From: Escherichia phage vB_EcoM_VR20 | Direction: 5' to 3' (one strand) | Sequence record: NC_028894.1 | Length of the DNA: 64,000 bases | Part shown: positions 1 through 64,000 of the stretch, piece by piece | How the letters are laid out: every line of letters begins with the position of its first letter | Position numbering within the stretch: the first letter of the stretch is position 1 | Program-made: the position numbers and the translations under genes | The notes under the pieces: generated by a model | Databases searched by the model: none | What the model was told of the DNA's origin: nothing | The model's input: only the letters and a program-made list of their open reading frames with translations

Positions 1-1
1 A

Positions 2-2236
2 TTATTCCTTATTGGCCGCTTCCACGGCCCTCATGATTTGAGCAACGTTCTGTACTTGTTCAGTTGACATGGCGTTACGGTTATATAAAAAGTGTGAAAC
101 AATCGGGTGATTCTTTTCAAATTCAAAAACCATTTTATCGCTTGTTACCGAAGCGTTTTTGGTCAGGTCGTCATAAATCTTATTACAAAGGACCAATGTT
201 TCCTGCATGGTCTTATCAACCGTTCCACTGTTATATGCGTTATAAGCAAAGAACTTATTGAACTGCATTAGTTCGGCATAGTCGGTGTTCACATCTTTCT
301 GAACATCTTTTGCATAAAAATACTTGAACATAAAATTCAATTCTGCATATTCAGACAGGATAGGAATATAATAACGCGAACGGCTTGAAGCAGCAATGTA
401 CTGGTCCGCATCAACTGAATCAATCAATTCCACATAACGATTGACTGCAGCTTCAATCAGACAATCACACTGCGCCAGCTTGGTAACCTTTTTCTGAAGC
501 TGTGGACGAATAACACAGAATTCATTGATTTCCAACAGATTCGCCAGTTTGCACAATGTCTGGGTCCCGAAGGTCGTGGTGCCATATTCTTGATTCAACG
601 GGGAAATGCTACTGCGGTTAATGAATACAGCATAACCATCGATTTCCTCTGCATCAGCTGCACATGTAAATTCTTCAACAGACTGCCAGCGACCATTGGT
701 TTTAGTCCAACGAATCACCGATGGAGTCTTTGACTTAACACGCTCTTTCGGGTCCGCAACCGGAATCCAGTCTTTTACAAGAGCAGTCAGTTCAGATGTA
801 CGATAGATATTAACTGTATCGCCTTTAAATCGTTCTTGAAGTTGAACCATCAGACGTGTTTGAATTTCGCTGGTTGGGTCAACGAACAATAGACTACTAC
901 CCTGCACAGTCGGAACTTTACCAGATGCTTTGAGCTTTTTGGCTTTCGCGCTGGTGTCATACAGCATTGAACTGATACCACGAATCATCGCAATTCGCCC
1001 TTTAGCATCGTCAATAACAATATTCAAGGTATCATTATGAATACCAAACATGCTTGTCAGGCTTGCAGTATTCGTGTTCGAGCTTGAGTTACGCAGACGT
1101 TTCAGACGGGTAGTGCTATAGATATCATAGACAACCCCGGCATTAATAAGGTCTTTGTCCAGCTCGAACATTTCGTACATCTGGTTAAAAGTCAGTTGTG
1201 ATTTTGTAAATTTCGTTTCAGCATTACGAGCTTTCAGAAAATTACGAGCTTCATAATTCAAACTCTGCAATTCGCGATACGTATGGCGGATACATTCTGA
1301 TTCCTGCCATTTCTTACAATCATCTTCCATGACCTTCTTATCAAGCGATTCAATACGTTCAACGATATTTGCGACCGTACGTTTGTCCAGTGATAATGCT
1401 TCGCGAGAAGGCGCAATATCCAACGAACCCATCGGGAACTTAATAAAGACAACATCATTTTTGGCAGTCATCCAGGTTTTCTTTGTATAACCGTCACCAA
1501 TCGGATAAACAATACCGCCGTAAATTGCATAAAGTCCATAACGTTCTGGGCTGCTATAATCAATACGCGCTGGAGCATAATAATCATCAAATTCTGGGAA
1601 GTAATTAATTTCGCCCACGCCTTGTACTTCAGCTAGCCCAGCAAATGGACGCATGATATATGCAATCTCGTAGCGGAACTTACCAAAATCATTACTATCG
1701 ACCGGGACAACAACTTCAATCCCTGTACGGTCGCCAGGTTTCATTGGTTCGCTAAAGGTTGGTTTAATCTGTGGACCATCGCCGTCCATATAAGCGACAT
1801 AACCATTAACTTGACCATCATGATATGAAATCAGGCTAAACGTCTCTGTATAACTGAACGGAGATTTAGAACCCAGACCAAAGCCACCAATAAAATCATT
1901 GGATTCAGCCTTGGATGATGCAAAGAAACTGTTATACAGACCTGGAGTGTTTTCATCACCACGAATCTGGAAATCACTCATACCTGGACCAAAGTCACGA
2001 CACACAAAACGTGGGTCCAGTTCACCAGGAGCTTGAACAATGAATTTATCCTGACAGCCATTGAGCATATGAGCATCAATCATATTGGTAATCAGCTCAC
2101 GGACAACTGCGCGCACCTTGTTTGTATAAAGGTCGCTGGTCAGAATCTTAAACACCTTCGGAGATGCCTGGATTGTGAATGCTGATGCCTTGGCACCATT
2201 ACCAAGGATTGTTTCCTTTTCAGTTTCTAAAATCAT
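2..2236 (-). CDS. rIIA: rIIA membrane-associated protein with N-terminal GHKL-type ATPase-like region (744 aa)
   Basis: Long ORF; N-terminal ITNMIDAH and GGFGLGSKSPF ATPase-like motifs; size and position (left genome end, downstream of topoisomerase gene) match T4 rIIA. Confidence 0.85.
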   Translation of the reverse strand: MILETEKETILGNGAKASAFTIQASPKVFKILTSDLYTNKVRAVVRELITNMIDAHMLNGCQDKFIVQAPGELDPRFVCRDFGPGMSDFQIRGDENTPGLYNSFFASSKAESNDFIGGFGLGSKSPFSYTETFSLISYHDGQVNGYVAYMDGDGPQIKPTFSEPMKPGDRTGIEVVVPVDSNDFGKFRYEIAYIMRPFAGLAEVQGVGEINYFPEFDDYYAPARIDYSSPERYGLYAIYGGIVYPIGDGYTKKTWMTAKNDVVFIKFPMGSLDIAPSREALSLDKRTVANIVERIESLDKKVMEDDCKKWQESECIRHTYRELQSLNYEARNFLKARNAETKFTKSQLTFNQMYEMFELDKDLINAGVVYDIYSTTRLKRLRNSSSNTNTASLTSMFGIHNDTLNIVIDDAKGRIAMIRGISSMLYDTSAKAKKLKASGKVPTVQGSSLLFVDPTSEIQTRLMVQLQERFKGDTVNIYRTSELTALVKDWIPVADPKERVKSKTPSVIRWTKTNGRWQSVEEFTCAADAEEIDGYAVFINRSSISPLNQEYGTTTFGTQTLCKLANLLEINEFCVIRPQLQKKVTKLAQCDCLIEAAVNRYVELIDSVDADQYIAASSRSRYYIPILSEYAELNFMFKYFYAKDVQKDVNTDYAELMQFNKFFAYNAYNSGTVDKTMQETLVLCNKIYDDLTKNASVTSDKMVFEFEKNHPIVSHFLYNRNAMSTEQVQNVAQIMRAVEAANKE

Positions 2237-2243
2237 GTTTTTC

Positions 2244-2453
2244 TCACTTTATGTTACGTTTGATTAATTCTGCAACTTCAAGAAGTTCATCCTTTGTTGC
2301 GGTGTCTGAAGCTATTTTAATACGGATTTCTTTGAAGCGTTCTTTAAACTCTTCAGCTTCTCTTATATCAAAAAATCGTTGGATAACGCGGTATTCTTTA
2401 TGGACAGCTTTATCAAACAGTTCCATATTAACTTTGAAGTTCGTCATTTCCAA
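2244..2453 (-). CDS. small hypothetical protein at the rIIA.1 position
   Basis: 69-aa ORF, codirectional and tightly packed with rIIA. Confidence 0.4.
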   Translation of the reverse strand: MEMTNFKVNMELFDKAVHKEYRVIQRFFDIREAEEFKERFKEIRIKIASDTATKDELLEVAELIKRNIK

Positions 2454-2712
2454 TCTCCTGTAATATTTTTCTCATACTACGCATGGTAGCTTTATGTTCT
2501 TGGTCATGGTATATCAATGCAAGGAGTGCTTCAATTCGCTCCTCAGGGACCTTCTCGCCAGCCTTAATGCTCATGGCTGTTGTTCTTACAGCTAACAAGT
2601 AACTTCGCTTCCTGTCGCTATCTGGGAGCTCCTGTACCTTCCTCAGGCCTGCTTCCATGATACAGCGTGCAACATTCTGCAGATTAACTAAACTTCCGTC
2701 AGACATAATCAT
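2428..2712 (-). CDS. hypothetical protein
   Basis: 94-aa ORF, codirectional, short overlap with downstream gene. Confidence 0.4.
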   Translation of the reverse strand: MIMSDGSLVNLQNVARCIMEAGLRKVQELPDSDRKRSYLLAVRTTAMSIKAGEKVPEERIEALLALIYHDQEHKATMRSMRKILQEIGNDELQS

Positions 2713-2760
2713 ATTTTCACCTCAAAGACATATTAACACAATTTTTGTGGCTTGTACATA

Positions 2761-2785
2761 ATAAAAAGGTCTCCCGAAGGAGACC
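2761..2785 (-). terminator. stem-loop terminator, GGTCTCC-UUCG-GGAGACC followed by U-run on minus strand
   Basis: Perfect 7-bp stem with UUCG tetraloop then T-run, directly after the stop of the 2791..2979 ORF. Confidence 0.6.
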
Positions 2786-2790
2786 AAATT

Positions 2791-2979
2791 TTATTCTACT
2801 TTATAGACCTGACCATACGCCATGAAAGTTTCACCTTCCCAGGTTTCGCATGTGATTGTTACAAATTCTGCAAACAAAGGTTTTTTCTCTGCCCAGAGAA
2901 AACCATATTCACCGGTAGCGAGTGTAATCCAGTATTTAGTCATATTGTCTCCTAGTAGAGGGAGAATATTCTCCCACAT
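2791..2979 (-). CDS. small hypothetical protein
   Basis: 62-aa ORF between topoisomerase gene and terminator hairpin. Confidence 0.35.
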   Translation of the reverse strand: MWENILPLLGDNMTKYWITLATGEYGFLWAEKKPLFAEFVTITCETWEGETFMAYGQVYKVE

Positions 2980-2983
2980 CTAT

Positions 2984-4816
2984 TTATAGCGTCGCATTCA
3001 TCCAATCTTTACGCTGCTGGGAATCTTTACCGAATAGCATTTCGAACAGTTCTTTCCAGTTGTCGGGCAATTGAACAACTTCGAATACCGGTTCGAGCAA
3101 TACACGTTTATACTCGGAATCTTCCAGAGAGCCAAGCCCCTTGATATATCGGATGGTGTGCTTCGGAAGTTTATCCTTAGCTTCTTCATAATCAGGAAGA
3201 GAATAGAACCATTCTTGTTTATCTTTGAGCTGCGCAATAATAACAGGAGTTTTCACAAAGCGAATTCGTCCTTCATGGAACAGCTCTGGCCAGTTACTGA
3301 AAAACGCCAATAATGATGGATAGATACTACCGACGCCATCCACATCCGCATCTGTCATGATAGCAATGTTTCGGTAATTCATATTCTCGGCCGGTTGCCC
3401 AATCGTTAACCCAGTAATTGCACACACATCAAAGGCTTCAGCGTTCTTCATAACGTCAACAGCTTTCAAACCCCATGTGTTTTTAAACTTACCACGTAAC
3501 GGATAAGCACCTTGCAATTCACGGTCGCGAACCTTGATAAATGGACCCGTTGCAGAATCCCCTTCGGTCAGGAACAAAGTCGTTTCCAGTTTGTCATTGC
3601 CCCATTCGTTGGCCTTGATGTGTTTCTGTACCTTGGCCTTCGAAGCTTTCTTATTCGCCTTAGTCTCTGCAGCTTTCTCTGCCGCCAATTTACGAGCTAA
3701 TGCAGCTTCGACAATCGGCATAATCAGCGATTCATTTTTCAGAATAGCTTGTGCGATTTTCTTGGCATCAATCTTAATGTGATTTCGAATTTCACCAGCC
3801 GGGGAAGTCAATCGTTCCTTGGTCTGGGAATCAAATCGCATATTGCTCATATCGCGGATGAACATAAGCATGGTGAGGCATTCTTTAACTCGTGCCTTGG
3901 TCACCTCGATACCTTTGTATTTGCGCTTAATGGCTGGTTGGAGGTGTTCACAGATATCATCCATAACACATTCAACGTGGTGCCCACCATTCTTTGTATG
4001 GATGTTGTTAACATAAGTCAACTGACGGAAACCGTCTGGGCTGGTCGTGAAAGCCATTGATACCGTATCCGTTTCCTGGATAACAACTTCAGTCCCGAAT
4101 TGTTTGGAGAACTTCTTGAAGTTGCCATCAACCTTTTTACCATTAAAGGTGAACTGAATATCCGGGTAAACAACCGCAAGAGTCTGCAGACGGTCCAATG
4201 TAATATCCAGATAAATCTGGGACAAACTATTTTCTTCGAAGTGGCTAAAGTCCGGAACAAAGATAACAGTTGTGCCTTTACCCTTAGATTTCTTGGTAGA
4301 CCAACCTTTGTTTTCCATACCGTTGGAGCAGTTAACAGTAATTTCATTTACACCATCAGCGGTAATCCCTGTAAACAATACAGAGAAAATATTGGTCAGA
4401 GAAGACCCGACGCCATTCATCCCACCGGTTTTACGTTCAGCATCATCACCGAAGTTGCCCCCAGCTTTTGGAATAGTCCACGCTGCAACTGGCCCAGGGA
4501 TTTGTTCACCGCTTTGGTCGACAACCATTGCCTGCGGAATACCACGACCATTATCAGAAACTGAAATCTGATTATCTTTAATTTGAACATCAATTTTATT
4601 GGCAAATTTAAAACTGGTGCGAATTGCTTCATCAACAGAGTTATCGATAATTTCATCAATCAGTTTTACAATACCAGGAACATAGCTTACGGACTTATAT
4701 TCACCAAACAAGAATCGCTCATGCGCTTCATTTGAACTGGAACCAATATACATCCCGGAACGTTTTTTGATATGCTCGACGTCCGAGAGTACTTTAATTT
4801 CATTATTAATCATCAT
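2984..4816 (-). CDS. 39: DNA topoisomerase II large subunit, fused 39+60 type (GyrB-like ATPase plus Toprim)
   Basis: 610-aa ORF; GHKL ATPase motifs (DNSVDEAI, GGHHVECV region) and Toprim-like LTEGDSA and MTDADVDG motifs; T4 gene 39 position. Confidence 0.9.
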   Translation of the reverse strand: MMINNEIKVLSDVEHIKKRSGMYIGSSSNEAHERFLFGEYKSVSYVPGIVKLIDEIIDNSVDEAIRTSFKFANKIDVQIKDNQISVSDNGRGIPQAMVVDQSGEQIPGPVAAWTIPKAGGNFGDDAERKTGGMNGVGSSLTNIFSVLFTGITADGVNEITVNCSNGMENKGWSTKKSKGKGTTVIFVPDFSHFEENSLSQIYLDITLDRLQTLAVVYPDIQFTFNGKKVDGNFKKFSKQFGTEVVIQETDTVSMAFTTSPDGFRQLTYVNNIHTKNGGHHVECVMDDICEHLQPAIKRKYKGIEVTKARVKECLTMLMFIRDMSNMRFDSQTKERLTSPAGEIRNHIKIDAKKIAQAILKNESLIMPIVEAALARKLAAEKAAETKANKKASKAKVQKHIKANEWGNDKLETTLFLTEGDSATGPFIKVRDRELQGAYPLRGKFKNTWGLKAVDVMKNAEAFDVCAITGLTIGQPAENMNYRNIAIMTDADVDGVGSIYPSLLAFFSNWPELFHEGRIRFVKTPVIIAQLKDKQEWFYSLPDYEEAKDKLPKHTIRYIKGLGSLEDSEYKRVLLEPVFEVVQLPDNWKELFEMLFGKDSQQRKDWMNATL

Positions 4817-4861
4817 CTTTCCTCTTGTGTATGGAGGTATTATAAGTCACATATTTTAAAG

Positions 4862-4880
4862 CAAAAAGGCCCGAAGGCCT
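4862..4880 (-). terminator. stem-loop terminator, AGGCC-UUCG-GGCCU plus U-run
   Basis: Hairpin with UUCG loop and T-run overlapping the stop of the lipoprotein gene. Confidence 0.55.
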
Positions 4881-5140
4881 TATTCAAATCGAATGGTTGA
4901 ATTCTTGAACAACAATCCAGAACAAACAGTTCCTTTGACCTGTTTACCGGTCGGACCCACTGCTGTAAAACCAGTACGTTGGAAGTCATCTTCAGAACAC
5001 CCAAACAAACTATACCCAGTGATTTGGATTTGCTCAAAACCATTGGCATTCAAAACCTTAGTAGCATTATCGGCGTCAGTGCACCCGACCAGAGAAACGG
5101 CAAGAACCAGTGCAGCAATAGAACGATTTACGTATTTCAT
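4880..5140 (-). CDS. putative lipoprotein
   Basis: 86-aa ORF with signal peptide ending in lipobox-like LVGC. Confidence 0.5.
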   Translation of the reverse strand: MKYVNRSIAALVLAVSLVGCTDADNATKVLNANGFEQIQITGYSLFGCSEDDFQRTGFTAVGPTGKQVKGTVCSGLLFKNSTIRFE

Positions 5141-5146
5141 AATTTC

Positions 5147-5320
5147 TCACTTAAGCAGGTCGTAGAACCCGCCATTAACATGTTTAGGAGCAGAGACTAA
5201 CCGAACAGCCAGCCGATGGCAATCAGGACAAACATCAGTATCTCTTTCAGAGATTTTCTTGATTTTTTCGTATTCTTTCGCACAGTCTTCAGATTGGCAT
5301 TTGTAATCATAAAGTGGCAT
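5147..5320 (-). CDS. small zinc-ribbon protein (CxxC...CxxC), not in the ORF track
   Basis: Hand translation of minus strand gives MPLYDYKCQSEDCAKEYEKIKKISERDTDVCPDCHRLAVRLVSAPKHVNGGFYDLLK; two CxxC pairs. Confidence 0.4.
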   Translation of the reverse strand: MPLYDYKCQSEDCAKEYEKIKKISERDTDVCPDCHRLAVRLVSAPKHVNGGFYDLLK

Positions 5321-5327
5321 CTCTAAA

Positions 5328-5687
5328 TTATTCCTTAAAGTGTGCTTTCAACATCTGGAAAACTGACCAGGCTTCTTCATTATTACTAATGGTGATTTTA
5401 GTCAATGGGAATGCAGTGATTTCTGGAGCTTCAGTTTCTTCATCGCCGTCATCTTTTTCTTCTTCAAAGAAACGACGTTCATCTTCCTTTATGAATAGTT
5501 TCTCTATTCCACCGGTCGAAAATTCTATCCGATATACATCACCACCTTCAATTCCGACTGGTCTAAATCCTTCACCATTGATTATAGCATCAGCTATATT
5601 ATCATTATCCGTGCATAACAAACGGAATCTGCTTTCAGCAACATTATCTTTAAAATAATACCATTTATCAGTTTCAAATTTAGACAT
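5328..5687 (-). CDS. hypothetical acidic protein (start trimmed to MSKFETDKW)
   Basis: ORF 5328..5828 trimmed to an internal Met that abuts the upstream gene stop. Confidence 0.4.
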   Translation of the reverse strand: MSKFETDKWYYFKDNVAESRFRLLCTDNDNIADAIINGEGFRPVGIEGGDVYRIEFSTGGIEKLFIKEDERRFFEEEKDDGDEETEAPEITAFPLTKITISNNEEAWSVFQMLKAHFKE

Positions 5688-5904
5688 TATAAGTCTCCTT
5701 CCAAAAATCTGTACCATCTTCTGATTCTTCACGAAAAAGCGCATAGCTTGGTAGCTGTGCGTCTTTATTTTCATACACATAAATGATATCAGTTGTGCAA
5801 AGAAACTCATTGATGTTTTTCTTAACAATCACTTTATCACTTTCAGCAGTGTCCCAAAACTCTTCAGCGGTCAGGGAAGTGGTCACACAATCTTCATTGA
5901 ACAT
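5680..5904 (-). CDS. small hypothetical protein
   Basis: 74-aa ORF preceded by GAGGA-type ribosome-binding site. Confidence 0.4.
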   Translation of the reverse strand: MFNEDCVTTSLTAEEFWDTAESDKVIVKKNINEFLCTTDIIYVYENKDAQLPSYALFREESEDGTDFWKETYNV

Positions 5905-5952
5905 AATATTCTCCTCATTGATAGGGCAAAATTACCCTATCATTTTTATAAT

Positions 5953-6435
5953 TTATGCTTTTGCTGCGCCGCAATAATTAAAGATAAACTGCTCCGGGAC
6001 TACTTTATATGTTCCACGGAATACAATGTTGTAAAGCTTAACACCATCTTCAACCCACTGGTCTGTAATCCAACCTGCCATTTCTTTAGTTTCATATGCA
6101 TCGCCATACGGTTTAAATGGAACTGGAGTTATGAAACGAATACTTTTACCTAATTTCCATTTAAAATCAACACCAACATGAGACTGGTCAATGGTTTCAA
6201 CTTCTTCAACTACTGGAGCGATATATCCAGTAAATTCAGTTGATTCCAGGAATTTAGGATGTACATAAGCCAATTGAGTTTCAGTATGGCCATGTTTAGG
6301 AATAATACGCACTTTAACTTCTTTAATTCCACCTACTAAATTAGTGCGAAGACCCACAACCTCAACAAAACGCCCAGCAGCTTTAGAACGAGATTCTTTA
6401 GAAACACGTACAATATCACCAGCTTCAACTTTCAT
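5953..6435 (-). CDS. hypothetical protein sharing a C-terminal domain with the next gene
   Basis: 160-aa ORF; C-terminal GWITDQWVEDGVKLYNIVF...VVP also present in the 6512..7267 product. Confidence 0.5.
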   Translation of the reverse strand: MKVEAGDIVRVSKESRSKAAGRFVEVVGLRTNLVGGIKEVKVRIIPKHGHTETQLAYVHPKFLESTEFTGYIAPVVEEVETIDQSHVGVDFKWKLGKSIRFITPVPFKPYGDAYETKEMAGWITDQWVEDGVKLYNIVFRGTYKVVPEQFIFNYCGAAKA

Positions 6436-6511
6436 AATTTTCTCTCTTGGTTAATAAGTTTATTCTCCAGTGGGGTCATTATACTCTGACCCCAAGAGTT
6501 TGTACACAAAT

Positions 6512-7267
6512 TTAATTATAAATTTTAACTACCATAGAACGTGGTACAACAGTAAATTCACCAGCATGGACAACGTTCAGGAGTTCAACACCATCTTCAA
6601 TCCACTGGTCTGTTACCCAACCACAAATGGAACTATTAAATGGGCGTTTGATTTGAACTGGTTTACATAGCAAGTCAATAGGGTCACCCAGCTCGCTAAC
6701 TTCTTCCAGCAGTACAGATTCACGCGGATAAAGGATAGCTTCAAGATTGTCACCTGATTCGTTGACTGCAGTAAATTCAAAGATGCTTTGGTGATTGTGG
6801 TACTTAACTGTTTTAACGGTAAATGGAGTAAATCCAAAAATACCTTTCAGTACCCGCCAACCAGCATGCATTGCGACAGTCTTTCCAAATTGACTATCAT
6901 CTTCAATAAGCTGATAGGTTTTACCAACTTTGATAGGAGTTTCTTCAACTTCTTTGAAGAGTTCAATCTCAGCTTCATAAACCATAATTTTTTCTACTTC
7001 ATTTGTATCAAGGCGACGTGCATGTAGAATATATGCTTTATCAAACCAGTTACTTTTTACAAAAGTTTCAACAATAAATTCACCTTCACCTAAAGCATCA
7101 GTCAGAGTATTATACCCAGAAACCATAGCTGCATTTTGAATAATAGGTTCAACCAGTTGATAAGTTTTGTTAATTTCAATAGTCATATTTTGTTTCTCAA
7201 GTTTTAATGGTTTAATTGGGCGAACATACATACTTACAACATCAAAGTCAATAAATTCTGGTTTCAT
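6512..7267 (-). CDS. hypothetical protein, paralog of the 5953..6435 product, with internal KTYQL repeat
   Basis: 251-aa ORF; C-terminal GWVTDQWIEDGVELLNVV...VVP; INKTYQLVEP and VGKTYQLIED internal repeats. Confidence 0.5.
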   Translation of the reverse strand: MKPEFIDFDVVSMYVRPIKPLKLEKQNMTIEINKTYQLVEPIIQNAAMVSGYNTLTDALGEGEFIVETFVKSNWFDKAYILHARRLDTNEVEKIMVYEAEIELFKEVEETPIKVGKTYQLIEDDSQFGKTVAMHAGWRVLKGIFGFTPFTVKTVKYHNHQSIFEFTAVNESGDNLEAILYPRESVLLEEVSELGDPIDLLCKPVQIKRPFNSSICGWVTDQWIEDGVELLNVVHAGEFTVVPRSMVVKIYN

Positions 7268-7524
7268 TATGCAACCTTATTGAACATCGCCAGTTGATTA
7301 TGTTGTACAACCATAATTTCACGACGACCTTTTGTGTTTGACACATTCAAGTAAATGCCTTTGTTCATGTCTGTTTCTTTATCATATACCGCAATTTTAT
7401 TGACAGTAAAGATTTTACCACGAATATTTGTAAATGCACATTCAAACGCTTTAGTCAGACCTGCTTCAGCAGCTTGAAGAGCAGACATTTCATATTGTTG
7501 GCCAATTTCAAAAGAAGTAATCAT
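7267..7524 (-). CDS. hypothetical protein (start trimmed to MITSFEIG)
   Basis: Track ORF 7267..7572 reads through the conserved promoter leader (STTDEDNKM); trimmed to the Met after the GAGGA site. Confidence 0.45.
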   Translation of the reverse strand: MITSFEIGQQYEMSALQAAEAGLTKAFECAFTNIRGKIFTVNKIAVYDKETDMNKGIYLNVSNTKGRREIMVVQHNQLAMFNKVA

Positions 7525-7555
7525 TTTGTTATCCTCATCAGTAGTTGATGAGATG

Positions 7556-7585
7556 ATTATGTCTCTTTCCATTGGCCTTGTACAC
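7556..7585 (-). promoter_or_regulatory. sigma70-type early promoter, -35 TGTACA, 17-bp spacer, -10 CATAAT, with conserved CATCAACTACTGATGAGGA leader
   Basis: Motif read on minus strand upstream of the 7524 start; member of a repeated promoter family. Confidence 0.5.
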
Positions 7586-7591
7586 TACTTT

Positions 7592-8275
7592 TTATCGTTT
7601 TTTCGGTAAAGATAACGGGTCTGCATCTTCTTCGGAAGGAACTTCATCTAAACCAAGAGCATAGCGCTGGGCATACTTTAACATCAAAATATCTTTCGCG
7701 CAGTCATGTACCGAATCGTGCGCCACAAATCCATCTAAAGTCCCTTTCGGTAATGGGGTTTCACACATCTTACGGACGAGTGACAAGGCTTCGATGGCTG
7801 TCCTGATATCTCGCTGGTTCCAGAATACAACCGGCTCCAGGTTATAGGTATTCAATTCACGCTCAGGAATCCCCTCATTGCGCTGTAGGTCACGGATAAG
7901 GTCGACAAACAACGGGAAGTCAAAAGACATTCCACGGCACCACATAAGGCTTTCGTATTTGTTAATTCCATTACCATTCAGATAGTCAATCGCCTGTTGG
8001 ATACCGGTCAGAGTATCAACATCATGCGCAGAAGGAGCCAGGTTAACACGGGCTTCTGCTGATTGCTTTTTCCACCAACCCATGGTTGTTGTATCGAACA
8101 GACGCTTACCTTTCTGGTATTCTAGGCTGAACTTAATGCGTTTACCGCGATTAACCAGAGTTTCAAAAGATTCCACAATAGCCGGGTCAGATTCGAACGT
8201 AATCAGAGCCAGGTCAATAACGGCTCCCTTCGAGCCGTTTCCCAGAGTTTCAAAGTCAATAATAGCATCAATCAT
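7592..8275 (-). CDS. dexA: exonuclease A (DEDD-family 3'-5' exonuclease)
   Basis: About 227 aa; IIDFETLG N-terminal motif, WCRGMSFDFP and GFVAHDSVHDCAKD regions as I recall T4 DexA; correct position upstream of dda. Confidence 0.8.
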   Translation of the reverse strand: MIDAIIDFETLGNGSKGAVIDLALITFESDPAIVESFETLVNRGKRIKFSLEYQKGKRLFDTTTMGWWKKQSAEARVNLAPSAHDVDTLTGIQQAIDYLNGNGINKYESLMWCRGMSFDFPLFVDLIRDLQRNEGIPERELNTYNLEPVVFWNQRDIRTAIEALSLVRKMCETPLPKGTLDGFVAHDSVHDCAKDILMLKYAQRYALGLDEVPSEEDADPLSLPKKR

Positions 8276-8277
8276 CA

Positions 8278-8352
8278 CACATCTCTTTTAATTTCTGAAT
8301 TTCACCAGCAACCATCGCACATCTCTTTTAATTTCTGAATTTCACCAGCAAC
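8278..8352. repeat. tandem duplication, two 35-bp copies at a 40-bp period
   Basis: cacatctcttttaatttctgaatttcaccagcaac at 8278-8312 and again at 8318-8352; spans the dexA start and the 3' end of the upstream ORF. Confidence 0.85.
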
Positions 8353-8547
8353 ATAGTCGGAGATAAAAATTCCTGGCTCTTCATTGTTAAAATACTCAAT
8401 CGCGGCCATACGTTTCCGAATAAGATTCAGTTCCAGTAAAACGTAATTACCCTGCACGACGATAGTCGGATTATCTTCGAAAAATTCAACCGCGTCCTGA
8501 ATACCATAGATGAGATTATCTAAATCTTCTTTATGTACCTTATACAT
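8302..8547 (-). CDS. small hypothetical protein whose C-terminus is altered by the tandem duplication
   Basis: 81-aa ORF ending EIQKLKEMCDGCW; without the duplication it would end EMCDDD overlapping the dexA start. Confidence 0.45.
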   Translation of the reverse strand: MYKVHKEDLDNLIYGIQDAVEFFEDNPTIVVQGNYVLLELNLIRKRMAAIEYFNNEEPGIFISDYVAGEIQKLKEMCDGCW

Positions 8548-9868
8548 AATATGCGTCGTACCTCGCTCGTGTGATTCCTACATAAGCCAACTGGCTCGCT
8601 AATGAAGCTTCAGCCATATGGATGCATGGAGTATAGATGAATGCTTTGTCCACTGAAACGCCCTGGGCCTTGTGGATTGTACTAACCGGAAGAGCACGAA
8701 CTTTCAAGAAGGTCCGGCGAGCTTTCCAGAAGTCTTTCCACTCTGGACGTTTACCAGCGGCTTTCATCTGTTTGTATGTGTCAGCAACTTTAGCCAGATA
8801 TGCCTGGAATTTCGGTTGCTGGTCTTCTGGTAAAACTTTGATGCGGTCAACTTGATATTCTTCATCTTCATCAATTGACTCAACTTCCAGGTCCCAGTAA
8901 TTAATCACTAACTGGTGCGATTCACCTTTACAACGGAGAATTGTGGAAGTGTATTTGCAATCCTTGATGCGAACCAACTGACCATTATTAAAAATGGTTT
9001 CGCTGAATTTCTTACCTTCAAATTCCAGCTCTTTCATGTGTGGCTCTTGCATAACCAGGACTTCATACGGTAAAAATGCTTTATCCGTTTCATATAGCTT
9101 GCGACGAATAATATTATTCAGTTTTTCAACTGATTTATTCGTATACGCATACATCCTGTTTTCCATCAACATATCAGCATCTTTTACAATACTGAAATAG
9201 TTTACCATGAAATCCTTTAAAGCGGTTTGTGAGGTGAAACCCTGTACACCATGACCATCATACATACAGTCACGGAACCAACCCCCATTACGAATTTCTG
9301 TCGCCACTTCAATGATAGGAGCATTGCTTCGCATGACCTCAGTCAGATGAATCTGTTTGAACTTAGGATGCGTAAAGAATGGGCTTATCTTTTGTTGTGT
9401 GCTTCCTGGGTCAACTGGTTGCAGCTGGTGCATATCACCAATCCCAAGAATAGTACACCATTCAGGAACAGAGTTAAGAATAATCTTAAACAGAGACCCG
9501 TCATACATACTTGCTTCATCACAAACCAGAACATTACATTTTGACATGTCAGGCATTTCGCGCTGTTCAAAAACGTTTTGGTCTTCATATGTGGTCGGGT
9601 TAATCTTCAGAATACTATGGATTGTATTCGCTGTTTGACCAGACAATTTAGATAGAACCTTTTTTGCCTGGTGAGTTGGTGCAGCAAGCACAATTCCCAT
9701 AACTCCATTACGCACCAGATGGTCAATGACAAATTTTGTCAGAGTAGTTTTACCTGTACCAGCTGGACCATTCAGAGTGATACATTCCCCTGAACGTCGC
9801 TGAATAGCTTCAGTGATATAATCAAAAGCTTCTTTTTGTCCTGTGTTCAAGTCTTCAAATTTAATCAT
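8540..9868 (-). CDS. dda: Dda DNA helicase (superfamily 1)
   Basis: 442 aa; Walker A GPAGTGKTT; Walker B-like CDEASM; position and size match T4 dda. Confidence 0.85.
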   Translation of the reverse strand: MIKFEDLNTGQKEAFDYITEAIQRRSGECITLNGPAGTGKTTLTKFVIDHLVRNGVMGIVLAAPTHQAKKVLSKLSGQTANTIHSILKINPTTYEDQNVFEQREMPDMSKCNVLVCDEASMYDGSLFKIILNSVPEWCTILGIGDMHQLQPVDPGSTQQKISPFFTHPKFKQIHLTEVMRSNAPIIEVATEIRNGGWFRDCMYDGHGVQGFTSQTALKDFMVNYFSIVKDADMLMENRMYAYTNKSVEKLNNIIRRKLYETDKAFLPYEVLVMQEPHMKELEFEGKKFSETIFNNGQLVRIKDCKYTSTILRCKGESHQLVINYWDLEVESIDEDEEYQVDRIKVLPEDQQPKFQAYLAKVADTYKQMKAAGKRPEWKDFWKARRTFLKVRALPVSTIHKAQGVSVDKAFIYTPCIHMAEASLASQLAYVGITRARYDAYYV

Positions 9869-10164
9869 GCCAATTTTACTCGCTTAACATATAAAGTATC
9901 TAAAACTAATTTCAATTCTCGTGCGTGTTCTTCAGTAGGAAAAACAGTTTTTGTTTCCCGCTTATCAAACCACCATTTTCTGGGAATATACCGTGTTTCA
10001 ATACGTCCCATGCGTAAATAGCGGTTTGTAGTATATAAATAGTTGGCAAGTTCATACTCTGCGCCCGGTTTTGTGGTGTATAAGGTAACCTTTCCATCAT
10101 ACTCCAATGGGCGTTCAAAACCATCTTTATCTTTGTGAACCAGCACATATGCGTAGTACATCAC
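9865..10164 (-). CDS. hypothetical protein
   Basis: 99-aa ORF, start overlaps upstream stop. Confidence 0.4.
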   Translation of the reverse strand: MMYYAYVLVHKDKDGFERPLEYDGKVTLYTTKPGAEYELANYLYTTNRYLRMGRIETRYIPRKWWFDKRETKTVFPTEEHARELKLVLDTLYVKRVKLA

Positions 10165-10165
10165 A

Positions 10166-10912
10166 TTAACCTCTAATCAGTTTAAAAATTGACGCGTTCA
10201 AAGGTAGACCACGTTTCAGTTTTAATTTACCAATAAAACCAATCTTCTCAAAACGCTCAAGACCTTGAATGATTTTATCATAGCAATCAAAAAGCGTTTC
10301 AGCATTAGTTAATTTCTTGGTAACTTTCCAGTCATTACCTTTGAGCAATACATTCAATTTAGTAAGCTCATGACCTTCCGCAACACGGGAACCATCAATG
10401 CGAGCCTTCAGAGCAACCATTTTTAATTGGTTTTCTTTGGACTGCTCCGATTTACTCATTTGAGCATAATGCTTAACGCGATTCTCACGTTTGTGTTGGA
10501 TGTTCTTGATATGAGTATATGACTTTTTAATCTGTTCCCATTTCTCTGCAGTCAGATTTAACTTTTCAATCTTCTTGGCAGAGGGGCGAGCAATTTTTAC
10601 AGCAACATCATCGCGACGTTGTTTAAGCTCATCAAGGGACCAATCAGAACGCATGGTATTGTATTTCTTTTTAACAGGAATAACATTACCTTTGATATAA
10701 CCAATATCATTGTTAAAACGCTCTAATGATAACTTCTCATCTTCAATAGAGTTGTTAAATGCTTCACCAGAATAAGCACAAACTTTTTGGTCAAGAATGT
10801 TAACCAGATAATTAAAATCCAGGTTAAAGTCCTTACCGCGACGTTTAGCGGAAGCTTGAGTGTGTTCCAGACGACGTTTAACTTTCAGCGTTTTGGTTTT
10901 TGATAAAGTCAT
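10166..10912 (-). CDS. HNH-like nuclease-domain protein, possible freestanding homing endonuclease
   Basis: 248 aa; CAYSGEAF...SLERFNNDIGYIKGNVIPV resembles the core of phage HNH endonucleases, followed by a long basic region; own promoter upstream. Confidence 0.4.
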   Translation of the reverse strand: MTLSKTKTLKVKRRLEHTQASAKRRGKDFNLDFNYLVNILDQKVCAYSGEAFNNSIEDEKLSLERFNNDIGYIKGNVIPVKKKYNTMRSDWSLDELKQRRDDVAVKIARPSAKKIEKLNLTAEKWEQIKKSYTHIKNIQHKRENRVKHYAQMSKSEQSKENQLKMVALKARIDGSRVAEGHELTKLNVLLKGNDWKVTKKLTNAETLFDCYDKIIQGLERFEKIGFIGKLKLKRGLPLNASIFKLIRG

Positions 10913-10957
10913 GATATTTTTCTCATCTTACGGACGATTGAAAACTCAGTATGAAAT

Positions 10958-10986
10958 CATTATACACCATCCATTGGGTGTGTACA
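10958..10986 (-). promoter_or_regulatory. sigma70-type early promoter, -35 TGTACA, about 16-bp spacer, -10 TATAAT
   Basis: Minus-strand motif upstream of the HNH-like gene. Confidence 0.45.
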
Positions 10987-11046
10987 CTACTTTTTCACCT
11001 TTAACGCTTTTATTTTTACTGTGTATAATGGTTCTAAGGTCTTTGG

Positions 11047-11661
11047 TTAGTTCAAAACAGTTAAATGCCAAACAGTATAAAGGTTATTCAATGGGTGTGT
11101 TTCAATCAAATCTACGCGAAGCGTAGTCCCAGCGGGAAACATAAACTCATCCTCATCATTAACCAGGTGTAAGTTTGACTTCCTGGTTGCTTCTGGATAT
11201 GCACCATTGAACTCCTCAGGAGGAGCACCACAAATCATTTTAAAGATTGCTTCCTGATAGTTATACGCATATGGTGCATTGTTTATGCAGAAAATATTCC
11301 TTGTGCCATAGAAACTGTATGATGCGAAATTTCTTGCAACCTGCCAGTCCCTGGAAAAACTCATCACACGGTTGAACTCAATTGTTGCACCAACATATCT
11401 GAAATCTTCCAGGTATTCCATAGTTTTCTTTGATATACCACGGAACAATGCCACCGGCGGTGCAGTATTCAGATTGTTGCGGATAATCCTGGTTAAGTCT
11501 TCTTGAATCAGGTCAGGTTTATTTTCCATACACTGCCAGAGTACCGATTGCTCTTCATCTGTATAAAGAGCATTAATCTCCGCTTGACATTGGTCACGAA
11601 AAGACTCACTAGAGGCAGCAGTGTCAATAATTCCATTCAAAACATCATCAGTGTACAGCAT
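11047..11661 (-). CDS. modA: ADP-ribosyltransferase of the ModA/ModB family (start trimmed to MLYTDD)
   Basis: R-S-EXE-type motifs: LFRG, SFSRD, DEDEFMFPAG; track ORF N-terminus reads through the promoter leader; symbol assigned by gene order only. Confidence 0.6.
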   Translation of the reverse strand: MLYTDDVLNGIIDTAASSESFRDQCQAEINALYTDEEQSVLWQCMENKPDLIQEDLTRIIRNNLNTAPPVALFRGISKKTMEYLEDFRYVGATIEFNRVMSFSRDWQVARNFASYSFYGTRNIFCINNAPYAYNYQEAIFKMICGAPPEEFNGAYPEATRKSNLHLVNDEDEFMFPAGTTLRVDLIETHPLNNLYTVWHLTVLN

Positions 11662-11705
11662 TTTATTATCCTCATCAGTAGTTGATAGGAACATCTTAAC
11701 GTGTC

Positions 11706-12266
11706 TTATTGTGCTTGTACACAGTCAAGAACATAATAATCATCAACAAATCCAGCATCAACCACGACAAATTTCTGGTCAACTGGAACAAACCATTCAA
11801 GCTCAGAATCAATCATGTCCATGTATTCTTCACGTCTTAACGTTGCCGCCTGTTCGGAACCAGAAGCAGTATTGAAGAATTCCAGTGGAACGTCAAGCGC
11901 GATTTTGCGCATAGCATCATGGTAACAAAAAGCTTTTGTATGATTCAATCTGATGATAGTCCTTGATACATATTCCATTGCAGCAAAATCCCTGGCAATA
12001 CCATAGTCTTCTGTAAAGGAGGTTATCCTTCCAAATTCAAAAGGTTGCATTGATTCTTTTGCTTCATCTAACAAATCAATCTCTTGCTGGGTAACACCAC
12101 GATACAAGACTGTATCGGGTACAGATAACCTTGACTTGATGATTGAGTTGACATTTGAATGTAAGGTCTTATCAACCTTTGATGTGCGGCATTCAAATAA
12201 TGAAGCTATCTCCATTTCACTAAATTTTAACTGGTTGGGTTCGGTATCAGATTTGATGATGTTCAT
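11706..12266 (-). CDS. modB: ADP-ribosyltransferase of the ModA/ModB family, paralog of the previous gene
   Basis: LYRG, TSFTED, SELEWFVP motifs; symbol assigned by gene order only. Confidence 0.6.
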   Translation of the reverse strand: MNIIKSDTEPNQLKFSEMEIASLFECRTSKVDKTLHSNVNSIIKSRLSVPDTVLYRGVTQQEIDLLDEAKESMQPFEFGRITSFTEDYGIARDFAAMEYVSRTIIRLNHTKAFCYHDAMRKIALDVPLEFFNTASGSEQAATLRREEYMDMIDSELEWFVPVDQKFVVVDAGFVDDYYVLDCVQAQ

Positions 12267-12322
12267 AATGGCCTCTCTGTTGTAAGAAAGACCATTATGT
12301 CATTGGGAGGGGAGTAAGTAAA

Positions 12323-12613
12323 CTACTTAAATACTCCAAGTGGGACGCCAAAGACTGCAATGTCTACGGCCATGCCAATCGGAGATTGATATGATGAGTA
12401 AGAACTTTTCGATTCTGTCGGGCGTTTGACTTTAATTGTCTCAGATTCAGTCTTAAGCCTTTGTAAGCGATTAATTTTTTGTTGCTCAATTTCCTTATGA
12501 GCATGTTTACGGTCGATATCCAGCGCCGATGTGGGAATATTTGTTAACCAGTTCATCGTTTCACCCATGGTGCCCATGGAGGTGGGTCGTCGTAATATGA
12601 GGCCAGGTCGCAC
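12323..12613 (-). CDS. small hypothetical protein with SSYSSY motif
   Basis: 96-aa ORF. Confidence 0.35.
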   Translation of the reverse strand: MRPGLILRRPTSMGTMGETMNWLTNIPTSALDIDRKHAHKEIEQQKINRLQRLKTESETIKVKRPTESKSSYSSYQSPIGMAVDIAVFGVPLGVFK

Positions 12614-12731
12614 AGAACTTCCATTGGGAGACTAAAACCGTGCTTCTGTATAATCGCATCAAGTTCGTCAACTAGGTCCACACGGGCTTCTGTGGGAGCT
12701 TTAGGCTCTTCAAAAAGTTCAAATAAATCCA

Positions 12732-13220
12732 TTAGTAACCACCAATCGGACCGTAACCATACATACGAGCACGCATTTTAGTATCTTGAATAGCTTCTTC
12801 TGTTAAAGTAAAGCGCAGGCCGATATCAAAGTGCTTCCAAATCTGACGTTCAACTTCAGCAAGGTCGTCGGTAGTGGAAATCAGATATGTGCGACCTTTA
12901 AGGCGTTCTTCTGAAATTCTATCGGTATCTTTATAGAAAATATCCGCAGTACCTTCTGCATATGGGTCCGGGTGACGATAGCCTTTGATGTGTAGGGCTT
13001 CGGAAACAGTAAACGGACACCCTTCAGCCACATTAACGTTTTTGTTATGAAATACCTTCATCGTGACATTTTCTGGCATCGTCAGGTTCATTAATTTTGT
13101 TTCCAACTCAGTAACCGAATCCATGCCATTATATGCAAAGATAAGACATGCGGTAGCATCGTAAGGTCGTGTTTGTCCGGCAGAATCACGGACATAGAAT
13201 TCTAATTCATATACTTTCAT
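12732..13220 (-). CDS. hypothetical protein
   Basis: 162-aa ORF with GAGG site upstream. Confidence 0.45.
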
Positions 13221-13362
13221 AATGATTTCCTCTTACCAACTAATGGACCATCAGGAACTTTATTTTCCTTGATGTACTTTTCATTTTCTTCCATCATTTT
13301 ACTGCCAATTTTCAAAAGCAAATCCAGTGCTTCTTTTGCCTGACGTTCAGCTTCTTCTTGTG

Positions 13363-13557
13363 TCATGATTTATCTCCGTAGATATCACGCATCAGTTTAA
13401 GCGCAGCTCGTTCGGTCTTCTTTTCCTGCATAGCTTTAAGCCCTGTAGCAGCCCATTCTTCAGCTTCGCGCTGCATTTCTTCCTCGGCTCTGGCCACCCA
13501 GGAATCATCAATTCCTGGAGTAACCAACCAATCTTTAAGCCAACTTGTAATTCTCAT
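13363..13557 (-). CDS. small hypothetical protein
   Basis: 64-aa ORF abutting the next gene. Confidence 0.35.
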
Positions 13558-13917
13558 TTAATCACACGAGCTGGAAGACGAATCGCAGCTTCCTGAATCA
13601 TAGGAGGAATAAGACGAATCCCCAGTCCACGAACTGACAGCGGCCGCAGTAACCACAATCGAAGTGGTATCTATAATCGGTGTGGTATCAACATGACTCG
13701 TAGAACGTCTTGAATCCAAATGTTCTTTTAACTTTTTCGAATTCAATGGCAATGCACCTGGTCCGACATTACCGGCTTTTTCTGGTCGACGACGTACTTC
13801 TTCCATCATACCATCGCCCATGTAAACATATTCTCTTAGCTTGACATCTGGTAGGCTAACAGGAACCACACCTTCGCCCGGTTTGGTCTTGAATAAATTC
13901 TTGAGCCAACTAATCAT
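13558..13917 (-). CDS. hypothetical protein with Ser-rich low-complexity C-terminal tail
   Basis: 119-aa ORF ending GDSSYSSYDSGSCDSSSSSCD. Confidence 0.4.
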   Translation of the reverse strand: MISWLKNLFKTKPGEGVVPVSLPDVKLREYVYMGDGMMEEVRRRPEKAGNVGPGALPLNSKKLKEHLDSRRSTSHVDTTPIIDTTSIVVTAAAVSSWTGDSSYSSYDSGSCDSSSSSCD

Positions 13918-14108
13918 AGAAAACCTCGTTTAAATTCAACTTTACCATCATCACAACGGATTTCAATATTGAATTCTAAAGAATCATCATCGTGCATCAT
14001 GAACGAGTGTACGACAACCTCGTCAAACACACCCAGGCCATACTTAAAATGTACATCATGGGCAATAACTTCGTCTAAAGTTTTGTTCGGTTTAATCCAA
14101 CGGTTTAA
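13914..14108 (-). CDS. small hypothetical protein (start trimmed to MLNRWIKP)
   Basis: Track ORF 13914..14246 reads through the conserved leader (STTEENTM); trimmed. Confidence 0.4.
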   Translation of the reverse strand, partial: LNRWIKPNKTLDEVIAHDVHFKYGLGVFDEVVVHSFMMHDDDSLEFNIEIRCDDGKVEFKRGFL

Positions 14109-14156
14109 CATAGTATTCTCCTCTGTAGTTGAGATAATTATACCATCTCTATTAAA

Positions 14157-14182
14157 AGCAAAAAGGGAACCCGAAGGTTCCC
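14157..14182 (-). terminator. stem-loop terminator, GGGAACC-UUCG-GGUUCCC plus U-run
   Basis: Perfect 7-bp stem, UUCG loop and T-run just after the soc stop. Confidence 0.6.
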
Positions 14183-14187
14183 TATAA

Positions 14188-14421
14188 TTAAACAATATCA
14201 GTCGGCGTAAACATCGCCGCGTTCTTAGTTCGCCAATCGGCTGCATCGGTCACTACAGTAGTATAGGCTGCAACGGCCGAAGGGAAAGTCTGATAATGAG
14301 CATTGGCAATACGGTGCTCGTTTGAATAGATTTCAAACGGAACAGATACTTCAACACCTTTAACTTCTTTACCTTCACCAGCTGGATGCGTAAAGGTTTT
14401 GATATTAACGAAACCACCCAT
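14188..14421 (-). CDS. soc: small outer capsid protein Soc
   Basis: 77 aa; VNIKTF, GKEV, AHYQTFPS, AAYTTV match T4 Soc as I recall it. Confidence 0.75.
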   Translation of the reverse strand: MGGFVNIKTFTHPAGEGKEVKGVEVSVPFEIYSNEHRIANAHYQTFPSAVAAYTTVVTDAADWRTKNAAMFTPTDIV

Positions 14422-14453
14422 AATTAACTCCTTTGTTGTTTAATTACAGGCGT

Positions 14454-14461
14454 ATTTATAA
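14454..14461 (-). promoter_or_regulatory. candidate T4-type late promoter TATAAATA upstream of soc
   Basis: Plus-strand tatttata, about 33 nt upstream of the soc start codon. Confidence 0.45.
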
Positions 14462-14602
14462 CTTACAATTTGGCGGCTCGCCAGAGTTTTTCAATAATCT
14501 CTCGGTCTATTTCTTTAGTTATTTCATTACGTAATAAGGTAGTAAGGGCTTTCGCCCTTTTCTTATTCAACTTTTTGAGTTGACGTTTATTTAAACGAGC
14601 CA

Positions 14603-15139
14603 TTAATAACCTCGGTCTTGGCGAGCAAAGTTTTCGGCATTTTTCAGATAATACAATTTAAAGATTTCTTCTGCAGTCAGTCCAAGACCATGGAACATGT
14701 TCAGAACAAAGTGCAGGATATCAATCATCTCAAATTTAATTTCGAGCTGGTCTTCAGGAGATAAATCATTAATCAGGGTTTGCTGCATTTCGCCATGTTG
14801 TGCTTTCCATGGTTTCCATACGGCCGAGGCAGCTTTCTCGCCATTGGACATGCCACCTAATGCAGTAATCAGTTCACGGAATTCATCATCAATATAATCT
14901 TTCTGGTTGCGGAGCCAGGTAACAACTTCACCAGCAGTCGCCAGGTTATCAGGATGTTCGTTATATTCTGGTTTTTCTTTAGCCAGACGAACCTGCAATG
15001 ATTTCTGCATATCAAGCATAACTTGCAGTGGGTCAGTGCCTTCAAAAATTGCATTATCATAAGCGCCTTGAGCTTTATCAACACCAGCAATCAGTTGAGA
15101 ACACTCGTTAAAATGAGCCATTATATTTTTCCTTATCAA
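14603..15139 (-). CDS. 56: dCTP pyrophosphatase (MazG-like dCTPase/dUTPase)
   Basis: 178 aa; size and position match T4 gene 56. Confidence 0.75.
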   Translation of the reverse strand: MIRKNIMAHFNECSQLIAGVDKAQGAYDNAIFEGTDPLQVMLDMQKSLQVRLAKEKPEYNEHPDNLATAGEVVTWLRNQKDYIDDEFRELITALGGMSNGEKAASAVWKPWKAQHGEMQQTLINDLSPEDQLEIKFEMIDILHFVLNMFHGLGLTAEEIFKLYYLKNAENFARQDRGY

Positions 15140-15205
15140 TTCATGTTGTTTGTATGTTAATTATATCATATTGGTTTAAAGCATAAATACAAGAAAGGAG
15201 GATGT

Positions 15206-15403
15206 ATGCTAAAACTATCTAGTCTAATTCAAGCCATTAAAGGCAGTCGTAAGCGAACGATTCTGGTCCTTTCGGTACTCTGTTTAGTTCTACTCTGGAA
15301 TTTCATTGTTGCCCCTATTGCATTGGCACATGGTGTTATATTGCCAGTCGTCGCGCTCGAATCAGTTGTAGATGTTTCACTGGCATTAATCGGCCTTATA
15401 TAG
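15206..15403 (+). CDS. small hydrophobic membrane peptide on the plus strand
   Basis: 65-aa ORF with strong GGAGG site 7 nt upstream; predicted transmembrane segment. Confidence 0.4.
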   Translation: MLKLSSLIQAIKGSRKRTILVLSVLCLVLLWNFIVAPIALAHGVILPVVALESVVDVSLALIGLI

Positions 15404-15469
15404 GTGGAACTATGTGAACATTATTCTATCAGATTTGGAAATTAACCAGTAAGAAAGACAAGAAACATC

Positions 15470-15610
15470 ATGGGCTTTTTAACTCTTGATGTTTTCCTGT
15501 GGAACTTACTGGTTGTGCCTATCGCTGCAATACAAGGGGTACACTTACCCCAGGTCACAATGGAACATATCCATTCCATCATCGGTTACTTTACCGGAAT
15601 CCCTTCCTAA
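15470..15610 (+). CDS. small hydrophobic peptide, paralog of 15206..15403
   Basis: Hand translation MGFLTLDVFLWNLLVVPIAAIQGVHLPQV...; LWNLLVVPIA resembles LWNFIVAPIA of the neighbour; weak ribosome-binding site. Confidence 0.3.
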   Translation: MGFLTLDVFLWNLLVVPIAAIQGVHLPQVTMEHIHSIIGYFTGIPS

Positions 15611-16635
15611 ACTTTTGCGTACTTCGAAAGTCGCATTCTTGCCATCAATCCTTGGGCAACGTTATCAGCCATATATGATTCGATTTGTTCAGGGGTTGCC
15701 CCTTCTGATTTAACCATCTCATTTATGTCTTTCGTATGCCATGGTGCATTGTCCCAGAACATAACAGCTTCGCCAGCTTCAACGAGCTTCTTCATACGTT
15801 TAATCGTATCCGGATGTCTTGGCTCGTTGTCCATTACCCACACTCTGGTTTCTGGATAAGGAACGGCTTCTAATGCTAATGTTCCACCGGTTATCGCAAT
15901 GCTGTTAGGGATAAACAAACTATCAATCGGACCTTCCATTACCCATACGCGTTTACGCTCATCAATCTTGTCTACACCATAGACTTTGGAAGCTTCTGGG
16001 TGAGCTTTGATTGTGATATATTTTTGTGGTGCATCTTTGCGAAGAGCTCGTCCTTGGAAAGATTCGATTTCTTTTTTGCCGTTGAAGATAGGAATAACCA
16101 AGCGTGGTTCATTCGTTTCATTCTTATACGTCCCAGGATTAACGGAGTTAACTAATGCAGGCCATTTGTTTGTAAACCATAACCGGTTCCAAACATTGCT
16201 AGGAATACACCGACTTTTTACATACTTAATTATAGGATGCGCTTCTGGTAAAGTATCGAGTCTTTCACAAAAAGCAAGCTCTTCGATAACTGGAGTTTTT
16301 TCTGGTTCTTTCGGAGTTTCTACAACTTCATTACGTTGTCTGCCAAAGGCATTTTCCTTGTACTTCTCAACCATATATTCCCGGTGTAAATCCGGCTCAA
16401 ACTCTTTTATGTATTTGCTTATATGCGTGGAGTAGTCACAGTTAAAACATTTCACGTAAACCGCACCATCAGCCGGATTAGTATACGCCCAGAATCGAGC
16501 CTTGTGTGAATCTTTCTGGGAGTCCCCACAAACCTTGCAACGACAGTTTGCTTTAAATGTGCTCCCGGTGACTTCTCTATAACGTGGTTGATACGATAAA
16601 GCTCTGACCGCAAATTCTTTATCAATATATGACAT
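15607..16635 (-). CDS. 61: DNA primase (zinc finger plus Toprim)
   Basis: 342 aa; CxxC...CxxC zinc finger (CRCKVCGDS...CFNCDYS); size and position match T4 gp61. Confidence 0.85.
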   Translation of the reverse strand: MSYIDKEFAVRALSYQPRYREVTGSTFKANCRCKVCGDSQKDSHKARFWAYTNPADGAVYVKCFNCDYSTHISKYIKEFEPDLHREYMVEKYKENAFGRQRNEVVETPKEPEKTPVIEELAFCERLDTLPEAHPIIKYVKSRCIPSNVWNRLWFTNKWPALVNSVNPGTYKNETNEPRLVIPIFNGKKEIESFQGRALRKDAPQKYITIKAHPEASKVYGVDKIDERKRVWVMEGPIDSLFIPNSIAITGGTLALEAVPYPETRVWVMDNEPRHPDTIKRMKKLVEAGEAVMFWDNAPWHTKDINEMVKSEGATPEQIESYMADNVAQGLMARMRLSKYAKV

Positions 16636-16854
16636 AGTTTCCTCATTTCAATGGCCCCGGAGGACCATTATACTGTAGGTTTATCGTCTTTGTTCTTACG
16701 CTTTTTTGATGGGATTTGTTCAGGGCCTTTATTGACAACTGCCCCGGAAGTTGTACCTGTTGCGATATTAGTTGGATTTCCACCTGCATCACCGGCAACC
16801 ATATTTTCGTTGATAAAATCTTTGAATGTTTTCATAACACCCCCTTTCCGCTAT

Positions 16855-17046
16855 TTATACAACGAAGATAGCTTTATCACCATTTGCATCAGTCACTTCA
16901 TAAGTGTCTTCATGATACAACGGAATAATCCAGGTAACACCATCATCAGCGATAACATGGATTGCTTCTTGGTCTTGCGACACGATTTCATATTCTTCAA
17001 AAATCTGGAAGACAGAAATCTTAGAGCCCGTACACATTGCACTCAT
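16855..17046 (-). CDS. small hypothetical protein
   Basis: 63-aa ORF. Confidence 0.35.
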   Translation of the reverse strand: MSAMCTGSKISVFQIFEEYEIVSQDQEAIHVIADDGVTWIIPLYHEDTYEVTDANGDKAIFVV

Positions 17047-17242
17047 ATTGTTCCCTTCTTTTAATCAGTTGACGATGTGCCTTTTTAAGTTTACGAATCT
17101 GGCGTTTAGTTGGTCGCGCAACATAAGCTTGAGTAGTTACTCGTCCAAAAACCCCGTACTTGGGAGACGGAGTATCAATAAAGACTTCCCACTGGCAAGA
17201 GTAACTATATATTGCTTTAGAGAATTGGGTCAAAACAAACAT
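17021..17242 (-). CDS. small hypothetical protein
   Basis: 73-aa ORF. Confidence 0.35.
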   Translation of the reverse strand: MFVLTQFSKAIYSYSCQWEVFIDTPSPKYGVFGRVTTQAYVARPTKRQIRKLKKAHRQLIKRREQYECNVYGL

Positions 17243-17243
17243 A

Positions 17244-17597
17244 TTAACCTCGCTTCATGAAGGCATTAAAAATCTGGTCGTCAACAGACTGTTCTTGAGC
17301 TTTGACCCAAGCCCCTTCCAGAATGTCATTCGCTTCAGTAGATATCATGACCCCAATTTCAGGGTTTCCTGTTATCCATGCTGCACAATCGCGCACATTC
17401 TTTTTATCAAATGGATAGCCGCGAGTATCTTCATAAGGCCCATTCATTACCATAAATGAGCGAGCCTTTATGATAACATCATCTTTAACGATAATATAAC
17501 CAATCGCCTGATTAAACCGAGGCTCACGGAATTCATAATGAGCATTACCATCATTATTGCTCGCCAGTTCAAAATTCAGAAAATTATAATAACTCAT
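17244..17597 (-). CDS. hypothetical protein flanked by 37-bp direct repeats
   Basis: 117-aa ORF; C-terminus VDDQIFNAFMKRG is encoded within the repeat. Confidence 0.45.
   Translation of the reverse strand: MSYYNFLNFELASNNDGNAHYEFREPRFNQAIGYIIVKDDVIIKARSFMVMNGPYEDTRGYPFDKKNVRDCAAWITGNPEIGVMISTEANDILEGAWVKAQEQSVDDQIFNAFMKRG
17249..17285. repeat. 37-bp direct repeat, copy A
   Basis: ctcgcttcatgaaggcattaaaaatctggtcgtcaac, identical to 17604-17640. Confidence 0.85.
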
Positions 17598-17598
17598 A

Positions 17599-18033
17599 CT
17601 AATCTCGCTTCATGAAGGCATTAAAAATCTGGTCGTCAACTGAATATACAGGGGTTTCCAGAAGTTTCAAAAGACTGTTTTTGATGTACTTACCCGGGAT
17701 ACCCATATTAACAATACTGTCATTCAATTCATTATCAGGGTTGATGTCTTTAAATTCAAACCCGTCAAACTCAACCTTGTCAGGAATACCATCAGCGAAA
17801 AAATAAACCAATTGGTGCATTGTATTGCACGAAAATAATTTGGACTTGACCGCAATAAGTTCTTGCCAATGGTTTAATTCTCTGTTAAGGAGTTTATGGG
17901 CAAACGTAATTCTATTATCACTATCAACAAGAAAATAACCCAGGTATTGAAGGTCGTCGCTCCAAAACATCCTGTATGCTTGCGCATTTGGATTTTTACA
18001 ACGAAGTTTTTTGATAACTAAATTTCTGTTAAT
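17599..18033 (-). CDS. hypothetical protein (start trimmed to MINRNLVIKK); C-terminus shared with the downstream gene
   Basis: Track ORF 17599..18123 trimmed to the Met overlapping the upstream stop; ends VDDQIFNAFMKRD. Confidence 0.45.
   Translation of the reverse strand: MNRNLVIKKLRCKNPNAQAYRMFWSDDLQYLGYFLVDSDNRITFAHKLLNRELNHWQELIAVKSKLFSCNTMHQLVYFFADGIPDKVEFDGFEFKDINPDNELNDSIVNMGIPGKYIKNSLLKLLETPVYSVDDQIFNAFMKRD
17604..17640. repeat. 37-bp direct repeat, copy B
   Basis: Identical to 17249-17285. Confidence 0.85.
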
Positions 18034-18037
18034 CATT

Positions 18038-18331
18038 TTATTCACCTGTAACCCATTGAACAATTTTGCTATTGTCAAATGAAGCATCGCAATACAGAAC
18101 ATAGTTATACTGCATAACGTCACCAGAAGTCAATTGGTCAGATACTTCTTTAACCATATCAGGGCGGTCACGTTTAGTAATATTCATGATATCAGCATAA
18201 ATCTGATGTTCAACATCAGTCTGGTCAGCAGTCATAGACCACTCACAAAGGTCTTTATCAAGCCCAGCAGTAACTGGAGCTGTACCACATGATGCTACGG
18301 TAAGAATTGCTGCGATTAATAACTTTTTCAT
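18038..18331 (-). CDS. sp: periplasmic protein, Spackle-like (superinfection exclusion) by size, signal peptide and position
   Basis: 97 aa; signal peptide MKKLLIAAILTVASC; DKDLCEWSMTADQT region resembles T4 Sp as I recall; lies between 61 and 41. Confidence 0.5.
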   Translation of the reverse strand: MKKLLIAAILTVASCGTAPVTAGLDKDLCEWSMTADQTDVEHQIYADIMNITKRDRPDMVKEVSDQLTSGDVMQYNYVLYCDASFDNSKIVQWVTGE

Positions 18332-18391
18332 TTCAATCTCCTCAGTAGTTAATAGGGATAATATACTGCATTACCCCTTTGATGTAAACTG

Positions 18392-18733
18392 TTATTTTTC
18401 ACCTTCAACTGAAAAACCAGTCAATTTGTAATATTCAGCACGTGCAATATGAAGAGCCGCTTCAATATCAGTAAGGCAGATTTCTTCATTTAACAGTTGC
18501 GCTTCAACGGTCAAAATCAGATTACGCAATGCAGTACCCTTACGCATGTCTACTTTATGAATTAGCTTGTCATCAACAAAAGCTTCAACCAGCGCATTAT
18601 AGTTATCAGCAGTCTTTTGGACATACCAGTGAATACCTGCGGGATGGAACATGCTAGAACGTTCAAAAGATGGTACACCAACAGCACTCACTTTGATTGT
18701 TACTTTTACGCGGTCTTCTGGATTAAAAGCCAT
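18392..18733 (-). CDS. hypothetical protein, paralog of the next gene
   Basis: 113 aa; YNALVEAFVDD matches NNALVKAFVND of the 18734..18946 product. Confidence 0.4.
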   Translation of the reverse strand: MAFNPEDRVKVTIKVSAVGVPSFERSSMFHPAGIHWYVQKTADNYNALVEAFVDDKLIHKVDMRKGTALRNLILTVEAQLLNEEICLTDIEAALHIARAEYYKLTGFSVEGEK

Positions 18734-18946
18734 TTAGATTTCCTCAGATAAGTGGATATGATAATCATATTCAAAAACTTTATTGTCATTAACAAAGGCT
18801 TTAACCAGTGCATTATTCACTTCTGCATACTGCACTGTAACCCATTCAATCATATTTTTGTCACTGACATCCAGCGCGGTTTCTTTGGTAAACATATTAC
18901 CATTTTCAAACCAACCAATAAACACTACGTTCTCTAATTTATACAT
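18734..18946 (-). CDS. small protein, possibly Dmd-like (anti-RNase antitoxin) by position and motif
   Basis: 70 aa; FIGWFENGNMFTKE and QYAEVNNALVKAF resemble what I recall of T4 Dmd; uncertain. Confidence 0.35.
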   Translation of the reverse strand: MYKLENVVFIGWFENGNMFTKETALDVSDKNMIEWVTVQYAEVNNALVKAFVNDNKVFEYDYHIHLSEEI

Positions 18947-19264
18947 TTAGATTTCCTCACAAAACGCCCAGTCAGCGTGATAAACTGTTGCGCCTTTAGT
19001 ATCATTTAAGCAAACCACGTCAACAGGTGCAATCACACGATAAAGACGGGGTTCTCCTCCATATGAGCGAGCTGCTCTTCCTGCATAGATACGCGCCAAA
19101 CCAATATCTTCAGTAAAAAACACACGCCCTAAATTTTTCTTACGCCCAACTTCTGACAGAACACCAGTTGCATCAGGAGGACAAAGCATATTTTGGATTC
19201 CAGCATTAGAGCTTGACCCATGATAATAAACTTTGTATTCTGCCTTGCAATCAATGGTTTTCAT
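18947..19264 (-). CDS. hypothetical protein
   Basis: 105-aa ORF. Confidence 0.4.
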   Translation of the reverse strand: MKTIDCKAEYKVYYHGSSSNAGIQNMLCPPDATGVLSEVGRKKNLGRVFFTEDIGLARIYAGRAARSYGGEPRLYRVIAPVDVVCLNDTKGATVYHADWAFCEEI

Positions 19265-19301
19265 TTTATTCTCCAGTAGTTGATAGAGTCATTATAACAT
19301 A

Positions 19302-19323
19302 AGAAAAAGGGGCTGTAAGCCCC
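19302..19323 (-). terminator. stem-loop terminator, GGGGCU-UACA-GCCCC plus U-run
   Basis: Hairpin and T-run after the stop of the 19333..19635 gene. Confidence 0.5.
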
Positions 19324-19332
19324 TTTGTTCAC

Positions 19333-19635
19333 TTACGCCAACTCATAGTTGTGCATAGTCAGACAACGAATTTTCCCAGTAGTTGGGTGCATAACAGTCA
19401 CACTAATTGTGTAATCATCACACACGTTAACAAAAGGTTCAGCGATAACATATACTGCCCCGCCTGCCAACAGGTATTCACGAAGAGAGCTGCGAACAGA
19501 TGAAGGTTGAACATCGCTTTTGAGCTTTATTAATTTACCAGTTTGAATGCCTGATGCGATAAGAGCAGCACAGTTTTCATCACGGCGAGCGAATTGTCCA
19601 AAATAGTAACGATTCATGTCGGTTTGATTAAACAT
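19333..19635 (-). CDS. hypothetical protein
   Basis: 100-aa ORF with its own promoter and terminator. Confidence 0.45.
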   Translation of the reverse strand: MFNQTDMNRYYFGQFARRDENCAALIASGIQTGKLIKLKSDVQPSSVRSSLREYLLAGGAVYVIAEPFVNVCDDYTISVTVMHPTTGKIRCLTMHNYELA

Positions 19636-19685
19636 ATGGTTTTCCTTTTTAACAGTTGGTTTATTGTGTAACTCAGTATGGAATC

Positions 19686-19715
19686 ATTATGCCCTAGTAG
19701 AATTCAGTTGTACAC
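19686..19715 (-). promoter_or_regulatory. sigma70-type early promoter, -35 TGTACA, 17-bp spacer, -10 CATAAT
   Basis: Minus-strand motif between the gene 41 terminator and the 19635 start. Confidence 0.5.
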
Positions 19716-19726
19716 CCTTTTTAAAA

Positions 19727-19747
19727 TAAAAAAGGACCCGAAGGTCC
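19727..19747 (-). terminator. stem-loop terminator, GGACC-UUCG-GGUCC plus U-run
   Basis: Hairpin with UUCG loop immediately after the gene 41 stop. Confidence 0.6.
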
Positions 19748-19750
19748 TTG

Positions 19751-21190
19751 TTAGAATTTCATCTGCGCCGCAAGGTCGTCCAGGTCGCTCCTGTTGACCC
19801 TGGTTTGTCTATTCATTTCAGCCTGACGATTCATCTCACCGGTGGCTTCTTTCACCGTAGGGCCTTGTTTAGGAGCTGAATCATCATCAACCTCATACCA
19901 GCGTTGATTACCTTTCTTAACACCCATCTTGAATTTATTATAGTAGTTCTTATCGCCATAACGAGACTTAAGCTGTTTGATTAACTGCAGTCCCATTTGA
20001 GCGAATTCATCGGTCTCAACAACACCCAACATAAAGTCAGCCGTGTGAGCAATACCAAAGGATTCAGCGATGTCAGCCATGTCAATCTCGGCTGCAACGT
20101 TCGCGCCCCTTGTTGTCTGTGCTGCAGTCCACAGGACCACATTTTTCTCGACCGCCAGACCACGAAGTTCTTCTGCAACCATCTTAATCAGGCCGTAACT
20201 GTTTTCGGTAAACGTTTTCAGTCTTGAGCTTGCGCAGATTGCCAGGTAGTCAACAATAATCACATCCGGTACAAATCCTTGCTTCAGTTTGTACTCGTTC
20301 AGTAATGCACGGAAGGTATCCGCGTGTGCACCCCCAGTTGGATATTGTTTTATCTTCAGAGTCCCGAGAGTCCCGGAAGCACGCCATTTTTCCATTTTAC
20401 TTTTGTATTCTGCCCATGATATATGACCTTCATCAATATCATCCAGAGATACATCCAGCAAGTTGGCATCAATACGTTTGGCACATACTTCTTCGGCCAT
20501 TTCCATGCTTATATAAAGAACATTATGACCAGTCTGAAGATAGTCAGCAGCTAACGAACAAAGTCCCAGAGATTTGCCGACGTTTGTTCCGGCCAGTAAA
20601 ACGTTCTCTGTTCCATACTCAACTCCACCCTTCGTGATTTTATTCAGGATGTTAATACGGAACGGAACTTTCTTCGATTTGTTCAGATAAGTCTGGAATC
20701 GAGCTTCGTAATCGTTTAACCAGTCATGACCCAGAGCAGAGTCAAAACAGATAGACAATGCATCGCGCATGATGTCAGGAATAGCACCGATATCCGGGAT
20801 TCGTTTATCACGTTTATCTTTCGGAAGTTCGGCATTACTCTGAATTTCGATAATCCTGGATGTTGCATTGAACATCGCAGACTTCTGTACATACTTCTCG
20901 GTTTCTTTAACCAGCCATTCCTGGTCTTCTGGGGTATCAGCCAGGACTCCTAAGAGTTTCTTTGTGCCTTCATATTCAACTTCAGAAAGGTCAGAACCGT
21001 CGAGCGCGATATCAAGCGCAGTCTTAGTTGGAACTGCTTGATATTCTTTTACATGTTCGTTAATCGTATTAAAAAGGGTCTTCGCGGGACCCTTTTCAAA
21101 ATATGTGTTATTCAGATATGGCCAGACTTTAACAAAATATTCCTTGTTAAAGAGTAGCTGGGATAAAATAGTTTCTACCACTTCCACCAC
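19751..21190 (-). CDS. 41: replicative DNA helicase (DnaB-like)
   Basis: 479 aa; Walker A GTNVGKSLG; size and position match T4 gp41. Confidence 0.9.
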   Translation of the reverse strand: MVEVVETILSQLLFNKEYFVKVWPYLNNTYFEKGPAKTLFNTINEHVKEYQAVPTKTALDIALDGSDLSEVEYEGTKKLLGVLADTPEDQEWLVKETEKYVQKSAMFNATSRIIEIQSNAELPKDKRDKRIPDIGAIPDIMRDALSICFDSALGHDWLNDYEARFQTYLNKSKKVPFRINILNKITKGGVEYGTENVLLAGTNVGKSLGLCSLAADYLQTGHNVLYISMEMAEEVCAKRIDANLLDVSLDDIDEGHISWAEYKSKMEKWRASGTLGTLKIKQYPTGGAHADTFRALLNEYKLKQGFVPDVIIVDYLAICASSRLKTFTENSYGLIKMVAEELRGLAVEKNVVLWTAAQTTRGANVAAEIDMADIAESFGIAHTADFMLGVVETDEFAQMGLQLIKQLKSRYGDKNYYNKFKMGVKKGNQRWYEVDDDSAPKQGPTVKEATGEMNRQAEMNRQTRVNRSDLDDLAAQMKF

Positions 21191-21519
21191 CTCTTTTTCA
21201 TTTTAATCTTATCAATTTCATCTTGTATTTGCATTGTAACACACTTTTCTACATGCACTGCAAGCTCCGCTTTGCGGTCTTCGGAAGGGGTGCCGAAATC
21301 AACTGAAACTTTTCCAGATGGTTCAATTTTAATTCCGGTTACGTACACGATGTGACTGGACCCATCGGGAAGTGATAACAGAATTTCCTGTCGTACAGTT
21401 CCCATGGATTGCCGGATAATCTCCAAACTTTTTTCGTAGTAAGGTACAGAAGGAGCCTTAGCTCCCTCCGCATCTTTCTCGAAATTATCTAAATCAGATA
21501 AATCGATATCACTCATCAA
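21175..21519 (-). CDS. 40: gp40-like protein (head vertex assembly) by position and size
   Basis: 114 aa, same length as T4 gp40 and located between uvsX and 41. Confidence 0.5.
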   Translation of the reverse strand: MMSDIDLSDLDNFEKDAEGAKAPSVPYYEKSLEIIRQSMGTVRQEILLSLPDGSSHIVYVTGIKIEPSGKVSVDFGTPSEDRKAELAVHVEKCVTMQIQDEIDKIKMKKRWWKW

Positions 21520-22687
21520 GGTCTTCCATCATATCTAAATCGTTTTCGATGTCTGCCGCAGATGGTTTTGATTTGCCTTCTGGTGCAGAATATTTTTCAA
21601 CTTTCGAACTAATAAGCTCATCAACTTCGGCATCAACAACAGCATTGCTATCGATTGCACCCAGCTGGTAATGACGTTTGATTGCATCACGGAAAGGTTC
21701 GTGCTTGAACAGTGGGCCCCAGAATTCGGTGCAGTTGGTATCTTTTGCGCGCCATGATTTTTCTTCGCGGACCATTTCACCGGTCTCAACATCAAGATAT
21801 TCACGGTTATACCAACCAACTTTCGGTTTCACCACAAATCCGATTTCCATTGCCATATCAAGCAGGCCAGAATACGGGTCAATACCCCCATCGAATTTTA
21901 CATCAATGAAGAATTTACTTTTCTCTTTAACCATACGAGATTTTTCGGCGTTCAGAACAAATTGGAAACCTTCAAGTTCTTTACCAGTTTCTTTAATCTG
22001 GCGTTTACCGATAATGAATACGGTGTCCGCAGAATACATAACACCAGTACCGCCGGTCATAACGGTTTTGCTGTACATCTCAATCGTCTCGATTGTATGG
22101 TTAACCGCGACACAAGGAATATCCTTGATACTAAAGAACGGTGTTACAATACGGAACAGAGATTTCAGGGATTTAGCACGAGTCATATCGCCGACGACTT
22201 TTTCGTTCAATGCATCTTCTGTTTCTTTTTTCGATGCCATGTTACCGATTGAGTCAATAAAGATAATGACTTTTTCGCCACGCTCAATTGCTTCAAGCTG
22301 GTTAACCATATCAACTTTCAATTGTTCAACCGACTGGATTGGTGTGTGGATAACACGTTCCGGGTCTACTTTCATTGCACGAAGATATGCTTCTGTGATA
22401 CCAAATTCTGAATCATAGAACAAACAGATTGCTTCGGGGTATTTGTTCATATATGCAGAGACCATCGTTAAACCCATATTGGATTTAAAGTGTTTTGACG
22501 GACCAGCAAAAATAGTCAAACCTGACTGCATACCACCATCTAGTGCACCGCTGATTGCAATGTTCAGCATCGGGATTTTTGTACGAACTACATCTTTATC
22601 ATTAAAGAACTTGGACTTGGTAAGAGTCGCAGTCATTTTGGATGTAGAAGCTTTAATCAAACGGGATTTCAAATCTGCAATAGACAT
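21509..22687 (-). CDS. uvsX: UvsX recombinase (RecA-like)
   Basis: 392 aa; RecA-fold Walker A GPSKHFKS; size and position match T4 UvsX. Confidence 0.9.
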   Translation of the reverse strand: MSIADLKSRLIKASTSKMTATLTKSKFFNDKDVVRTKIPMLNIAISGALDGGMQSGLTIFAGPSKHFKSNMGLTMVSAYMNKYPEAICLFYDSEFGITEAYLRAMKVDPERVIHTPIQSVEQLKVDMVNQLEAIERGEKVIIFIDSIGNMASKKETEDALNEKVVGDMTRAKSLKSLFRIVTPFFSIKDIPCVAVNHTIETIEMYSKTVMTGGTGVMYSADTVFIIGKRQIKETGKELEGFQFVLNAEKSRMVKEKSKFFIDVKFDGGIDPYSGLLDMAMEIGFVVKPKVGWYNREYLDVETGEMVREEKSWRAKDTNCTEFWGPLFKHEPFRDAIKRHYQLGAIDSNAVVDAEVDELISSKVEKYSAPEGKSKPSAADIENDLDMMEDLDE

Positions 22688-22915
22688 TCATTTTTTCCAT
22701 AGGCACCATTATATTTTTCTCACAGGTTTAAGATAGGATAATTATATCACTGTATTTTAGAGCAATTAACGATTGAATCCACGATTAATTGCACGTTCAA
22801 CAATCTTCCGGGTCTGACGTTTGTCCCACCAGTACATAAAGCCAATACCAAATGCAGACAACAGCCATAGACCAATCAATAACATACCAATCATAATATT
22901 CTTCTCGCAGTTTGT

Positions 22916-23440
22916 TTAGTTAATACCTTGGCGTGCTTTCTCTTTAGCTACACATTTATTAATATAGCTCAGACGGTTTTGAGCAGAACGCTGATACATA
23001 TCGCGGTACTCATTAGCTTTTGGAGAACCCGTCTCCGCTGCCTGATAAGCTTCTGCGCGCATGATGTTTATCTGCATATTGATATATGACATGCAGACCT
23101 GTGAAATCTGGTTAACAGTGTCAAGGTCATTTTGTCGCTTGGTTTCTGCTTCCAGTTTGGCAATGATTTCGTCATGCTTCGCAGCTTGTTCGCGTTTGTA
23201 CTCAATTTCACGTTGAGCATATTTTGCGCAATTGTTTCCACATTGATTATTGGCGCGTTTGTAGATAAGTCCAGTGCCACCTTTGAAATCAAAGGAACCA
23301 TTATGCACCTGACGGTCTGCAGCAATTCGCGCTTTACCAATCTCACTGGCATTAACTACATCACCCTGGTAAGCACAACCAGATAGCAGCATAACAGCTG
23401 CGATAGCTAACTTTTTCATTTTATTTCCTAATTGAAACAT
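22916..23440 (-). CDS. putative lipoprotein
   Basis: 174 aa; signal peptide with lipobox LLSGC; occupies the T4 bgt/42 position. Confidence 0.5.
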   Translation of the reverse strand: MFQLGNKMKKLAIAAVMLLSGCAYQGDVVNASEIGKARIAADRQVHNGSFDFKGGTGLIYKRANNQCGNNCAKYAQREIEYKREQAAKHDEIIAKLEAETKRQNDLDTVNQISQVCMSYINMQINIMRAEAYQAAETGSPKANEYRDMYQRSAQNRLSYINKCVAKEKARQGIN

Positions 23441-23567
23441 TCATAACGGGCTTGGAGCCCCAAAAATACCCAACCCAAAATTAAAGTTGGAATCATATGC
23501 GGAGTCATTATTGCCCAATAGATTGACATACTAAAAAATGCAATCAGTACAATAATTGTAATTATCT

Positions 23568-23810
23568 TCATTTGGTTTCCTTGATGATAATTACTTGTGC
23601 GTTTGATTTACGTTCAGCAACGAGTGCCCAGATAAATGCAATAAACCATCCAACCATTGTCCAACCCAACAGAAGGTTAACAAAGAAGATTCCGCAATTA
23701 CTTTTGGTACCACGCAGTAGCGCGATAATCCACGGCAGAAAATATGCCAATGCAGCCAAGAATAAAGAACCAGCGCCAAGAACAAAAGTACCCGCAATTA
23801 TTGTTTCCAT
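23568..23810 (-). CDS. imm: small inner-membrane protein, Imm-like (superinfection immunity)
   Basis: 80 aa, two predicted transmembrane segments, directly beside gene 43 as T4 imm. Confidence 0.5.
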   Translation of the reverse strand: METIIAGTFVLGAGSLFLAALAYFLPWIIALLRGTKSNCGIFFVNLLLGWTMVGWFIAFIWALVAERKSNAQVIIIKETK

Positions 23811-23854
23811 TTTAATATCCTCAAGTTTGTCTAGTCATCAGTAGTTGATGAAAG

Positions 23855-23886
23855 AATAATACGGCAATCCATTGCCGTTGTAAACA
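23855..23886 (-). promoter_or_regulatory. sigma70-type early promoter, -35 GTTTACA, 17-bp spacer, -10 TATTAT, conserved CATCAACTACTGA leader
   Basis: Minus-strand motif upstream of imm. Confidence 0.5.
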
Positions 23887-23887
23887 C

Positions 23888-26602
23888 TTAAAAGTCAAAC
23901 ATATCAAAAAGAGTTGCTTTCTTTTCGTAATCAACCTTTGCAGCTTCAGAGAAACCTGTCAATGGCTTAACAAAAGTCTTCTGGAACAGTGTGTTGTAGT
24001 CCATCCATTGCAAGACCTGGTCGCGGATTTCAATCGGGAGTTCAATCCCCGATGGCCATGCAATCACAGTTTCACCAAACGGGTTACCGACTTTAAGAGG
24101 AAGCACATACACTTTTTCCCCTTCCATGATTTGCGGAACAGTCTTCAGACCTTTAGTTGCACGCATATAAGCAAGCACACCTTTGATATGAGCCGGGCAC
24201 TTAAATCCAGGGAAACCACCTTCATTATATTTCTGGATGTTGTTAACCGATGATACACCTGCGATGGTCATGTAGTTAAGCTCATTAAATTCCTTATTGA
24301 ATTCCTTGAAGTATGTCTGCAGAGATTCTTCACCTTCTTGCAGCATACGGCGAATACATTCTTTCAGAGCTTTCTGACATGCCTTTGGAGTACTCGACTT
24401 TTGAGTTTCCAGACCCATGATTTTCAATTTTGGAACAGCATATCGTGTGCCTTCCATATCGTACACGTTCAACGCATAACGCTTCTTCGCCGTCCAGAAT
24501 CCACCCACACCCTTAGAACCCAGCGGAGGACATGCAATCGCCTCACGGTCCATAAACATAAGGTGCTGTTTGTTGTTCATGTATTCAGCCAGCTCACGGA
24601 AAGCTTTATCGATTGCCGGTTCCAGACGGTCTTTCGCGAACTTGTCCATGAAGTCAACCAGGTGGTTTGTATCACGGAATTTAGATTCGCCACCAACCTT
24701 TTTAATCAGGTTATCGCATTGGATATAAATGGAGTCAGTATCGCCATAGAATACGTAAGTTTCACCGCTTGTACCGCAAACACCATCGAAGTATTCGTTA
24801 ACTTTACGCTCAATCCACTGCAATGCAAGTTGCCCGAAAGATGTAATCGCGGTTGCATTTCGCAGGTCAAAGTAACGGAACCAGATATTGCCCAGAGCAC
24901 CATAACAACTGTTGATAAGCAGTTTACGGTTAATCTGTGCGGTCATGCCTGCAACTTCTTCCATCTGCGCTTTATACAGCATACCATTTAGGACTGTTTG
25001 ATTCAGACCATGCAGGGCCGTTTTCATATTGTCATCAAAGTCATGGCGATAATCAACTTCAGGCTCGGTTGTACCAGTTCCTGGATTACGCAGAGCTTCC
25101 TTAATCAGTTCACCATTACGTTGAGCCGCAAGCATATAGCCTTTGTGTTCTTTACGCTGATTAAACACCTTGGTGACTTCTGTCGGAATAATACCCGCAA
25201 CATCTTTAAAATACATCATGCCATTTGGAGCACAACTAAATGTATCAGATGGGCGGTCAGCAGTTCCGGCGATGTATTCATGCATTTGCGCAGGAGCAAA
25301 TGAACCGGCAATCGTTTCTGGACTGATGTTAATCTGTCGGATGATGCTCGGATACAGAGATGTTAAGTCACAGCTCATTACATATTTGTATGCGTTCGGA
25401 ATCGGTTCCTTAACAAATGCACCAGGGAACGATTGACGAACATGCGATTTAGTTTCCGGGATAACCTTGTTTTGAGTCTTCAGGCTGTTAAAGATAATCG
25501 CATCCCAAGTTTTGATTGGGCTGAATACAGACTGAATCTGCATCTTTGCATAATAACCCATTGACTGACTCAGGTTAATAAACTGTCGCTTACGGTCAAT
25601 CTGCACAACACGATAAACGTCGATGATGTTATAAGAAATATACCGCTGGTGATTTGATTCGCGCAGTTTAGAAATCGGGCCATCATACGGAAGTTTACCA
25701 ACACCCAGTTCAGATTCTGCAACATAATCCAACGAATAAGACGGTTGGTTTGTGAAGCTGAACTTTTTATACAGGTCCAGATAATCCAGAACAGAGATAC
25801 CCAGAATCTGAATGATTTCTTGTTCTTCACCAAAGCCGTTGTTAATTACTTTAACTTTTGTACGACGATGTGGGCTCAGACGTTTTGCTGTAGCTTCACC
25901 AAATACATTTTTAAGGCGGTTGTAGATATATGGAATATCAAACTTCTCGATGTTCCAACCAGTTAACATAACCGGAGTTTTCTCGTTCCAGAATACCAAA
26001 TACTGCTGGAGCATTTCTTCTTCTGAATCGAAAGCCATATAAACAATTTTTTCCAGGATTTCTTCAGGAACTTCATCACCACCGTCTTCCTGCAGCTTAG
26101 CAGCAATATCAATAGACCATTGCTCCACAGTGGCGTATGGTGAGCCCAAAAGGTCAAAGACATAGAATTTATCGTCTACCGAATCATAGTGCGTCAGGGC
26201 GTCAATAGGGTGACGTGCTTCAGACGGTTCAGGGAACCCATCAGGAGATGTCACCTCGATATCGAAGTTAGCAACACGGATTTTACTTGAATCATATTTG
26301 ATTTCGTGTGGGTAACGGTCGGACAAGTATGCGAGTTTAAAGTCGTCCATACCCATAGCTTCGAGACCCATGTCATTCATTCGCTTCATCCACTGGGATG
26401 CATCACGCATGGAATCGAATTCTTTTTTCACACAACCTTTATTATAGATGTCTGTATACTTTGCAGCCTGGTCTTCGCGGGCATGCATAAACAAGCATGG
26501 AGCATAAGGGATTTCACGAACACGTTCATGACCATTCTTGTCAATATATCGTTCGTGTAGGTTGTCACCGATTTGTTCGATAGTTAAATAAAATTCTTGC
26601 AT
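23888..26602 (-). CDS. 43: DNA polymerase (family B) with 3'-5' exonuclease
   Basis: 904 aa; YGDTDS polymerase motif; FDIE exonuclease motif; size and position match T4 gp43. Confidence 0.9.
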   Translation of the reverse strand: MQEFYLTIEQIGDNLHERYIDKNGHERVREIPYAPCLFMHAREDQAAKYTDIYNKGCVKKEFDSMRDASQWMKRMNDMGLEAMGMDDFKLAYLSDRYPHEIKYDSSKIRVANFDIEVTSPDGFPEPSEARHPIDALTHYDSVDDKFYVFDLLGSPYATVEQWSIDIAAKLQEDGGDEVPEEILEKIVYMAFDSEEEMLQQYLVFWNEKTPVMLTGWNIEKFDIPYIYNRLKNVFGEATAKRLSPHRRTKVKVINNGFGEEQEIIQILGISVLDYLDLYKKFSFTNQPSYSLDYVAESELGVGKLPYDGPISKLRESNHQRYISYNIIDVYRVVQIDRKRQFINLSQSMGYYAKMQIQSVFSPIKTWDAIIFNSLKTQNKVIPETKSHVRQSFPGAFVKEPIPNAYKYVMSCDLTSLYPSIIRQINISPETIAGSFAPAQMHEYIAGTADRPSDTFSCAPNGMMYFKDVAGIIPTEVTKVFNQRKEHKGYMLAAQRNGELIKEALRNPGTGTTEPEVDYRHDFDDNMKTALHGLNQTVLNGMLYKAQMEEVAGMTAQINRKLLINSCYGALGNIWFRYFDLRNATAITSFGQLALQWIERKVNEYFDGVCGTSGETYVFYGDTDSIYIQCDNLIKKVGGESKFRDTNHLVDFMDKFAKDRLEPAIDKAFRELAEYMNNKQHLMFMDREAIACPPLGSKGVGGFWTAKKRYALNVYDMEGTRYAVPKLKIMGLETQKSSTPKACQKALKECIRRMLQEGEESLQTYFKEFNKEFNELNYMTIAGVSSVNNIQKYNEGGFPGFKCPAHIKGVLAYMRATKGLKTVPQIMEGEKVYVLPLKVGNPFGETVIAWPSGIELPIEIRDQVLQWMDYNTLFQKTFVKPLTGFSEAAKVDYEKKATLFDMFDF

Positions 26603-26662
26603 TTGATTTCCTTTATAGTCGAGTGATTGACTTTTGTTTTATGACTTGACGCTATTATACTA

Positions 26663-26681
26663 CAAAAGGGACCGAAGTCCC
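26663..26681 (-). terminator. stem-loop, GGGAC-UUCG-GUCCC plus short U-run
   Basis: Hairpin after the stop of the 26688..26915 gene. Confidence 0.45.
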
Positions 26682-26687
26682 TTTGCT

Positions 26688-26915
26688 TTAAATTTCTATT
26701 GTACGACGTTCGATAGTCGGATTGCCATTTTCATCTTTAGTTCTAACCATAGCCTGGAAGACTCTCTGACCAGGATGCAATAATTTATTGAGTTCCTTTT
26801 GAAATTCTATTTGAAGTTCTTCGGAAAGGTCAAAAATAGTTTGAGTTGGGAAAAGTCCGTATACTTCTTTAAGGCGTTCACATGTTTCAATTTCATGCTT
26901 CATATCAATTACCAA
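26688..26915 (-). CDS. small hypothetical protein
   Basis: 75-aa ORF. Confidence 0.4.
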   Translation of the reverse strand: MVIDMKHEIETCERLKEVYGLFPTQTIFDLSEELQIEFQKELNKLLHPGQRVFQAMVRTKDENGNPTIERRTIEI

Positions 26916-27273
26916 TTGTATATTTGGCTACGAGCTTCCAGTCGTCTTTTTGTTTGAAGGAGATAACACGGAAATTGTTTGTTACTGCGAACAATTCATT
27001 ATGCTCTTCTTCTTTGATAGCGATTAAGCCCCAGTCTTCAAGCAGTTGGGCAATGGAATCACGGCGCTGATAGTCTTCGCCGTCAATATCAACCTGACGA
27101 CCATCCATGCGCAGCATTTCTTTGAAGTGAACAATATAATAACGACCTTGCTTCTGGAGGATGTGGCAGCTCTGGTACAACACACGGTCTTTATTATTTG
27201 CGATGCCCATACGGGTCAGAGTTTCTTTAACTTTCAGGAAGTCTTCAGGTTGCTTTAATGTAATTTCAATCAT
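26905..27273 (-). CDS. regA: RegA translational repressor
   Basis: 122 aa; near-identical stretches to T4 RegA as I recall (MIEITLK.PEDFLKVKETLTRMGIANNKD, YYIVHFKEMLRMDGRQV). Confidence 0.85.
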   Translation of the reverse strand: MIEITLKQPEDFLKVKETLTRMGIANNKDRVLYQSCHILQKQGRYYIVHFKEMLRMDGRQVDIDGEDYQRRDSIAQLLEDWGLIAIKEEEHNELFAVTNNFRVISFKQKDDWKLVAKYTIGN

Positions 27274-27274
27274 T

Positions 27275-27853
27275 TTACCATTCCAATATTTGTTTTTTAA
27301 TTTCTTTTTGTTCTTTCACATTACTGGTAACGGTCTTTAAGAATTCATCCGTTACCAGACCTTTTGTCTTTTTCAAAACATCTTTAAGACTACCTTTGAC
27401 TTTCAATGTTTCCATATACATCAAAGCATCATCTGCATTAATTGTATAATATTTCATTAAAAGCTTGAGCACAAGCTGGACGTTGACTACATCCGGTTCA
27501 GCCTTGGCCCATTTGCCATAACGCTTGCCTTGTGGAACTGCATGCAGCAAATAATTATAATGCTGCTGGTCTGTTAACCCGGAACCGATTAAGTTCATCA
27601 CGTTCACCTGCATGATGCAATCAACATGTTGACTCAATGCGTTATCCAGCCAGAATTTATTGTAGTTTTCCGATTGAATCAGGTTCCGGGGTTTTTTGCT
27701 AACGGTTATGTCGTTAAGAATCGCGAACAATTCATTTTCTGCTTTCTCTTTGTATGAATCGGACAATTCCTGAATTTTGTTAAAGTCGCGTGATTTCCAC
27801 GCAACCTCATGTTCGTTTAATTGAACGTCATCATCAAAGAGACTTACAGCCAT
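27275..27853 (-). CDS. 62: clamp loader small subunit
   Basis: 192 aa; position between regA and 44. Confidence 0.7.
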   Translation of the reverse strand: MAVSLFDDDVQLNEHEVAWKSRDFNKIQELSDSYKEKAENELFAILNDITVSKKPRNLIQSENYNKFWLDNALSQHVDCIMQVNVMNLIGSGLTDQQHYNYLLHAVPQGKRYGKWAKAEPDVVNVQLVLKLLMKYYTINADDALMYMETLKVKGSLKDVLKKTKGLVTDEFLKTVTSNVKEQKEIKKQILEW

Positions 27854-28836
27854 TTCATTTCCCCAGCCAGTTGAGCAAACAGATAAGTCAGGTGAACTTC
27901 GGTATTGGCCGCAATGCCATGGTACTGATTATTCTCACCCACAATCTCATACATGCGGATGATACTTGCACCAGTCAGTTTGCCATACATTTCATCAGCC
28001 AGCTTTGCAATGAAGCTTGAATAATCATTTGCATGCTTAGGAGCCAGACCACGGAGAACTTTAAAGTTACGGTCCTTAAGGGCATCAATCACATCATCAA
28101 TTGGCGTGCGATTATTTGTCACGATACTTAAGATACCAGAATCGATAACACCCTTTGCAGAGTAACGGTCAAGCTCGTTAATTGTCTTACGCAGGTCCGG
28201 GAAGTTATGCTTAACCAGAGCAGCAACAACTTTCAGGTCTTCGATTTCAACGCCTTCGTTTTTACATACCGCAACTGCACGATGAATCATCTCTTTCATC
28301 ATGGTAGTCTGGTCAGCCGGAGTTGCTTCACCGAACTTAATGACGCGACAACGAGACTGCAACGGAGTGATGATGCCATCGATATTGTTCGCGGTCATAA
28401 TGATTGAACAGTTGCTCGAATAAGCTTCCATAAAGCTACGGAGGTGCCGTTGTGATTCAGCCAGACCCGCACGGTCGAACTCATCGATAACGATTACCTT
28501 GCGGCGACCTTCGATTGATTTGGATGATGCAAAGCGAGTCAATTCATTACGCACAAAGTCAATTCGGCAATCGGAGCCGTTAACAAACAGCATATCAGAA
28601 TTCGTATCTGCGCACATAGCTTTTGCAACTGTTGTCTTACCAGTACCAGGGGAACTACTGACCAGAATCAAGTTAGGAATCAAACCTTTTTTAACAATCG
28701 CCTCTAATGTTTCTTTATCATGAGCCGGGAGAATACACTCTGATAATGTACCTGGGCGGTATTTTTGTTCCCACATGAAGTCGGATTCGTTGACTGTTAG
28801 ACCGTTAATTACTGTTGCCATTATTATTTTCCTCAT
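27844..28836 (-). CDS. 44: clamp loader large subunit (AAA+ ATPase)
   Basis: 330 aa; Walker A SPGTGKTT; Walker B VIVIDEFD. Confidence 0.85.
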   Translation of the reverse strand: MRKIIMATVINGLTVNESDFMWEQKYRPGTLSECILPAHDKETLEAIVKKGLIPNLILVSSSPGTGKTTVAKAMCADTNSDMLFVNGSDCRIDFVRNELTRFASSKSIEGRRKVIVIDEFDRAGLAESQRHLRSFMEAYSSNCSIIMTANNIDGIITPLQSRCRVIKFGEATPADQTTMMKEMIHRAVAVCKNEGVEIEDLKVVAALVKHNFPDLRKTINELDRYSAKGVIDSGILSIVTNNRTPIDDVIDALKDRNFKVLRGLAPKHANDYSSFIAKLADEMYGKLTGASIIRMYEIVGENNQYHGIAANTEVHLTYLFAQLAGEMKWL

Positions 28837-29383
28837 TAAATTTTTTAACTATTTTATTCAATTCATTGGCTGAATAATTATACCCATAGTTCCGCAAAAG
28901 CGTACTGAACTTACCGCGCTTTGGTTTATCCAGCTCTATCCAAATTTTTAACAGTTCATCATAGTGATTCCAAACTTCAGAACGCTGCCATAACGAACAA
29001 TTCAATTTATGTGTTTTACTAAATGTTCGAGATACACCAGTACGTGATTCAGACATTTGTCTACGAGTTTCTTCTGTATGAAAATCAACTCCACCATTAC
29101 CGCCTGGATGAACATTAACACATTTATTTCCATATTCAATAAGACCTTTGGTAACAATCAAAGATTCATAGTGTTTAGCTTCTTTGAAAGTTTTTACTTC
29201 TTTAATAATTTTTGTATCGAATAACCAAAGTCCAGGAGTTAAATCATTTTCTTTTCGACAAGCTTTAATAAACGTTCCACTGCCGTGATATTCTTCACCG
29301 GTCAAACGATGTCTACCAAAATAATGATAAACATCGTTTGATGCAGTATTTGTTATTTTTGTATGATAACAAATGTATGACAT
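28805..29383 (-). mobile_element. GIY-YIG family homing endonuclease-like gene (Seg-like) inserted between 44 and 45
   Basis: Start trimmed to MSYICYHTKI after a GGAG site; YICYHTKITNTASNDVYHYFGRH GIY-YIG-like N-terminus; HTEETRRQMSESRTG matches the conserved Seg-type core. Confidence 0.55.
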
Positions 29384-29393
29384 TTTATTCTCC

Positions 29394-29411
29394 ATGGGGC
29401 CGAAGCCCCAT
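29394..29411 (-). terminator. stem-loop, AUGGGGC-UUCG-GCCCCAU, after gene 45
   Basis: Perfect 7-bp stem with UUCG tetraloop between the gene 45 stop and the endonuclease ribosome-binding site; no long U-run, so could instead be a stability or processing hairpin. Confidence 0.45.
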
Positions 29412-29414
29412 TTA

Positions 29415-30110
29415 TTAATCTTGGAATTCGTGGCTAGAGCCTTGTTCCATTGCAATCACATAGCTTGCTTGTGTGCCTTCAAACTTCGTAGCAAATTTAT
29501 CATCTTTCGCCCAAAGCATAACACGGTAATCAGCCGGAATCATTTTCATGTTCAGTTTGTTAATGATAAATTTAAACGCTGCATCGCCTTCGTAATCGCC
29601 ACACACCAGGGAATACAATGGGCGCGCTAATTCTTTATCTTCGAGCTGGTTATAACCATGGATAACAATCTTACCGTCTTTGTTGGTGATTGCAAAAGTA
29701 TCCAGAGACAAACCGCCAGCCACACGCAGAAGCTGCTGCAGGTCACTACCTTTCAGGTCGAAGATAACCTTAGCTACCGGGAAAGGAATCTTCTTAGCAG
29801 GGAACACGATAGTGCTCGGGTCAGCTGCAGGCCAGTGAATCGTTGAACGTTGGTCTTTGATAATGATGTTCGATGCATCTTCAGCCAGAGATACTTCAGC
29901 TTGGTCAGTTACCAGGCCCAGGATACTTAAGAAGCCGTTCAGGTCATAAATTGCAGCTTCAAAGTCAATTGTATCATTGATTTCAGATTCACCATATGAC
30001 GCTCCAGTTACGGAACGAGTCAGGATAGTATTACCTGGTTTAAGCATAATGCCAGAGTAGATGGAGGTGAAGTTTTTCAGAACGGCGATAGTGTCTTTAG
30101 AGAATTTCAT
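29415..30110 (-). CDS. 45: sliding clamp
   Basis: 231 aa; MKFSKDT...LLKNF N-terminus and FWPAADPST, LLLWAK regions resemble T4 gp45. Confidence 0.85.
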   Translation of the reverse strand: MKFSKDTIAVLKNFTSIYSGIMLKPGNTILTRSVTGASYGESEINDTIDFEAAIYDLNGFLSILGLVTDQAEVSLAEDASNIIIKDQRSTIHWPAADPSTIVFPAKKIPFPVAKVIFDLKGSDLQQLLRVAGGLSLDTFAITNKDGKIVIHGYNQLEDKELARPLYSLVCGDYEGDAAFKFIINKLNMKMIPADYRVMLWAKDDKFATKFEGTQASYVIAMEQGSSHEFQD

Positions 30111-30138
30111 TTAATTACCTTTTATTCAAATCAAAAAA

Positions 30139-30564
30139 TTAAGCAACAACTGCCATTTGTTTGCGGATAGCTTCCGGAAGAGATTCAATATACTCTGGAA
30201 GTTGCGCAGCAATAATAGAACCAGCTTGGACCAGGTGGTCGTCGAAGTCAACACAGTAATCATCTTCGAGACGTTCGGAGCCGTCACGGTCGATAACCAG
30301 TTTAGCACCAGCTGCCAGAGATTCGGTGTAATGACGTTGCATCAGTTCAATCCACTTATCAGATACATCAGTATCGATAACACCATACAGCATAAATTTA
30401 ACTTCTTGAGGAAGTGATTTCAGACGGGTAGCAGATACTTCATCACATGCCAGGACCCAGGATTTACGGATGCGGTTTTGGTTATGTGGGTTCGCGTCGG
30501 TGCGGATGGTTTTAACTTGGATATCTTTAGCAGTTACGTTGTTCATAATATTCTCTCTATTCAA
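30139..30564 (-). CDS. rpbA: RpbA-like protein (RNA polymerase binding) by position
   Basis: 141-aa ORF immediately next to gene 45. Confidence 0.45.
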   Translation of the reverse strand: MNRENIMNNVTAKDIQVKTIRTDANPHNQNRIRKSWVLACDEVSATRLKSLPQEVKFMLYGVIDTDVSDKWIELMQRHYTESLAAGAKLVIDRDGSERLEDDYCVDFDDHLVQAGSIIAAQLPEYIESLPEAIRKQMAVVA

Positions 30565-30569
30565 TTCAA

Positions 30570-30821
30570 TTAATCAAAGTATTCATATGCGAACCAGGCT
30601 TTGTGTCTGTTCGCGATTATTTTAACATATTCTTCACCGAAAGCGTTTTGCAAGTCACGTTCAGTAACTAGGTGTTCATCTTTCGAAAAGGTATTAACTA
30701 ACACATATCGTTTAATTTCGGGGACAGCTAGTAAATGCTGCCCGGTTAAGAAGTCAGCCATAACAGCCTCTATTATAACATCCTTGTTTAAAGCATTATT
30801 CCATAACAGTGAATCGACCAA
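30570..30821 (-). CDS. small hypothetical protein
   Basis: 83-aa ORF. Confidence 0.4.
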   Translation of the reverse strand: MVDSLLWNNALNKDVIIEAVMADFLTGQHLLAVPEIKRYVLVNTFSKDEHLVTERDLQNAFGEEYVKIIANRHKAWFAYEYFD

Positions 30822-32478
30822 CTTTTTTCATCTGGAGATGTTGCCCGTATGCTTCCGGGTCATGGTCTCGGTGACTGATAATAAAGATGTTGGTGTCTTC
30901 CAATTTGTTCAGGATGGTGGCAATTGCTTTAACACCCTCTACATCCGTGGCCGAGTCAAAAACTTCATCCAGAATCAAGGTGTTAATATTAACACCAGAT
31001 ACTTTCGCAGCAATATCACGCCATGTAAACAGCAATGCAATATCGATACGAGCTTTTTCACCCTGGCTAAATGATGCATAGCTGAAGTCTTCACGTCCAC
31101 GAGATTTAATCGTTTCGTTGAACTCTTCATCTAACGTAAAACTATAATCAGCTTCCATAACTTTAAGGTAAGCGTTTATCTGCTTATTAAAGATAGGAAT
31201 ATATTTCTTAATAATCGCGCCTTTGATACCGGAATCTTTCAACATATCCGTTAAGATACCACGTTGATATTTTTCCATCACAAGGTCGGATTTCTGTTTG
31301 ACTATTTTATCAAGCTGGTCTTGAAGCATTTTAATGTCTGCTGCATGGTCAATAAATTCTGACTTAGCTTGCTCGATTAATGCTTTAACCTTTTTAGCTT
31401 TTTCGACAGTCTGGACTAAGGTTTGTTTCTTAGTTTGAATGTCTTGAGCTATTGTACGTTGTTTTTGTCTTGCAGCAGAATACGCATCAAATTGCTCCTG
31501 AACAGCTTTCTGGCGAGCTTTATGGTTATCAGCTGATACATTACATTCTTCAATCTTTGACTCAATCCTGGCGACAATAGGGTCTCCTGGATGCAACTGA
31601 CTGGCACAAGTCTGACAACAACCACCTTTCTCGTACAGACCAACAACCTTTCGGTAATCGTCTATCTTCGACTTAATCAGGAATGATTCCTGCTTTAACT
31701 TCGTTAGTTCATGCTCAGGGTCTTCTCCCAAGATTATCTCGGTCAGTCTTGTCGTTGCTTCTTCGATAGTTGTCTTAATTCCACGTGCTTCTGTGGCAAG
31801 TTCATCATACATCGTTTGCAGCCGCAACAGATTATCACCTGATAATTTTCTTTGACGGTCTTCGTTGTCCTGATAGATTTTAATCTGTTGAACAATACCA
31901 TCATGCTGCACATCCATCACCTGGATTTGACTATTGACTTCGCGGATAAGAGATTTGTTCAGCTTATCCATATCGGCCAGTACAGAAACCTCTAAAAGGT
32001 CTTCGACAAGTTTTCTTCTTGCAGGAGTGGATAGGCCCATAAAAGGGGTATATCCAGCTGTGCCGAGTACGACAATCTGTTTGAAGCTTGCATAGGACAT
32101 TCCGATAAGCTGTTCAAATTCCGCTTGGAAGTCTTTACTGCTGGCAGATTCATCAAGACGTTCACCGCCACAAGAGATTTCAAAAACGTTGGGTTTTTGC
32201 CCGCGCTTGATATAGTATTCTTTTCCATCATATTCCATCCACAATTCAACGAGCATATCTTTTTTGTTGCTCGAGTTAATCAGCTGACCTTTCTTTACAT
32301 CACGGAAAGGCTTACCGAACATAGCAAAGGTAACCGCTTCAAGGAACGTAGATTTACCTGCGCCATTCTTGCCGGTGACCAGAGTTTTTTGGACTTTATC
32401 CAGTTCAACAGTAATCGGTTGAGCACCAACCGACATAATATTTTTATAGATAACTTTCTTAAGCTTAAAAGTCTTCAC
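30796..32478 (-). CDS. 46: recombination endonuclease subunit (Rad50/SbcC-like ATPase)
   Basis: 560 aa; Walker A GKNGAGKST; central coiled coil with CQTC zinc hook; Walker B LILDE. Confidence 0.85.
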   Translation of the reverse strand: MKTFKLKKVIYKNIMSVGAQPITVELDKVQKTLVTGKNGAGKSTFLEAVTFAMFGKPFRDVKKGQLINSSNKKDMLVELWMEYDGKEYYIKRGQKPNVFEISCGGERLDESASSKDFQAEFEQLIGMSYASFKQIVVLGTAGYTPFMGLSTPARRKLVEDLLEVSVLADMDKLNKSLIREVNSQIQVMDVQHDGIVQQIKIYQDNEDRQRKLSGDNLLRLQTMYDELATEARGIKTTIEEATTRLTEIILGEDPEHELTKLKQESFLIKSKIDDYRKVVGLYEKGGCCQTCASQLHPGDPIVARIESKIEECNVSADNHKARQKAVQEQFDAYSAARQKQRTIAQDIQTKKQTLVQTVEKAKKVKALIEQAKSEFIDHAADIKMLQDQLDKIVKQKSDLVMEKYQRGILTDMLKDSGIKGAIIKKYIPIFNKQINAYLKVMEADYSFTLDEEFNETIKSRGREDFSYASFSQGEKARIDIALLFTWRDIAAKVSGVNINTLILDEVFDSATDVEGVKAIATILNKLEDTNIFIISHRDHDPEAYGQHLQMKKVGRFTVME

Positions 32479-32693
32479 AAAAGATTCCTTTTAATGTATC
32501 TTTTAGACCATTCTATCATATCATCATAATCTAAAAAGCATTCATCAAATTCAGCCATGCAAACCACCCCCTGCGCCGTTTTTGATGTGATATAAATTAT
32601 TCCGACATATCTAGAATCTTCTTCGGTATAATCAATATTTGCTACAAATTCATCATCAAGATTAAATTCAAAAGTCTTCATCATAATAAGCAT
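32475..32693 (-). CDS. small hypothetical protein
   Basis: 72-aa ORF. Confidence 0.4.
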   Translation of the reverse strand: MLIMMKTFEFNLDDEFVANIDYTEEDSRYVGIIYITSKTAQGVVCMAEFDECFLDYDDMIEWSKRYIKRNLL

Positions 32694-32931
32694 CCTTGAT
32701 GCATGATTCAGCCATATGAATTAATGTCTCTGGAGTATCATCTTCCATTACATTAAAGCTAAATTCCACGGCCCAATCGGTGACTACATAGACTTTGATA
32801 AGTTGACCAGTTTCCCGGTCAGTGATAGCTTCAAACCAATACTTAATAGTATTCGGTTGATTATCGTCGTCAACCACATCACATTCGCGGATATGCTCAA
32901 GCCCCGCTTCATTAAAATCATAAAGTCTCAT
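32668..32931 (-). CDS. small hypothetical acidic protein
   Basis: 87-aa ORF. Confidence 0.4.
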   Translation of the reverse strand: MRLYDFNEAGLEHIRECDVVDDDNQPNTIKYWFEAITDRETGQLIKVYVVTDWAVEFSFNVMEDDTPETLIHMAESCIKDAYYDEDF

Positions 32932-33974
32932 GGTTGCACCTCAAGATATAATTTATTGGCCAATGCTTTGAGAGCTTTTGATTCTTTCTCATTGGCGTCA
33001 GGTAATGCATCGATATATTCTGCCATCATATCAGTTAAGCGTTTTATATCTAACTCTTCATCAGAGTCAGTCGTATCAACACTGTTATCAACCTTATTGA
33101 CAACACGCAATTCATGTACACGCTTTTCTAATTCGGATTCGAACTTGGTCAGGTCTTTATCGACTTTTTCTACAATAACACGGACTGATAAGTCTTTGAA
33201 GTCGTCGTAGTTAATAGTTTCGTTTGGATAGAAAATCTTCCGATGCCAGGTGGTTTCATTCGGAATAAATTTCATCTCTTCGGTTTCGGTATCAAATTCC
33301 CAGAACCCACGCGGGTCGTTCTCATCACCCGCTGTTAATGTCCATGGTGTCCCGATGTACTTAACGTTTGCAGCTTCTGAAATGGTATGAAAGTGACCAG
33401 ACCAAACTTGTTTGTACTTCTTAAGGAAATCAGGTTCAAGTCCGTGGGATTTCAATCCTTTATAGAAATAAAACCCAGTTAATTCCCAGTGACCGATGCA
33501 ATATTCAGCCCCAGAAGTTTTGATGTGTTGATGAATGTCAGTTGCGTTCTCGTCGCACATCCATGGAATCATATCAATCTGGCAACCGTCAAAATCAACA
33601 GTCGTTGGCTTATCGTAGATTTTAACATGGTCATACTTATTCAGGAGCTCAGTGATAGCATTAGGATGAATCTTATTCTTCAGATTCATGTCATGGTTCC
33701 CGACTATCGTGTGCATAGTAATTCCTGCTTCACGAAGGAGTTCCATAATCTCACGGCTGAATTCCATCGTCTTATGCGTTACGGCCTTACGGACGTCAAA
33801 AATATCACCATACTGAATCCAGACTTTAATTCCATTCGCTTTGGAATATGCAATCGCCTGTAAAATACCATCACGTTGAATGTTTTGAGCCCATGGGTCG
33901 TCAGCTTTGACACCTAAGTGCCAATCACCTAAATTTAAAATTTTCATAAGCCAAGCACCGTTATCGCAATGCAA
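32928..33974 (-). CDS. 47: recombination endonuclease subunit (Mre11/SbcD-like phosphoesterase)
   Basis: 348 aa; phosphoesterase motifs LGDWH, GDIFD, GNHD. Confidence 0.85.
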   Translation of the reverse strand: MHCDNGAWLMKILNLGDWHLGVKADDPWAQNIQRDGILQAIAYSKANGIKVWIQYGDIFDVRKAVTHKTMEFSREIMELLREAGITMHTIVGNHDMNLKNKIHPNAITELLNKYDHVKIYDKPTTVDFDGCQIDMIPWMCDENATDIHQHIKTSGAEYCIGHWELTGFYFYKGLKSHGLEPDFLKKYKQVWSGHFHTISEAANVKYIGTPWTLTAGDENDPRGFWEFDTETEEMKFIPNETTWHRKIFYPNETINYDDFKDLSVRVIVEKVDKDLTKFESELEKRVHELRVVNKVDNSVDTTDSDEELDIKRLTDMMAEYIDALPDANEKESKALKALANKLYLEVQP

Positions 33975-34375
33975 AATAAAATTACTGAAATGAACCCGTC
34001 AGGAGTAGAAAAGAATCCTATCCAACAAGCTCTTGTGAATGTGTAGAATGCCATGAATAGCACGACATATCCTAAAAATAATTCCATATACTCTCCTCAG
34101 TTGGTTCATTTTATCATCCCGAATATAAAGCAAAAAGGAAGCACTAGGCTTCCTTTCCAATTAATACACCGTACAGAGGTTCGTGAGAAGACCTGAACTT
34201 GATAGGCTTATAGGTAATAGTACCTTCATTTTCTGCTTTAATACGAGCAGCTTCAAATTGAAGAATCATCTCGTTTTTGTCAGATTTAATCTTATCAAAA
34301 TCCGTCGAATTCGTCATTCATATGACCTCTTAAAAATCTGGATGTTCGTCGTTCATTAGCCACCTGTCCATGTTA

Positions 34376-34576
34376 TCATCGTTGCCACCATTTCTTAAGT
34401 TGATGAGAATCGACCCAAACCTTGGCTACAGGCTCAATCTGAAAAATACCATCAGAATATTGGCCCATCATTTTGTATTCGGTTTCGGTTTGCTTGATAC
34501 AGATATTACCATATGAGCGAAGTCTGAAAGCGGCTCCAACAAGAAGCCGTTTAAAAGGTTTATTTACTAATGCCAT
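34376..34576 (-). CDS. small hypothetical protein
   Basis: 66-aa ORF. Confidence 0.35.
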   Translation of the reverse strand: MALVNKPFKRLLVGAAFRLRSYGNICIKQTETEYKMMGQYSDGIFQIEPVAKVWVDSHQLKKWWQR

Positions 34577-34871
34577 TTACGATTTCCCAAATTTGTTTGC
34601 GAGTAGAATCCCACATCAACTTAATCAGGTCTTCCGTAACGGGTTGGCGGTAAATCCCACGCAGTTTAACAAGAGCATATTTGTATGCTTCAAAATTGTT
34701 TTCCAGCACTGCGCCTTGAGCATGCTTATTCAGTCGTGCAATTTCACGAGCATTCTTTTTCAGAATCTTCGCTGCTTGACTGGTTGCTTCGAGTGCGTTC
34801 GCTTCTTCGAGACGTTCCTGTGCTTCTTCAATCTGCTTATCGGTCAGTTGAGAAATATCTGGAGCTTGCAT
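34560..34871 (-). CDS. hypothetical protein
   Basis: 103-aa ORF. Confidence 0.4.
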   Translation of the reverse strand: MQAPDISQLTDKQIEEAQERLEEANALEATSQAAKILKKNAREIARLNKHAQGAVLENNFEAYKYALVKLRGIYRQPVTEDLIKLMWDSTRKQIWEIVNGISK

Positions 34872-34872
34872 A

Positions 34873-35124
34873 TTAATCCTTGGGAGTTAACTCAATTGTA
34901 AAATATAGATTAGCATTATCCACATGATAACGGTAATCAACGTTATTGTCCGGAGAAGTAAATTCCAGATTCCGGACGTTTAAAGGGTCGATATCAATTG
35001 GAAGACCTTTTATGTCTCGCAGATAAAGTTTAATGAAATATGGGAGAGCCGTAAAGTCTTCCTCGATTTTATCTAAAAAATCGGTAATATCAAATTGATG
35101 TTCCATATAAAAAATCCAAATCAC
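34873..35124 (-). CDS. small hypothetical protein
   Basis: 83-aa ORF. Confidence 0.4.
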
Positions 35125-35647
35125 CCTCTTTATCTTTGGCGCTCTTATCAGACCCTGGCGCTTTAACTAAAGAGGATTCGTACTGTGTCATTTTGTCATA
35201 GATGTCCTGGATAAATGTTTCATCAGCCAGAGCCACCATATCGTCGTCACGTGAATCATATACGTTATGGACGAAGTAGCTATATTTCTTTGCCATTTCT
35301 TTACGTTCTTTTTTGATACGCTGAACGAAAGCATTGAAGCAAGCCATTGTTATGTAAGCATGTGGATTATCGTATTTTGTTTCGTCGAAGTTGTGAAGAC
35401 CTTTTATTGCGGCCTCAATTCCGTCTGCTATCATTTCTTGCTTCCAGGATTGGGTATATCCGGAGAAGTTGAAACGTTTGCTAAGACCTTCGGCTATAAG
35501 CATAATCGCCAGACCAATAACATCGTTCTGGCGAATAATTTTGTTCGGGTCGGTGTTCGCATTCAGCTTCTGTTTCCACTCCGAAATAGCTTTCAAAAGC
35601 TCTTTATTATTTACATAGTTATTCTTGGTTAATTTAATTTCGTTCAT
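35090..35647 (-). CDS. 55: late-transcription sigma factor
   Basis: 185 aa; long stretches match T4 gp55 as I recall ([55 protein letters not shown]). Confidence 0.9.
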
Positions 35648-35695
35648 ATCGCCTCACTTAGTATATGAATATTATATCATCCTTTATACAAAGCA

Positions 35696-35962
35696 TTAGC
35701 GAAGTAAACAGTAAGCCTGGAAGACCTTCTCCATAATTGCCTTAAATTCATGGATGTCAATATAAGGGATAACCTCGGCATCACTAATGAATTCCATCAG
35801 ACGGTCATGCTCGTTGCGGTATTGTCCTTCATTCAACATACTGATATGGGACTCCCAAGAGCCATACCCTTCTGCGTGTGGGAAGAATGTTATTTTCATG
35901 AATTCATCCACCCAAAACGTTCCCAGGTCCTGGATGGATATCATTGTATGATTGATGTGCAT
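35696..35962 (-). CDS. small hypothetical protein
   Basis: 88-aa ORF. Confidence 0.4.
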   Translation of the reverse strand: MHINHTMISIQDLGTFWVDEFMKITFFPHAEGYGSWESHISMLNEGQYRNEHDRLMEFISDAEVIPYIDIHEFKAIMEKVFQAYCLLR

Positions 35963-36228
35963 CAGTACACCAATTGGGCAGCTTCTAAAACATCATCAAG
36001 CTTATCAAACTGGTCAATATAATCAATCCCACCAACTTCATCTTTAGCATACAACCAATATTGGTGAAATTCATATTCAATAATAAAGTGGTCACCTTCA
36101 ATCTGGAGAACGCCAGCATTATTAAATTGAACTGCATAACCCGTAAAGCGAACATCATTCAGGAGTTCTTCTTTCATAGTAATCATTTCCAAGTTTTTAT
36201 CGTAATTAGAGAGTTTTATTTTAATCAT
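35962..36228 (-). CDS. small hypothetical protein
   Basis: 88-aa ORF. Confidence 0.4.
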   Translation of the reverse strand: MIKIKLSNYDKNLEMITMKEELLNDVRFTGYAVQFNNAGVLQIEGDHFIIEYEFHQYWLYAKDEVGGIDYIDQFDKLDDVLEAAQLVY

Positions 36229-36484
36229 TTAAGTAGTCCAGGAATTCGTCTAATGTCATGCCTTCCGCCCAAGCTTCCCAGGCATCGATTTTAGTGTACT
36301 TGGTTTTAGTACACATAGGATAGATTCTGAATTCATATCCCATTGAAATGAAATAATTTAAAGTCCTTTGTAAATAGTAACCTTGACTAATTTTATGAGC
36401 TCGGCGAATTCCATTAGCATACGTATGTTTGTATGATACTATTACCGCAACACCTTCAGGTAATTCAATAGCAGGACACATCAT
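36221..36484 (-). CDS. small hypothetical protein
   Basis: 87-aa ORF. Confidence 0.4.
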   Translation of the reverse strand: MMCPAIELPEGVAVIVSYKHTYANGIRRAHKISQGYYLQRTLNYFISMGYEFRIYPMCTKTKYTKIDAWEAWAEGMTLDEFLDYLND

Positions 36485-36831
36485 TTCGCACCCTTAATAA
36501 TTTTCAGGTCAACAAAACCTTTCTTGCGCTGGGACTTCATACGCTTGATAGCTTTATCAGAAACTTCTTTGTTTTCGCGCAGAAGCGGCAGACCAAACGC
36601 TACTACATCGAATTCATTCAGGATATACTGGACAAGGCTTTCACGAATACGTGCTTTACCCATTGTCTGACCTTCTGCAATAATCAGCTTCTGTACATCG
36701 CCTTCCCACTGGTCCAGAATCTCAGGGGTAACGAAACCAGATTTCATCAGAGTGTTAACTTTAGCAAATGCGAAATTAGCGATGGTGTTAGTGATAGATG
36801 CAGTCATGATATATTCCTCAGTCTCATTCAA
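36481..36831 (-). CDS. hypothetical protein
   Basis: 116-aa ORF. Confidence 0.4.
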   Translation of the reverse strand: MNETEEYIMTASITNTIANFAFAKVNTLMKSGFVTPEILDQWEGDVQKLIIAEGQTMGKARIRESLVQYILNEFDVVAFGLPLLRENKEVSDKAIKRMKSQRKKGFVDLKIIKGAK

Positions 36832-36879
36832 TTAAAATTTTATTATCCTAGGGTCATTATACCATGACCCCGTTGGTTT

Positions 36880-37077
36880 TTACTGCGCTTTAGCGCCTTT
36901 CCAACCTTCATACATCATTGCGGCGGAAATTAACAAAGCACCCGAGCAACTTGAATATTTGTGATTCCAAAACCAGTTTAGAAAAACTTCGTCATCAATA
37001 CCTTGAGCTATCATATTTTCAAAGAACTGACGGCGCGATTCAGCAATTCGCTGTGATAATTTAGATTCAGGATTCAT
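36880..37077 (-). CDS. small hypothetical protein
   Basis: 65-aa ORF. Confidence 0.35.
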   Translation of the reverse strand: MNPESKLSQRIAESRRQFFENMIAQGIDDEVFLNWFWNHKYSSCSGALLISAAMMYEGWKGAKAQ

Positions 37078-37216
37078 TTAAATTTTCCAGTTACCGTTTT
37101 CATCAATAAATTTAATCCAGTCATTTACTGACCACTTAGTTGTATCGCCTTTTGGAGCAGGATTTAAAGTGTATAATCCTTGTTTAAAAAGCATTCGTTT
37201 GATATTCATGTTTTCC

Positions 37217-37510
37217 TCAGCTGTAACGATAACACTCGTTTGATTTACGTTTTGCGACACGATGAGAAGTATTATAATCCAAATCATCCTCAACGTATAC
37301 ATCTTTTTTCAACTGACGAACTTCTTTACGCAGTTGACGATTCATCTCATTCTTGACTTCTGAATCAACGCCACGCATACGCTTCCATTTGTCTGAACGG
37401 AAGATATTTTCTTCAACTTGTTCCTGACTTACACCATCAGGCGCCTGACGACGCCCTGAATAATAAAAATCTTTTACAGACAATTCTTTGCGACGAATAG
37501 TTTTACCCAT
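37217..37510 (-). CDS. small basic hypothetical protein
   Basis: 97-aa ORF. Confidence 0.4.
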   Translation of the reverse strand: MGKTIRRKELSVKDFYYSGRRQAPDGVSQEQVEENIFRSDKWKRMRGVDSEVKNEMNRQLRKEVRQLKKDVYVEDDLDYNTSHRVAKRKSNECYRYS

Positions 37511-37512
37511 AG

Positions 37513-37767
37513 TTACCTCAGCAGTTTGTATCCAATAAGATTTTTAATGTACTGGATATCTTTGACATCCAAATCCAACTTAAGGTCTTTCAGACGGTCA
37601 CCCAGGGTCAAAAAGGTTACATGTTTCCAATTCTTCACTGGGCAACAATAAGTCTTAGGACCATTTGCAATTTCAATATTCTTATCAGTGACGGTGATAA
37701 AAATCAAACGTTCATCATCAAGATTAAGGGTGGCGACATTTTTCATTGAATGCAATTTCAGGCTCAT
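37513..37767 (-). CDS. small hypothetical protein
   Basis: 84-aa ORF. Confidence 0.4.
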   Translation of the reverse strand: MSLKLHSMKNVATLNLDDERLIFITVTDKNIEIANGPKTYCCPVKNWKHVTFLTLGDRLKDLKLDLDVKDIQYIKNLIGYKLLR

Positions 37768-37769
37768 AA

Positions 37770-37940
37770 TTTAATTTCCTTAGCTATCGAACAAAATACA
37801 CCACGGTCACAAATCATTTTAATATTAAGGTCAATTATGGTATACCACACATCCAGGCTAGATATTTCAGTTACTAGAACAGCTTTGCCGTTGATTGAAT
37901 AATACTGGTTGACTTTAATTTCTTTATCTTGGATAGTCAT
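37770..37940 (-). CDS. small hypothetical protein, not in the ORF track
   Basis: Hand translation MTIQDKEIKVNQYYSINGKAVLVTEISSLDV...; sits directly downstream of a family promoter and GAGGA site. Confidence 0.35.
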
Positions 37941-37971
37941 AATGTTTTCCTCATCAGTAGTTGATGGGATA

Positions 37972-38000
37972 ATGATACACCATTCAAAGGGGCTTGTACA
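37972..38000 (-). promoter_or_regulatory. sigma70-type early promoter, -35 TGTACA, 17-bp spacer, -10 TATCAT, conserved TATCCCATCAACTACTGATGAGGA leader
   Basis: Minus-strand motif upstream of the 37940 start. Confidence 0.5.
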
Positions 38001-38008
38001 CCCCTTTT

Positions 38009-38326
38009 TTAATCTTCAATTAAGTCCTGGTCATACCCCAGGGATATCAGTTTTGTTTTAAAGGCAGGAATATTGGTCATTTTTTCATCATTGACAAAAA
38101 TCACCGGGTAACGAATGTTAAGGGTAGGATATCCAGCACGCTTAGCCAGAGACACGATTAAAGGCCTGTCATAAGCGATTTCAGAGCCTTGTTTGTTAAG
38201 GACTGAATAGAATGTATAAGGAAGGTTTAAGGAGCCCAGAAGGCTCCTGACGTGCATACAACCAGGGCATCGACCGACTTCTTCGGGGATACCATAGATT
38301 TCAATCTTAGTCGAGTTTTGGCCCAC
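38009..38326 (-). CDS. nrdH: glutaredoxin-like protein, NrdH-like
   Basis: 105 aa; CPGC redox motif near N-terminus; located beside nrdG and nrdD. Confidence 0.55.
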   Translation of the reverse strand: MGQNSTKIEIYGIPEEVGRCPGCMHVRSLLGSLNLPYTFYSVLNKQGSEIAYDRPLIVSLAKRAGYPTLNIRYPVIFVNDEKMTNIPAFKTKLISLGYDQDLIED

Positions 38327-38618
38327 AGGAAATCACTCCTTGGTAGTCCCAGGTTTTTAGAACTTCTTCACAAACAGCTTCGTCATCAACAGTTTCATAA
38401 GGAACATAAATCTGAATAAGAAATCCGGTATCGTCGAAGCTGAAATAAACCGTCGGTTTGATTCCGTGAATCTCTGATAGAGCATAGATGTCTTTAAGGT
38501 CTTCTTCCTTATCGACAAAGAATTCCGGGTTCAGGTCACAGTCGTGGAAGTACCATTCATCACCGAACTTGTCCCACGCGGTCCAATTAGTAGTTACATA
38601 TTCTTCAAAACGTTTCAT
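38307..38618 (-). CDS. hypothetical acidic protein
   Basis: 103-aa ORF. Confidence 0.4.
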   Translation of the reverse strand: MKRFEEYVTTNWTAWDKFGDEWYFHDCDLNPEFFVDKEEDLKDIYALSEIHGIKPTVYFSFDDTGFLIQIYVPYETVDDEAVCEEVLKTWDYQGVISCGPKLD

Positions 38619-38854
38619 TCTTTCACCTTCATCATTTTTGCGATGGTACTATGGATAGCCTGGATTCGTTTGTTGAATTCAGAGCTTTCGAGGCCAGGAT
38701 TGGTGCTTAACCAACCGATGATAACAAACAGCAAACCAAACGGGATGGCCAGAATAAGCAGACAAACGATGAACAAAACAAGCGTTATGTTTGCCAGAAT
38801 ATCTGCTGCAGCATTACGAAATTTATCCATATTTACCCTTAATTGATTAACCAA
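38615..38854 (-). CDS. small membrane protein
   Basis: 79-aa ORF with long hydrophobic segment. Confidence 0.4.
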   Translation of the reverse strand: MVNQLRVNMDKFRNAAADILANITLVLFIVCLLILAIPFGLLFVIIGWLSTNPGLESSEFNKRIQAIHSTIAKMMKVKE

Positions 38855-38944
38855 GCATTGATAAGCACTAAACTATACTGCGAATAAAATTCTGGACCAA
38901 AATGAAAAATCATATCATTTATAGTACCCATAATGTAATTCAAT

Positions 38945-39415
38945 TTAATCATGTTTCCACACCCCATCGGTATTTGACCAAAGTCGCTGATTATCTGACC
39001 CTCGCCACAGTTTTTTGGTCGGAAGATTTTTCTCATACTTCCCATCAATAATAACATCAACATATTTAAGCATTTCTAGTTGTTTAATATCTTCAAACTT
39101 ATATCCTGTCCACATCCAAATGCTTTTATTGGGATAAAGATTTTTAATAGTTTGAACCACAGAGTGAATAACATCTCGGTTATCAGGATAGAGAGGGTCT
39201 CCTCCAGTTATAGTTAATCCTTCTATATAATCATTATTCAAACATTCAATTAATTGTTCTAGTGTTTCACCAGTGAATGGAACGCCATTTCTAGCATTCC
39301 ATGTTGATTTATTATAACACCCTTCGCATTTATGCAAACAACCTGTAACGAAAAGAACGACCCTACATCCAGGGCCATTCACAAAATCGCAAGGATAAAT
39401 TCTATCATAATTCAT
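38945..39415 (-). CDS. nrdG: anaerobic ribonucleotide reductase activating protein (radical SAM)
   Basis: 156 aa; CxxxCxxC-type cluster motif (GCLHKCEGC). Confidence 0.85.
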   Translation of the reverse strand: MNYDRIYPCDFVNGPGCRVVLFVTGCLHKCEGCYNKSTWNARNGVPFTGETLEQLIECLNNDYIEGLTITGGDPLYPDNRDVIHSVVQTIKNLYPNKSIWMWTGYKFEDIKQLEMLKYVDVIIDGKYEKNLPTKKLWRGSDNQRLWSNTDGVWKHD

Positions 39416-41229
39416 TGATGTTTAACCCTATGCATGATTTCTTTATTTTTGCCGAGATTAAATCCACGTTCGTTCGGATTCCCTAAATAGCCGCATGTTC
39501 TTCTTATTGTGTTCATCTTTTTAGGGTCAGTTTCTCCACAAATAGAACAAACAAATCCGTTTTCAGTAGGAGTCATTTCATGGGTACTTCCACACGTAAA
39601 ACATTTATCTACTGGCATATTAACACCAAAATAATCTAAATGTTGTGCAGCATAATCCCATACAGCCTCAAGACCTTTTAAGTTATTTTTCATATCAGGA
39701 AGTTCAACATAAGAAATGTGACCGCCTGTCGCAATGAAATGATATGGGGCTTCACGAGAAATCTTTTCAAACGGGGTAATATTTTCTTCTACTGAAACAT
39801 GGAAACTGTTAGTGTACCAGCCTTTATCGGTAACATCTTTTACACTTCCGTATTTTTCGGTATCAAGTTTACAGAAGCGATAGCACAGGTTTTCAGCAGG
39901 AGTAGAATACAAACTAAAAGCAAATCCGGTTCTTTCAGTCCACTGCTTAAGACGAGCATTCATTTTAGTTAAAATTTCTTGTCCAATATCACGACCGACA
40001 AGAATATTCAATTCGTGAATACCAATGTATCCCAAAGACACTGAACTTCTACCGTTTTTAAATAACTCAATTATATCGTCATCAGGTTTAAGACGAACCC
40101 CGAATGCACCTTCTTGGTAAAGAATAGGAGCAACAGTCGCTTTAACTCCTTTTAAGGAACTAATTCTACACATCAAAGCTTCAAAACATAAATCCATTCG
40201 CTCATTGAACAATTCAGTAAATTTCTGTTCATTGAACTGTGTTCCAATATAAGAATCTAACGCAATACGAGGAAGATTTAATGTTACAACACCAAGATTA
40301 TTACGTCCATCAAGAATTTCATTACCAGTCGAATCTTTCCATACGCCCAAGAAACTACGACAACCCATTGGAGAAACAGGAATAGATGAACCAGTGATAG
40401 CTTTGTTATTCTTAGCTGAAATGATATCAGGATACATTCTTTTGCTTGCACACTCTAAAGCAAGCTGCTTAATATCATAGTTTGGGTCGTCTTTATAAAG
40501 ATTAACACCTTCTTCAACGAACATAACAAGTTTAGGGAAAATAGGAGTTATCCCATCACGACCAAGACCTTTAATACGATTTTTCAGAATTGCTTTCTGA
40601 ATCATTCGTTCAGTCCAGTCAGTTCCAGTACCAAATGTAATTGTCACAAAAGGAGTCTGACCATTTGAACTAAAGAGAGTATTTACTTCATATTCATAAG
40701 CTTGGAATGCATCATATACGTCTTTTTCTGTTTTAGATTGAGCATAATTCAACGCATCAGTGATTTGCCATTTTTCCGCGTCCTCAATATGTTTCGCATA
40801 GGTACGTTTAACATAAGGAGAAAGTACTTTATCTACATTCGCAAAAGTCGTTCCGCCATATTGATGGGAAGCAACCTGTGCAGTAATTTGTGCCATAATT
40901 GCAGTAGCAACACTGATTGATTTAGGAGTTTCAATCTGTGCATTACCGAGCTTAAACCCGTTCTCAAGCATTCCTTTTAAATCTACTAAACAGCAATTAG
41001 TAAATGGAAGAGCAGGGGAATAATCAATATCATGGAAATGAATAATTCCGCTTTCATGTGCTTTCATAATAAAAGACGCGACCATATTTTTGGCAATGTG
41101 TTTAGATACAATACCAGCCATAAGGTCACGTTGGGTTGGAAAAACACGAGAATCTTTATTAGCATTCTCGTTTAAAAGGTCTTTATTAGTTTTATGAATC
41201 AATCCTTCAATTTCGTTTTCAATTGTCAT
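39412..41229 (-). CDS. nrdD: anaerobic ribonucleoside-triphosphate reductase
   Basis: 605 aa; C-terminal CxxC zinc site and RRTCGYLG glycyl-radical motif; uninterrupted ORF. Confidence 0.9.
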   Translation of the reverse strand: MTIENEIEGLIHKTNKDLLNENANKDSRVFPTQRDLMAGIVSKHIAKNMVASFIMKAHESGIIHFHDIDYSPALPFTNCCLVDLKGMLENGFKLGNAQIETPKSISVATAIMAQITAQVASHQYGGTTFANVDKVLSPYVKRTYAKHIEDAEKWQITDALNYAQSKTEKDVYDAFQAYEYEVNTLFSSNGQTPFVTITFGTGTDWTERMIQKAILKNRIKGLGRDGITPIFPKLVMFVEEGVNLYKDDPNYDIKQLALECASKRMYPDIISAKNNKAITGSSIPVSPMGCRSFLGVWKDSTGNEILDGRNNLGVVTLNLPRIALDSYIGTQFNEQKFTELFNERMDLCFEALMCRISSLKGVKATVAPILYQEGAFGVRLKPDDDIIELFKNGRSSVSLGYIGIHELNILVGRDIGQEILTKMNARLKQWTERTGFAFSLYSTPAENLCYRFCKLDTEKYGSVKDVTDKGWYTNSFHVSVEENITPFEKISREAPYHFIATGGHISYVELPDMKNNLKGLEAVWDYAAQHLDYFGVNMPVDKCFTCGSTHEMTPTENGFVCSICGETDPKKMNTIRRTCGYLGNPNERGFNLGKNKEIMHRVKHQ

Positions 41230-41699
41230 TTTAAACTCTTTCTAAGCTGCTTCTTAAATGAAGCCATTAATTGTGTTTTTGTGTCAGATTCATTATAAGT
41301 CATACCGTTCAAAAGCATTTCCCGAATCATTTCTTCTTTCCCCAGACGGCCAAACTCTTTGGCTTTGTCTGTTACAAAATTGGGGTGAATATTGTTTTCG
41401 GTATAATCAGATTTCAGATAGACAAGCAAACTCTCCAACCATTCCAGGTAGTCAACATTGCGACCTTTCAGACCCGAACGGCTGAACTTATGCTTCATTT
41501 GCCCTTCTGTTCCATTGCACAGATTGCATAGTAACCCGCGAACCTTACCAGCTTTTGGCCCGTTCAATTCGTGGTCATGGTCAAGATGGTTGGCCTGAAC
41601 ATCAGAGTCCAAATCACGGTGGCAAATTGGACACTTACCAGCTTGTGCATCATAAAGTTTTTGTTTTTCTTCTTTGTATAATTTGCCAGTCAACAACAT
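41226..41699 (-). CDS. 49: endonuclease VII (Holliday junction resolvase)
   Basis: 157 aa; CPICHRDL...HLDHDHE...CNLCN zinc and active-site motifs. Confidence 0.85.
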   Translation of the reverse strand: MLLTGKLYKEEKQKLYDAQAGKCPICHRDLDSDVQANHLDHDHELNGPKAGKVRGLLCNLCNGTEGQMKHKFSRSGLKGRNVDYLEWLESLLVYLKSDYTENNIHPNFVTDKAKEFGRLGKEEMIREMLLNGMTYNESDTKTQLMASFKKQLRKSLK

Positions 41700-41734
41700 A
41701 ATAAACCCTTACCATTATTAGATAAGGGTATTTA

Positions 41735-41920
41735 TTATTTTTCAAATGTGCTATAGAACGAACGATGCAACCGTTTAAATTGACGAATCATCTTTTTGGT
41801 AGGACGAGTATACAATCCCACACAGGTGGCCATAAACTGGTCAGTAGGACTTCCTTTGATAAGAAGTTTCCAGACCTTGTCACCGTTTAACTTTTCAGTA
41901 TAGACTAATTTAGTTTTCAT
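41735..41920 (-). CDS. small hypothetical protein
   Basis: 61-aa ORF. Confidence 0.35.
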   Translation of the reverse strand: MKTKLVYTEKLNGDKVWKLLIKGSPTDQFMATCVGLYTRPTKKMIRQFKRLHRSFYSTFEK

Positions 41921-42189
41921 TAAACAATCCTAAAACAAGGATAATGGCAGTCAACGTTACCATTATCAATTATCATATACTCAGTGATACAGGTCCATGA
42001 CCCTTCAATTTCTATGGTATCAAAAAGGTATTCATCTGTTTCAACAACGTCCCAAACATTACATTTAACATCAGGGTCAAAACGTTGTCTTAACGCCTGG
42101 ATAACATCGCCATTTTTAAATCCTGCGTCTTTAAGCTCTTTCATAAAACCTGATTGAGCAGCATGAATATTAACAATTTCTAAAAACAT
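41920..42189 (-). CDS. small hypothetical protein
   Basis: 89-aa ORF. Confidence 0.4.
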   Translation of the reverse strand: MFLEIVNIHAAQSGFMKELKDAGFKNGDVIQALRQRFDPDVKCNVWDVVETDEYLFDTIEIEGSWTCITEYMIIDNGNVDCHYPCFRIV

Positions 42190-42479
42190 TAAAAGACCTC
42201 ATCAGAAAAGCGGAGTTGAGCTTCAAGCCAATGAATATAGTCAGCTGCAGCAAAAATTAAAGCAGATTCTTCATCGGGTAACTTACGAGAATCCGACAAT
42301 TCGTAAAGCGAATGTTCAATCAGACGGCCTTTATGACGGCCAACTTCAATTTTGGTACTCATATCCAAACTCCATATCGATTAAATCATTGTTTGAAGGT
42401 TCATTATAATCTATTTCGGAATCGTTGTAAACAGGTTCCTCTGGCTCGACAGTTTCCCATCGAGCGGTATACCATGGTT

Positions 42480-42812
42480 TTATAGCGTAATCCATTCTCT
42501 GATAGTTTGGGTTACGACACGTTCTTGGAGCTTAACCAGCTCAACAGTCGGGACCATATGGTCCCAGTCAGTATGATAAGAGCCGGTACGAGTTTCGTTT
42601 ACAGCCACATGCACATTATGTTTTTTACTGAAATAAATTGCCTGGCGATATTGGTATTTGCCGGTTTGTGTCCATTCGCCTAATTCAACCGGAACCAGGT
42701 AGTCCGAAAATTCAAACTCGTATGATTCAGTAAACGCATCATGGTCTTCAATGATTTCGCTTAAAACAGCATCAACATCTAATTCATTTTCAATAGTCAT
42801 TGGTCGCTCCAA
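42480..42812 (-). CDS. hypothetical acidic protein
   Basis: 110-aa ORF. Confidence 0.4.
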   Translation of the reverse strand: MERPMTIENELDVDAVLSEIIEDHDAFTESYEFEFSDYLVPVELGEWTQTGKYQYRQAIYFSKKHNVHVAVNETRTGSYHTDWDHMVPTVELVKLQERVVTQTIREWITL

Positions 42813-43105
42813 TAGCTTGATACTTCAAAATCAGGCTCGCCGTTGTCCCAGTACCAAGGACCAACCGGATGCCAATCGCCATGCTTATCTTCTTCGTATA
42901 TTTCAGATTCAAGTCCAACATATTGCCATTGGACTTCATAAGCAGTGCCACCAATTACAACAGTGTTCTCACCGTACGGGTTAGCCACAGCAAAGTCAAT
43001 ACCTTCTTCTTTCGCCAGAGCTACCATGTATTCATAGAGTTTATATTCCAGGTCGTCTTCTTTACCGTCACCCAGATAAATTGTTTGTCCACTTAATTCA
43101 CTCAT
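42797..43105 (-). CDS. hypothetical acidic protein
   Basis: 102-aa ORF. Confidence 0.4.
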   Translation of the reverse strand: MSELSGQTIYLGDGKEDDLEYKLYEYMVALAKEEGIDFAVANPYGENTVVIGGTAYEVQWQYVGLESEIYEEDKHGDWHPVGPWYWDNGEPDFEVSSYWSDQ

Positions 43106-43291
43106 AATTCCACCATAAATTCGTCAATCATTTAAAGTTCCAGAATGAAGCACCAACCAGAAATAAAGGCCAACAAATCATTGACGTCAGCCACCAACAA
43201 AAATCACCTGCACCGAAATCATCTAATTTAGCTAGGGTCTTAGCATACCCAATACCAATGATAATATACAAAACACCCAACATTAATTCAA

Positions 43292-43555
43292 TCATTTGAA
43301 ATATTCTCGCAGTTCATTGAACCCACCAATATGACTTCCGTCCGGAGCAAACACTTGGGGCATAGTCAAGCCAATTTGAGATTCGCGACCAAGTGCAGCC
43401 AGGAGTTGAGCAATCTTCTCATCAGCAAACACACCTTTTTCTGGCATAACGTTGATGAATTCGTAAGGTTGTTTTTTAACATCCAAAAAACGTTTTGCAT
43501 TATCGCAGAATACACAGCGATGAATAGATGAATCATAACCATATACTTTAAACAT
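43292..43555 (-). CDS. nrdC: thioredoxin/glutaredoxin NrdC
   Basis: 87 aa; near-identical to T4 NrdC as I recall (MFKVYGYDS...CV.CDNAKR, LTMPQVFAPDGSHIGGF). Confidence 0.85.
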   Translation of the reverse strand: MFKVYGYDSSIHRCVFCDNAKRFLDVKKQPYEFINVMPEKGVFADEKIAQLLAALGRESQIGLTMPQVFAPDGSHIGGFNELREYFK

Positions 43556-43556
43556 A

Positions 43557-43814
43557 TTATTCCTTAATTCCTAATACTTGTTTGAAGGTCTCAGTATAAT
43601 CGGAGTATTGACCGGTTTGTTCTTTATGTTTGACCATAATACCATAAACATCTGAACGCATATTATTATATGAACGAGTTAAAGCAGATTTCAATACTGA
43701 ATAACTATCCGGAAGTTTACCGTGTTCTTTATAATAGGCCAGAGTTAATTCACGGACCGCCTTATCAGCAGTCTCAAGATATTCTTTACGCTTTGCCATT
43801 TTCTTCTCGCTCAA
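43557..43814 (-). CDS. small hypothetical protein
   Basis: 85-aa ORF. Confidence 0.4.
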
Positions 43815-44010
43815 ATCGGTGTTTACAATGTCTGCATTTATATTGAAGCGGAGAGCTACGCCAATAAGTCAATTGGACCTGTTCAGTTCCACATTCAGGG
43901 CAGTTCGGAACGTTTTTAGAAGCGCGTTCACGTCGTTCGACAATTTTAATAATCGCATTCCAATCAGGAATCCCGTATTCTGCAATGTCTTCTCTTAAAC
44001 GTTGTTTCAT
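43786..44010 (-). CDS. small zinc-ribbon protein
   Basis: 74 aa; CPECG...CRHCKH. Confidence 0.4.
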
Positions 44011-44999
44011 TTCAGCAGCTCCAGAGCCTGCTCCAGTTTATCCAGACGATTGGTTGATTCTTCCCAAAGTCGCTTGACTTTTGTATAGTCTTCCGTTGCC
44101 TTTTTATTAACAGCAAGAGCTTCATTATACGCTGTTTCCAGGGCAACAATTTCAGGCGCTTTTTGTTTCACTGGTTCATTATTCAGATTATCAATCAGGT
44201 CTTCAAGGGTGGTAACTTCTTGCGGTGTATTCATAATTTCCTCATTTTTCTTTTTATAGATTTCTGCAATAGTTGGTTGTTTTGCGCATTTAACTTCGCG
44301 TAATGTCACCGCAATTTTCCAACCTTTCCAACCATGAGCACTGGTGATAGGGTCTACTTTAATTTTTTCAACAGTGCGCATATAATTAAGGGCACACTGT
44401 ACCTGATGAGTAAGAACACATGCAATATCAAGATACTTTTTAACATTTTCTGGGGTAGCTTGTGGAGTAAAGAACTCATACTTAACTGTAATAATTACCT
44501 GGTTTTCACCAGACTCTTTAACATTTATCATGTGCTCAGCCAGATGGGAGATAGTGCGAAAATCACCACCCATCAATTTTGTCGCTGATTTGATGATAGA
44601 CATTTTGTTATCTCTGAATTCACGTGCCCAGCAATTTGCGAATTCAGAAGCAGTATAGCCTTGTTTATCGAGATAGTATTTTTCAACATCACCAAACCAA
44701 TGATATCCAATTGTACCTTTACCGCGTCTGGATTCAACACCAAACTTATTAAGAAGGTCTTTATTAACCAGGTATGCCAGGACTCGGGAACCTTTAAAAG
44801 TTTTCTTGATATCATCGTTACCAGCACGACTCGCAATAGTTGCAATGTCTTTCTTGAAGCGGCCAGATGCAACAATCGTCGAGTCAATCTGATTTAACCA
44901 GAAATTGATAATTGAAAGGATAGCCGATTCACCTATTAATGGTTTTACTTTTGAATCGATAGTGGTGTTAAAGGCCTGGATATATTCATTACGTGTCAT
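44007..44999 (-). CDS. hypothetical protein with C-terminal coiled coil
   Basis: 330-aa ORF. Confidence 0.5.
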   Translation of the reverse strand: MTRNEYIQAFNTTIDSKVKPLIGESAILSIINFWLNQIDSTIVASGRFKKDIATIASRAGNDDIKKTFKGSRVLAYLVNKDLLNKFGVESRRGKGTIGYHWFGDVEKYYLDKQGYTASEFANCWAREFRDNKMSIIKSATKLMGGDFRTISHLAEHMINVKESGENQVIITVKYEFFTPQATPENVKKYLDIACVLTHQVQCALNYMRTVEKIKVDPITSAHGWKGWKIAVTLREVKCAKQPTIAEIYKKKNEEIMNTPQEVTTLEDLIDNLNNEPVKQKAPEIVALETAYNEALAVNKKATEDYTKVKRLWEESTNRLDKLEQALELLK

Positions 45000-45057
45000 A
45001 GTGTTCTCCTCATAAAGTAGGAATTCATTATACTCCCTCCATCCTTGGAAGTAAACA

Positions 45058-45990
45058 TTATTTTAATGCTTTGATTGCAGCTTGCAATTTATTGCGTTGT
45101 TTTTCCATGTTCTTGATGCGATTCAGAACATCCTGGATACCCTTTTTCTCATCTTCAATCAGACCATTTAAACGGTTGACTGATTCCTGGATAGTATCAG
45201 CATGATAGCTCTCAATAGGCTTCATCGTAGGGTTAGTAACCACTATAGAATTATAAGGTTTAATTTTCCACTGATACTGTTTGGAATCGAATGGACCAGG
45301 CACCGCGGTGGTTTTGAATTTGTCATAGGCTGCATACTGGCCTACGCTGTCACATGATACTGTAGAGGTAGCGATAGAGATACGTTCCATTTCTGGTTCC
45401 TTTTTCTCTTGATAAGGAGCATAAGACAAAAGATATTCTTTAGTTAATTTAATATCAATGGCTATAGTTTTAAGGAATTTTTCCGTTTGGTGGATATAAT
45501 TTGTATCTTCATCAAACGTGTACGATTCAACAGCATGGCGCATATAAAACAGCGCAATACCCATAACCTCTTTAAAGTTATGACAAAGAGCAACATCGCC
45601 CTTGGTGGTTGGTTTGAACTTAATCTGTACACCATCATTCTTGATATTGATAATCAAGTTGTCAGAGTTAAAATTATAGTTCTTGATGTTAACCGGAGCT
45701 TTGCGAATACGAAATCCGCCGGCCAGAATTTCCTTGATACTCTTACGAACCGTGGCACCAAACAAAAACGCTGGGCGGCGGCAGTAATCATTCAGAGAGT
45801 TAATTCTTACAATACGTTGGCCATACCCCTGGGTAGCAGAACCTGATTTGATTTTGCCAAAGTTAACCAAAGAATTCATTGCGATAAGACGAGTCACACG
45901 ACCGTCATGTGGTTCATAACTACTAGCATATTCAGCGCGAGTTTTAATTTTCATATCATAGTCCAAATAATTTTTCATAAAATTTAGCAA
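45058..45990 (-). CDS. hypothetical protein with C-terminal coiled coil
   Basis: 310-aa ORF. Confidence 0.5.
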   Translation of the reverse strand: MLNFMKNYLDYDMKIKTRAEYASSYEPHDGRVTRLIAMNSLVNFGKIKSGSATQGYGQRIVRINSLNDYCRRPAFLFGATVRKSIKEILAGGFRIRKAPVNIKNYNFNSDNLIINIKNDGVQIKFKPTTKGDVALCHNFKEVMGIALFYMRHAVESYTFDEDTNYIHQTEKFLKTIAIDIKLTKEYLLSYAPYQEKKEPEMERISIATSTVSCDSVGQYAAYDKFKTTAVPGPFDSKQYQWKIKPYNSIVVTNPTMKPIESYHADTIQESVNRLNGLIEDEKKGIQDVLNRIKNMEKQRNKLQAAIKALK

Positions 45991-46171
45991 TAGGCCAAAA
46001 CACCATCATAATTGCCCAAACAAACCAAAGCAGAGGCCATACTAGTGTAATGAATACTGCGTCATAGCTTGATTCAATTTCGATTGGATTCCAATCACCC
46101 GATTTATGAATGATAATGGTCGTTATGAATCCTAGCACAAAGTAAAGGAGAATAAAACCTACTATTTCCAT
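45956..46171 (-). CDS. small membrane protein
   Basis: 71-aa ORF with two hydrophobic segments. Confidence 0.4.
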   Translation of the reverse strand: MEIVGFILLYFVLGFITTIIIHKSGDWNPIEIESSYDAVFITLVWPLLWFVWAIMMVFWPIAKFYEKLFGL

Positions 46172-46257
46172 ATTAACCTACACGATATTTGAGAATATAA
46201 GCCACAGAATACCTGTGGCGACAATTACATAACCAAGAACAGCAAGCCATTCCATCA

Positions 46258-47106
46258 TTAATCCTTAAGCAATTCAATAACGTTCATCAGTTTTTGACGT
46301 TCAGCTTTTGCTGCACTGTTCAGTCCTGACAGGCGGAAAATTTCATCATCTTGTTGCTGGATGGTGATGTTAAGTTCTTCAATCTGTTTAGTGAAAAGCT
46401 CAATTTGCTCTGAATATTTTTCATTGCTTCGCACTGGAACAGGTTCCATTTTAGGAGCTTGCTCTGAAGGACTATCAACTACAACTCGGTCTTTAATTTG
46501 ACATAATTTAATACGCTGGACGCCTCCAGTTTTAACATCATAAAATACAAGAATTCCATGGGTCTCTAGTTCAGACAAAGCCAAACGGAGGTGGAATTTC
46601 CAGTTTTCGTATTGACATCCGCTAAAAGAAGAAATACTGTATTCGCCTTCATTTTGACCTTTAATAACATTAAATAGTTTGTAATCTAAAGAATTATTGG
46701 TTTTAAAGGTCATTTGTTTATCTTGACCGCTTGCCAGACGAGCACCAAGAGCTAATAAACGTCGTTGGTTAGTATGAAGGTCTTTGACCACTTCATCAAA
46801 TGTCATGGTGCTAATCGCACGACCATAAAGGTCATAACCTTTATTATAATTTTTAAGTAAAATTTTGGCATTAGCACGAGACAACATACCCGAACGTTGA
46901 AGAGATTTCATGACTCGGTCTTCTAATGTAAGCAAGCCCGTTGTTTTATTAAAGATTTTAGTGAATTCAGCAGAATTAGTACAAACATTGAACTTATTCC
47001 ACATCATATATAAAACATTTAAAACCACATCTTTAGTGCTCGGAATACTGTTAAATTTAACAACTTTTTTAACTTCAGAACGAATTTCATTAATTGCTTG
47101 TGACAT
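46258..47106 (-). CDS. hypothetical protein with C-terminal coiled coil
   Basis: 282-aa ORF. Confidence 0.5.
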   Translation of the reverse strand: MSQAINEIRSEVKKVVKFNSIPSTKDVVLNVLYMMWNKFNVCTNSAEFTKIFNKTTGLLTLEDRVMKSLQRSGMLSRANAKILLKNYNKGYDLYGRAISTMTFDEVVKDLHTNQRRLLALGARLASGQDKQMTFKTNNSLDYKLFNVIKGQNEGEYSISSFSGCQYENWKFHLRLALSELETHGILVFYDVKTGGVQRIKLCQIKDRVVVDSPSEQAPKMEPVPVRSNEKYSEQIELFTKQIEELNITIQQQDDEIFRLSGLNSAAKAERQKLMNVIELLKD

Positions 47107-47169
47107 ATTATTTTCCTCAATAGATTAATCAAAGGTCAGAACCATTATACCATCCTTGGTATAAAGCGT

Positions 47170-47694
47170 TTATGCGAGAACCGTCTTTAAACGCTCTTCA
47201 AACTTCTGAAGGAGTACATGGCGCTCTGCTCTTTGTTTGATATAGGTTTCAATACGCTCTGAAGTGAGATTGTATTGTTCATTAACTGATTCCCTCATGA
47301 ATTCAGGAATCTCTTTACATGCTTTGATTTCATTGAACTTATCAAGCACCGCTTGTTGTTCAGCAATCAGACCATCATAATATTGGATATCTGATTTGAT
47401 GTTTTGTACATCAGATTCAGTAGGCATATTTTTCTTTGCTCTTGCCGCTTGATATTCTGCATTAGTCTCTCTTGACCAGAACAAAGAGCGGTTTTTGTTG
47501 GTGTTTTTATATACATCAACAATACCAACTGAATCAACAGTCACAATCCAGTTCCAGGCGTTTTTATAAGTTTGACCACCTGATACTGTAATCTCACCCG
47601 CACAAGCAACATCATTAAAGAACTTGCTTTGCGCTTCTGATTTAAAATTACCATTATTGTAATTAATCAGATTAAAGATTGATTTAGCTTCCAT
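47170..47694 (-). CDS. hypothetical protein
   Basis: 174-aa ORF with family promoter upstream. Confidence 0.45.
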   Translation of the reverse strand: MEAKSIFNLINYNNGNFKSEAQSKFFNDVACAGEITVSGGQTYKNAWNWIVTVDSVGIVDVYKNTNKNRSLFWSRETNAEYQAARAKKNMPTESDVQNIKSDIQYYDGLIAEQQAVLDKFNEIKACKEIPEFMRESVNEQYNLTSERIETYIKQRAERHVLLQKFEERLKTVLA

Positions 47695-47762
47695 TTTATT
47701 CTCCAGTATTTGGTAACTCAGTATGGGAACATTATACGTCTATCCCCATACTATGTACACCT

Positions 47763-48065
47763 TTAATTAAAAGTTCTTTCAGTATTTTCACCACTGAACC
47801 AGACGCTCTTAACAGCTTGCTGGGCACGATGAAGCTGCTCTGCCATATAAACACCAAGGGCCTCAGCTTTACGTGTCCTGTGGGCTTCTGCGGCGACCAT
47901 TTGCAGCTTATCCATCATGATAAGAGCTTTACATTTCTCCTTCAGAGCATATCGCTTTTTCTCTTCTGGAGTTTTGACCATTCCTCTTAACTTGTGCATT
48001 TTCAACTTAAAATGGTCAGCAGATTTCAGACATGCCTCAATCATGTCAAGTTCATACTTTTTCAT
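47763..48065 (-). CDS. hypothetical basic protein
   Basis: 100-aa ORF. Confidence 0.4.
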   Translation of the reverse strand: MKKYELDMIEACLKSADHFKLKMHKLRGMVKTPEEKKRYALKEKCKALIMMDKLQMVAAEAHRTRKAEALGVYMAEQLHRAQQAVKSVWFSGENTERTFN

Positions 48066-48071
48066 AATTCC

Positions 48072-48290
48072 TCACTTGCGACGACGTTTTGGTAATGGTT
48101 TAGGGAAGAACATTGCTTTACCTGCAGGGGTCAAAGTCACACGCAAAGCATTACCAATACCAAGGGATGCTTTAACCAGACCTTTGGCTTTTAACTCGCC
48201 AAATGCTTGACGTTGTTCAGGGTCACGAGTGTTAACCATCAGACCTTTTTCACCAGCAGCTTTGATTAATTCTAACATTTTATTCTCCAT
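48072..48290 (-). CDS. small hypothetical protein
   Basis: 72-aa ORF. Confidence 0.4.
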   Translation of the reverse strand: MENKMLELIKAAGEKGLMVNTRDPEQRQAFGELKAKGLVKASLGIGNALRVTLTPAGKAMFFPKPLPKRRRK

Positions 48291-48360
48291 TTGTTTATTT
48301 GGTAACTCAGTATGGAATCATTATGCATCATGACCATCTGGTTGTACACTACTTTTTAAA

Positions 48361-48385
48361 ATAAAAAAGGACCCCGAAGGGTCCT
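48361..48385 (-). terminator. stem-loop terminator, AGGACCC-UUCG-GGGUCCU plus U-run
   Basis: Hairpin with UUCG loop and T-run after the stop of the 48392..49432 gene. Confidence 0.6.
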
Positions 48386-48391
48386 TAGAAT

Positions 48392-49432
48392 TTAACGATA
48401 ATAGGAATTGTGGTTGTCAAGATATACCTCTTCAACAAACTTGTCCCAGAACTTCATGTCTACCTTATCAGGCATACCATTCTTAGCGGCCCAGATGGCA
48501 TTAGTTTCGACTTCATCAATGATAGCTTCAAGTTCGGCCTGTACATCTTTAAAAGCATGAAGCCCTTGTTTGATTTCAAGGATAAATGGTGCTGTACGTA
48601 AAGGATATTGGAGGTCACCAGTTTGATAGATTTCCTTCAACTGGTATCCAGCACGATAAGCATGGCTCAGAGCTTTCCAGTCAATACCTTCATTGGCTTC
48701 TGCCTTACGAGCACGTTCACCATATTCGGCATCGAGTTTATTCAGAGATTGCTTGAGCTCGATTAAAGACAAGGTGGTTTGGTACTTACGTCCAAGAACA
48801 GTATAGAACGTTTGAGGGCCTGTTTTCTCGTGGTTATGGAATACCCATTCACAGAACTCATTTTCAGGGAGTCGATGTTTGATATCTTCTACCTTAGTGC
48901 GACGTTGCTTAGTCGAACCATCTTCTTGATAGTCGACCCACTGTTCAGGAATCTGGTTAACGATTGCCAGTACACCACGTAGAGCGGCCAATCGAGAACC
49001 TTTAACACCATACTTAGAAGCTTGCTTGCGGACATAACCCAAATAGGCTTTCATGTTAGTTGTATAGAACCGTGAACGGTTATCCTGGATAAACTTCCAT
49101 ACATCTGGTAAATCGGATTTGACAACCAGGTCAGCCGGGGTGTGAATCATATCCAGGGCAACGGTTTCGCCTTCGGCCGCCAGTTTAAAGAAATATTTCA
49201 GACTATAAAGTTCATGGTCAACATCATCTTTTGTATTTTTGGTAGCCGTGTTATTCGTGTTCAGGTTGGTATGGTTCATCGCCGTCCCAAGTAGAATATC
49301 ACGAGGATGTGGAACAAAGATTTCTTTAAAATCGACATCAGATTCTGGGGTACTTGTTCCATAAAGGTGGCTACCGAAGTAGCCTTTCATAACTGTTCTC
49401 ATTTTTTGTCCTCGAAGTGGATTACAGGACAC
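48392..49432 (-). CDS. predicted nucleotidyltransferase (Pol-beta-like fold)
   Basis: 346 aa; N-terminal GSHLYGTSTPESDVDF fits the GS-x(9-13)-DxD nucleotidyltransferase signature. Confidence 0.5.
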   Translation of the reverse strand: MSCNPLRGQKMRTVMKGYFGSHLYGTSTPESDVDFKEIFVPHPRDILLGTAMNHTNLNTNNTATKNTKDDVDHELYSLKYFFKLAAEGETVALDMIHTPADLVVKSDLPDVWKFIQDNRSRFYTTNMKAYLGYVRKQASKYGVKGSRLAALRGVLAIVNQIPEQWVDYQEDGSTKQRRTKVEDIKHRLPENEFCEWVFHNHEKTGPQTFYTVLGRKYQTTLSLIELKQSLNKLDAEYGERARKAEANEGIDWKALSHAYRAGYQLKEIYQTGDLQYPLRTAPFILEIKQGLHAFKDVQAELEAIIDEVETNAIWAAKNGMPDKVDMKFWDKFVEEVYLDNHNSYYR

Positions 49433-49851
49433 ATCTTAGATTTACGAGCTTTAATGTATTGAATAACGATGTTTTCTTTAGTTTCCTTTCCTTCACGTTT
49501 GGCTAGAATACGTTGCCATTCCTTTTCTTCTTTATGTAAATCATACCAGGACCATAAATTCATTAGACCATACATTAAACCAAATGCTACCGCCAGAATA
49601 AGAGCCAGTGTAGCTAGTCCTAAAATAAACCCTAAGCCTAAACCGACCGGGGTACTTAATACAAAGAAATGCTCTAATACACCGGCCCCCGCGACAGTTA
49701 ATCCAAAAACCATACTACCGATAAAAATGGCACAAACAAAACAAGCCCAAACCATTTTCCAAAAGTAAGCACACAATGAGTGTGGACGAGAATGGCGGTC
49801 ATAAAAACGGTCATGGAAGCGAGCGTGCCAAGAGTTTGCATTGATAATCAT
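49399..49851 (-). CDS. integral membrane protein
   Basis: 150 aa with several hydrophobic segments. Confidence 0.45.
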   Translation of the reverse strand: MIINANSWHARFHDRFYDRHSRPHSLCAYFWKMVWACFVCAIFIGSMVFGLTVAGAGVLEHFFVLSTPVGLGLGFILGLATLALILAVAFGLMYGLMNLWSWYDLHKEEKEWQRILAKREGKETKENIVIQYIKARKSKMCPVIHFEDKK

Positions 49852-49861
49852 AATATTTTCC

Positions 49862-50419
49862 TTAAGAGTTCATAGTTGGGATAACAGAGTTCAGATAAGA
49901 GACTAAAACTTTTAGCTCGTCCTTAGTAAATACCACTTCACTTTCACCGTCGTGGGTCTGAACGATGGATAATAAGTCACGACCCTCGTGTTGATGAACC
50001 GTAAGCTCTGTATTATAATCGCCTTCTTCGTCACCTTCAAACGTTTCACTAGAACGAATCAGTGCATCTTGACCAGGGACTTTCCATTCAACTTCTGGCT
50101 TGCATTCTTCCTGGAAGAGTTTGAAAATACAATCAAAGAATTTATCAGAATCGCTGATGCTCAGACATTCAATACCATTTTCCAGATTAAACCCGTTTTC
50201 GTTTTTATAGATATAGGCATACATATCATCATTGATATCAATAGGAGCACTAGCACGACCATTAAGATAATCGTGTCTATCCAAAACCATTAAATCATAA
50301 AGCGGTTTAATATCAGCGATAGTCAGCACGATTTTATCGTCTTCTTGTGAAAGCTCAATTGCGTTATTAACTACTTCAGCGGTCAGTTCGCCAAACAATT
50401 CAGTTGTTTCAATAATCAT
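49862..50419 (-). CDS. hypothetical acidic protein
   Basis: 185-aa ORF. Confidence 0.45.
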   Translation of the reverse strand: MIIETTELFGELTAEVVNNAIELSQEDDKIVLTIADIKPLYDLMVLDRHDYLNGRASAPIDINDDMYAYIYKNENGFNLENGIECLSISDSDKFFDCIFKLFQEECKPEVEWKVPGQDALIRSSETFEGDEEGDYNTELTVHQHEGRDLLSIVQTHDGESEVVFTKDELKVLVSYLNSVIPTMNS

Positions 50420-50429
50420 TTTCTGTTCC

Positions 50430-50720
50430 TCAACGGTTATGTTTTAAAATACTATAAAGAGCTTCTACTTGGCTTGCATCCAGGTAAATAACATCATCAT
50501 CTTGCTCAATGGAAATCCCACCAGTATTGCCTTCAACGAAATTACATTCGCACACTTCAACGGGGCGGTATACGTCACCAACTGGATGTTCAGGCTCCAG
50601 AACAATCACACCATTTTCAGAATTACCACTTGGGTCGTATAACATTACAGTTTCCTCGCTAACCATGAAAAGAATAAACCAATTAAAACAGGCCCTACAG
50701 CCATTATTAACCAAGCCCAA
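50430..50720 (-). CDS. small hypothetical protein
   Basis: 96-aa ORF, start uncertain. Confidence 0.35.
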   Translation of the reverse strand: MGLVNNGCRACFNWFILFMVSEETVMLYDPSGNSENGVIVLEPEHPVGDVYRPVEVCECNFVEGNTGGISIEQDDDVIYLDASQVEALYSILKHNR

Positions 50721-50736
50721 GGTTCAAGATAGTAAA

Positions 50737-50994
50737 TCATCTCATGCTCCTATGCCAACAGTTACGTGGCTCACGTTTAAAAATTTCATCATGCATTGAT
50801 TGACAACCAACACAATATATCACACCTTTAATCGCTTGTCTCCGCGCTTCAGGAATTTTTTCGTCGCAGTCAAAACAGAATTCAGCAGACTCCCTTTCAA
50901 CTGCAACCTGTGCTCTCGCATAGGTGATAGCGGCTTGTACAACCGCTTCCATCTCTAACTGTTCAGCGCCATCTTTTGCAAATCCAACAGCCAT
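50737..50994 (-). CDS. TraR/DksA-like C4 zinc-finger protein
   Basis: 85 aa; CFDCDEKIPEARRQAIKGVIYCVGCQ. Confidence 0.45.
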   Translation of the reverse strand: MAVGFAKDGAEQLEMEAVVQAAITYARAQVAVERESAEFCFDCDEKIPEARRQAIKGVIYCVGCQSMHDEIFKREPRNCWHRSMR

Positions 50995-51176
50995 TATTCT
51001 TTCAACCCATTCAGATATTCAACCAAATTAGCTTTAGAGTTATTCAAATCACGCTTACACTGTTCTATTCCAGAATATGAATATCCTTCACATAATTCCA
51101 CTGCCAGGTCATTAGATGCGTTTTCAATATGCCAGGCAAGTTTAATAATTTTTTCAATTTGTTCAGTAGTTAACAT
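50994..51176 (-). CDS. small hypothetical protein
   Basis: 60-aa ORF. Confidence 0.35.
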   Translation of the reverse strand: MLTTEQIEKIIKLAWHIENASNDLAVELCEGYSYSGIEQCKRDLNNSKANLVEYLNGLKE

Positions 51177-51180
51177 AATA

Positions 51181-51417
51181 TCACCAGTATTTGTTGATGG
51201 TAGAAATTAATTCTTGGACTTGAGTATTTTTCAGTTTACACCCGCAACTTTTTAATGTTTCTTTAAAAAGCTCAACCTCTTTAAGCTGTTCCTTTTCCAG
51301 GCGGATTCTGTACCCCCTGTAATCAGCAAATATGCTTCTGTCATCAAATATCTTAATTTCAAGAATATGATTGTTGGTTTCATATTCCAATGAAACCATA
51401 GTATTTGTAAGTTTCAT
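51181..51417 (-). CDS. small hypothetical protein
   Basis: 78-aa ORF. Confidence 0.4.
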   Translation of the reverse strand: MKLTNTMVSLEYETNNHILEIKIFDDRSIFADYRGYRIRLEKEQLKEVELFKETLKSCGCKLKNTQVQELISTINKYW

Positions 51418-51620
51418 TATTCCACCACATATGATAATGAGAAAATTGCTGATGAAAGATGAGTAGCATCTTCTTCACACAGTTCAAATGGAGCTTTCTG
51501 CAAGAGTTCAACCACTTCTTCATCAGTGGCACTGTCCATAAAGATTGCATAATCGTTAAGATAGATAACAACCTCATCACCAGTATTAACTGCATCAATC
51601 TTGATGTTCTTAATTCTCAT
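51417..51620 (-). CDS. small hypothetical protein (start trimmed to MRIKNIKID)
   Basis: Track ORF 51417..51701 reads through the conserved leader (STTEENTM); trimmed. Confidence 0.4.
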   Translation of the reverse strand: MRIKNIKIDAVNTGDEVVIYLNDYAIFMDSATDEEVVELLQKAPFELCEEDATHLSSAIFSLSYVVE

Positions 51621-51648
51621 TGTATTCTCCTCAGTAGTTGATGGGATA

Positions 51649-51678
51649 ATAGTACACCCTTTTGATGAGGATGTAAAC
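51649..51678 (-). promoter_or_regulatory. sigma70-type early promoter, -35 GTTTACA, 17-bp spacer, -10 TACTAT, conserved TATCCCATCAACTACTGAGGAG leader
   Basis: Minus-strand motif between the terminator at 51690-51716 and the 51620 start. Confidence 0.5.
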
Positions 51679-51689
51679 CCCCTAAATGA

Positions 51690-51716
51690 AAAAAGGTCCA
51701 CCCGAAGGCAGACCTT
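51690..51716 (-). terminator. stem-loop terminator with UUCG loop plus U-run
   Basis: GGUCUGCC-UUCG-GGUGGACC (two G-U wobble pairs) followed by T-run, after the stop of 51722..52105. Confidence 0.5.
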
Positions 51717-51721
51717 TTGAA

Positions 51722-52105
51722 TTACTCTAATGTTAACAGGTACTTGGTTTGAAAGAAAACGCCAACGATATCGTCCAGAGTCGATTGAATAGCCTTGGGT
51801 ACAACTTTATAGACTCTTTCAGAGCTTTTAATCATTTCATCTAAAAACAAAATTGTATCTTTCGGCAAGTCCGAGGCGGACGGTAATGCAGCTTTGTATT
51901 GTTTCCCGCTGTAACCTAACCATTGCTCACTGAACTGGTCGAGTGGACCTTGGATTTCTGTGAAGTAGAAATCATAAGCTTTATGGCGGGCGTAACTTTT
52001 GGTTTCAAGATGGGCGGATTTAAAATAAGCCAAAGAGACTAACAACCACCCAATATATGAATCCACCTCAGACCCACGACCTGTTACGAAATCATCGAAT
52101 TTCAT
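51722..52105 (-). CDS. hypothetical protein
   Basis: 127-aa ORF. Confidence 0.4.
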   Translation of the reverse strand: MKFDDFVTGRGSEVDSYIGWLLVSLAYFKSAHLETKSYARHKAYDFYFTEIQGPLDQFSEQWLGYSGKQYKAALPSASDLPKDTILFLDEMIKSSERVYKVVPKAIQSTLDDIVGVFFQTKYLLTLE

Positions 52106-52388
52106 CTTCCAATTTTACCTTCATTAATTTAGCGTATTCGACTGCAGCAGCCCGGCCATCAATTTGACATGTGATTTCATTTACACATTGACTCTTATTG
52201 TTCCATTCAGTTTTAATAAAAGCCCAAAATTGTTCGGACTGCTCGACGCTGGGTTCTTTGAATTGCGAATAGATTTGCATCGCACTATCTGCATATTGTG
52301 TAAATTTACCATCTGTAGCAGAGGACAGATTTGGGCCTAAACAGCCCATTAGTAATAGACTTAGAGAAAGTCCTCGAATAAGGTCCAT
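52092..52388 (-). CDS. rI: lysis inhibition regulator RI-like (antiholin), start trimmed to MDLIRGL
   Basis: Signal-anchor N-terminus; SVEQSEQFWAFIKTEW...C...EITCQIDGRAAAVEYAKLMKVKLEDE resembles T4 RI as I recall; upstream of tk. Confidence 0.6.
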   Translation of the reverse strand: MDLIRGLSLSLLLMGCLGPNLSSATDGKFTQYADSAMQIYSQFKEPSVEQSEQFWAFIKTEWNNKSQCVNEITCQIDGRAAAVEYAKLMKVKLEDEIR

Positions 52389-52462
52389 AAAGGACTCCTT
52401 ATTGTTGGTCATGATTACGCTTTGCAGCCTTAACATAGCGGAATACTAGTTAGTAACTGTAT

Positions 52463-52738
52463 TTATAATCTTTTAAACTTGAAACAATATATTGCAAATA
52501 AATCAGAAAAATGTCTATCAACCCATATTCTTTGCACTGGACTAGTAACAGTCAGCATATAATGTGCTTTTTGTAAATTTATTCCATTTTTATTCGGGCA
52601 TTCTTTATTAACAGAATGGTACGTGCTTGCTACTATTTCAATTTCCCTTTCATATCTCTCGCTATCTGTTTGTGTGGGGATAAATGCAATTCCAGCAATA
52701 ACAAAAATAGAGATATACGTCCAAATCTTATATATCAT
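52463..52738 (-). CDS. small signal-anchored protein
   Basis: 91 aa with N-terminal hydrophobic segment. Confidence 0.4.
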   Translation of the reverse strand: MIYKIWTYISIFVIAGIAFIPTQTDSERYEREIEIVASTYHSVNKECPNKNGINLQKAHYMLTVTSPVQRIWVDRHFSDLFAIYCFKFKRL

Positions 52739-52745
52739 AAGGACC

Positions 52746-53318
52746 TCAGCTTGTCAATTCGAGCCAATGTTTCCTGCATAAAGATACGTACGATTCATTC
52801 CCACCGACTAACACTTGCTCGCCGTCCTTTACAGCAGCACCGTCGATTACTCGAGCGGTCATGGTTGCTTTCCGGCCGCAATGGCAGACGCCCTTTAATT
52901 CAACCAGTTTATCCGAAATAGCCAGAAGTCTGGCTGAACCGGGAAATAACTGACCCCGAAAATCTGTTCTTAGCCCGTAACACATAACGGGGATATTATA
53001 ATTATCAACCACTCGTGCTAACTGGTCAATTTGCTCTGGTAACAAAAATTGAGCTTCATCAACCAGGACACAATGGATATCCTTTTGAGACTCGGCCCAT
53101 TTATAGAATTCAAACAGGTTCATGTCGGCCGTTACCAGGTTTGCTTCCTGGCTAATACCAATACGTGATTTAATTTCAGATTCCGAGTCCCGATTATCAA
53201 TAACAGGTTTTAGCAAAAGCACACTCATTCCACGCTCTTTATAGGAATAAGCTGCAGTCAGCAATGAAGCTGTTTTGCCTGCATTCATTGCTGCGTAATG
53301 ATAAATTAAACTCGCCAT
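52746..53318 (-). CDS. tk: thymidine kinase
   Basis: 190 aa; P-loop NAGKTASL; Walker B LVDEAQF; C-terminal CxCG zinc site. Confidence 0.85.
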   Translation of the reverse strand: MASLIYHYAAMNAGKTASLLTAAYSYKERGMSVLLLKPVIDNRDSESEIKSRIGISQEANLVTADMNLFEFYKWAESQKDIHCVLVDEAQFLLPEQIDQLARVVDNYNIPVMCYGLRTDFRGQLFPGSARLLAISDKLVELKGVCHCGRKATMTARVIDGAAVKDGEQVLVGGNESYVSLCRKHWLELTS

Positions 53319-53327
53319 ATCACCTTC

Positions 53328-53513
53328 TTAAAGAGTATTCACATAAGCAATTAATTCGTTTTCTTTCTCATCAAACCGATTAGCAAATTCTTCCTGATGT
53401 TCGGCATCTATCGGGCCGTGTTCATCATAAAAAGCGTTCGCTTCCGTATGCTCGTCCAAAAGCTCATGGATAAGCTCAAACAATCTACTTTTCTGACTAA
53501 TACTTAAACTCAT
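53328..53513 (-). CDS. small hypothetical protein
   Basis: 61-aa ORF. Confidence 0.35.
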   Translation of the reverse strand: MSLSISQKSRLFELIHELLDEHTEANAFYDEHGPIDAEHQEEFANRFDEKENELIAYVNTL

Positions 53514-53716
53514 TTCGGTTCACCTTGTTTTACAAAGTCTGGATACGGTTGAAACCCGGAATAGAAACCAGCGCCTGCATGATTCACACACCCTTTATTA
53601 GAACAATAGCACCAATAATCAAAATCACATATCATTTCATCGTTGCATAAAGCAAAAACAACTGGCCATTTACACTTTTCACAGTGAGCATTTTTAAGAA
53701 TACTAGTTTGACTCAT
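53510..53716 (-). CDS. small Cys-rich hypothetical protein
   Basis: 68 aa with CEKC and several further Cys. Confidence 0.4.
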   Translation of the reverse strand: MSQTSILKNAHCEKCKWPVVFALCNDEMICDFDYWCYCSNKGCVNHAGAGFYSGFQPYPDFVKQGEPK

Positions 53717-54167
53717 AATCCACCACTATCAAATCAATGTCAGGAGTAAACATATCAATTAACCGGGAAACCTTATCCCAATCACCACCTGCAATACCAC
53801 AGCCAATCCTGGGAATATAAATCACGGGCTTGAACAAAAGTGATTCTGCTTGTCGATTTAATTCTATCATGCAATTTAATAAAGCACCATAATCCAGATT
53901 TGGACCCGGTTCATACTGGGTATAAAGGTTATAGCACATACCAAATCCAGTTGGCTTATGTTTAAAAACGATAGACATATCACCGAGTTTTTCTCGGGAA
54001 CCGTATTCAGTTGATGTTTTATCCATTTCTAAAATTTTTGGGTAAGCCTTTGCCAGTTGGCCAGCAACGCCTGACCCCATTGTATGGAAGCAGTTACAGC
54101 CATGAGCTATGATGTTTCCTTCGAGAAAGAGGGCGACGATATCGCCCTTAATATAGTTAACAATCAT
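53703..54167 (-). CDS. macrodomain protein (ADP-ribose binding or hydrolysing)
   Basis: 154 aa; GDIVAL...IAHGCNCFHTMGSGVAGQL and IPRIGCGIAGGDW fit macrodomain signature regions. Confidence 0.55.
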   Translation of the reverse strand: MIVNYIKGDIVALFLEGNIIAHGCNCFHTMGSGVAGQLAKAYPKILEMDKTSTEYGSREKLGDMSIVFKHKPTGFGMCYNLYTQYEPGPNLDYGALLNCMIELNRQAESLLFKPVIYIPRIGCGIAGGDWDKVSRLIDMFTPDIDLIVVDYESN

Positions 54168-54523
54168 TTAGAGTTCAATCCTCTGTTATAGGAATCGACT
54201 AACCTGTCAACCATACTGGTACAGGCCGCTTTATATTTGGCACTCGACAGAATACAATCCATTTCAAATAGTTTCTTTTCATATTTGTTAGATAAAGTAC
54301 TCTTTTTCATAAGAGTGTGTTCAACATCATTTTGACCGTCTTTATAGGCAGCAGTGAGTTTGGCACTGAACTGGATTATACAATCCACATTGCTTGATGC
54401 GCAATAATCTTTGGCCGTCCTCGTTGCATATTCTACGATGCTGTTGTTGTCGACGCTCTGTACTGAAGCTATTCCTCCCGTGCTGAATACTAACCCCATG
54501 GCTAAAGTTATGACTCTTACCAT
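54164..54523 (-). CDS. secreted hypothetical protein
   Basis: 119 aa with N-terminal signal peptide. Confidence 0.45.
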   Translation of the reverse strand: MVRVITLAMGLVFSTGGIASVQSVDNNSIVEYATRTAKDYCASSNVDCIIQFSAKLTAAYKDGQNDVEHTLMKKSTLSNKYEKKLFEMDCILSSAKYKAACTSMVDRLVDSYNRGLNSK

Positions 54524-55066
54524 TTAATCCACCATTTTTAATAGGCCTCGTGATTTTAAGTAGTTAGCTTTTTCTAGGACCTGCGAAGCATATGTATTTC
54601 CAGCTTTCACATTCCACCCTGCATTATATGATGATAGTGTTTTTCTTATGTCCCCCTTGTGAATGTTCAACCAATATGAAAGCTCAATATAGGCCCAGCG
54701 CGCGCTGTTTTCTCTCTTGCTTATCATCTTGATTATTTCTTTATCTGTCATTGTCCACCCAACCTGTTTTACACGCTCGCGTACGGTTGGAAGATAATTT
54801 TGGAATATACCATATGCATGATGCTTATCTTTATTTAATCCTGTATTAACACCAGCAGATGATTCCTGCCAGGTTAAACCAGCCATGATATATCCCAAAC
54901 CATTATGTTGGTGCGGATTTTCTTTGTACTTACCATTTTTCTGGAACTGTTCTCCAAACGCATAAGCATATTGAAGATTTTCCATCTGTTCATTACTGAA
55001 AGTAGGCTCTACGCTATGGGCAGACATACTAACTGTCAATAGTAAGGTGGCGATTACTTTTTTCAT
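54524..55066 (-). CDS. secreted lytic-transglycosylase-like protein
   Basis: 180 aa; signal peptide; GLTWQESSAG...AYGIFQ resembles the catalytic E-S and GxxQ motifs of the SLT domain. Confidence 0.5.
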   Translation of the reverse strand: MKKVIATLLLTVSMSAHSVEPTFSNEQMENLQYAYAFGEQFQKNGKYKENPHQHNGLGYIMAGLTWQESSAGVNTGLNKDKHHAYGIFQNYLPTVRERVKQVGWTMTDKEIIKMISKRENSARWAYIELSYWLNIHKGDIRKTLSSYNAGWNVKAGNTYASQVLEKANYLKSRGLLKMVD

Positions 55067-55076
55067 GAATTCCTCA

Positions 55077-55535
55077 CTAGATATAAATCACTTTTGTGCT
55101 AATTTTTCCTTCCAGACGATTAGAGTTAACAAACGCCATACGACAACACATGGTTGGAGACTTCCCAGGTAATGCCGGGTTAACTGTCATTCCTAACCAT
55201 AGGTTCTTGTCTGTGATTTCCAGACGAAGTGGACGGTAGTTCACATTCGGGTCAATTTGTGCTTCAACTTCTGGAAGCGGTTCCATTTTTAAGAATTCAA
55301 CAATTTCTTTTACATGTGGTGTGATTTTTCCAAACAAGTCAAAAACATATTGTTCGTCAATTTCACGTTGGATTGCACGGTCCAACAGGTGTGGACTGTA
55401 CTTAATGAAGAATGCTTCAAGGCCTGCTTCTTTACAAGCCTTGTTGATAGCATTATTAATTTTGAGGAACTCCGTTTCAAAAATACGACGAAGTTTATTG
55501 CGGCGAATGTAAACACTTGAATCAATAGTAGTCAT
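55077..55535 (-). CDS. regB: RegB endoribonuclease (start trimmed to MTTIDSS)
   Basis: About 152 aa from the trimmed start; VYIRRNKLRR, YSPHLLDRAIQREIDEQYVFDLF, YRPLRLEITDKNLWLG match T4 RegB as I recall. Confidence 0.8.
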   Translation of the reverse strand: MTTIDSSVYIRRNKLRRIFETEFLKINNAINKACKEAGLEAFFIKYSPHLLDRAIQREIDEQYVFDLFGKITPHVKEIVEFLKMEPLPEVEAQIDPNVNYRPLRLEITDKNLWLGMTVNPALPGKSPTMCCRMAFVNSNRLEGKISTKVIYI

Positions 55536-55563
55536 GATTATCTCCTTTTGTTTGATGGGATAA

Positions 55564-55591
55564 TCATAACTCATTTCAACCTGCTTGTACA

Positions 55592-55592
<1 letters not shown>
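55564..55592 (-). promoter_or_regulatory. sigma70-type early promoter, -35 TGTACA, 17-bp spacer, -10 TATGAT, TATCCCATCAAAC leader
   Basis: Minus-strand motif immediately upstream of regB. Confidence 0.5.
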
Positions 55593-56171
<579 letters not shown>

Positions 56172-56175
<4 letters not shown>

Positions 56176-56405
56176 TTCACTTCCTCGCCAGTTGCGATAT
56201 CATATTCTACCAAACGAAGGCCATCAGTCCAACCTTGCACGGAGATATAGGTAGTCGGGTAAACAATTTCTTTACCATTCCATTGGCCACCGTCCCAGCA
56301 TTCCATAAAGCCTTGTTCGCCCTGTTCGTGGAACCAGTCAACAAACATCTTCAGAGCTTCATCAGAGCCTTCAATTGTCAATTTAGACATATTTTTTCCA
56401 GTCAC
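56172..56405 (-). CDS. small hypothetical protein
   Basis: 77-aa ORF. Confidence 0.4.
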
Positions 56406-56682
56406 TAATTAATCGCACATCCTGGTCATAGGTCAGGAGGCTACGAGTGATAATACCCTTACAAGGTCCAGAAATAAATTCCAGAGTAAAGTAAGGAACC
56501 AACTTCATCAAGCGAATACTCGGAGCAGTGCAACGAAATCTGGACCCAACAAAAGGTCCAGACAAAAACACATACTCAAAGAAATTTGCTTTATTAAAGA
56601 TTTCAAAATTCTTTACGAAATCTTCAGACCTAACTTTTGGAATAAAATAGATTTGGTCAAAAAGCTCTTCATGGGTCATCAT
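56383..56682 (-). CDS. small hypothetical protein
   Basis: 99-aa ORF. Confidence 0.4.
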   Translation of the reverse strand: MMTHEELFDQIYFIPKVRSEDFVKNFEIFNKANFFEYVFLSGPFVGSRFRCTAPSIRLMKLVPYFTLEFISGPCKGIITRSLLTYDQDVRLISDWKKYV

Positions 56683-57206
56683 TGCATTCCTATCACAAAG
56701 AATAACGGCAAAGGCTTATCACCTTGACACATAAATTTATTCATCATTACCTGATAAGCTTCATAGAACTTATCCATTGCAGGGAGGCGAATAGGTTCTT
56801 CAATAATGATTAAAAGACGCGTAAAACGCAATCCACGGTACTTATGGAAATTATCTTCATCAAGGAAACTGCGTACAGTATCATAGACAACGAATCCAGG
56901 TCGCTCAACATTAAGATGTGGTTGTGCCTTAGAAACCCGCTTTATTATATTACAGATTTCTCGTGAGCGATGCGAAGAACTCGACATAACAATCACATCA
57001 TTACCTTTGGAAACCCAATCCGCAGCAAACTGCGCAATGGCACTTGTTTTACCTGTTTGTCGTCCACCGTCAAGTCTAAGGGTACCAAACTCTTGCATTC
57101 TTGAAGCTGGTTCATACCAGGTGTATTGGTCTGAATCTAAACGTTCAATGGCGCGTTCAGCGAAGGCGTGCATTAAGGTTAGATAAATGGGAGTTAAAAA
57201 TTTCAT
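56679..57206 (-). CDS. small P-loop NTPase
   Basis: 175 aa; Walker A GGRQTGKTS; Walker B-like LLIIIEEP. Confidence 0.45.
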   Translation of the reverse strand: MKFLTPIYLTLMHAFAERAIERLDSDQYTWYEPASRMQEFGTLRLDGGRQTGKTSAIAQFAADWVSKGNDVIVMSSSSHRSREICNIIKRVSKAQPHLNVERPGFVVYDTVRSFLDEDNFHKYRGLRFTRLLIIIEEPIRLPAMDKFYEAYQVMMNKFMCQGDKPLPLFFVIGMQ

Positions 57207-57366
57207 AGTTGTCTCTTAGTTGTGGGGCCATTCCTTGGCACATAATTCGTCCATGTATCCGTATGTAAACCCTTTACCGCACTTGGGCTCGACCTTATTA
57301 CAGGTAGGGAAAGGCCCATCACTCAGAGGACGCGACGTTCATGAGGAGAGGGTCGGCTTGCCTTTA
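57207..57366. other. unusually G+C-rich 160-bp intergenic region, possible structured RNA or regulatory element
   Basis: No convincing ORF; central stretch roughly 55-60% G+C by hand count in an AT-rich genome; plus-strand ORF 57220..57417 judged spurious. Confidence 0.3.
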
Positions 57367-57666
57367 TTAGAAAGAACCAGAGCCTTTAATTGTGTTCTGG
57401 CGACCTTTATTTTCTAATTCAGAATGGTCAATTTCATATGCTTGTGCTACGCCAAAGGCCTTTTTAACTTTAGCTAAAGAACCTTTAGATGTAACAATAT
57501 TAAAAGTATTACCTTTAGTAAAATCAACCAAATCCACTTGTACACCTTGTTTACCGAGGCTTGCGACAATAGCATCAACATATTGTTGGTCTAAATTGCC
57601 CTGGACTCCGATTTGAAATGCTTTAGGAGCTTTAGCTTCTGTGATAAATTCTTGATAAGTTTTCAT
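57367..57666 (-). CDS. internal-protein-like gene 1 with capsid-targeting sequence
   Basis: 99 aa beginning MKTYQEFITEAK, matching the conserved N-terminal targeting and prohead-protease cleavage sequence of T4 internal proteins. Confidence 0.6.
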   Translation of the reverse strand: MKTYQEFITEAKAPKAFQIGVQGNLDQQYVDAIVASLGKQGVQVDLVDFTKGNTFNIVTSKGSLAKVKKAFGVAQAYEIDHSELENKGRQNTIKGSGSF

Positions 57667-57722
57667 TTATTCTCTCCAAGTTGATGGGATAATTATGCAC
57701 TATCCCATCAAAAAGTAAACAG

Positions 57723-57986
57723 TTATGCTTTACCGCCAGAAACAATACCAAAGGTCTCAAAGTCCCATTCAATATCGTCAACATCAACTTTCTTACCAGC
57801 AACCACGAATGCGATTTCGCGACGTTTTGCATAGGTGACAATTTCTTTACCATCACCGCCAAAGAAAGAATAACCATTGCGCTTCATGGTGCCAAAGTCT
57901 TCAGCATCACCAGCAAACGCGCGGACTTTAAAGGAACCAGCAGGAGCTTTAGCAGATTCAGTAATAAATTCTTGATAAGTTTTCAT
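57723..57986 (-). CDS. internal-protein-like gene 2 with capsid-targeting sequence
   Basis: 87 aa beginning MKTYQEFITESAK. Confidence 0.6.
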   Translation of the reverse strand: MKTYQEFITESAKAPAGSFKVRAFAGDAEDFGTMKRNGYSFFGGDGKEIVTYAKRREIAFVVAGKKVDVDDIEWDFETFGIVSGGKA

Positions 57987-57999
57987 AATGTCTCTTTAA

Positions 58000-58314
58000 T
58001 TAAGCTTTAGGGAAATCGCGCAAAAACGCATCATAAAGTTTATTACCAATACGACGGAATGCTTTTGCTGCATGAACGTTATCCGGGTTTGCAATTTTAA
58101 TCTGCATTACATGACTACCCGCCCATGATTTAGCTTCGTCATAATAACCTTTAATTTCTTTAATAGTCTTGCGTTTGCCGCCAGGACCATCAACAGTAAT
58201 TTTCCACGAACCCGTGCTTGTTTCACTTGGTGGGGTTAATTGTTCAATCCAGACATAACCGCCTTCAACACGTTTTTGGGTGGATTCAGTAATAAATTCT
58301 TGATAAGTTTTCAT
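58000..58314 (-). CDS. internal-protein-like gene 3 with capsid-targeting sequence (start trimmed to MKTYQEFITE)
   Basis: Track ORF 58000..58353 contains MKTYQEFITEST at residue 14; trimmed to that Met. Confidence 0.55.
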   Translation of the reverse strand: MKTYQEFITESTQKRVEGGYVWIEQLTPPSETSTGSWKITVDGPGGKRKTIKEIKGYYDEAKSWAGSHVMQIKIANPDNVHAAKAFRRIGNKLYDAFLRDFPKA

Positions 58315-58362
58315 TTTATATTCCATTGTTTGGTTGATAAAATCATTATACAACCTTTTTAG

Positions 58363-58779
58363 TTAAGCGTACACAGCTTTCCCATAGTATTTGTACCAGG
58401 TAGGCTTTTGAGAAATTTTCTCATTCAATCTGGCTTGACTGATTTCAATTGACCAGATTGATGGTTGATAATCATTCTTCCATTCATCAGGAATATCATT
58501 TAAATCTTGGGTAGAAATATCTTTTATGTTAAACCCTCGCTTTAAACATTCCGCAATAAGTTCTTGATGACGGTTTTTAAGGAACAAAAGTTTATCATAA
58601 AAGAAGGTGACATGACCAGTCCCTAAAAGAAAAGATGATGGGATTTTAAAGTCAGAAACCTTTTTACCATTTTGTACATGTTTGCGAACCGCACCAAACA
58701 CGCGAGGAAGCTCACGATATTCAGCCATAAGATGTTGGTCAGCAAGTTCAGATACCAGGGTTAAATTAATGCGAGTCAT
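58363..58779 (-). CDS. denV: endonuclease V (pyrimidine dimer DNA glycosylase)
   Basis: 138 aa; [35 protein letters not shown] and [10 protein letters not shown] match T4 DenV as I recall. Confidence 0.9.
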
Positions 58780-58805
58780 GTTTGTTCCTCCAAGTAGTTG
58801 ATGGG

Positions 58806-58838
58806 ATAATAATACATCAATACGAGGAGGTTGTAAAC
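58806..58838 (-). promoter_or_regulatory. sigma70-type early promoter, -35 GTTTACA, 17-bp spacer, -10 TATTAT, TATCCCATCAACTACTTGGAGGA leader
   Basis: Minus-strand motif upstream of denV, overlapping the 3' end of the internal-protein-like gene 4. Confidence 0.5.
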
Positions 58839-59120
58839 TTATTTTGTGGAAGCAGCCGAGATATATTTTTCAAGACGCTGTTTCATCAGCGAGCCGTTCT
58901 TAGCGATTTCTTCCGGTTTATCGCACATACGCAATAGAGCTTCAAGCTTAGTGATATCAGATGTCCGCTCAAATTTGCGAGTATCTACCTTACTAGCAAG
59001 TTCGGAAATACGCGCTAACAGACTTTCGGCTTCTACCAAAGCTGTGCCCAGCTTAGTTGCAAATGTGTCAGTAGCTTCATTAAGAGTGGTCACGGTCAAA
59101 AATTCATTATAGGTTTTCAT
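58839..59120 (-). CDS. internal-protein-like gene 4 with divergent capsid-targeting sequence
   Basis: 93 aa beginning [15 protein letters not shown]; between e and denV where T4 carries ipIII and ipII. Confidence 0.55.
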
Positions 59121-59601
59121 ATGCTTTCCAAGTTCCTGTTTTAAATGTTGAGATTACACGTTTCGCTCGATTAGGTGTTTGTTTGTACCATTTGGATTGA
59201 GCCAGGTTAACAGCAGCTTCGTCCCAACGTTTCTGTTGAAGCAACCGAAGGGAGTTAGTAAACCCAGCAACGCCGGCTTCACCCATTTGGAAGACCATAT
59301 TAATCAGGGCACAGCGACGAACTTCGTCAAGACTATCATACACTGGTTTTAATTTAGCATTACGCATAACACTCGCACGTGCTTTTTCCACTGAACGGTT
59401 AAACAAGGTTTCAGCTTCAACCTGGGTTATGCGACCATTGCAGACGCGACCCATGAGCTTGTCGAGCTCGGCACGAGCAACATCTTTAGACGGGTTCTTA
59501 GTTATCAGTTGCCCGATACCGATGGTCCAAAAGCCTTCGGTATCTTTATACAAATCCAACTTACAACCTTCATCTATGCGTAACATTTCGAATATATTCA
59601 T
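59107..59601 (-). CDS. e: lysozyme (endolysin)
   Basis: 164 aa; [12 protein letters not shown]...[16 protein letters not shown] matches T4 lysozyme with catalytic Glu/Asp/Thr context. Confidence 0.9.
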
Positions 59602-59627
59602 AATACCCCCTTATATAGGGGTATTTA

Positions 59628-60083
59628 TTATCCGAAAATTTGGGTCAGTACCTTGTACATCGATTTGCCCATCACGTATTGCCATTGGCTCGGTTTAATC
59701 AGAGCAAAAGCATCGAACTCTGGGACTGTACTACCATCCGGGAAGGTATGATAGGCAGAGCATTTACTATGTCTGAATTGTTCATGCTCAACCGGAACCG
59801 TATACAAAAACAGGTGAAGGTTTTTGTTATCTGAATAACGGAACTCACCGAGGTCTTTTAAGAATGCTGGGTCGTATTGGGTAAATCCGGTTTCTTCTTC
59901 GGTTTCACGAATAGCGGCTTCAATCGGGGATTCACCAGCTTCAACATGACCCTTAGGGATGTCCCATTTGTGCGCAGACATACCTGGTTTACGAGAACCG
60001 GTCACACGACCCATGAATAACTCTTTATCTTCAGTCATGAAAATAATGCCAGCAGATAATTCCTTCACTTTCTTACTCATCAT
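59628..60083 (-). CDS. nudE: Nudix hydrolase (start trimmed to MMSKKVKEL)
   Basis: Nudix box GHVEAGESPIEAAIRETEEETG; about 151 aa from the trimmed start; directly after e as in T4. Confidence 0.8.
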   Translation of the reverse strand: MMSKKVKELSAGIIFMTEDKELFMGRVTGSRKPGMSAHKWDIPKGHVEAGESPIEAAIRETEEETGFTQYDPAFLKDLGEFRYSDNKNLHLFLYTVPVEHEQFRHSKCSAYHTFPDGSTVPEFDAFALIKPSQWQYVMGKSMYKVLTQIFG

Positions 60084-60309
60084 CACGTTCCCAAGATTTT
60101 TTAAAGATTTCGGCCACAATAATTTCAACGCATGTTTCTGTTGACGGGCTTTCACTATCAGATATTTGGACCATATAATCGGAAATTGGGCGGAACATAT
60201 CTAAGTCAGTTTCTAAATCATCTTTGATTTTCTCTTCTGATGTACCTGTATCATAGGAATACAGATAAGAATCACATGACTCGGATTTAATATAAATTGC
60301 AATACTCAT
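60073..60309 (-). CDS. small hypothetical acidic protein
   Basis: 78-aa ORF. Confidence 0.4.
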   Translation of the reverse strand: MSIAIYIKSESCDSYLYSYDTGTSEEKIKDDLETDLDMFRPISDYMVQISDSESPSTETCVEIIVAEIFKKSWERDDE

Positions 60310-60896
60310 TTACGGCATTCCTCAATAAAAGAGTTCAATGTATTTTTCTTATTGATATCGTCATATAGCTTTTTAACTTTAGAAATACGAAAAGGTACTT
60401 CAATAGCCATAGTCCATAAAAATGATGCAATAAGTCCAATAGCAGCAGAAGAAACACACGCGCCCATTACAGCTACAGGTGCTTCATTTTTACCTGTCAA
60501 GAAAAACAACAGGATTGGTAAAAATAAGATTCCAGCCCACGCATAAAACCTGGAACAAATTAACTTATCAAATTCATCTTTCCAGGTACGAAATCCATAT
60601 TTCTTGCTATAAGAAATTAATGGGTCAGGTGTCTGTTCTTTGAGTGGTTCTGGTTGATGTCCATTAATGATGTATCCCATTTTATATTCCTTAATTAAAA
60701 GCTCTTTCACATGACGATTGCATCGCGACCAATCAACATTTTCCACCTTGATTCCTTCATCACCATCATCAAGGTTCGCCCAATATTTTTTGGTAATCAT
60801 AAATTCGTCTCTTGATACAATTATACCTGCATTTTCTGCCCGGCGGATGAAGTTTACATCAACACCCATGCACCCAGGTTCATACAGCATTACCAT
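60306..60896 (-). CDS. membrane protein
   Basis: 196 aa with two hydrophobic segments in the C-terminal half. Confidence 0.45.
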   Translation of the reverse strand: MVMLYEPGCMGVDVNFIRRAENAGIIVSRDEFMITKKYWANLDDGDEGIKVENVDWSRCNRHVKELLIKEYKMGYIINGHQPEPLKEQTPDPLISYSKKYGFRTWKDEFDKLICSRFYAWAGILFLPILLFFLTGKNEAPVAVMGACVSSAAIGLIASFLWTMAIEVPFRISKVKKLYDDINKKNTLNSFIEECRK

Positions 60897-61576
60897 CCCT
60901 CCATAGGGAATTCCAGATATACTTGAGCATTAACGCGGATTTCATTTGTAATCTTTTTAACACGGTCGGTATTACGAGACACACGACCAAACCAGCGCCA
61001 CCCGTTACTTACTGCACGAGAACCTGTATGCCATGTCTGCCAATCAAACTGGAGCAACGTGCGGTCAGGAGCATCCCACTTGGTTAATTCATTGGACTCA
61101 ATTTTTTCCAGAACTTCTTTATGCCACTGGCGATAGATAAGTTCACCTTCAGGAATCTGACTAAATTGGGCAGTTCCGGTTGCAAAATAAGTAGGACACA
61201 CATCAGCGTTAACAAGACCAAGAATATGTTCAGAATGGTAACGAGGATTATCATAATCAGGTTGCCCTGCAGTAATAAAGTGTTGACCAACCGGAATATC
61301 CGGACGCGGTACATCATCATGGTGATAACCTGGGATAGCAGGATACCAACCAGGCATTAACATATGTACACGAGAATCGAATACGACATTTTCATTAGTC
61401 CAATCAATCGGAAGATTGGTAATAAAACTACGAGTGATTGGGCCGCCTTTATCCCAAGCAAAACTCAAATCACAGTTAAAGAACATCGGTTCATTTTTGA
61501 TTTGATCGTTTTGAACATCGTGAGCAAAACCACTTACGGCACGAGCTCGGCTATTAAACACTTTAGAACTATTCAT
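60890..61576 (-). CDS. hypothetical protein
   Basis: 228-aa ORF with GAGGA site. Confidence 0.45.
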   Translation of the reverse strand: MNSSKVFNSRARAVSGFAHDVQNDQIKNEPMFFNCDLSFAWDKGGPITRSFITNLPIDWTNENVVFDSRVHMLMPGWYPAIPGYHHDDVPRPDIPVGQHFITAGQPDYDNPRYHSEHILGLVNADVCPTYFATGTAQFSQIPEGELIYRQWHKEVLEKIESNELTKWDAPDRTLLQFDWQTWHTGSRAVSNGWRWFGRVSRNTDRVKKITNEIRVNAQVYLEFPMEGW

Positions 61577-61635
61577 AATATTTTCCTCATTGATTGTGGG
61601 ACCATTGTGTCATGGTCCCACTTGGATGTACACAC

Positions 61636-62595
61636 TTATTTTGTGAAAGGGCGAATTAAATGTTGGTTAGCCTTGAAGCGTTTAACATAGTCTTCGCGAC
61701 CCAGGGTGTTGTACATATTAACCACTTCCTGGTAATGTTCCCAGGCATACTCACGGAACCATCCAGAAGTAATGGAGGTACAGACTTTTTCCAGTGCAAT
61801 ATGGAAGCTCACGGATGGAGAAATATTGAACTCATTAGGAACCTGCGAACGCTCCAGAGCGAGCACACATGCTTCTTCATAAACCCCTGCCAGTTTAATA
61901 ACATCAGGGAGTGCTTCAAATTTTTCACGTGAGGTCATGACTTCTGAATCATCCTTCATATAGAACTTATATGCAGGCTTATCAGCAAGCGCCACGGCCT
62001 CGTGGATGGAGTCATGGTCAAGGGTATAGATTGTATCATTAAAGAAAGTTTTCTTGCCCACGTCTAGTTTAGGGTGACTGTATGACAGTGTTTCTGCCTG
62101 ACGCTGCAGCATGATTTTCTGCAGCTCATCATTAAGAACAATACCCTTATTGCGAAGGTAATTAATATGACTCATGGTCTTCAGGAAGAATGGATTGTTC
62201 TTCAGGTAACGATGAGATAATTTAATTGCCAGACAAATATCAGGAGTCGCCCAGTAAAAACCTGTAAGACGGTCCTTTTTAATATGATTTTCAGCATATT
62301 TCAGGAGACGATAACTTGAGGTGAAATCTTCGTCTTGAAGCTCGCCAGTAATTTCTCGTACGTTGGTCAGGGCACGGACAATATAAGCTTCAAAATAGGT
62401 TTCTTTGCCATTGTACATACATTTAAAAGCTTGGACATCAGGGTTATCCACAGGAATATGAGCACCGAACATACGTGCTTTAAAGTGGTTCCATGAGCCT
62501 TGGTCGGCAATGAAATCCCAATCAGAGTTTTCAATTTTCTGACTTTCAATCAGACCAGCGTTATGTAATGCACGAGAACCAATAACTAACATCAT
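61636..62595 (-). CDS. hypothetical protein
   Basis: 319-aa ORF. Confidence 0.5.
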   Translation of the reverse strand: MMLVIGSRALHNAGLIESQKIENSDWDFIADQGSWNHFKARMFGAHIPVDNPDVQAFKCMYNGKETYFEAYIVRALTNVREITGELQDEDFTSSYRLLKYAENHIKKDRLTGFYWATPDICLAIKLSHRYLKNNPFFLKTMSHINYLRNKGIVLNDELQKIMLQRQAETLSYSHPKLDVGKKTFFNDTIYTLDHDSIHEAVALADKPAYKFYMKDDSEVMTSREKFEALPDVIKLAGVYEEACVLALERSQVPNEFNISPSVSFHIALEKVCTSITSGWFREYAWEHYQEVVNMYNTLGREDYVKRFKANQHLIRPFTK

Positions 62596-62608
62596 AATAT
62601 TTTCCTCA

Positions 62609-62776
62609 TTAGTAAAGACGAGTTACTTCATATTTTCCAAGTGCCGATTTTTTCGCTTCAATTCGTGAGGCAGCAAGATTGGCGGCCTCTAGTGAAGAAA
62701 ATTGAACCACTTGAGAAGTATTCTGTCTTACTCCACCTTGCGGGTGAGTGACAAAAACAATAAGAACATTATACAT
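62609..62776 (-). CDS. small hypothetical protein, not in the ORF track
   Basis: Hand translation MYNVLIVFVTHPQGGVRQNTSQVVQFSSLEAANLAASRIEAKKSALGKYEVTRLY; follows a family promoter. Confidence 0.35.
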   Translation of the reverse strand: MYNVLIVFVTHPQGGVRQNTSQVVQFSSLEAANLAASRIEAKKSALGKYEVTRLY

Positions 62777-62879
62777 AATATTTTCCTCATTAGTTGACGA
62801 GATAATGATACTACGTTTCTTTAGGCTTGTACACTAAATTTCTGCACATAAGTCCTCCTATCACATCCTTGTGATAATT

Positions 62880-63113
62880 TTAGCAGCTACTCGGATACCA
62901 GATTTTACCATCGGCACGAGCAACGAAGGTACGACCAGCTTCTTCACCATAACAAGAGCTGTTCAACCAGTCTTCAAGACGGACTTCGCCGTCATAATCA
63001 TCAAGCTCAACACCAAAATCTTGAGCAGAAGCCATATCTTTTACTTTCTTATACAGTGCAGCCAGTTCAAGGGCGGCTTTTTCTAATTCAGCATGTTCAA
63101 CAGCAGTAGTCAT
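62880..63113 (-). CDS. small acidic protein, tandem paralog family member
   Basis: 77 aa ending WYPSSC. Confidence 0.45.
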   Translation of the reverse strand: MTTAVEHAELEKAALELAALYKKVKDMASAQDFGVELDDYDGEVRLEDWLNSSCYGEEAGRTFVARADGKIWYPSSC

Positions 63114-63122
63114 TTTATCACC

Positions 63123-63350
63123 TTAGCAAGACATAGAGGAGTTGTACCAGAAACCTTTACCTTCTGGGATACCATAATCACCGTGAATCCAGTCATATTT
63201 TTTATATTCTGGGCAACCCGCGGGAATATATCGCTGAAGACTGTCAGCATATACATGAAAGTATTCACCAGTTTTATCGGCCAGCTGTTCACCTTCACAG
63301 ATTAGTGCACGGATTTGGTCTTCAATTTCTTTAACAGTTTTAGTAGTCAT
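63123..63350 (-). CDS. small acidic protein, tandem paralog family member
   Basis: 75 aa ending WYNSSMSC. Confidence 0.45.
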   Translation of the reverse strand: MTTKTVKEIEDQIRALICEGEQLADKTGEYFHVYADSLQRYIPAGCPEYKKYDWIHGDYGIPEGKGFWYNSSMSC

Positions 63351-63358
63351 TTATTTCC

Positions 63359-63571
63359 TTAGCATTCGTAAGAGGAGGACACCCAGGAGTTACCGCTAAT
63401 AGTAATACAACCATTATAAAGCGTGATATGTTGTTCCAGATTACGCTGACCATCGATATAGATATCAGCTTCTTCACGTTCTTCTTTACAAATCTGGATA
63501 ACATTTTCAATAGCTGCCGCGGCAGTACGGATTGCACAATCTAATTCACGAGACATAACATTCCTTAACAT
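63359..63571 (-). CDS. small acidic protein, tandem paralog family member
   Basis: 70 aa ending WVSSSYEC. Confidence 0.45.
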   Translation of the reverse strand: MLRNVMSRELDCAIRTAAAAIENVIQICKEEREEADIYIDGQRNLEQHITLYNGCITISGNSWVSSSYEC

Positions 63572-63846
63572 TCAGCAGAAGAGGACACCCAACCACCATT
63601 TTCCAGGTCAGTTGTATAGTCATGAGTATTAACAATAGCCCATTCAGGATGACCATGTTCTTCCCAATGAGCAAGGTCAGCTTTCAGGGCGCCAGGAGAA
63701 TAATAGTCACCGCCCATACCGCGAGCAGGGTATATATTAAAATGAGTCTCATATTTGTCTGCAATTTCCTCGGCACGACGAATAGCTTTATGGATGTCAT
63801 TTACTGCGTTAGCCAGTTCTTTATTTTTACGGTAATCATTCATCAT
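63565..63846 (-). CDS. small acidic protein, tandem paralog family member
   Basis: 93 aa ending WVSSSAEC. Confidence 0.45.
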   Translation of the reverse strand: MMNDYRKNKELANAVNDIHKAIRRAEEIADKYETHFNIYPARGMGGDYYSPGALKADLAHWEEHGHPEWAIVNTHDYTTDLENGGWVSSSAEC

Positions 63847-63855
63847 AGCGTTTCC

Positions 63856-64000
63856 TTAGCACATTGCCGAAGAGGAGACCCAAGCACCAACTGTAACGAC
63901 ACCGTTTTCAACTTCACCGCCGTTGTTTTCAATTTCATCTTTAAACCACTGGGAGCATTCATAACCGACAGGATAATATGTACGGCCCGAACCATAATCA
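63856..64000 (-). CDS. tandem paralog family member, 5' end beyond the window edge
   Basis: Hand translation of the minus strand ends ...GAWVSSSAMC followed by a stop; start lies outside the window. Confidence 0.4.
   Translation of the reverse strand, partial: DYGSGRTYYPVGYECSQWFKDEIENNGGEVENGVVTVGAWVSSSAMC

What the first reader, a model, noticed from the sequence alone, without database searches (positions are those of the whole stretch)
17244..17640. Perfect 37-bp direct repeats flanking a complete gene, giving two neighbours the same C-terminus
ctcgcttcatgaaggcattaaaaatctggtcgtcaac occurs at 17249-17285 and at 17604-17640, encoding the shared C-terminal VDDQIFNAFMKR of two adjacent unrelated ORFs. 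The repeats bracket the whole 17244-17597 gene. This looks like the footprint of cassette insertion or duplication by recombination between short homologies, and the gene could be excised by recombination between the repeats.
Basis: seen in the sequence. Interest (0 to 1): 0.5.

Follow-up and report, generated by a model that had tools for sequence, protein, structure and literature searches.

The report
Shared tail on neighbouring anti-defence-island genes
Two neighbouring phage genes end in the same 37 bases because both belong to a small group of T4-type phage genes (including the known anti-defence protein AdfA) that keep an almost unchanging 14-residue end, and this shared end also serves as the place where phages recombine to gain, lose or swap these genes.

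Summary
In detail: a perfect 37-bp direct repeat (17249-17285, 17604-17640), extending to 49 nt at 94%. It covers the last 13 codons, the stop codon and the next gene's ATG of two adjacent minus-strand genes.

It is not an insertion footprint. The peptide S(I/V)DDQIFNAFM(N/K)(R/K)(G/D)* is the native C-terminus of three families that occupy the T4 gene-61.2 slot in Tevenvirinae: AdfA (anti-DarT factor A), phrog_4122 (the 117-aa gene) and phrog_8539 (the 145-aa gene). Each family carries it in genomes that lack the others.

Bodies diverge to 34-48% identity while the tail stays invariant, and synonymous sites vary freely, so selection acts on the peptide. Predicted structures put the tail as a separate helix after a low-confidence linker. 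The three families are each other's best structural matches, so they are probably distant paralogs.

Three natural indels of the 4122 cassette (T4/L040, MX01/UGJNEcP3, VR26/VR7) have junctions inside the repeat unit. Tails group by genus rather than family. Perfect identity is confined to the window's clade, which points to recent gene conversion.

The tail's function is unknown; a docking helix is my inference.

The parts
17604..17640 (-). Tail 1 core: perfect 37-bp copy. It encodes VDDQIFNAFMKR at the C-terminus of the 145-aa (phrog_8539) gene. The extended repeat unit is 17595-17643 and includes the codon GAT (D), the stop TAG, a T and the ATG of the 117-aa gene.
17249..17285 (-). Tail 2 core: perfect 37-bp copy. 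It encodes VDDQIFNAFMKR at the C-terminus of the 117-aa (phrog_4122) gene. The extended unit is 17240-17288 and includes GGT (G), the stop TAA, a T and the ATG of the TifA-like gene. The last two codons (CGA GGT) also contain a GAGG Shine-Dalgarno-like sequence for the next gene.
17599..18036 (-). 145-aa gene, phrog_8539 (JS98 gp030 / VR7 ORF039c family). The start is taken at the ATG (MINRN), as in the annotated homologs. The mechanical ORF runs to a GTG at 18123.
17244..17597 (-). 117-aa gene, phrog_4122 (RB32ORF033c family, annotated '61.2' in T2 and VR7). This is the cassette that is present or absent among relatives.
17021..17242 (-). 73-aa gene directly after tail 2: DUF7279, homolog of T4 gp61.4 (TifA), 39% identity, E=1e-13. 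It is absent from MN01.
18038..18331 (-). spackle (sp), the upstream boundary of the slot.
   Evidence: PF25676, E=2e-43
18734..18946 (-). dmd homolog (antitoxin against RnlA/LsoA). It marks the 'anti-TA island' context.
   Evidence: PF17587, E=8e-20; PMC9391042
15607..16635 (-). DNA primase gp61, the conserved core gene on the downstream side of the variable region.

Best explanation
The repeat is the coding sequence of a hyper-conserved 14-residue C-terminal tail, S(I/V)DDQIFNAFM(N/K)(R/K)(G/D), plus the stop/start junction. Three gene families share it and fill the gene-61.2 slot of the T-even 'anti-TA island' alone or in tandem: AdfA, phrog_4122 and phrog_8539. They are probably distant paralogs. 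The window carries 8539 followed by 4122. Shown: the tail is conserved by selection on the peptide, and it is predicted to be a separate amphipathic helix after a low-confidence linker. Inferred: it is a common functional module, most likely a docking helix, attached to divergent bodies. Shown by comparative evidence: because the tail DNA stays 85-100% identical over about 40-50 bp, the phage's homologous-recombination machinery uses it, together with the TTAATATG stop/start junction, as a crossover site. This produces precise gain, loss and exchange of whole gene cassettes and homogenises the tails within a genome. The perfect 37-bp identity in this window is a recent gene-conversion or crossover tract specific to this clade. 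The 355-bp unit is expected to be deletable by tail-to-tail recombination.
For: Tail native to three families: Pfam AdfA and phrog_3781 match only the last 16 residues of the 117-aa protein, and phrog_8539 and phrog_4122 cross-match only on the tail. T4 gp61.2, RB14 ORF033c and the MX01/VR26 145-aa homologs all end in the tail followed by (T/A)ATG. Degenerate DNA scans of viral, metagenome and genome collections found the C-terminal tail only in these three families. Constraint on the peptide: a search with the body alone against 1.84 billion representatives found three real full-length lineages (93%, 48% and 45% identical to the query body), all carrying the tail. P0043 has a 34%-identical body and a 13/14 tail. 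Tail pS is 0.50 against pN 0.06; in the core, pS is 0.70 and pN is 0. There is no RNA structure at the junction. Separate helix: AF2 gives H106-115 and H133-142 after low-pLDDT linkers. Paralogy: reciprocal best Foldseek hits among 4122, 8539 and AdfA, and collinear tail-less profile alignments. Recombination: T4/L040 358-bp indel with a 37-nt ambiguous junction; UGJNEcP3 chimeric tail; VR26/VR7 junction in TTAATATG; 7/7 tandem AdfA genes end NKG and 5/5 single AdfA genes end NRG. Concerted evolution: tails differ by 2.9 of 39 nt between families within a genus, against 5.1 within a family between genera. The two tails differ by 0 mismatches only in the window, RZ, UPEC01 and DK-13, and by 1-6 elsewhere. 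T4 is known to recombine at 6-10 bp homologies in this very region (PMC9391042).
Against: Body homology is not significant by sequence once the tail is removed (hhalign probability 0.6-30%). Foldseek scores include amino-acid identity, so the shared tail contributes to them. The AF2 models are of moderate confidence (pLDDT 75 and 66) and rest on shallow alignments, so low confidence in the tail could reflect alignment depth rather than real flexibility. No function or partner of the tail was tested. The position-specific tail ends (NKG versus NRG) could also reflect selection on the Shine-Dalgarno sequence of the particular downstream gene. The direction of each indel (insertion or deletion) cannot be resolved. 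The pN=0 value for the core is partly imposed by the search pattern.
Confidence: 0.72

Rival explanations
1. Insertion footprint: the 117-aa gene was inserted, and the event duplicated a short target sequence, giving two unrelated genes the same end.
For: Related genomes without the gene have exactly one copy of the repeat (VR26, MX01).
Against: The inserted gene's family carries the tail on its own in genomes that have no 145-aa gene (RB14, T2, P0050). AdfA carries it too. The tail is conserved as a peptide across four genera with free synonymous change.
Confidence: 0.04
2. The conserved element is a cis-acting nucleic-acid signal (promoter, terminator, RNA structure or translational-coupling element) that happens to be translated.
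For: The last two codons contain GAGG 7 nt upstream of the next ATG. The stop/start junction TAATATG is nearly invariant. A sigma70-like match ends 3 nt before tail 1.
Against: Nearly every degenerate third position in the core varies (GAT/GAC, CAA/CAG, ATT/ATA, GCC/GCT/GCA, TTT/TTC) while the peptide does not. Folding gives z-scores of 0.13 and 1.5. No promoter or terminator match lies within the repeat. This reading can explain only the last 10 nt or so.
Confidence: 0.08
3. Pure common ancestry: the identical tails only reflect slow divergence of tandem duplicates under strong purifying selection, with no gene conversion and no role for the tail in recombination.
For: There is strong peptide-level constraint and probable paralogy.
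Against: Synonymous and K/N differences are shared by different families within a genus rather than by orthologs across genera. Identity is perfect only in one clade. Three indels have junctions in the repeat, and one tail is chimeric.
Confidence: 0.1
4. A PeSL-type mobile regulatory cassette, or a homing-endonuclease or integron-like element, moves the gene.
For: There is presence/absence of a single small ORF flanked by direct repeats in a hyperplastic region, as for PeSL cassettes (PMC2839356).
Against: The repeat is coding rather than intergenic, and it has no promoter or stem-loop. The 117-aa protein has no nuclease or integrase domain.
Confidence: 0.03

Closest known systems
AdfA, anti-DarT factor A (T4 gp61.2; Pfam PF23813; LeRoux lab, PMC11257639 / PMC11825919)
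   Same: Same genomic slot between sp and 61.1. Identical C-terminal 14-residue tail and stop/start junction. Best structural neighbours of each other in BFVD. Located in the region called an anti-TA island (PMC9391042).
   Different: AdfA is 208-216 aa and looks like two copies of the domain. The window genes are 117 and 145 aa with one copy each. The Pfam AdfA model matches only the tail, below its cut-off. No anti-DarT activity is known for them. The literature treats T2, which has only the 4122 gene, as lacking adfA (PMC11257639).
PeSL promoter/stem-loop cassettes that mediate modular shuffling in T4-type phages (Arbiol et al. 2010, PMC2839356; Comeau et al. 2014, PMC4122927)
   Same: Short direct repeats flank single small ORFs in a hyperplastic region. 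Recombination between them explains presence/absence between relatives. The predicted by-product is a mini-circle.
   Different: PeSLs are intergenic regulatory modules (early promoter plus terminator hairpin). This repeat is protein-coding, conserved as a peptide, restricted to one slot and one group of genes, and has no hairpin or promoter.
Short-homology (microhomology) recombination in T4: dmd-tifA amplifications and deletions (Srikant et al. 2022, PMC9391042)
   Same: Same region of the genome and the same machinery. The VR26/VR7 junction lies in 8 bp (TTAATATG), within the 6-10 bp range reported there.
   Different: Those events use arbitrary short matches and arise in the laboratory. 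Here a 37-49 bp homology kept by selection is reused repeatedly in nature.
Concerted evolution by gene conversion between tandem paralogs
   Same: A tract is identical within a genome while the flanks diverge. Variants are shared by paralogs within a lineage.
   Different: The tract is very short (about 37 nt) and coincides with a discrete functional peptide and the gene boundary.

Membership tests
AdfA family (Pfam PF23813) | Whole-protein match to the Pfam AdfA model at or above its gathering score (27 bits) | tested here: not met
   117-aa protein: 21.4 bits, on residues 102-117 only, against model positions 196-211 of 211. 145-aa protein: no hit.
AdfA family (Pfam PF23813) | Occupies the gene-61.2 slot between sp and 61.1/primase | tested here: met
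   Synteny in the window, SP18, VR7, T4, RB14, AR1 and JS09.
AdfA family (Pfam PF23813) | C-terminal ...S(I/V)DDQIFNAFM(N/K)(R/K)(G/D) tail | tested here: met
AdfA family (Pfam PF23813) | Shared fold of the body | tested here: inconclusive
   Foldseek reciprocal top hits: E from 2e-5 to 2e-4 between 4122, 8539 and the 157-aa AdfA fragment, TM 0.43-0.57; E=1.5e-3 and TM 0.51 for the 212-aa apparent AdfA. Tail-less hhalign alignments are collinear but weak, P from 6e-4 to 0.1. The models are of moderate confidence.
AdfA family (Pfam PF23813) | Binds and neutralises DarT1 | not testable with these tools
   Needs a bacterial two-hybrid or plaque assay, as in PMC11257639.
PeSL mobile regulatory cassette | [quoted passage not shown] | tested here: not met
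   The repeat lies within coding sequence. The intergenic part is a single T.
PeSL mobile regulatory cassette | Strong sigma70-like early promoter within the motif | tested here: not met
   No promoter-like match lies inside either copy.
PeSL mobile regulatory cassette | Stem-loop terminator | tested here: not met
   MFE z-scores of 0.13 and 1.50; no terminator-like site at the repeats.
PeSL mobile regulatory cassette | Recombination between flanking copies explains ORF presence/absence among relatives | tested here: met
Target-site duplication / insertion footprint | The repeat is created by the insertion, so the inserted gene does not carry it natively | tested here: not met
   4122 homologs carry the tail as single genes in RB14 and T2; P0050, whose genomic context was not examined, carries it too.
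Gene conversion between tandem paralogs | The tract is more alike within genomes or genera than between orthologs, and is bounded by divergent flanks | tested here: met
   2.9 against 5.1 mismatches per 39 nt. The 37-nt perfect tract is bounded by TCT/TCA on one side and GGT/GAT on the other.

The most novel reading that the evidence does not exclude
The tail is a universal adaptor helix that docks interchangeable anti-toxin 'heads' (AdfA and its unrecognised single-domain paralogs 4122 and 8539) onto one common phage or host partner. The same 40-50 bp that encode it act as a built-in, selection-maintained recombination site. The 61.2 slot would then be a natural cassette exchanger for counter-defence genes, and phages described as 'lacking adfA' (such as T2) would in fact carry a paralog.
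Probability: 0.3. Interest if true: 0.7.

Novelty: new variant of a known kind. Interest (0 to 1): 0.5.

Why it matters
AdfA is one of the few known phage inhibitors of a toxin-antitoxin defence, and it is described as having no homology to known protein families (PMC11257639). This locus indicates it has two shorter relatives at the same slot. All three are marked by an invariant C-terminal helix that no paper I found mentions. That gives two concrete candidate counter-defence genes and a defined 14-residue element to test. It also gives a clear natural example of a functionally constrained coding segment acting as the homology for gene-cassette gain, loss and exchange in T4-type phages. One practical point: the published T4 adfA deletion (61.2 delta 65-196) removes residues up to I196, so it leaves the DDQIFNAFMNRG tail in frame. 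Its lack of phenotype therefore does not test the tail.

Tried and rejected
1. A tail-only search of the 5.8-billion-protein collection failed: the query was too short. A 40-residue C-terminal profile returned only short fragments.
2. Word-indexed homolog searches reached only close relatives. More distant members had to come from the phage, IMG/VR and metagenome loci.
3. I looked for a promoter, MotA box or terminator in the repeat. By eye, the -10 and MotA matches were poor, and the scan found none inside the repeat.
4. RNA structure at the junction: none.
5. The antisense ORF starting in the tail (17612-17806, + strand) is not a gene. Its ATG comes from the palindrome TTCATGAA, which is lost in Tequatrovirus tails (TTTATGAAT).
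6. Solved-structure relatives: none by sequence or by fold.
7. By eye, the tail does not fit the PIP-box or beta-clamp motif consensus. I dropped this idea; it rests on my own knowledge and was not tested with a tool.
8. Other ORFs in the window with a tail-like C-terminus: none.
9. Homing endonuclease, integron and transposon readings: no such domains in either gene.

Full report
**1. The observation**

The 37-mer CTCGCTTCATGAAGGCATTAAAAATCTGGTCGTCAAC occurs exactly twice in the window, at 17249-17285 and 17604-17640. No further match appears even with 3 mismatches allowed, and none is expected by chance. The gapless repeat extends to 49 nt at 94% identity (17240-17288 and 17595-17643, 355 bp apart).

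Both genes are on the minus strand. On that strand the unit reads TC(T/A) GTT GAC GAC CAG ATT TTT AAT GCC TTC ATG AAG CGA G(G/A)T TA(A/G) T ATG. That is S-V-D-D-Q-I-F-N-A-F-M-K-R-(G/D), a stop codon, one base, and the start codon of the next gene. The same perfect pair is present in three independently sequenced phages, so it is not an assembly artefact.

**2. Context**

The window is a Gaprivervirus-type T-even phage. It is 98.3% identical to vB_EcoM_RZ over 1.8 kb, and SP18 and VR7 are related. In transcription order the locus reads:

- dmd (18734-18946)
- a 113-aa gene
- spackle (18038-18331)
- the 145-aa gene (17599-18036)
- the 117-aa gene (17244-17597)
- a 73-aa homolog of T4 gp61.4/TifA (17021-17242)
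- a 63-aa gene
- 61.1
- primase gp61

Srikant et al. call this region of T4 an 'anti-TA island' containing dmd, tifA and adfA (PMC9391042).

**3. The tail belongs to three families**

- The 117-aa protein is phrog_4122 and the 145-aa protein is phrog_8539. Each matches the other's profile only on the last 16-21 residues.
- The same residues match the extreme C-terminus of phrog_3781 and of Pfam PF23813 (AdfA, anti-DarT factor A, which is T4 gp61.2), at model positions 196-211 of 211.
- Direct translation confirms this. T4 gp61.2 (208 aa) ends SIDDQIFNAFMNRG*, followed by T-ATG. RB14 ORF033c and the T2 gene annotated '61.2' (phrog_4122; mechanical ORF 118 aa in both, annotated as 108 aa in T2) end identically. 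The 145-aa homologs in MX01 and VR26, which lack a 4122 gene, also end in the tail.
- Degenerate back-translated DNA patterns were scanned against IMG/VR, the metagenome collection and 185,579 species genomes. The peptide was found as a C-terminus only in these three families. All other matches were internal chance hits in unrelated proteins.
- The slot is occupied in five ways:
  - AdfA alone: T4, fPS-65, JS09
  - 4122 alone: RB14, T2
  - AdfA then 4122: AR1, Sf23, FN and four metagenomic contigs
  - 8539 alone: VR26, MX01
  - 8539 then 4122: the window, SP18, VR7, MN01, UGJNEcP3

**4. What is conserved is the peptide**

- I searched 1.84 billion cluster representatives with only the body of the 117-aa protein (residues 1-103, no tail). 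This found three real full-length lineages, 93%, 48% and 45% identical to the query body. All three end in (S/A)IDDQIFNAFM(N/K)RG.
- In the 8539 family, P0043 is 34% identical overall but has 13 of 14 tail residues.
- Across 27 distinct tail DNA sequences, nearly every degenerate third position varies. Over the 14 codons pS is 0.50 and pN is 0.06. Over the DDQIFNAFM core pS is 0.70 and pN is 0. The core value is partly imposed by the search pattern, but the homologs retrieved by body similarity agree with it.
- The junction RNA has no significant structure (z = 0.13 and 1.5). No promoter- or terminator-like site lies inside the repeat.
- Only the last two codons and the stop/start junction, (A/C)GAGGTTAATATG, plausibly carry a second, nucleotide-level constraint as the ribosome-binding site of the next gene.

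**5. Structure and relatedness**

AlphaFold2 models are of moderate confidence (117-aa protein: pLDDT 75; 145-aa protein: pLDDT 66). They show the same order of elements: four or five beta-strands, a helix, a strand, then a low-confidence linker, then a short terminal helix formed by the tail (H106-115 and H133-142). The pattern I-F-x-x-F-M, with acidic residues before it and basic residues after it, is that of an amphipathic helix (my inference).

In BFVD:

- The best non-self hit of the 117-aa model is the VR25 145-aa protein (E=4e-5, TM 0.57).
- Its next hits are fPS-65 g037c and a 212-aa protein.
- The best non-self hits of the 145-aa model are a 118-aa phrog_4122 protein (E=2e-5) and the same fPS-65 protein.
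- fPS-65 g037c is the C-terminal 157 residues of AdfA, annotated from an internal start.

With the tail removed, profile-profile alignments among the three families, and between the two halves of AdfA, are collinear over 69-90 columns. Each is individually weak (P from 6e-4 to 0.1). Pairwise BLAST gives AdfA 109-169 against ORF033c 21-77 at E=0.006.

I conclude that the bodies are probably distant paralogs, with AdfA looking like a two-domain version. This is not proven. There is no solved-structure relative.

**6. Recombination at the tail**

- **T4 against contig L040.** L040 is a tandem genome whose AdfA is 96% identical to T4's. The flanks are 96-98% identical. The only large difference is a 358-bp indel comprising the 4122 cassette. 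Its junction is ambiguous over 37 identical bases, which are the tail.
- **Position-specific tail ends in Tequatrovirus.** In 7 of 7 tandems, AdfA ends AAT AAA GGT (NKG). In 5 of 5 AdfA-only genomes it ends AAT AGA GGT (NRG), identical to the end of the 4122 tail that abuts gene 61.1. So the 3' end of the tail goes with position rather than with gene family. A crossover inside the tail predicts this, although selection on the downstream ribosome-binding site could contribute.
- **UGJNEcP3.** This Dhakavirus carries both genes. It is Dhakavirus-like on both flanks, becomes Gaprivervirus-like about 25 nt before tail 1, and reverts within tail 2. The result is a chimeric tail, GACCAG...GCC|TTTATGAATCGAGGTTGA.
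- **VR26.** This Gaprivervirus lacks the 4122 gene. Against VR7 it shows a 361-bp indel, and against the window a 355-bp one. The junction lies in the last 8 nt of the repeat unit (TTAATATG), and VR26's tail matches VR7's tail 1 at all five diagnostic sites. An 8-bp junction falls in the 6-10 bp microhomology range documented for T4 in this same region (PMC9391042).

**7. Concerted evolution and why the copies are perfect here**

- Over 39 nt, tails of different families within one genus differ by 2.9 mismatches on average. Tails of the same family in different genera differ by 5.1. For example, 4122 in Gaprivervirus differs from 4122 in Tequatrovirus by 6.0, but from the Gaprivervirus 8539 tails by 3.9.
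- The K-for-N replacement (…FMKR… against …FMNR…) is shared by both paralogs in Gaprivervirus.
- The two tails within a genome differ by these numbers of mismatches in the 37-nt core:
  - 0: the window, RZ, UPEC01 and DK-13
  - 1: phage 212
  - 3-6: SP18, TH54, VR7, MN01 and related contigs
  - 1-3: Tequatrovirus tandems
- In the perfect-copy clade, the 4122 gene has a distinct 3' end (…EQS-VDD… instead of …EPPTD-IDD…, two codons shorter). Its GTT GAC codons are of the 8539 type, and the tract is bounded by TCT/TCA on one side and GGT/GAT on the other.

The simplest reading is a recent short gene-conversion or crossover tract between the two tails in the ancestor of this clade.

**8. Comparison with known systems**

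The mechanism of cassette gain and loss most resembles PeSL-mediated modular shuffling in T4-type phages (PMC2839356). The repeat fails every structural criterion of a PeSL: it is coding rather than intergenic, and it has no promoter and no hairpin.

The genes resemble AdfA in position, tail and probably fold, but they do not meet the Pfam AdfA threshold. I did not find the shared tail or these paralogs described in the papers I read. PMC11257639 states that T2 naturally lacks an adfA homolog, although T2 carries a 4122 gene with the tail at that slot. The T4 adfA deletion listed in that paper (61.2 delta 65-196) leaves residues 197-208, the DDQIFNAFMNRG core, in frame. Its lack of phenotype therefore does not test the tail (my inference from the T4 sequence).

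**9. Verdict**

The repeat is not an insertion scar between unrelated genes. It is a selectively maintained C-terminal module shared by related genes. It is nonetheless used as a recombination substrate, and the bracketed gene is gained and lost through it in nature.

The tail's function is unknown. A docking or adaptor helix is my best inference, at about 0.3-0.4 probability. I rate the finding of moderate interest and class it as a new variant of known kinds: short-homology modular shuffling, and an extension of the AdfA family.

Noticed in passing
window 18392-18946 (- strand): The 70-aa gene at 18734-18946 is a clear Dmd homolog (PF17587, E=8e-20). The adjacent 113-aa gene at 18392-18733 has a sub-threshold Dmd-like stretch (residues 34-64, E=0.0017). 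They may be tandem dmd paralogs. Some relatives (RZ, SP18) have a 204-nt dmd directly after sp instead.
   Followed up: partly
window 18731-18751 and 18944-18964: A second gene-junction repeat (21 nt, 90% identical)...GAGGAAATCTAAATG. It gives two more adjacent genes (70 aa and 105 aa) the same last three codons (EEI), stop and next ATG. It looks like a standard Shine-Dalgarno/stop/start coupling junction and could also serve as short homology (families D3 and D15).
   Followed up: no
window 17021-17242 (- strand); L002 (MN01) 1947-1955: The 73-aa gene after tail 2 is a homolog of T4 gp61.4/TifA (39% identity, E=1e-13; DUF7279). It overlaps the next 63-aa ORF by 26 nt. It is precisely absent from MN01, where the 4122 tail abuts the 63-aa gene at a shared AATATGA microhomology.
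   Followed up: partly
window 17643-17670 (- strand): A sigma70-like promoter match (TTGAAA, 16 nt, TATATT) whose -10 hexamer ends 3 nt before tail 1. If it is active, transcription of the 117-aa gene would start inside the tail. This is a consensus match only.
   Followed up: no
proteins P0041 and P0043 (8539 family), alignment A4: These are mosaic members. The last 29 residues (SKYIKNSLLKILExPVYS plus the tail) are nearly identical to the rest of the family, while the middle or N-terminal parts are strongly diverged. In this family the conserved or recombining block therefore extends upstream of the 14-residue tail.
   Followed up: no
window 17257-17266 and 17612-17621: The Gaprivervirus version of the tail contains the 10-bp palindrome CTTCATGAAG. 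It creates an antisense ATG and a spurious 64-aa plus-strand ORF (17612-17806). The palindrome is absent from Tequatrovirus tails (TTTATGAAT), so it is probably incidental.
   Followed up: partly
L059 (JS09, Mosigvirus) 294-899: In the Mosigvirus locus, imm and imm.1 lie upstream of sp, rather than dmd and 61.4. The gene after the AdfA tail is RB69ORF033c (junction TAAAATG). So the genes flanking the slot differ between genera while the tail and junction are kept.
   Followed up: no

Follow-up and report, generated by a model that had tools for sequence, protein, structure and literature searches.

Phages of the genus Gaprivervirus possess everything that T4 needs to destroy cytosine-containing DNA, without a known enzyme that makes the substitute base. 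Earlier work has shown that the genus lacks gene 42 and yet retains DenB, Alc, DenA and the dCTPase, and the two papers that report it both call the modification an unsolved puzzle (PMC8056088, PMC12115623); the same surveys withhold a verdict on the therapeutic safety of these phages because the transduction risk is unclear. Escherichia phage vB_EcoM_VR20 (NC_028894.1), a T4-like coliphage, poses the same question at the locus between uvsX and imm: how is ordinary cytosine excluded, and which base takes its place? The analysis covered a stretch of 64,000 nt of this genome, indicated below as the window, and was extended to related genomes.

The uvsX-imm interval of VR20

The window belongs to Gaprivervirus (Straboviridae, Tevenvirinae), as established by nucleotide identity and collinearity with phages vB_EcoM_VR7 and VR26 and Shigella phage SP18. 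Over 21500-24000 the nucleotide identity is 98% with VR26 and 95-97% with VR7 and SP18, and gene order in the interval is identical in all of them. The whole window is collinear with positions 1-63112 of VR26, in blocks at 83-97% identity; compared with this phage it is a mosaic, about 90% identical overall, which has nrdD/nrdG, a different set of homing endonucleases and a divergent gp56, and lacks segF. An insertion of 2.4 kb with respect to VR26 (38.8-41.2 kb) was considered as a modification module and discarded, as it corresponds to nrdD/nrdG. The complete VR26 genome served as a stand-in for whole-genome searches beyond the 64-kb window.

The minus strand carries every gene of the interval, including the two borders and the adjacent gene 43. 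The left border is the gene for the UvsX recombinase (21509-22687; PF21134, 3.6e-39; phrog_97, 1e-103), followed by a junction of 228 bp (22688-22915) that corresponds to the cassette site of the relatives, occupied by b-gt and 42 in T4 and by gp038-gp042 in JS98. A 42-aa ORF (22766-22894), with one N-terminal transmembrane helix and a basic tail, is found here; then come a lipoprotein gene (22916-23419; phrog_1754, 2e-47) and a 47-aa membrane ORF (23428-23571; phrog_3610, 7.6e-27), named “gp42.1” in the VR7 and VR26 annotations. The right border is imm (23568-23810), coding for the superinfection immunity membrane protein (PF14373, 9.8e-18; 64.2 bits, gathering cut-off 27.9), whose identity is 51% with T4 Imm and 68% with JS98 Imm; it adjoins gene 43 (23888-26602), a 904-aa ORF annotated as DNA polymerase in VR26 and VR7. 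A scan of the interval for promoters and terminators gave generic consensus matches only. The preliminary description had listed one lipoprotein gene and a possible short membrane ORF; the interval holds the lipoprotein gene and two tiny membrane ORFs.

In T4 the order, confirmed from NC_000866, is uvsX-segA-b-gt-42-imm-imm.1-43, and in JS98, from the sister genus, it is uvsX-gp038..gp042-gp043-gp044-imm-43, where gp038-gp042 form a modification cassette of about 4.2 kb. The interval is the usual slot for the cytosine-modification cassette in Straboviridae, and in the window this slot is empty; what is left is a conserved imm-side block, made up of the lipoprotein gene, the small membrane ORF and imm.

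The lipoprotein ORF extends over 22916-23440 (174 aa), but its true start is likely Met8 at 23419, giving a protein of 167 aa that begins with MKKLAIAAVMLLSGC... and matches the VR26 annotation. It has a signal peptide with a lipobox (LLSG-C) and the conserved motif QCGNNCAxYAQRE, and its C-terminal half is a long helical hairpin. The stretch MKKLAIAAVMLLSG followed by Cys, the predicted lipidation site, fits the lipobox pattern [LVI][ASTVI][GAS]C, and both the lipobox and Cys15 are invariant in an alignment of 10 homologues. The protein is 100% identical to VR7 ORF049c and VR26_045, and its N-terminus is weakly similar to T4 Imm.1 (tblastn, 4.7e-4). Homologues occur in 125 phage records, at about 23-31 kb in the listed records that are numbered from rIIA. 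AlphaFold2 gave a poor model from the single sequence (pLDDT 61) and a helical hairpin from 10 sequences (pLDDT 70, with C-terminal helices above 90), for which Foldseek against BFVD retrieved the JS10 orthologue as the sole match. 

The lipoprotein had been thought to stand in place of the cassette, and this view is rejected: the lipoprotein (48-54% identical) and the 47-aa ORF (56% identical) are orthologues of JS98 gp043 and gp044, respectively, which flank imm in JS98 alongside the cassette, and thus they are conserved neighbours of imm and not replacements. The lipoprotein gene is an accessory gene, conserved and otherwise ordinary; that its product, encoded beside imm, takes part in superinfection exclusion is only a guess. 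As regards the 42-aa ORF, its residues 13-42 match 15 records of the phage collection at 100% identity (tblastn), all from Escherichia phages and including the Gapriverviruses VR7, VR26, CJ20 and TH40. It sits in a segment that is absent from SP18-type genomes and has no PHROG or Pfam match; this ORF is variable and possibly not a real gene.

Search for the genes of cytosine modification

With T4 gp42, b-gt and Dam as queries, tblastn and phmmer returned no match from the window or from the complete VR26 genome. A TS-superfamily HMM, which recognized T4 gp42 (8.5e-70) and JS98 gp039 (1.9e-58) as positive controls, retrieved nothing from the six-frame ORFs of the window, and from the VR26 genome only td (1.1e-131), which lies beyond the window limits. 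A hidden or unannotated gene 42 or b-gt is therefore rejected by the three methods for both sequences. JS98 gp038-gp042 had no tblastn match at E <=1e-2 in the window or in VR26, and no glucosyl- or arabinosyl-transferase homologue was detected in VR26 with T4 b-gt and the JS98/RB69-type cassette proteins as queries. The slot of T4 alpha-gt, between gene 47 (32928-33947) and gene 55 (35090-35647), contains no ORF >=110 aa; the absence of this gene was judged from the ORFs of the slot and from the VR26 annotation. No TS or glycosyltransferase domain was identified by Pfam in the ten largest uncharacterised ORFs of the window, and ten VR26-specific plus ten large window ORFs contained no TS, glycosyltransferase or methyltransferase domain: those found in these twenty were DUFs, Endo VII, T5orf172, motB, RlaP-like and y05I. 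The clade-specific ORFs scanned were accordingly discarded as novel modification enzymes.

The only enzyme of a cytosine-replacement pathway within the window is the dCTPase/dUTPase coded by gene 56 (14603-15121, minus strand), which is 68% identical to T4 gp56 (E 8e-77) and 72% to VR26 gp56; the VR26 annotation retains gp56, alc, denA, denB, gp1, cd and frd. Of the T4-type glucosyl-hmC pathway, then, the dCTPase is present, while a gp42-type enzyme (D/E143, T147, D177) and the alpha- and beta-glucosyltransferases are missing. The arabinosyl-5-hydroxycytosine cassette of RB69/Dhakavirus is likewise absent from the window and from VR26, and the sole TS-family protein of the clade has D169.

These results confirm the core of the preliminary description, namely that gene 42 and bgt are lacking between uvsX and imm and that the window holds gp56 without a TS-family gene or a sugar transferase of T4 or JS98 type. 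Its proposal that gene 42 may lie elsewhere in the genome is unsupported, as a gp42-type gene is missing from the complete VR26 genome, in agreement with the two surveys of the genus (PMC8056088, PMC12115623). Nor did that genome provide a gene 42 and a glucosyltransferase compatible with ordinary glucosyl-hmC DNA, which would have reduced the finding to a rearrangement.

The genome measures about 170 kb, of which the window shows 64 kb, and the unseen two-thirds could in principle hold gene 42 and a transferase; alternatively, the DNA could contain ordinary cytosine as in RB49, given that T4-like phages with unmodified DNA exist. Both versions are very improbable: besides the VR26 searches and the surveys just mentioned, the cytosines of VR7 DNA are reported to be modified and unglycosylated (PMC6326788), and Gaprivervirus retains Alc, DenB and gp56, unlike RB49-type phages (PMC12115623, Table 4). 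The machinery of gp56, Alc, DenB, DenA and gp1, kept by the clade, only makes sense with a modified cytosine. Together with the VR7 data, this retention supports the earlier suggestion of a pathway of a different type.

The “modified cytosines” of VR7, which block EcoRII and SalI (PMC6326788), would also fit a C5- or N4-methyltransferase acting on DNA after replication. This explanation is highly unlikely, because no such enzyme is annotated in VR26, no homologue of T4 Dam was retrieved, and it would leave unexplained both the retention of gp56, Alc and DenB and a substitution in Td, described below.

Td and a candidate route to 5-methylcytosine

Td, the only TS-family protein of VR26, has in every Gaprivervirus checked an Asp at the position that determines the uracil/cytosine specificity (N177 in E. 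coli ThyA, D187 in VR26 Td), while E58, W80, Y94, L143, C146, H147, D169 and the C-terminal tail are kept. According to published work, N177D confers preference for dCMP, L143 is associated with a methyl product and D/E at this position with a hydroxymethyl product, and D169N marks the 5-hydroxy-dCMP synthases (PMC13326640). As all the residues for reductive methylation are maintained together with the Asp, the Gaprivervirus Td is predicted from its sequence to be a dCMP methyltransferase.

The LPFDIGSY motif is found in VR26, SP18, VR7, TH41, CJ20 and TH40, all with intact ORFs; these six td genes, whose nucleotide identity goes down to 80%, use GAC or GAT for the Asp. The combination of D177 with L143 and D169 occurs in the six genomes and in four protein clusters. 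Since td lies beyond the window, VR20 is presumed to carry the Asp from its membership of the clade. Among the 120 closest Td clusters of a database of 5.8 billion proteins, 116 have Asn and four, all Gaprivervirus-type, have Asp; among the 150 closest representatives at 50% identity, Asp is found in seven. The structure of T4 TS (1TIS), which has Asn at this site, aligns residue for residue with the Gaprivervirus Td. Asn is also present in Td of the gp42-positive phages JS98 and UFV-AREG1, and in RB49, which has neither gene 42 nor Alc; Td of the Acinetobacter phages ZZ1 and 133, which are gene 42-negative and Alc-positive, has Asp. The whole genome of phage 133 contains one TS-family gene, gp56, alc and denB, and no homologue of gp42 or of the transferases was found in it. 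Thus, among the phages compared, Asp tracks strictly with the absence of gene 42 and the presence of Alc.

This distribution bears on the proposal, suggested by the 2021 and 2025 papers, that an unrecognised enzyme outside the TS family makes a novel non-canonical base (PMC8056088, PMC12115623); on this view the change in Td would be incidental. Candidates would be ORFs that are clade-specific and have no Pfam match, such as VR26_128, 129, 139, 194 and 230, or the DUF7275/DUF7277 protein at 61636-62595 of the window. This proposal has a slim chance of being correct: the candidates scanned yielded no domain for nucleotide modification, and such an enzyme is not needed, since all Gaprivervirus td genes and clusters examined show the N-to-D change, which has also arisen in 133 and ZZ1 and coincides exactly with a lack of gene 42 and the presence of Alc.

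The Asp is shared with T4 gp42, and Td might then produce 5-hydroxymethyl-dCMP, so that the DNA would contain bare hmC as in a T4 agt/bgt mutant. In T4, Alc, DenB and gp56 do work with hmC. Moreover, BREX blocks VR7 completely, as it does T4-147 (PMC6326788). On the other hand, Td keeps L143 and H147, positions at which hydroxymethylases carry D/E and T, respectively (PMC13326640), it retains the TS C-terminal tail, and frd is still fused end-to-start with td, as fits a methylation that produces DHF; furthermore, in an experiment that included treatment with T4 BGT, T4-147 was called “hydroxymethylated” and VR7 only “modified” (PMC6326788). A bare hmC genome is improbable, though with a small share of the probability that should be kept in mind.

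In a clade without a gp42-type enzyme or a detected sugar transferase of the T4 or JS98/RB69 types, and where ordinary cytosine is still excluded, the formation of 5-methylcytosine by the Asp-containing Td is judged fairly probable; on the basis of sequence, 5-methylcytosine is probably the base of Gaprivervirus DNA. In the proposed pathway, gp56 would destroy dCTP and dCDP, yielding dCMP, which Td would methylate to 5-methyl-dCMP with methylene-tetrahydrofolate recycled by the adjacent Frd; the gp1 kinase and the host NDP kinase would raise the product to the triphosphate for incorporation by the polymerase. Virion DNA would thus carry sugar-free 5-methylcytosine, as in XP12 and in PaMx74, a phage reported as fully 5mC whose TS has the same L143/D169/D177 signature and lies within a thyA-cd-frd cassette. 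For thymidylate the phage would rely on host ThyA, on deamination of 5-methyl-dC nucleotides by its own Cd, or on both. 

Support for the chemistry comes from in vivo co-expression with T4 gp1, in which 5mdCMP was made by the XP12 TS homologue and by five of seven metaviromic TS homologues predicted from the residue at the N177 position, while two gave no 5mdC; in this type of pathway the deaminase supplies dTTP, so that a second TS is not needed (bioRxiv 10.1101/2024.12.05.627091). 

Some points weigh against 5-methylcytosine. Three or four signature residues are an imperfect guide to the type of product, and no dedicated dUMP-specific TS is present though Cd is kept, so that the supply of thymidylate is hypothetical. 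In addition, McrBC, McrA and Mrr should attack a coliphage whose DNA is fully 5mC. At the site where arn lies in T4, flanked by asiA and the Arn.2 homologue, the VR26 annotation has only the 54-aa hypothetical protein VR26_268, and arn is not named.

Regarding the origin of the pathway, it has slightly better than even chances that a single Asn-to-Asp codon change, occurring independently at least twice (in Gaprivervirus and in 133/ZZ1), made the T4-type Td the sole pyrimidine C5-methylase. No earlier claim of 5mC in Gaprivervirus or Straboviridae was found in the literature searched, which did not extend to subscription journals, nor was a published nucleoside analysis of any Gaprivervirus. 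If the proposed pathway is correct, there are T4-like phages in whose genomes 5-methylcytosine fully replaces cytosine, and they would be the first T4-like and coliphage cases of complete 5mC substitution; the dCTPase, Alc and endonucleases II and IV would work with 5mC as they do with hmC, and thymidylate would be supplied by the host or by deaminating 5-methyl-dC nucleotides. A single point mutation and the subsequent loss of a cassette would be able to swap a modification system, and the label “thymidylate synthase” may be wrong in T4-like phages devoid of gene 42. The phages would also be expected to be sensitive to defences of the McrBC and MspJI types as well as to BREX, the last being already observed for VR7.

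Comparison with known modification systems

In the glucosyl-hmC system of T4, Alc, DenA and DenB act on C-DNA. The clade has these three in common with T4, along with gp56, gp1, Cd, Frd and the overall order of the map, and the uvsX-43 interval is the same locus; VR26 differs by lacking gp42, alpha-gt, beta-gt and dam, and Gaprivervirus Td by having Asp in place of the Asn of T4 Td (1TIS). The arabinosyl-5-hydroxycytosine cassette of RB69/Dhakavirus occupies the same uvsX-43 slot (PMC13326640), and JS98 shares with the window the block of lipoprotein, small ORF and imm. However, none of the five genes of that cassette, for an arabinosyltransferase, a D169N TS homologue, a kinase, a phosphatase and a UDP-arabinose enzyme, occurs here, and JS98 gp039 has E143/T147/N169/D177 where the Gaprivervirus Td has L/H/D/D.

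The Acinetobacter phages 133 and ZZ1 each have one TS-family gene bearing Asp-177, L143 and D169; they lack a gp42-type gene and carry gp56, alc and denB. They belong to another host and lineage: their Td is 45-46% identical to VR26 Td, and the contents of their uvsX-imm interval differ from those of Gaprivervirus.

The 5mC replacement of XP12 and PaMx74 involves the same predicted chemistry, with L143/D169/D177, although 5mC in Gaprivervirus is only predicted; the components of that system, TS, DHFR, dCMP-deaminase and dNMP-kinase, are all found in the VR26 genome. VR26 Td is only about 26-28% identical to the PaMx74 TS, and the Gaprivervirus enzyme is a direct orthologue of T4 Td, which indicates that the switch was independent and required a single codon (AAY to GAY). 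Unlike in XP12 and PaMx74, the predicted Gaprivervirus pathway is embedded in a T4-type system for the exclusion of host DNA.

Gene content between uvsX and imm

Every gene in the uvsX-43 part of the window lies on the minus strand: genes 41 and 40 are followed by uvsX (21509-22687), a 228-bp spacer containing a 42-aa single-TM ORF (22766-22894), a lipoprotein ORF (22916-23440), a 47-aa membrane ORF (23428-23571), imm (23568-23810) and gene 43 (23888-26602), and then by regA, 62 and 44. Pfam and PHROG confirmed uvsX, gp40 and Imm; the lipoprotein and the 47-aa product belong to phrog_1754 and phrog_3610, respectively, both of unknown function in PHROG. The likely lipoprotein start is Met8, at 23419, giving a 167-aa product with the N-terminus MKKLAIAAVMLLSG|C, which matches the annotation of Escherichia phage vB_EcoM_VR26. 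The T4 order, read from NC_000866, is uvsX-segA-b-gt-42-imm-imm.1-43; thus, the preliminary description was accurate both on the presence of b-gt and gene 42 in the T4 interval and on their absence here, an absence that is confirmed and that, taken by itself, had been reported for the genus before.

The interval is 98% identical to that of VR26 and 95-97% identical to those of VR7, SP18 and about 25 further Gaprivervirus records, and the window is collinear over its full length with VR26 positions 1-63112 (83-97% identity, several indels). A 2.4-kb insertion relative to VR26 proved to be merely nrdD/nrdG: nrdG (156 aa) and nrdD (605 aa), for an anaerobic ribonucleotide reductase, lie at 38945-41229 and are common to the window and the SP18-, TH40- and TH41-type Gapriverviruses and missing in VR26. 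Between genes 44 and 45 lies an ORF of 196 aa (28805-29395) with no VR26 counterpart at the same site. Weakly similar to SegA and NUMOD3 (phmmer 1.9e-4; Pfam 0.008), it probably encodes a mobile homing endonuclease. Two clade-specific genes of unknown function code for a 319-aa DUF7277+DUF7275 protein (61636-62595) and a 228-aa product with no Pfam match (60890-61576); in VR26 the two flank the 215-aa VR26_129, which the window lacks (junction near 61640).

The complete VR26 genome, assembled from four pieces, was used for the region beyond the window. T4 gp42, b-gt and Dam gave zero tblastn/phmmer matches in the window or VR26, while the controls Imm, gp56 and SegA gave matches. An HMM built from Td-type and gp42-type proteins, run on all six-frame ORFs of at least 50 aa, recovered T4 gp42 (8.5e-70) and JS98 gp039 (1.9e-58) as controls, matched td alone in VR26 (1.1e-131) and found nothing in the window. 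The VR26 annotation includes gp56, alc, denA, denB, gp1, cd, td and frd; gene 42, the two glucosyltransferase genes (a-gt and b-gt) and dam are missing from it. In the window, the slot that a-gt occupies in T4, from gene 47 to gene 55, has no ORF of at least 110 aa between 33947 and 35090, and only small a-gt.2 to a-gt.5-like ORFs are found at 33948-35089; dam is missing between genes 56 and 61. The window thus lacks all three T4 genes (a-gt, b-gt and dam) whose products modify DNA rather than the nucleotide pool. Pfam detected no thymidylate synthase (TS), glycosyltransferase or methyltransferase domain in twenty uncharacterised ORFs. The suggestion that gene 42 might lie elsewhere in the genome is thus not borne out by the full-genome search of VR26. 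Two comparative studies report the same absence across the genus and describe it as unexplained (PMC8056088, PMC12115623).

At 14460-15121 the window lacks the segF homing-endonuclease gene that lies beside gene 56 in VR26 (15105-16311 of piece L001); gp56 identity is 72% between window and VR26, 80% between VR26 and T4, and 68% between window and T4. This looks like SegF-associated co-conversion of gene 56 from another T-even-type donor, and would mean that phages differing in their cytosine modification can use one another's gp56 alleles.

The specificity residue of Td

In VR26 td, ...RSVDVFLGLPFDIGSY... takes the place of the PFNIASY of thymidylate synthases; the td product aligns residue for residue with the solved T4 TS (1TIS), which has Asn at the specificity position. 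Numbering follows an E. coli ThyA reference sequence, in which the expected residues were recovered at 58, 80, 94, 143, 146, 147, 169 and 177. Asn177 confers dUMP and Asp177 dCMP specificity, Leu143 marks a methyl product and Asp or Glu at 143 a hydroxymethyl one, and D169N is the mark of 5-hydroxy-dCMP synthases (PMC13326640). Read at positions 143/147/169/177, the signature is L/H/D/N in E. coli ThyA, in Td of the gene 42-positive phages JS98 and UFV-AREG1, and in Td of RB49, which lacks both gene 42 and Alc; D/T/D/D in the hydroxymethylase T4 gp42; E/T/N/D in JS98 gp039, of the 5-hydroxy-dCMP synthase type; L/P/D/D in the TS of PaMx74, a phage reported to be fully 5mC; and L/H/D/D in Gaprivervirus Td. 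The annotated length of RB49 Td (8871-10103 of piece L011) is 410 aa, against 264-315 aa for the other TS proteins compared, which may reflect an insertion or an intron/intein-like element missed in annotation; at the catalytic positions it looks like any ordinary TS.

All six Gapriverviruses examined (VR26, SP18, VR7, TH41, CJ20 and TH40) have an intact td, at nucleotide identities down to 80%, and all keep the Asp, coded by GAC or GAT, one transition from the AAY of relatives. When a database of 5.8 billion proteins was searched, only four of the 120 closest Td clusters, all of them Gaprivervirus-type, had the Asp, as did 7 of the 150 nearest 50%-identity representatives. For the phage of the window, whose td lies outside it, the Asp state is inferred from clade membership.

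An independent replicate comes from the Acinetobacter phages ZZ1 and 133, where gene 42 is absent and Alc present and Td likewise has the L/H/D/D signature. The rebuilt 159,801-bp genome of phage 133 contains gp56, alc, denB and one TS-family gene, and no gp42-type or transferase homologue was found across it; the Asn-to-Asp change lies in td at 15517-16464 of piece L012, and in ZZ1 in the only TS-family gene, td at 101-1033 of piece L007. In agreement with the phage 133 result, a 2021 survey singles out both phages alongside Gaprivervirus (PMC8056088). The association had no exception among the cases tested: phages that lack gene 42 but have Alc show Asp-177, and those with gene 42, or with neither gene 42 nor Alc, show Asn-177. 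Phages 133 and ZZ1 probably represent another T4-like lineage in which cytosine is methylated at the nucleotide level.

A proposed 5-methylcytosine pathway

The best-supported explanation, towards which we lean with some reserve, is an XP12-like 5-methylcytosine pathway arising from a one-codon retooling of Td. The gp56 enzyme (14603-15121) would convert dCTP and dCDP to dCMP, which Td(Asp) would methylate with methylene-THF; the td start overlaps the frd end, so that the DHF from Td can be recycled. Then gp1 and the host NDK would yield 5m-dCTP for incorporation by the polymerase, with Alc, DenA and DenB acting on host C-DNA; cd is also retained in VR26. With T4 gp1 co-expressed, the XP12 TS homologue makes 5mdCMP in vivo, as do five of the seven metaviromic TS homologues whose N177-position residue predicted this activity (bioRxiv 10.1101/2024.12.05.627091).

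A methyl rather than a hydroxymethyl product of Td is suggested by a few diagnostic residues. Experimental support is provided by a BREX study, in which VR7 was described as having "modified ... cytosines in ... unglycosylated DNA"; its supplement describes T4 BGT pre-treatment and methyl-sensitive enzymes, and labels T4-147 "hydroxymethylated", VR5 "glycosylated" and VR7 merely "modified" (PMC6326788). These data, and the retention of gp56, alc, denA and denB without gene 42 in VR26, support the earlier proposal of a pathway of a different type. No nucleoside analysis was found in the searchable literature, nor a prior paper connecting Td-Asp to Gaprivervirus, subscription journals being outside the search. 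The proposed pathway makes the openly stated Gaprivervirus puzzle directly testable.

The lipoprotein block and the JS98 cassette

In the homologue alignment the lipobox and the motif QCGNNCAxYAQRE are invariant; the C-terminal half is confidently predicted to form a helical hairpin, and a structure search gave no functional lead. The first ~50 residues (signal peptide, lipobox, GxVVNxSExGK; gene at 22916-23419) weakly resemble T4 Imm.1, whose gene (11637-12014 of piece L002), with a seemingly spurious RefSeq name, "iduronate sulfatase", sits on the opposite side of imm. A role in superinfection exclusion, beside imm, is only a guess.

Lipoprotein homologues occur in 125 phage records, including Gaprivervirus and Dhakavirus phages and phages of Enterobacter, Serratia, Kosakonia, Erwinia, Klebsiella and Edwardsiella; in those listed whose numbering begins at rIIA, the gene is positioned at ~23-31 kb. 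In JS98, of the sister genus Dhakavirus, the order is uvsX, gp038-gp042, gp043, gp044, imm, 43: gp038 is RB69 orf047c-like, gp039 is RB69 orf048c-like and a gp42 homologue, gp040 is a kinase, and gp041 and gp042 lie between gp040 and gp043. The lipoprotein is 48-54% identical to gp043 (166 aa) and the 47-aa ORF product 56% identical to gp044 (36 aa), and neither the window nor VR26 has a counterpart of gp038-042. The lipoprotein gene had been described as standing in place of the modification genes, yet in JS98 the two orthologues coexist with them, so that it does not replace them. RB69-type genes of this kind form the arabinosyl-5-hydroxycytosine cassette, as reported in a 2026 NAR paper on RB69 (PMC13326640). 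The orthologues beside the JS98 cassette and the conserved position indicate that the lipoprotein/small ORF/imm block stayed in place, and that the window differs from JS98 in missing ~4.2 kb of modification genes.

Follow-up and report, generated by a model that had tools for sequence, protein, structure and literature searches.

The window, that is the whole 64,000-nucleotide stretch of Escherichia phage vB_EcoM_VR20 (NC_028894.1) that was analysed, belongs to Gaprivervirus (SP18/VR7 group) and is 97–98% identical at the nucleotide level to TH41, UPEC01 and SP18 by megablast. Its replication genes follow the order 43-regA-62-44-[ORF]-45-rpbA-45.2-46-47, which is the T4 order with one extra open reading frame (ORF); in T4, the 44/45 junction has no gene in between. 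A first reading of the sequence only had placed this ORF between genes 44 and 45 and had begun it at MSYICYHTKI behind a GGAG site, and both statements hold, with the gene lying on the minus strand and its coordinates given here as plus-strand positions (Table 1). A longer version with a TTG start (28805–29455), present in the mechanical list of ORFs, was rejected as the extent of the gene, as the ATG at 29383 matches the start in all homologues. The start of gene 44 overlaps the final 17 nt of this ORF, hereafter the seg gene, with the ribosome site (GAGG, 28830–28833) and the ATG of gene 44 both inside the 3' end of seg.

Table 1. Features at the 45-44 junction of the window (plus-strand positions)
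Feature	Position	Strand	Remarks
seg-like ORF, 192 aa	28805..29383	minus	start ATG 29383, end TAA 28805-28807; probable freestanding GIY-YIG (Seg-subfamily) homing endonuclease gene
Gene 44, clamp loader, flanking host gene	27844..28821	minus	ATG 28821 as in SP18 annotation
Gene 45, sliding clamp, flanking host gene	29415..30110	minus	
GIY-YIG catalytic domain (predicted), residues 1-98	29090..29383	minus	Y6, Y21-F-G23, R24, H25, Y32, G34-S35-G36, K40, E73, N90, G94-G95 present
NUMOD3-type linker / minor-groove motif, single, residues 101-116 (FHTEETRRQMSESRTG)	29036..29083	minus	Pfam NUMOD3 match sub-threshold; 50/81 relatives match
Helical C-terminal domain, residues 123-189, predicted DNA-binding (helix-turn-helix / homeodomain-like)	28817..29017	minus	common to T4 SegA
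AUGGGGC-UUCG-GCCCCAU hairpin, perfect 7-bp stem, UUCG loop	29394..29411	minus	native to 45-44 spacer
GGAG, 6 nt upstream of seg ATG	29390..29393	minus	already in empty alleles; Shine-Dalgarno role suggested by position
Long patch: spacer AATA + gene 44 codons 1-14 (MATVINGLTVNESD)	28780..28825	minus	6 codons longer than MLTVNDKE form found in most relatives; seg stop codon inside
Extra DNA vs endonuclease-free relatives: 547 bp for 12 bp of spacer	28837..29383	minus	SP18/TH41 homology ends 28836, returns 29384

The hairpin that had been described as separating the ORF from gene 45 is present and perfect, beginning 3 nt past the gene 45 stop codon. Together with the GGAG it is identical, base for base, in the ORF-free phages SP18, TH41, VR26, P479 and VR7, and both are therefore native features of the spacer rather than parts of the inserted element. 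The window contains eight TTCG-loop hairpins of the form C(UUCG)G with stems of 6–8 bp, all on the transcribed strand, against an expectation of 0.04 from shuffled windows for stems of 7 bp or longer, so the hairpin is not a product of chance. There is no U-run 3' of it on the transcribed strand, and a scan for promoter and terminator consensus sequences around the seg gene performed no better than on shuffled sequences. Sequestration of the seg ribosome site by the hairpin was also considered: in the minimum free energy fold, part of AUGGAG pairs with an upstream UCCA, but the centroid leaves it unpaired and the z-score is only −1.85, and masking of the ribosome site was rejected as not robust. 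Given this layout, seg would presumably be transcribed by read-through inside the 45→44→62→regA unit and translated from the pre-existing GGAG adjoining the native UUCG hairpin.

The sequence-only reading had also called the N-terminus GIY-YIG-like and the protein Seg-type, an assignment on which the curated profile collections and the phage-specific ones diverge. The seg protein has no match to Pfam GIY-YIG (PF01541) at E≤1 and none in an NCBIfam scan; its sole Pfam match is to NUMOD3, at 16.5 bits and below the cut-off of 20.4. By contrast, it matches PHROG 314, 'homing endonuclease', at 2.7e-16, and T4 SegA matches the same region of that profile at 2.9e-43. PF01541 is evidently insensitive to this branch of Seg proteins: T4 SegA scores 37.4 bits, and the SegA-like protein of VR26 scores 22.0, just below the cut-off of 22.6. 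That VR26 'SegA' homologue, found by tblastn, passes the Pfam SegE_GIY-YIG model and aligns with the seg protein at a pairwise BLASTP E of 7e-15, with the alignment reaching through the C-terminal domain; a Karamvirus 'intron-associated endonuclease' aligns at 1e-18. A profile search run exhaustively over 1.84 billion representative proteins returned 202 relatives at E≤1e-3, 81 of which were taken into a family alignment; among these 81, domain matches were recorded to GIY-YIG (22), SegE_GIY-YIG (28) and NUMOD3 (50). The profile built from the family matched T4 SegA over its full length in hhalign, with a probability of 99.9% and an E of 4.3e-37. The Seg-type assignment is thus borne out by PHROG 314, by the domains of the relatives and by the SegA profile match, and, as judged from these comparisons, the seg gene is a distinct lineage within the T4 Seg group.

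Structure prediction is consistent with this placement. AlphaFold2 with the 81-sequence alignment gave a model with a mean pLDDT of 90.7 (an earlier model from a 4-sequence alignment, with a pLDDT of 58, was discarded), in keeping with the GIY-YIG fold of a three-stranded antiparallel sheet packed against helices. Foldseek comparison with predicted viral structures (BFVD) yielded 110 matches, almost all annotated as Seg or GIY-YIG endonucleases, the best being the MX01 homologue (UniProt A0A172Q1W5, 'Homing endonuclease'). Experimentally determined structures gave little: there was no Foldseek match in the PDB, phmmer against PDB sequences produced noise only, and the family profile reached I-TevI at an E of no better than 0.51; a direct profile comparison to I-TevI alone was also weak (E 0.003, probability 10%).

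At the level of residues, the near-invariant columns of the family are all kept in the window protein: Y6, Y21, G23, H25, Y32, G34, S35, G36, E73, N90, G94 and G95, with K or R at positions 24 and 40. Y6, Y21-F22-G23, E73 and N90 fall in columns at least 97% conserved among the 81 relatives and align, by both HMMER and hhalign, with Y6, Y17-V-G19, E75 and N90 of I-TevI. The Seg signature Y-x-G-x-H ... Y-x-G-S-G appears as YFGRH at residues 21–25 and YHGSG at residues 32–36. The segment of I-TevI that carries R27 faces a gap in the hhalign alignment; the window protein has R24, H25 and R26 immediately after YFG, any one of which may stand in for R27, and at this post-YFG position Seg-type relatives conserve K/R24 and H25. 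Beyond the catalytic domain, the core HTEETRRQMSES that had been singled out from the sequence occupies residues 102–113, and the C-terminal half matches helix-turn-helix and homeodomain DNA-binding domains. With the evidence on intactness and mobility given below also taken into account, we put at about 80% the probability that the ORF is a freestanding T4 Seg-type homing endonuclease gene, encoding a GIY-YIG domain, one NUMOD3 linker and a helical, DNA-binding C-terminus.

Substitution patterns indicate how the gene has been maintained. In Nei-Gojobori comparisons, dN/dS was 0.064 when the metagenomic allele on the ENA contig L020, 90% identical, was the partner (dS 0.81) and 0.12–0.22 against the Dhakavirus homologues, over the whole protein with the nuclease domain included; dS is saturated in the Dhakavirus comparisons and there has therefore been no recent transfer between these groups. 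To judge from these rates and the intact reading frame, the seg protein is maintained by purifying selection. That the ORF might be no gene at all, arising by chance in an AT-rich spacer, would fit the lack of any match above threshold among the curated models; the strong purifying selection among homologues, the confident fold prediction and the hundreds of family relatives rule it out, leaving this explanation a negligible probability.

The insertion has sharp borders, which were located by comparison with endonuclease-free relatives, including an alignment with SP18, TH41 and VR26. Beyond the borders with SP18 and TH41 in Table 1, comparison with UPEC01 places the break-points at 28836/29390, and across 50 kb of alignment between the window and UPEC01, seg is the only endonuclease-sized insertion. 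When the 62-44-ORF-45 segment was used as a query, no record covered more than 77% of it, the uncovered part being exactly the ORF. No striking SNP cluster or co-conversion tract was found in the flanks relative to SP18 and TH41 beyond the patch described below; there are 2–3 synonymous differences near the start of gene 44.

The distribution of the gene is sporadic rather than universal at this junction, as expected for a homing endonuclease inserted there: the ORF is missing from each of the 27 distinct Gaprivervirus genomes of the phage collection, and the 45/44 junction is empty in some 31 of the roughly 37 Dhakavirus phages, the six others being Bp7, PSD2002, MX01, SHP1 and LQ5 (59–65% identity) and vB_EcoM_005, which has a deleted form. 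The seg gene of the window and its near alleles are known from the window itself, from L020 and from the Logan contigs L013 and L014, whose proteins are 99% identical; a more distant T4-like contig (L019) has a 44%-identical copy at the same junction, frameshifted near codon 7. A word-index protein search gave three clusters only, and scans of IMG/VR and JGI metagenomes contributed a single further genome, already known, and a distant match. The identity of seg does not follow that of its surroundings: in L020 the gene is 81–89% identical to the window copy between flanks that are 97–98% identical, and in L013 and L014 it is 98–100% identical while other segments of the backbone fall to 82–92%, the pattern expected from repeated transfer between genomes. 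By these comparisons seg has had a history separate from that of its flanks, and the element is probably mobile.

An alternative is that seg is a relic of the Seg family that no longer homes, either a decaying passenger or a gene co-opted for some other use, such as a DNA-binding regulator of the 45/44/62 operon or a nuclease that attacks competing phages and does not propagate itself. Two of the junction homologues are indeed damaged, with the deletion in vB_EcoM_005 fusing seg to gene 44 and the L019 copy frameshifted; public data contain few copies of the element; and I-TevI doubles as a repressor, according to work cited in PMC10055350. We consider such a loss of homing improbable for the window copy, as it is full length and retains every family-invariant residue, dN/dS stays at 0.06–0.22 over its entire length, nuclease domain included, and a near-identical allele occurs in differing backbones, which argues for recent spread. 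A mobile Seg-type endonuclease gene thus remains the preferred reading of the locus.

The most distinctive feature of the junction is a variable 5' end of gene 44. In the short form the protein begins with MLTVNDKEF (P479, VR7, VR26) or MLTVNNNEF (JS98, IME08, ABTNLsp5), comparable to MITVNEKE in T4, and the upstream sequence reads GAGGAAAAT-ATATG. In the long form, six codons are added, the start being MATVINGLTVNESDF in the window and MSKVVNGLTINENDF in Bp7, MX01 and SHP1, behind the upstream sequence GAGGAAAAT-AATAATG. The segment that differs, the long patch, is about 45 nt long; the next 330 nt are 99.4% identical among P479 (short), SP18 (long) and the window, and the same three are 98–99% identical in the final 300 nt of gene 45. 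Because the sequence on either side is nearly identical across short, long and seg-containing genomes, the patch is, in this alignment, a sharply bounded cassette that accompanies seg and is also found alone.

All alleles containing seg have the long form. Within Dhakavirus the long form occurs solely with seg, in 6/6 of the phages with the gene and in none of about 31 empty ones, for which a hand calculation gives 1/C(37,6), or about 4e-7, ignoring shared ancestry. The empty Gaprivervirus genomes comprise 20 with the short form and 7 with the long form (SP18, 212, TH41, UPEC01, TH57, VR25 and P8), and a Fisher test of the long form against seg within this genus gives p = 0.010, again ignoring shared ancestry. 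Counting the distant contig, linkage between patch and seg is seen in three lineages (Gaprivervirus, Dhakavirus and L019).

Seg enzymes are known for intronless homing, co-conversion of flanking sequence, marker exclusion and cleavage that leaves 2-nt 3' overhangs (PMC2988022). By analogy with the family, in a mixed infection the window enzyme would make a double-strand break in a seg-free genome near the 45/44 junction, and recombination-dependent repair from the seg-containing genome would copy seg, along with adjoining sequence, into the broken one. Comparison of the alleles indicates that the travelling unit consists of seg, the translation-initiation region and the first 14 codons of gene 44, in other words the gene together with the long patch. 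The target may then be the ordinary short start region of gene 44, with the long patch as the version that cannot be cut, a proposal to which we give a little under even odds. Phages that have the long patch and no seg would be conversion products that did not receive the gene, or descendants that have since lost it.

Extended to all observed alleles, this leads to a tentative model, one we would hold as somewhat less likely to be right than wrong, in which the 45/44 junction is a natural three-allele homing system: short and empty alleles would be sensitive, long and empty alleles resistant, and seg-containing alleles long. The target would overlap the translation-initiation region and first codons of gene 44, and a 6-codon in-frame extension at the N-terminus of the clamp loader, which also circulates on its own, would confer immunity. 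If this is true, the target of this Seg enzyme is unusually near to its own gene, and a homing endonuclease has been altering the amino acid sequence encoded by an essential replication gene.

Those Seg enzymes that have been characterised usually cleave at a distance of hundreds of base pairs from their own genes (PMC2988022), and therefore the real site may lie elsewhere, the patch being merely co-converted donor flank. The patch could thus be carried along from the donor and have no role in immunity. A fuller version of this alternative holds that the long gene 44 start is an old polymorphism beside which seg was inserted by illegitimate recombination, and that the true cut lies hundreds of base pairs off, in gene 45, gene 44 or rpbA, as for SegG, SegF and SegA. 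Besides the precedent of distant cleavage, the seven long Gaprivervirus phages that do not have seg fit such an origin, and the patch reassorts with spacer variants, the long form of P8 and the short form of VR26 sharing one spacer type. These observations are set against the strict association of the long form with seg in Dhakavirus, the divergence of the long patch between Dhakavirus and Gaprivervirus, which is about as great as that of seg, as if the two had travelled together, and the third lineage, L019, which likewise pairs a homologue with an extended gene 44 start. On balance we regard an old polymorphism with a distant cut as a serious possibility but a doubtful one, about as probable as one outcome in three.

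Localised gene conversion and marker exclusion between T4-like phages are chiefly the work of freestanding homing endonucleases. The seg gene adds a Seg lineage at a site where T4 has no gene, beside two essential replication genes, and no account of an endonuclease between genes 44 and 45 turned up in our literature search. Pfam and NCBIfam miss the protein, and most records label its homologues 'hypothetical' or 'unknown'. All three states (empty-short, empty-long and seg-containing) appear to be represented among natural isolates, which would offer a convenient system for studying target, immunity and co-conversion. The gene is an ordinary element of the kind expected in T4-like phages, and the three-allele pattern is convenient rather than surprising.

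Among known systems, the closest parallel is with the Seg proteins of T4, SegA to SegG, whose genes are likewise freestanding in spacers between conserved genes, sporadic in distribution and accompanied by a co-travelling flank (PMC2988022). T4 SegA and the window protein share PHROG 314 and a three-part architecture of GIY-YIG domain, NUMOD3 and helical C-terminus, alignable over the full length by way of the family profile; pairwise identity is about 31% over 75 residues of the catalytic domain. SegA differs in length (221 aa compared with 192 aa for the window protein, which has a single NUMOD3 motif) and in insertion site. I-TevI, from the td intron of T4 (PDB 1LN0), is more remote: it is intron-encoded, whereas the window gene is freestanding, it has a zinc finger in its linker with no equivalent in the window protein, and sequence similarity is marginal, with R27 not alignable. 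The nearest relatives at the same locus are the Dhakavirus homologues in Bp7 (EpBp7_0082, 'unknown'), MX01 (ORF51), SHP1 (SHP1_107), LQ5 and PSD2002, which, at 59–65% amino acid identity, have the same 45-44 site, the same overlap with gene 44 and the same long gene 44 5' end as the window. In Dhakavirus the element begins at the stop codon of gene 45 (TAATG) and takes the place of the entire 61-bp spacer, the hairpin of that lineage included, whereas the window element has left the hairpin and the GGAG in place.

The seg gene, a Seg-type GIY-YIG homing endonuclease ORF between the sliding clamp gene 45 and the clamp loader gene 44, exists in a second form on an ENA contig of Gaprivervirus backbone. 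The two proteins are 90% identical, with only 81–89% identity at the DNA level and a dS of 0.81, whereas the flanks of the contig copy are 97–98% identical to those in the window. Such diverged seg DNA inside near-identical flanks implies a minimum of two old seg alleles in circulation among backbones that hardly differ. In a contig of a distant T4-like phage, a homologue with 44% identity occupies the same gene 45/gene 44 junction; its frame breaks near codon 7, with MYNCYHN in one frame and the remainder in another, reflecting either a copy in decay or an assembly error.

The start of gene 44 is extended in this distant contig as well (MSDIKLTVDYDNF). In the window, the long start reads ACAGTAATTAAC-GGT-CTAACAGTCAAC, giving the product TVIN-G-LTVN; by its appearance, the short start has been duplicated imperfectly in tandem, and this may be a scar left by repair after an old insertion. 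In Escherichia phage vB_EcoM_005, an internal deletion has removed the C-terminus of the seg homologue together with the ribosome site and start of gene 44, fusing seg at about codon 155 in frame with gene 44 at about codon 5, and the resulting ORF is annotated as a single 478-aa 'clamp loader'. Provided that the assembly is correct, the phage would produce its essential clamp-loader subunit solely as a Seg-gp44 fusion.

Extra genes appear to have settled repeatedly in the 44-45-rpbA stretch. Two Gaprivervirus phages, VR26 and TH15, carry a 210-aa ORF between genes 45 and rpbA, on the opposite side of gene 45 from the seg site; it is a different gene from seg and had no matches in Pfam or PHROG. 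The Dhakavirus phages Bp7 and MX01, which bear seg homologues, have an additional 'putative homing endonuclease' gene directly upstream of 45.2, a position where vB_EcoM_005 and SHP1 lack it.

Coordinates of features in the window and in the comparison sequences
Feature	Position	Remarks
Perfect C(UUCG)G-loop hairpins	window 2768-2785, 4866-4881, 14164-14183, 19732-19749, 26665-26684, 29394-29411, 48367-48386, 49369-49384	all minus strand
Long gene 44 start	window 28780-28821	resembles duplicated short start
Small ORFs starting MKTYQEFITE or MKTYNEFL	window 57367-57666, 57723-57986, 58000-58353, 58839-59120	
seg allele	L020 93-671	ENA ERZ27239191 contig k141_2753436, Gaprivervirus backbone
seg homologue, frame broken	L019 3860-4465	Logan SRR28261677 contig, distant T4-like phage
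seg-gene 44 fusion	L006 2004-3440 = MK295203.1 105632-107068	Escherichia phage vB_EcoM_005
210-aa ORF, 'putative DNA endonuclease'	L001 2251-2883 = KP007362.1 30166-30798	phage VR26; also in TH15
Further 'putative homing endonuclease' gene	L004 1-565 (Bp7), L005 1-566 (MX01)	opposite strand

The remaining sizeable differences from phage UPEC01 lie at 57309-57722 and 58806-59254 of the window. These are the small ORFs, whose starts resemble the N-terminus that directs internal head proteins of T4 to the capsid, and the place, which adjoins the lysozyme gene, looks like a hypervariable internal-protein locus. The hairpin adjoining seg is merely one among eight in the window, all with perfect stems of 6–8 bp; every one lies on the transcribed strand, most of them within spacers, and together they belong to the T4-type class of intercistronic UUCG hairpins.

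Follow-up and report, generated by a model that had tools for sequence, protein, structure and literature searches.

A tk.4/adfM-type macrodomain gene of Escherichia phage vB_EcoM_VR20 and its probable role against the DarTG2 defence

Described macrodomains and the DarTG2 defence

Annotation of the tk.4 domain goes back about 20 years: when T4-like genomes were compared in 2006, an A1pp domain was described in tk.4 orthologues. A likely anti-DarTG2 role for the T4 gene followed in 2025. When T4 was subjected to transposon sequencing, tk.4 was the sole gene specifically depleted on a DarTG2 host (HIDEN-SEQ preprint, doi 10.1101/2025.11.20.689424). A clean tk.4 deletion sensitised T4 to DarTG2, and the gene, which is dispensable on plain E. 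coli K-12, was renamed adfM, for anti-DarT factor Macrodomain (doi 10.1101/2025.11.20.689424). The evidence was genetic only, with removal of ADP-ribose from DNA by T4 AdfM inferred from structural likeness to M. tuberculosis DarG (doi 10.1101/2025.11.20.689424). As earlier work had found T4 without adfA and adfN to be still DarTG2-resistant, the tk.4 result fills a gap. AdfA and AdfB of phages are direct DarT inhibitors, and PhiKZ gp104, independently named AdfM, has been shown biochemically to remove the ADP-ribose of DarT2 from DNA (Cell Rep 2026, PMC13309987).

According to the SCO6735 paper, this Streptomyces coelicolor macrodomain outpaces both DarG and TARG1 in cleaving thymidine-linked ADP-ribose on ssDNA, leaves the guanosine-linked form uncleaved, and can rescue E. 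coli from DarT. Activity was abolished in the Q85A variant and almost entirely lost in N27S; the authors propose a water-mediated mechanism in which the Gln holds the distal ribose in position. The same paper found the catalytically dead variants SCO6735 Q85A, DarG K80A and TARG1 K84A to still inhibit DarT, SCO6735 being the strongest.

A phage macrodomain with a different described activity is Adpp (gp137) of Vibrio phage Gary, which converts ADPR-1''-phosphate to ADP-ribose as determined by LC-MS (doi 10.64898/2026.01.28.702374). Adpp is encoded between Adps and Namat in the NARP1-AP operon, and its reaction allows NAD+ to be rebuilt by NARP1 in the face of the aRES defence, all three genes being required (doi 10.64898/2026.01.28.702374).

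The macrodomain gene and its relationship to T4 tk.4

The window analysed here is a stretch of 64,000 nucleotides from Escherichia phage vB_EcoM_VR20 (NC_028894.1). The gene at 53703..54167 is already known, being the usual tk.4/adfM gene at the usual place in a T4-like genome. It lies on the minus strand, for which the original prediction had named no strand, and comprises an ATG-to-stop ORF, stop included, encoding 154 aa; a plus-strand reading of the same interval was rejected, the frame being full of stops. The assignment as a tk.4/adfM-type macrodomain CDS draws on the ORF itself, a Pfam match, identity to T4 Tk.4 and the fold of an AlphaFold2 model.

Directly upstream is a homologue of vs, the valyl-tRNA synthetase modifier (54164..54523, minus strand; PHROG 1256, 1.1e-32), the stop of which overlaps the macrodomain start in a 4-nt ATGA, an overlap also present in T4. 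Directly downstream is a tk.3-like zinc-binding ORF of 68 aa (53510..53716, minus strand; Pfam PF23895, 1.3e-28; annotated tk.3 in VR7), the first 14 nt of which overlap the 3' end of the macrodomain gene, and tk, encoding thymidine kinase (52746..53318, minus strand; Pfam TK, 4.5e-58), served as a synteny anchor. The window order regB, vs.1, vs, macrodomain, tk.3-like ORF, DUF7438 ORF and tk is that of T4. Judged from the overlaps, the protein would be translated from a vs-tk.4-tk.3 block, and the ATGA overlap makes translational coupling to vs plausible. Scans for promoters and terminators around the macrodomain gene gave no usable signal, as counts were not above those in shuffled sequence.

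The two small conserved ORFs downstream of the macrodomain gene, of 68 and 61 aa (53328-53716, minus strand), overlap each other by 4 nt, the 61-aa DUF7438 ORF being tk.2-like. Since AdfN is reported to need a T4 co-factor (AdfN paper), these small ORFs, being tightly coupled to the macrodomain gene, may be candidate AdfM helpers. On the other side of vs, a Vs.1 homologue of 180 aa (54524-55066, minus strand) matched PHROG 600 and had no Pfam match at E<=0.01; it has a signal-like hydrophobic stretch at the N-terminus, and its relatives carry the annotation SLT or lytic transglycosylase domain protein.

The macrodomain assignment of the 53703-54167 product is statistically solid. The hallmarks named in the original prediction, GDIVAL...HGCNCFHTMGSGVAGQL and IPRIGCGIAGGDW, were both found in the 154-aa product of exactly this ORF, and the profile search and structure prediction that it had proposed agreed with it. 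Pfam PF01661 (Macro) matched with E=4.8e-8 and 33.4 bits, above the gathering cut-off of 22, over profile positions 2-117 of 118 (116/118 covered), and PHROG 335 matched with 1.6e-69. An AlphaFold2 model (pLDDT 95.5, pTM 0.90), computed from an alignment without the T4 sequence, has the macro fold, with a predicted three-layer alpha/beta/alpha arrangement around a central mixed sheet.

When compared to T4, the protein was found to share 59% identity over its full length with Tk.4 (E=5e-71), which is of equal length and annotated as 'contains A1pp phosphatase motif'. The gene also occupies the same slot as in T4, between vs and tk.3 in the tk-regB block, and is the syntenic orthologue of T4 tk.4 (adfM). 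The earlier remark that no macrodomain was known at this position in T4 was in error, as T4 Tk.4 sits at exactly the same syntenic position, in the same order and with the same ATGA overlap. T4 Tk.4 shares every family-invariant residue with the window protein (HGCNC, N80, Q84 and the short post-Gln loop), whereas 41% of residues differ, and the diphosphate loop has the sequence IGCGIAGG in one (window protein) and IGAGIGKG in the other (T4 Tk.4).

Using tblastn, homologues of the macrodomain were found in 2780 phage records, the family reaching many Pseudomonas, Vibrio, Acinetobacter and Aeromonas phages. The closest match was Escherichia virus TH15 (99.4% identity), and some 300 records, Sf23 and teqskov among them, showed 90-95% identity. 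The DNA surrounding the gene is 91-95% identical to that of Gaprivervirus VR7 and SP18; both phages carry the gene under the annotation tk.4. The window allele itself is about 91-92% identical in Tequatrovirus phages (Sf23, teqskov), with Gaprivervirus-like flanking DNA; an allele shared with Tequatrovirus inside such flanks suggests that the gene block containing the macrodomain may have been exchanged between the two genera. The window protein ends in ...DYESN (154 aa), while the roughly 92%-identical alleles of Sf23, VR7 and P0001 are 5 residues longer (159 aa; Sf23 ending in ...ESTLPASV), as seen by comparing 53703-54167 with the retrieved loci L002:3001-3480 and L003:3877-4356.

A neighbour-joining tree was constructed, a simple distance tree carrying no support values and reliable for coarse grouping only. 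The window protein grouped with Sf23 and P0001, with T4 Tk.4 as sister, in a short-loop clade and off the Adpp branch. Gary and KIT04 formed a separate branch, BT1257 branched next, and DarG together with PhiKZ gp104 made up another clade. Homologues on the second CHARACTERISED branch were found in Vibrio phage KIT04 (T5-like) and Acinetobacter Saclayvirus D22 at 32-36% identity. In the retrieved loci of KIT04 (3135-6173), D22 (940-4474) and Gary (1629-4659), the macrodomain gene is flanked by, or adjacent to, Prs-like (Adps) and Nampt-like (Namat) genes, and an RNA ligase is often encoded nearby; the phage families are unrelated and the arrangement matches the published NARP1-AP operon.

In a scan using one genome per species, 353 bacterial relatives of 34-42% identity were found that keep the HGCNC and YTQ motifs. 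Genomic context was analysed for 69 of the top 80 loci by similarity, a biased sample, and neither a DarT-like neighbour nor one conserved across taxa was found in these 69. The contexts were instead lineage-specific and of a housekeeping kind (rpoC, ileS-lspA, argC). In Ruegeria the gene is downstream of rpoB/rpoC and upstream of rpsL-rpsG-fusA, in Hyphomicrobiaceae it is downstream of ileS and upstream of lspA, and in Desulfobacter it adjoins argC; the loop of most bacterial relatives is 3 residues longer than in T4-type phage proteins. Because these relatives are, like SCO6735, stand-alone genes, we argue that housekeeping macrodomains, rather than a DarG antitoxin, were the source of the phage Tk.4 family.

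Active-site residues, proposed function and alternatives

The active-site residues were assigned from conservation and profile alignments (all coordinates on the minus strand). The H22-G-C-N25-C26 motif (54090..54104) is invariant in 120 of 122 phage and metagenome homologues, the remaining two being gapped. Both glycine-rich loops are present, the first ADP-ribose-binding loop being M30-G-S-G33 (MGSG, residues 30-33; 54069..54080), with M30 and G33 invariant, and the second (IGCGIAGG, residues 121-128) forming part of the diphosphate-binding loop P119-R-I-G-C-G-I-A-G-G128 (53784..53813), with P119, G122 and G124 invariant. In the N80-L-Y-T-Q84 motif (53916..53930), the residues Q84, N80 and Y82, at positions absent from the patterns that retrieved the bacterial set, are invariant in 191/191 homologues (122 from phages or metagenomes including T4 Tk.4, and 69 bacterial). 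The spacing from Q84 to Y93 is 8 residues in 93/122 phage homologues.

A profile-profile alignment of 61 family members with a DarG-type set (Mtb DarG, Taq DarG, PhiKZ gp104 and 7omu) placed N80-L-Y-T-Q84 opposite N-F-P-T-K of DarG (98.5% probability), and hhalign of the family against BT_1257 placed Q84 on Gln, N25 on N27 and H22 on H24 (98.8% probability). A phmmer pairing of Q84 with a Lys of the long BT1257 loop was replaced by this Gln-on-Gln alignment, which contains a 6-residue deletion. The mapping of SCO6735 residues was routed via BT_1257, which is 54% identical to SCO6735 according to the SCO6735 paper, and the TARG1 sequence was verified against PDB 2lgr. Q84 thereby falls where DarG (K80) and TARG1 (K84) have their catalytic Lys and where SCO6735 has the essential Gln85. 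The equivalents of H22 are SCO6735 H24 and Poa1p H23, and those of N25 are SCO6735 N27 and the conserved Asn of DarG (Asn27-equivalent; N23 in PhiKZ AdfM). S32, which is Ala or Ser across the T4-type clade, is found at the SCO6735 K34 / DarG Lys position, and A126 sits at that of TARG1 D125. By its residues, the window protein is classified as a Gln-type macrodomain and not, in detail, as a DarG-type enzyme.

With fold, orthology, synteny and active-site make-up established in this analysis, we consider it probable that the orthologue of T4 tk.4 is a Q84/N25 dT-ADPr hydrolase removing the DarT2 mark from phage ssDNA. The product is a macrodomain that consists of one domain, stands alone and belongs to the ALC1-like (TARG1/DarG/SCO6735/Poa1p) class; it would bind the ADP-ribose moiety via the MGSG and IGCGIAGG loops and hydrolyse the N-glycosidic bond at C1'' of the distal ribose. 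Its likeliest physiological substrate would be N3-ADP-ribosyl-thymidine put on single-stranded phage DNA by DarT2, the host toxin of DarTG2. Catalysis would most likely follow the SCO6735 model, in which Q84, itself fixed by N25, sets the distal ribose in place for a water-mediated reaction, so that Gln chemistry would substitute for the lysine chemistry of DarG and TARG1, and removal of the ADP-ribose would restore phage DNA replication. We infer that the window protein and T4 Tk.4 themselves are probably dT-ADPr DNA glycohydrolases. The original prediction had also offered, as an alternative, that the macrodomain counters host ADP-ribosylating defences, and this fits the genetics of the T4 orthologue, tk.4 being the only T4 gene conditionally essential against DarTG2.

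Several points speak against this assignment. The dT-ADPr hydrolysis is putative, as is the T4 mechanism in the preprint; the extended basic mobile loop (K89/K93) and K34, the DNA-binding aids of SCO6735, are missing; and the specificity could differ from that of T4 Tk.4 at 59% identity. Furthermore, the activity of Gary Adpp, the sole biochemically assayed phage member of the wider family, is that of an ADPR-1''-phosphate phosphatase rather than a DNA hydrolase. Adpp has 38% identity to the window protein (E=6e-26; 35% to T4 Tk.4) and shares its HxCNC motif and Gln, which would suit a protein that is mainly a small-molecule hydrolase, recycling soluble products of NAD-depleting defences (aRES) as an ADPR-1''-phosphate phosphatase like Poa1p and Adpp and not acting on DNA. 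The label 'phosphatase' given by PHROG 335 and by GenBank annotators, and the presence of Poa1p among the best sequence and structure matches, with H23 and S30 (residues taken from the PDB mutant names H23A, S30A and F152A) corresponding to H22 and T29, point the same way. The Adpp phenotype, however, required Adps and Namat, homologues of which were not found in the 64-kb window; Namat homologues occur in 189 Escherichia phage records, none of those sampled being T4-like, and the window protein belongs to the T4 Tk.4 clade, whose only known phenotype is DarTG2 resistance. We therefore regard a mainly phosphatase role as unlikely and, because both activities involve a 1''-linked leaving group, possibly as a secondary activity rather than a true rival. 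A related and rather doubtful possibility is that the T4-type Tk.4 clade is a broad 1''-carbon ADP-ribose eraser of housekeeping rather than DarG origin, acting on both the DarT2 thymidine mark and soluble ADPR-1''-phosphate; if so, a single gene would blunt several ADP-ribose- or NAD-based defences. Protection might also be achieved by binding and inhibiting DarT2, or by reading ADP-ribosylated DNA or protein, as dead mutants of SCO6735 (Q85A), DarG (K80A) and TARG1 (K84A) retain DarT inhibition and phage AdfA and AdfB inhibit DarT directly. Yet the window protein lacks the C-terminal DarT-binding domain of DarG, and its SCO6735-type catalytic residues (Gln, Asn, His and the Gly loops) are invariant over the 191 homologues, including stand-alone bacterial genes; as they are invariant even where no DarT gene is adjacent, an enzyme fits better than a toxin-specific binder, and we hold protection without catalysis to be quite unlikely.

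The window also encodes two Mod-type ADP-ribosyltransferase paralogues (11047-11694 and 11706-12266, minus strand), confirming what had been predicted for 11047-12266: both match PHROG 832 'RNA polymerase ADP-ribosylase' (9e-39 and 2e-28) and show, by tblastn, about 30-36% identity to T4-like phage genes carrying the annotation modA or modB. The paralogues are highly diverged from T4 ModA/ModB, and no Pfam ART match was significant for them, the best being DRAT at 16.6 bits, below the cut-off. Their presence in the same genome, together with general remarks in the literature on co-occurrence of ARTs and macrodomains in phages, would favour the proposed reversible modification system, in which the macrodomain erases or reads the ADP-ribosylation (or RNAylation) made by ModA, ModB or Alt of the phage itself. 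Removal of ADP-ribose from arginine is, however, the job of ARH-type enzymes. The target of ModA is Arg265 of the RNA polymerase alpha subunits (review), whereas characterized ALC1-like macrodomains act on Glu/Asp-linked and thymidine-linked ADP-ribose (SCO6735 paper). About 42 kb also separates the macrodomain gene from the Mod genes, the two belonging to different transcription units with no common operon, and their distributions are unequal: 927-1011 phage records, nearly all from enterobacterial T4-like phages, contain Mod-type genes, as against 2780 for the macrodomain, a family also found in bacteria in housekeeping contexts. T4 tk.4 is, moreover, not required on plain E. coli K-12 (doi 10.1101/2025.11.20.689424). 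The proposed writer/eraser (or reader) pair with ModA/ModB is thus opposed by Arg specificity, genomic separation and distribution; a functional link between the Mod genes and the macrodomain is not supported by any evidence here, and we consider such pairing extremely improbable.

Comparison with characterized macrodomains

As a conserved accessory gene that is routine in T4-like phages, the gene carries little weight for the window itself, and the chemistry and possible dual specificity of the Gln-type T4 clade are questions for the whole family rather than for this window. With regard to phage therapy and host range, presence of the gene suggests resistance to DarTG2-carrying E. coli, although caution is warranted at 59% identity to T4 Tk.4.

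Among structures, human TARG1 (C6orf130/OARD1) was the top Foldseek match of the window model (E=2e-10, TM 0.74-0.81). Its loop is as short as that of the window protein and it, too, cleaves dT-ADPr DNA, but its catalytic dyad K84/D125 is replaced by Q84/A126. SCO6735 of Streptomyces coelicolor and BT_1257 of Bacteroides (PDB 5e3b and 2afc/2fg1) have Gln for the catalytic Lys together with Asn and His partners, as in the window protein; SCO6735 (5e3b) matched with 1.6e-7, and its gene stands alone, like those of the bacterial relatives of the window protein. The identity to SCO6735 and BT_1257 is only about 27-29%, however, and the mobile loop of SCO6735, which is around 5 residues longer than that of DarG and TARG1 and has K89 and K93 that aid DNA binding, is not extended or basic in the window protein (6-residue deletion compared to BT1257; both Lys missing). 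SCO6735 K34, a further aid to DNA binding, is Ser or Ala in the family. Gary Adpp differs from the T4-type clade in having MGRG, of the Adpp-type MG(R/K)G, and a loop seven residues longer, and Poa1p of yeast presumably has Ser and not Gln at the key position, its sequence having been verified in part.

DarG is more remote. The DarG proteins of T. aquaticus and M. tuberculosis, as well as PhiKZ gp104, carry FPTK with the catalytic Lys (K80 in TaqDarG), whereas the Tk.4-type family has YTQ, the Gln being opposite the Lys and invariant in the 191 homologues. DarG also has a C-terminal DarT-binding domain and adjoining darT; the 154-aa single-domain window protein has no such C-terminal domain, and no darT was found beside its gene, the neighbours being vs and the tk.3-like ORF. 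The NCBIfam DarG equivalog scored 29.5 bits against a cut-off of 250 and aligned over profile positions 2-138 of 338 only, and the PADLOC DarG model matched over positions 3-143 of 329. Filing the window protein with DarG, in line with the structural comparison in the HIDEN-SEQ preprint, was rejected, as the protein has neither the catalytic Lys nor the DarT-binding domain and its gene does not adjoin darT.

PhiKZ gp104 matches Mtb DarG (PDB 5m3i) with 9e-25 and shows only a marginal, 33-aa local similarity to the window protein. Since PhiKZ gp104 is of the DarG type with PTK, the name AdfM covers two macrodomain clades, the Gln-type of T4 Tk.4 and the Lys-type of PhiKZ gp104. This overlap in naming is one point of modest specialist value; the other is that T4-type AdfM, a macrodomain of the Gln type related to SCO6735, Poa1p and Adpp, is not a Lys enzyme like DarG.
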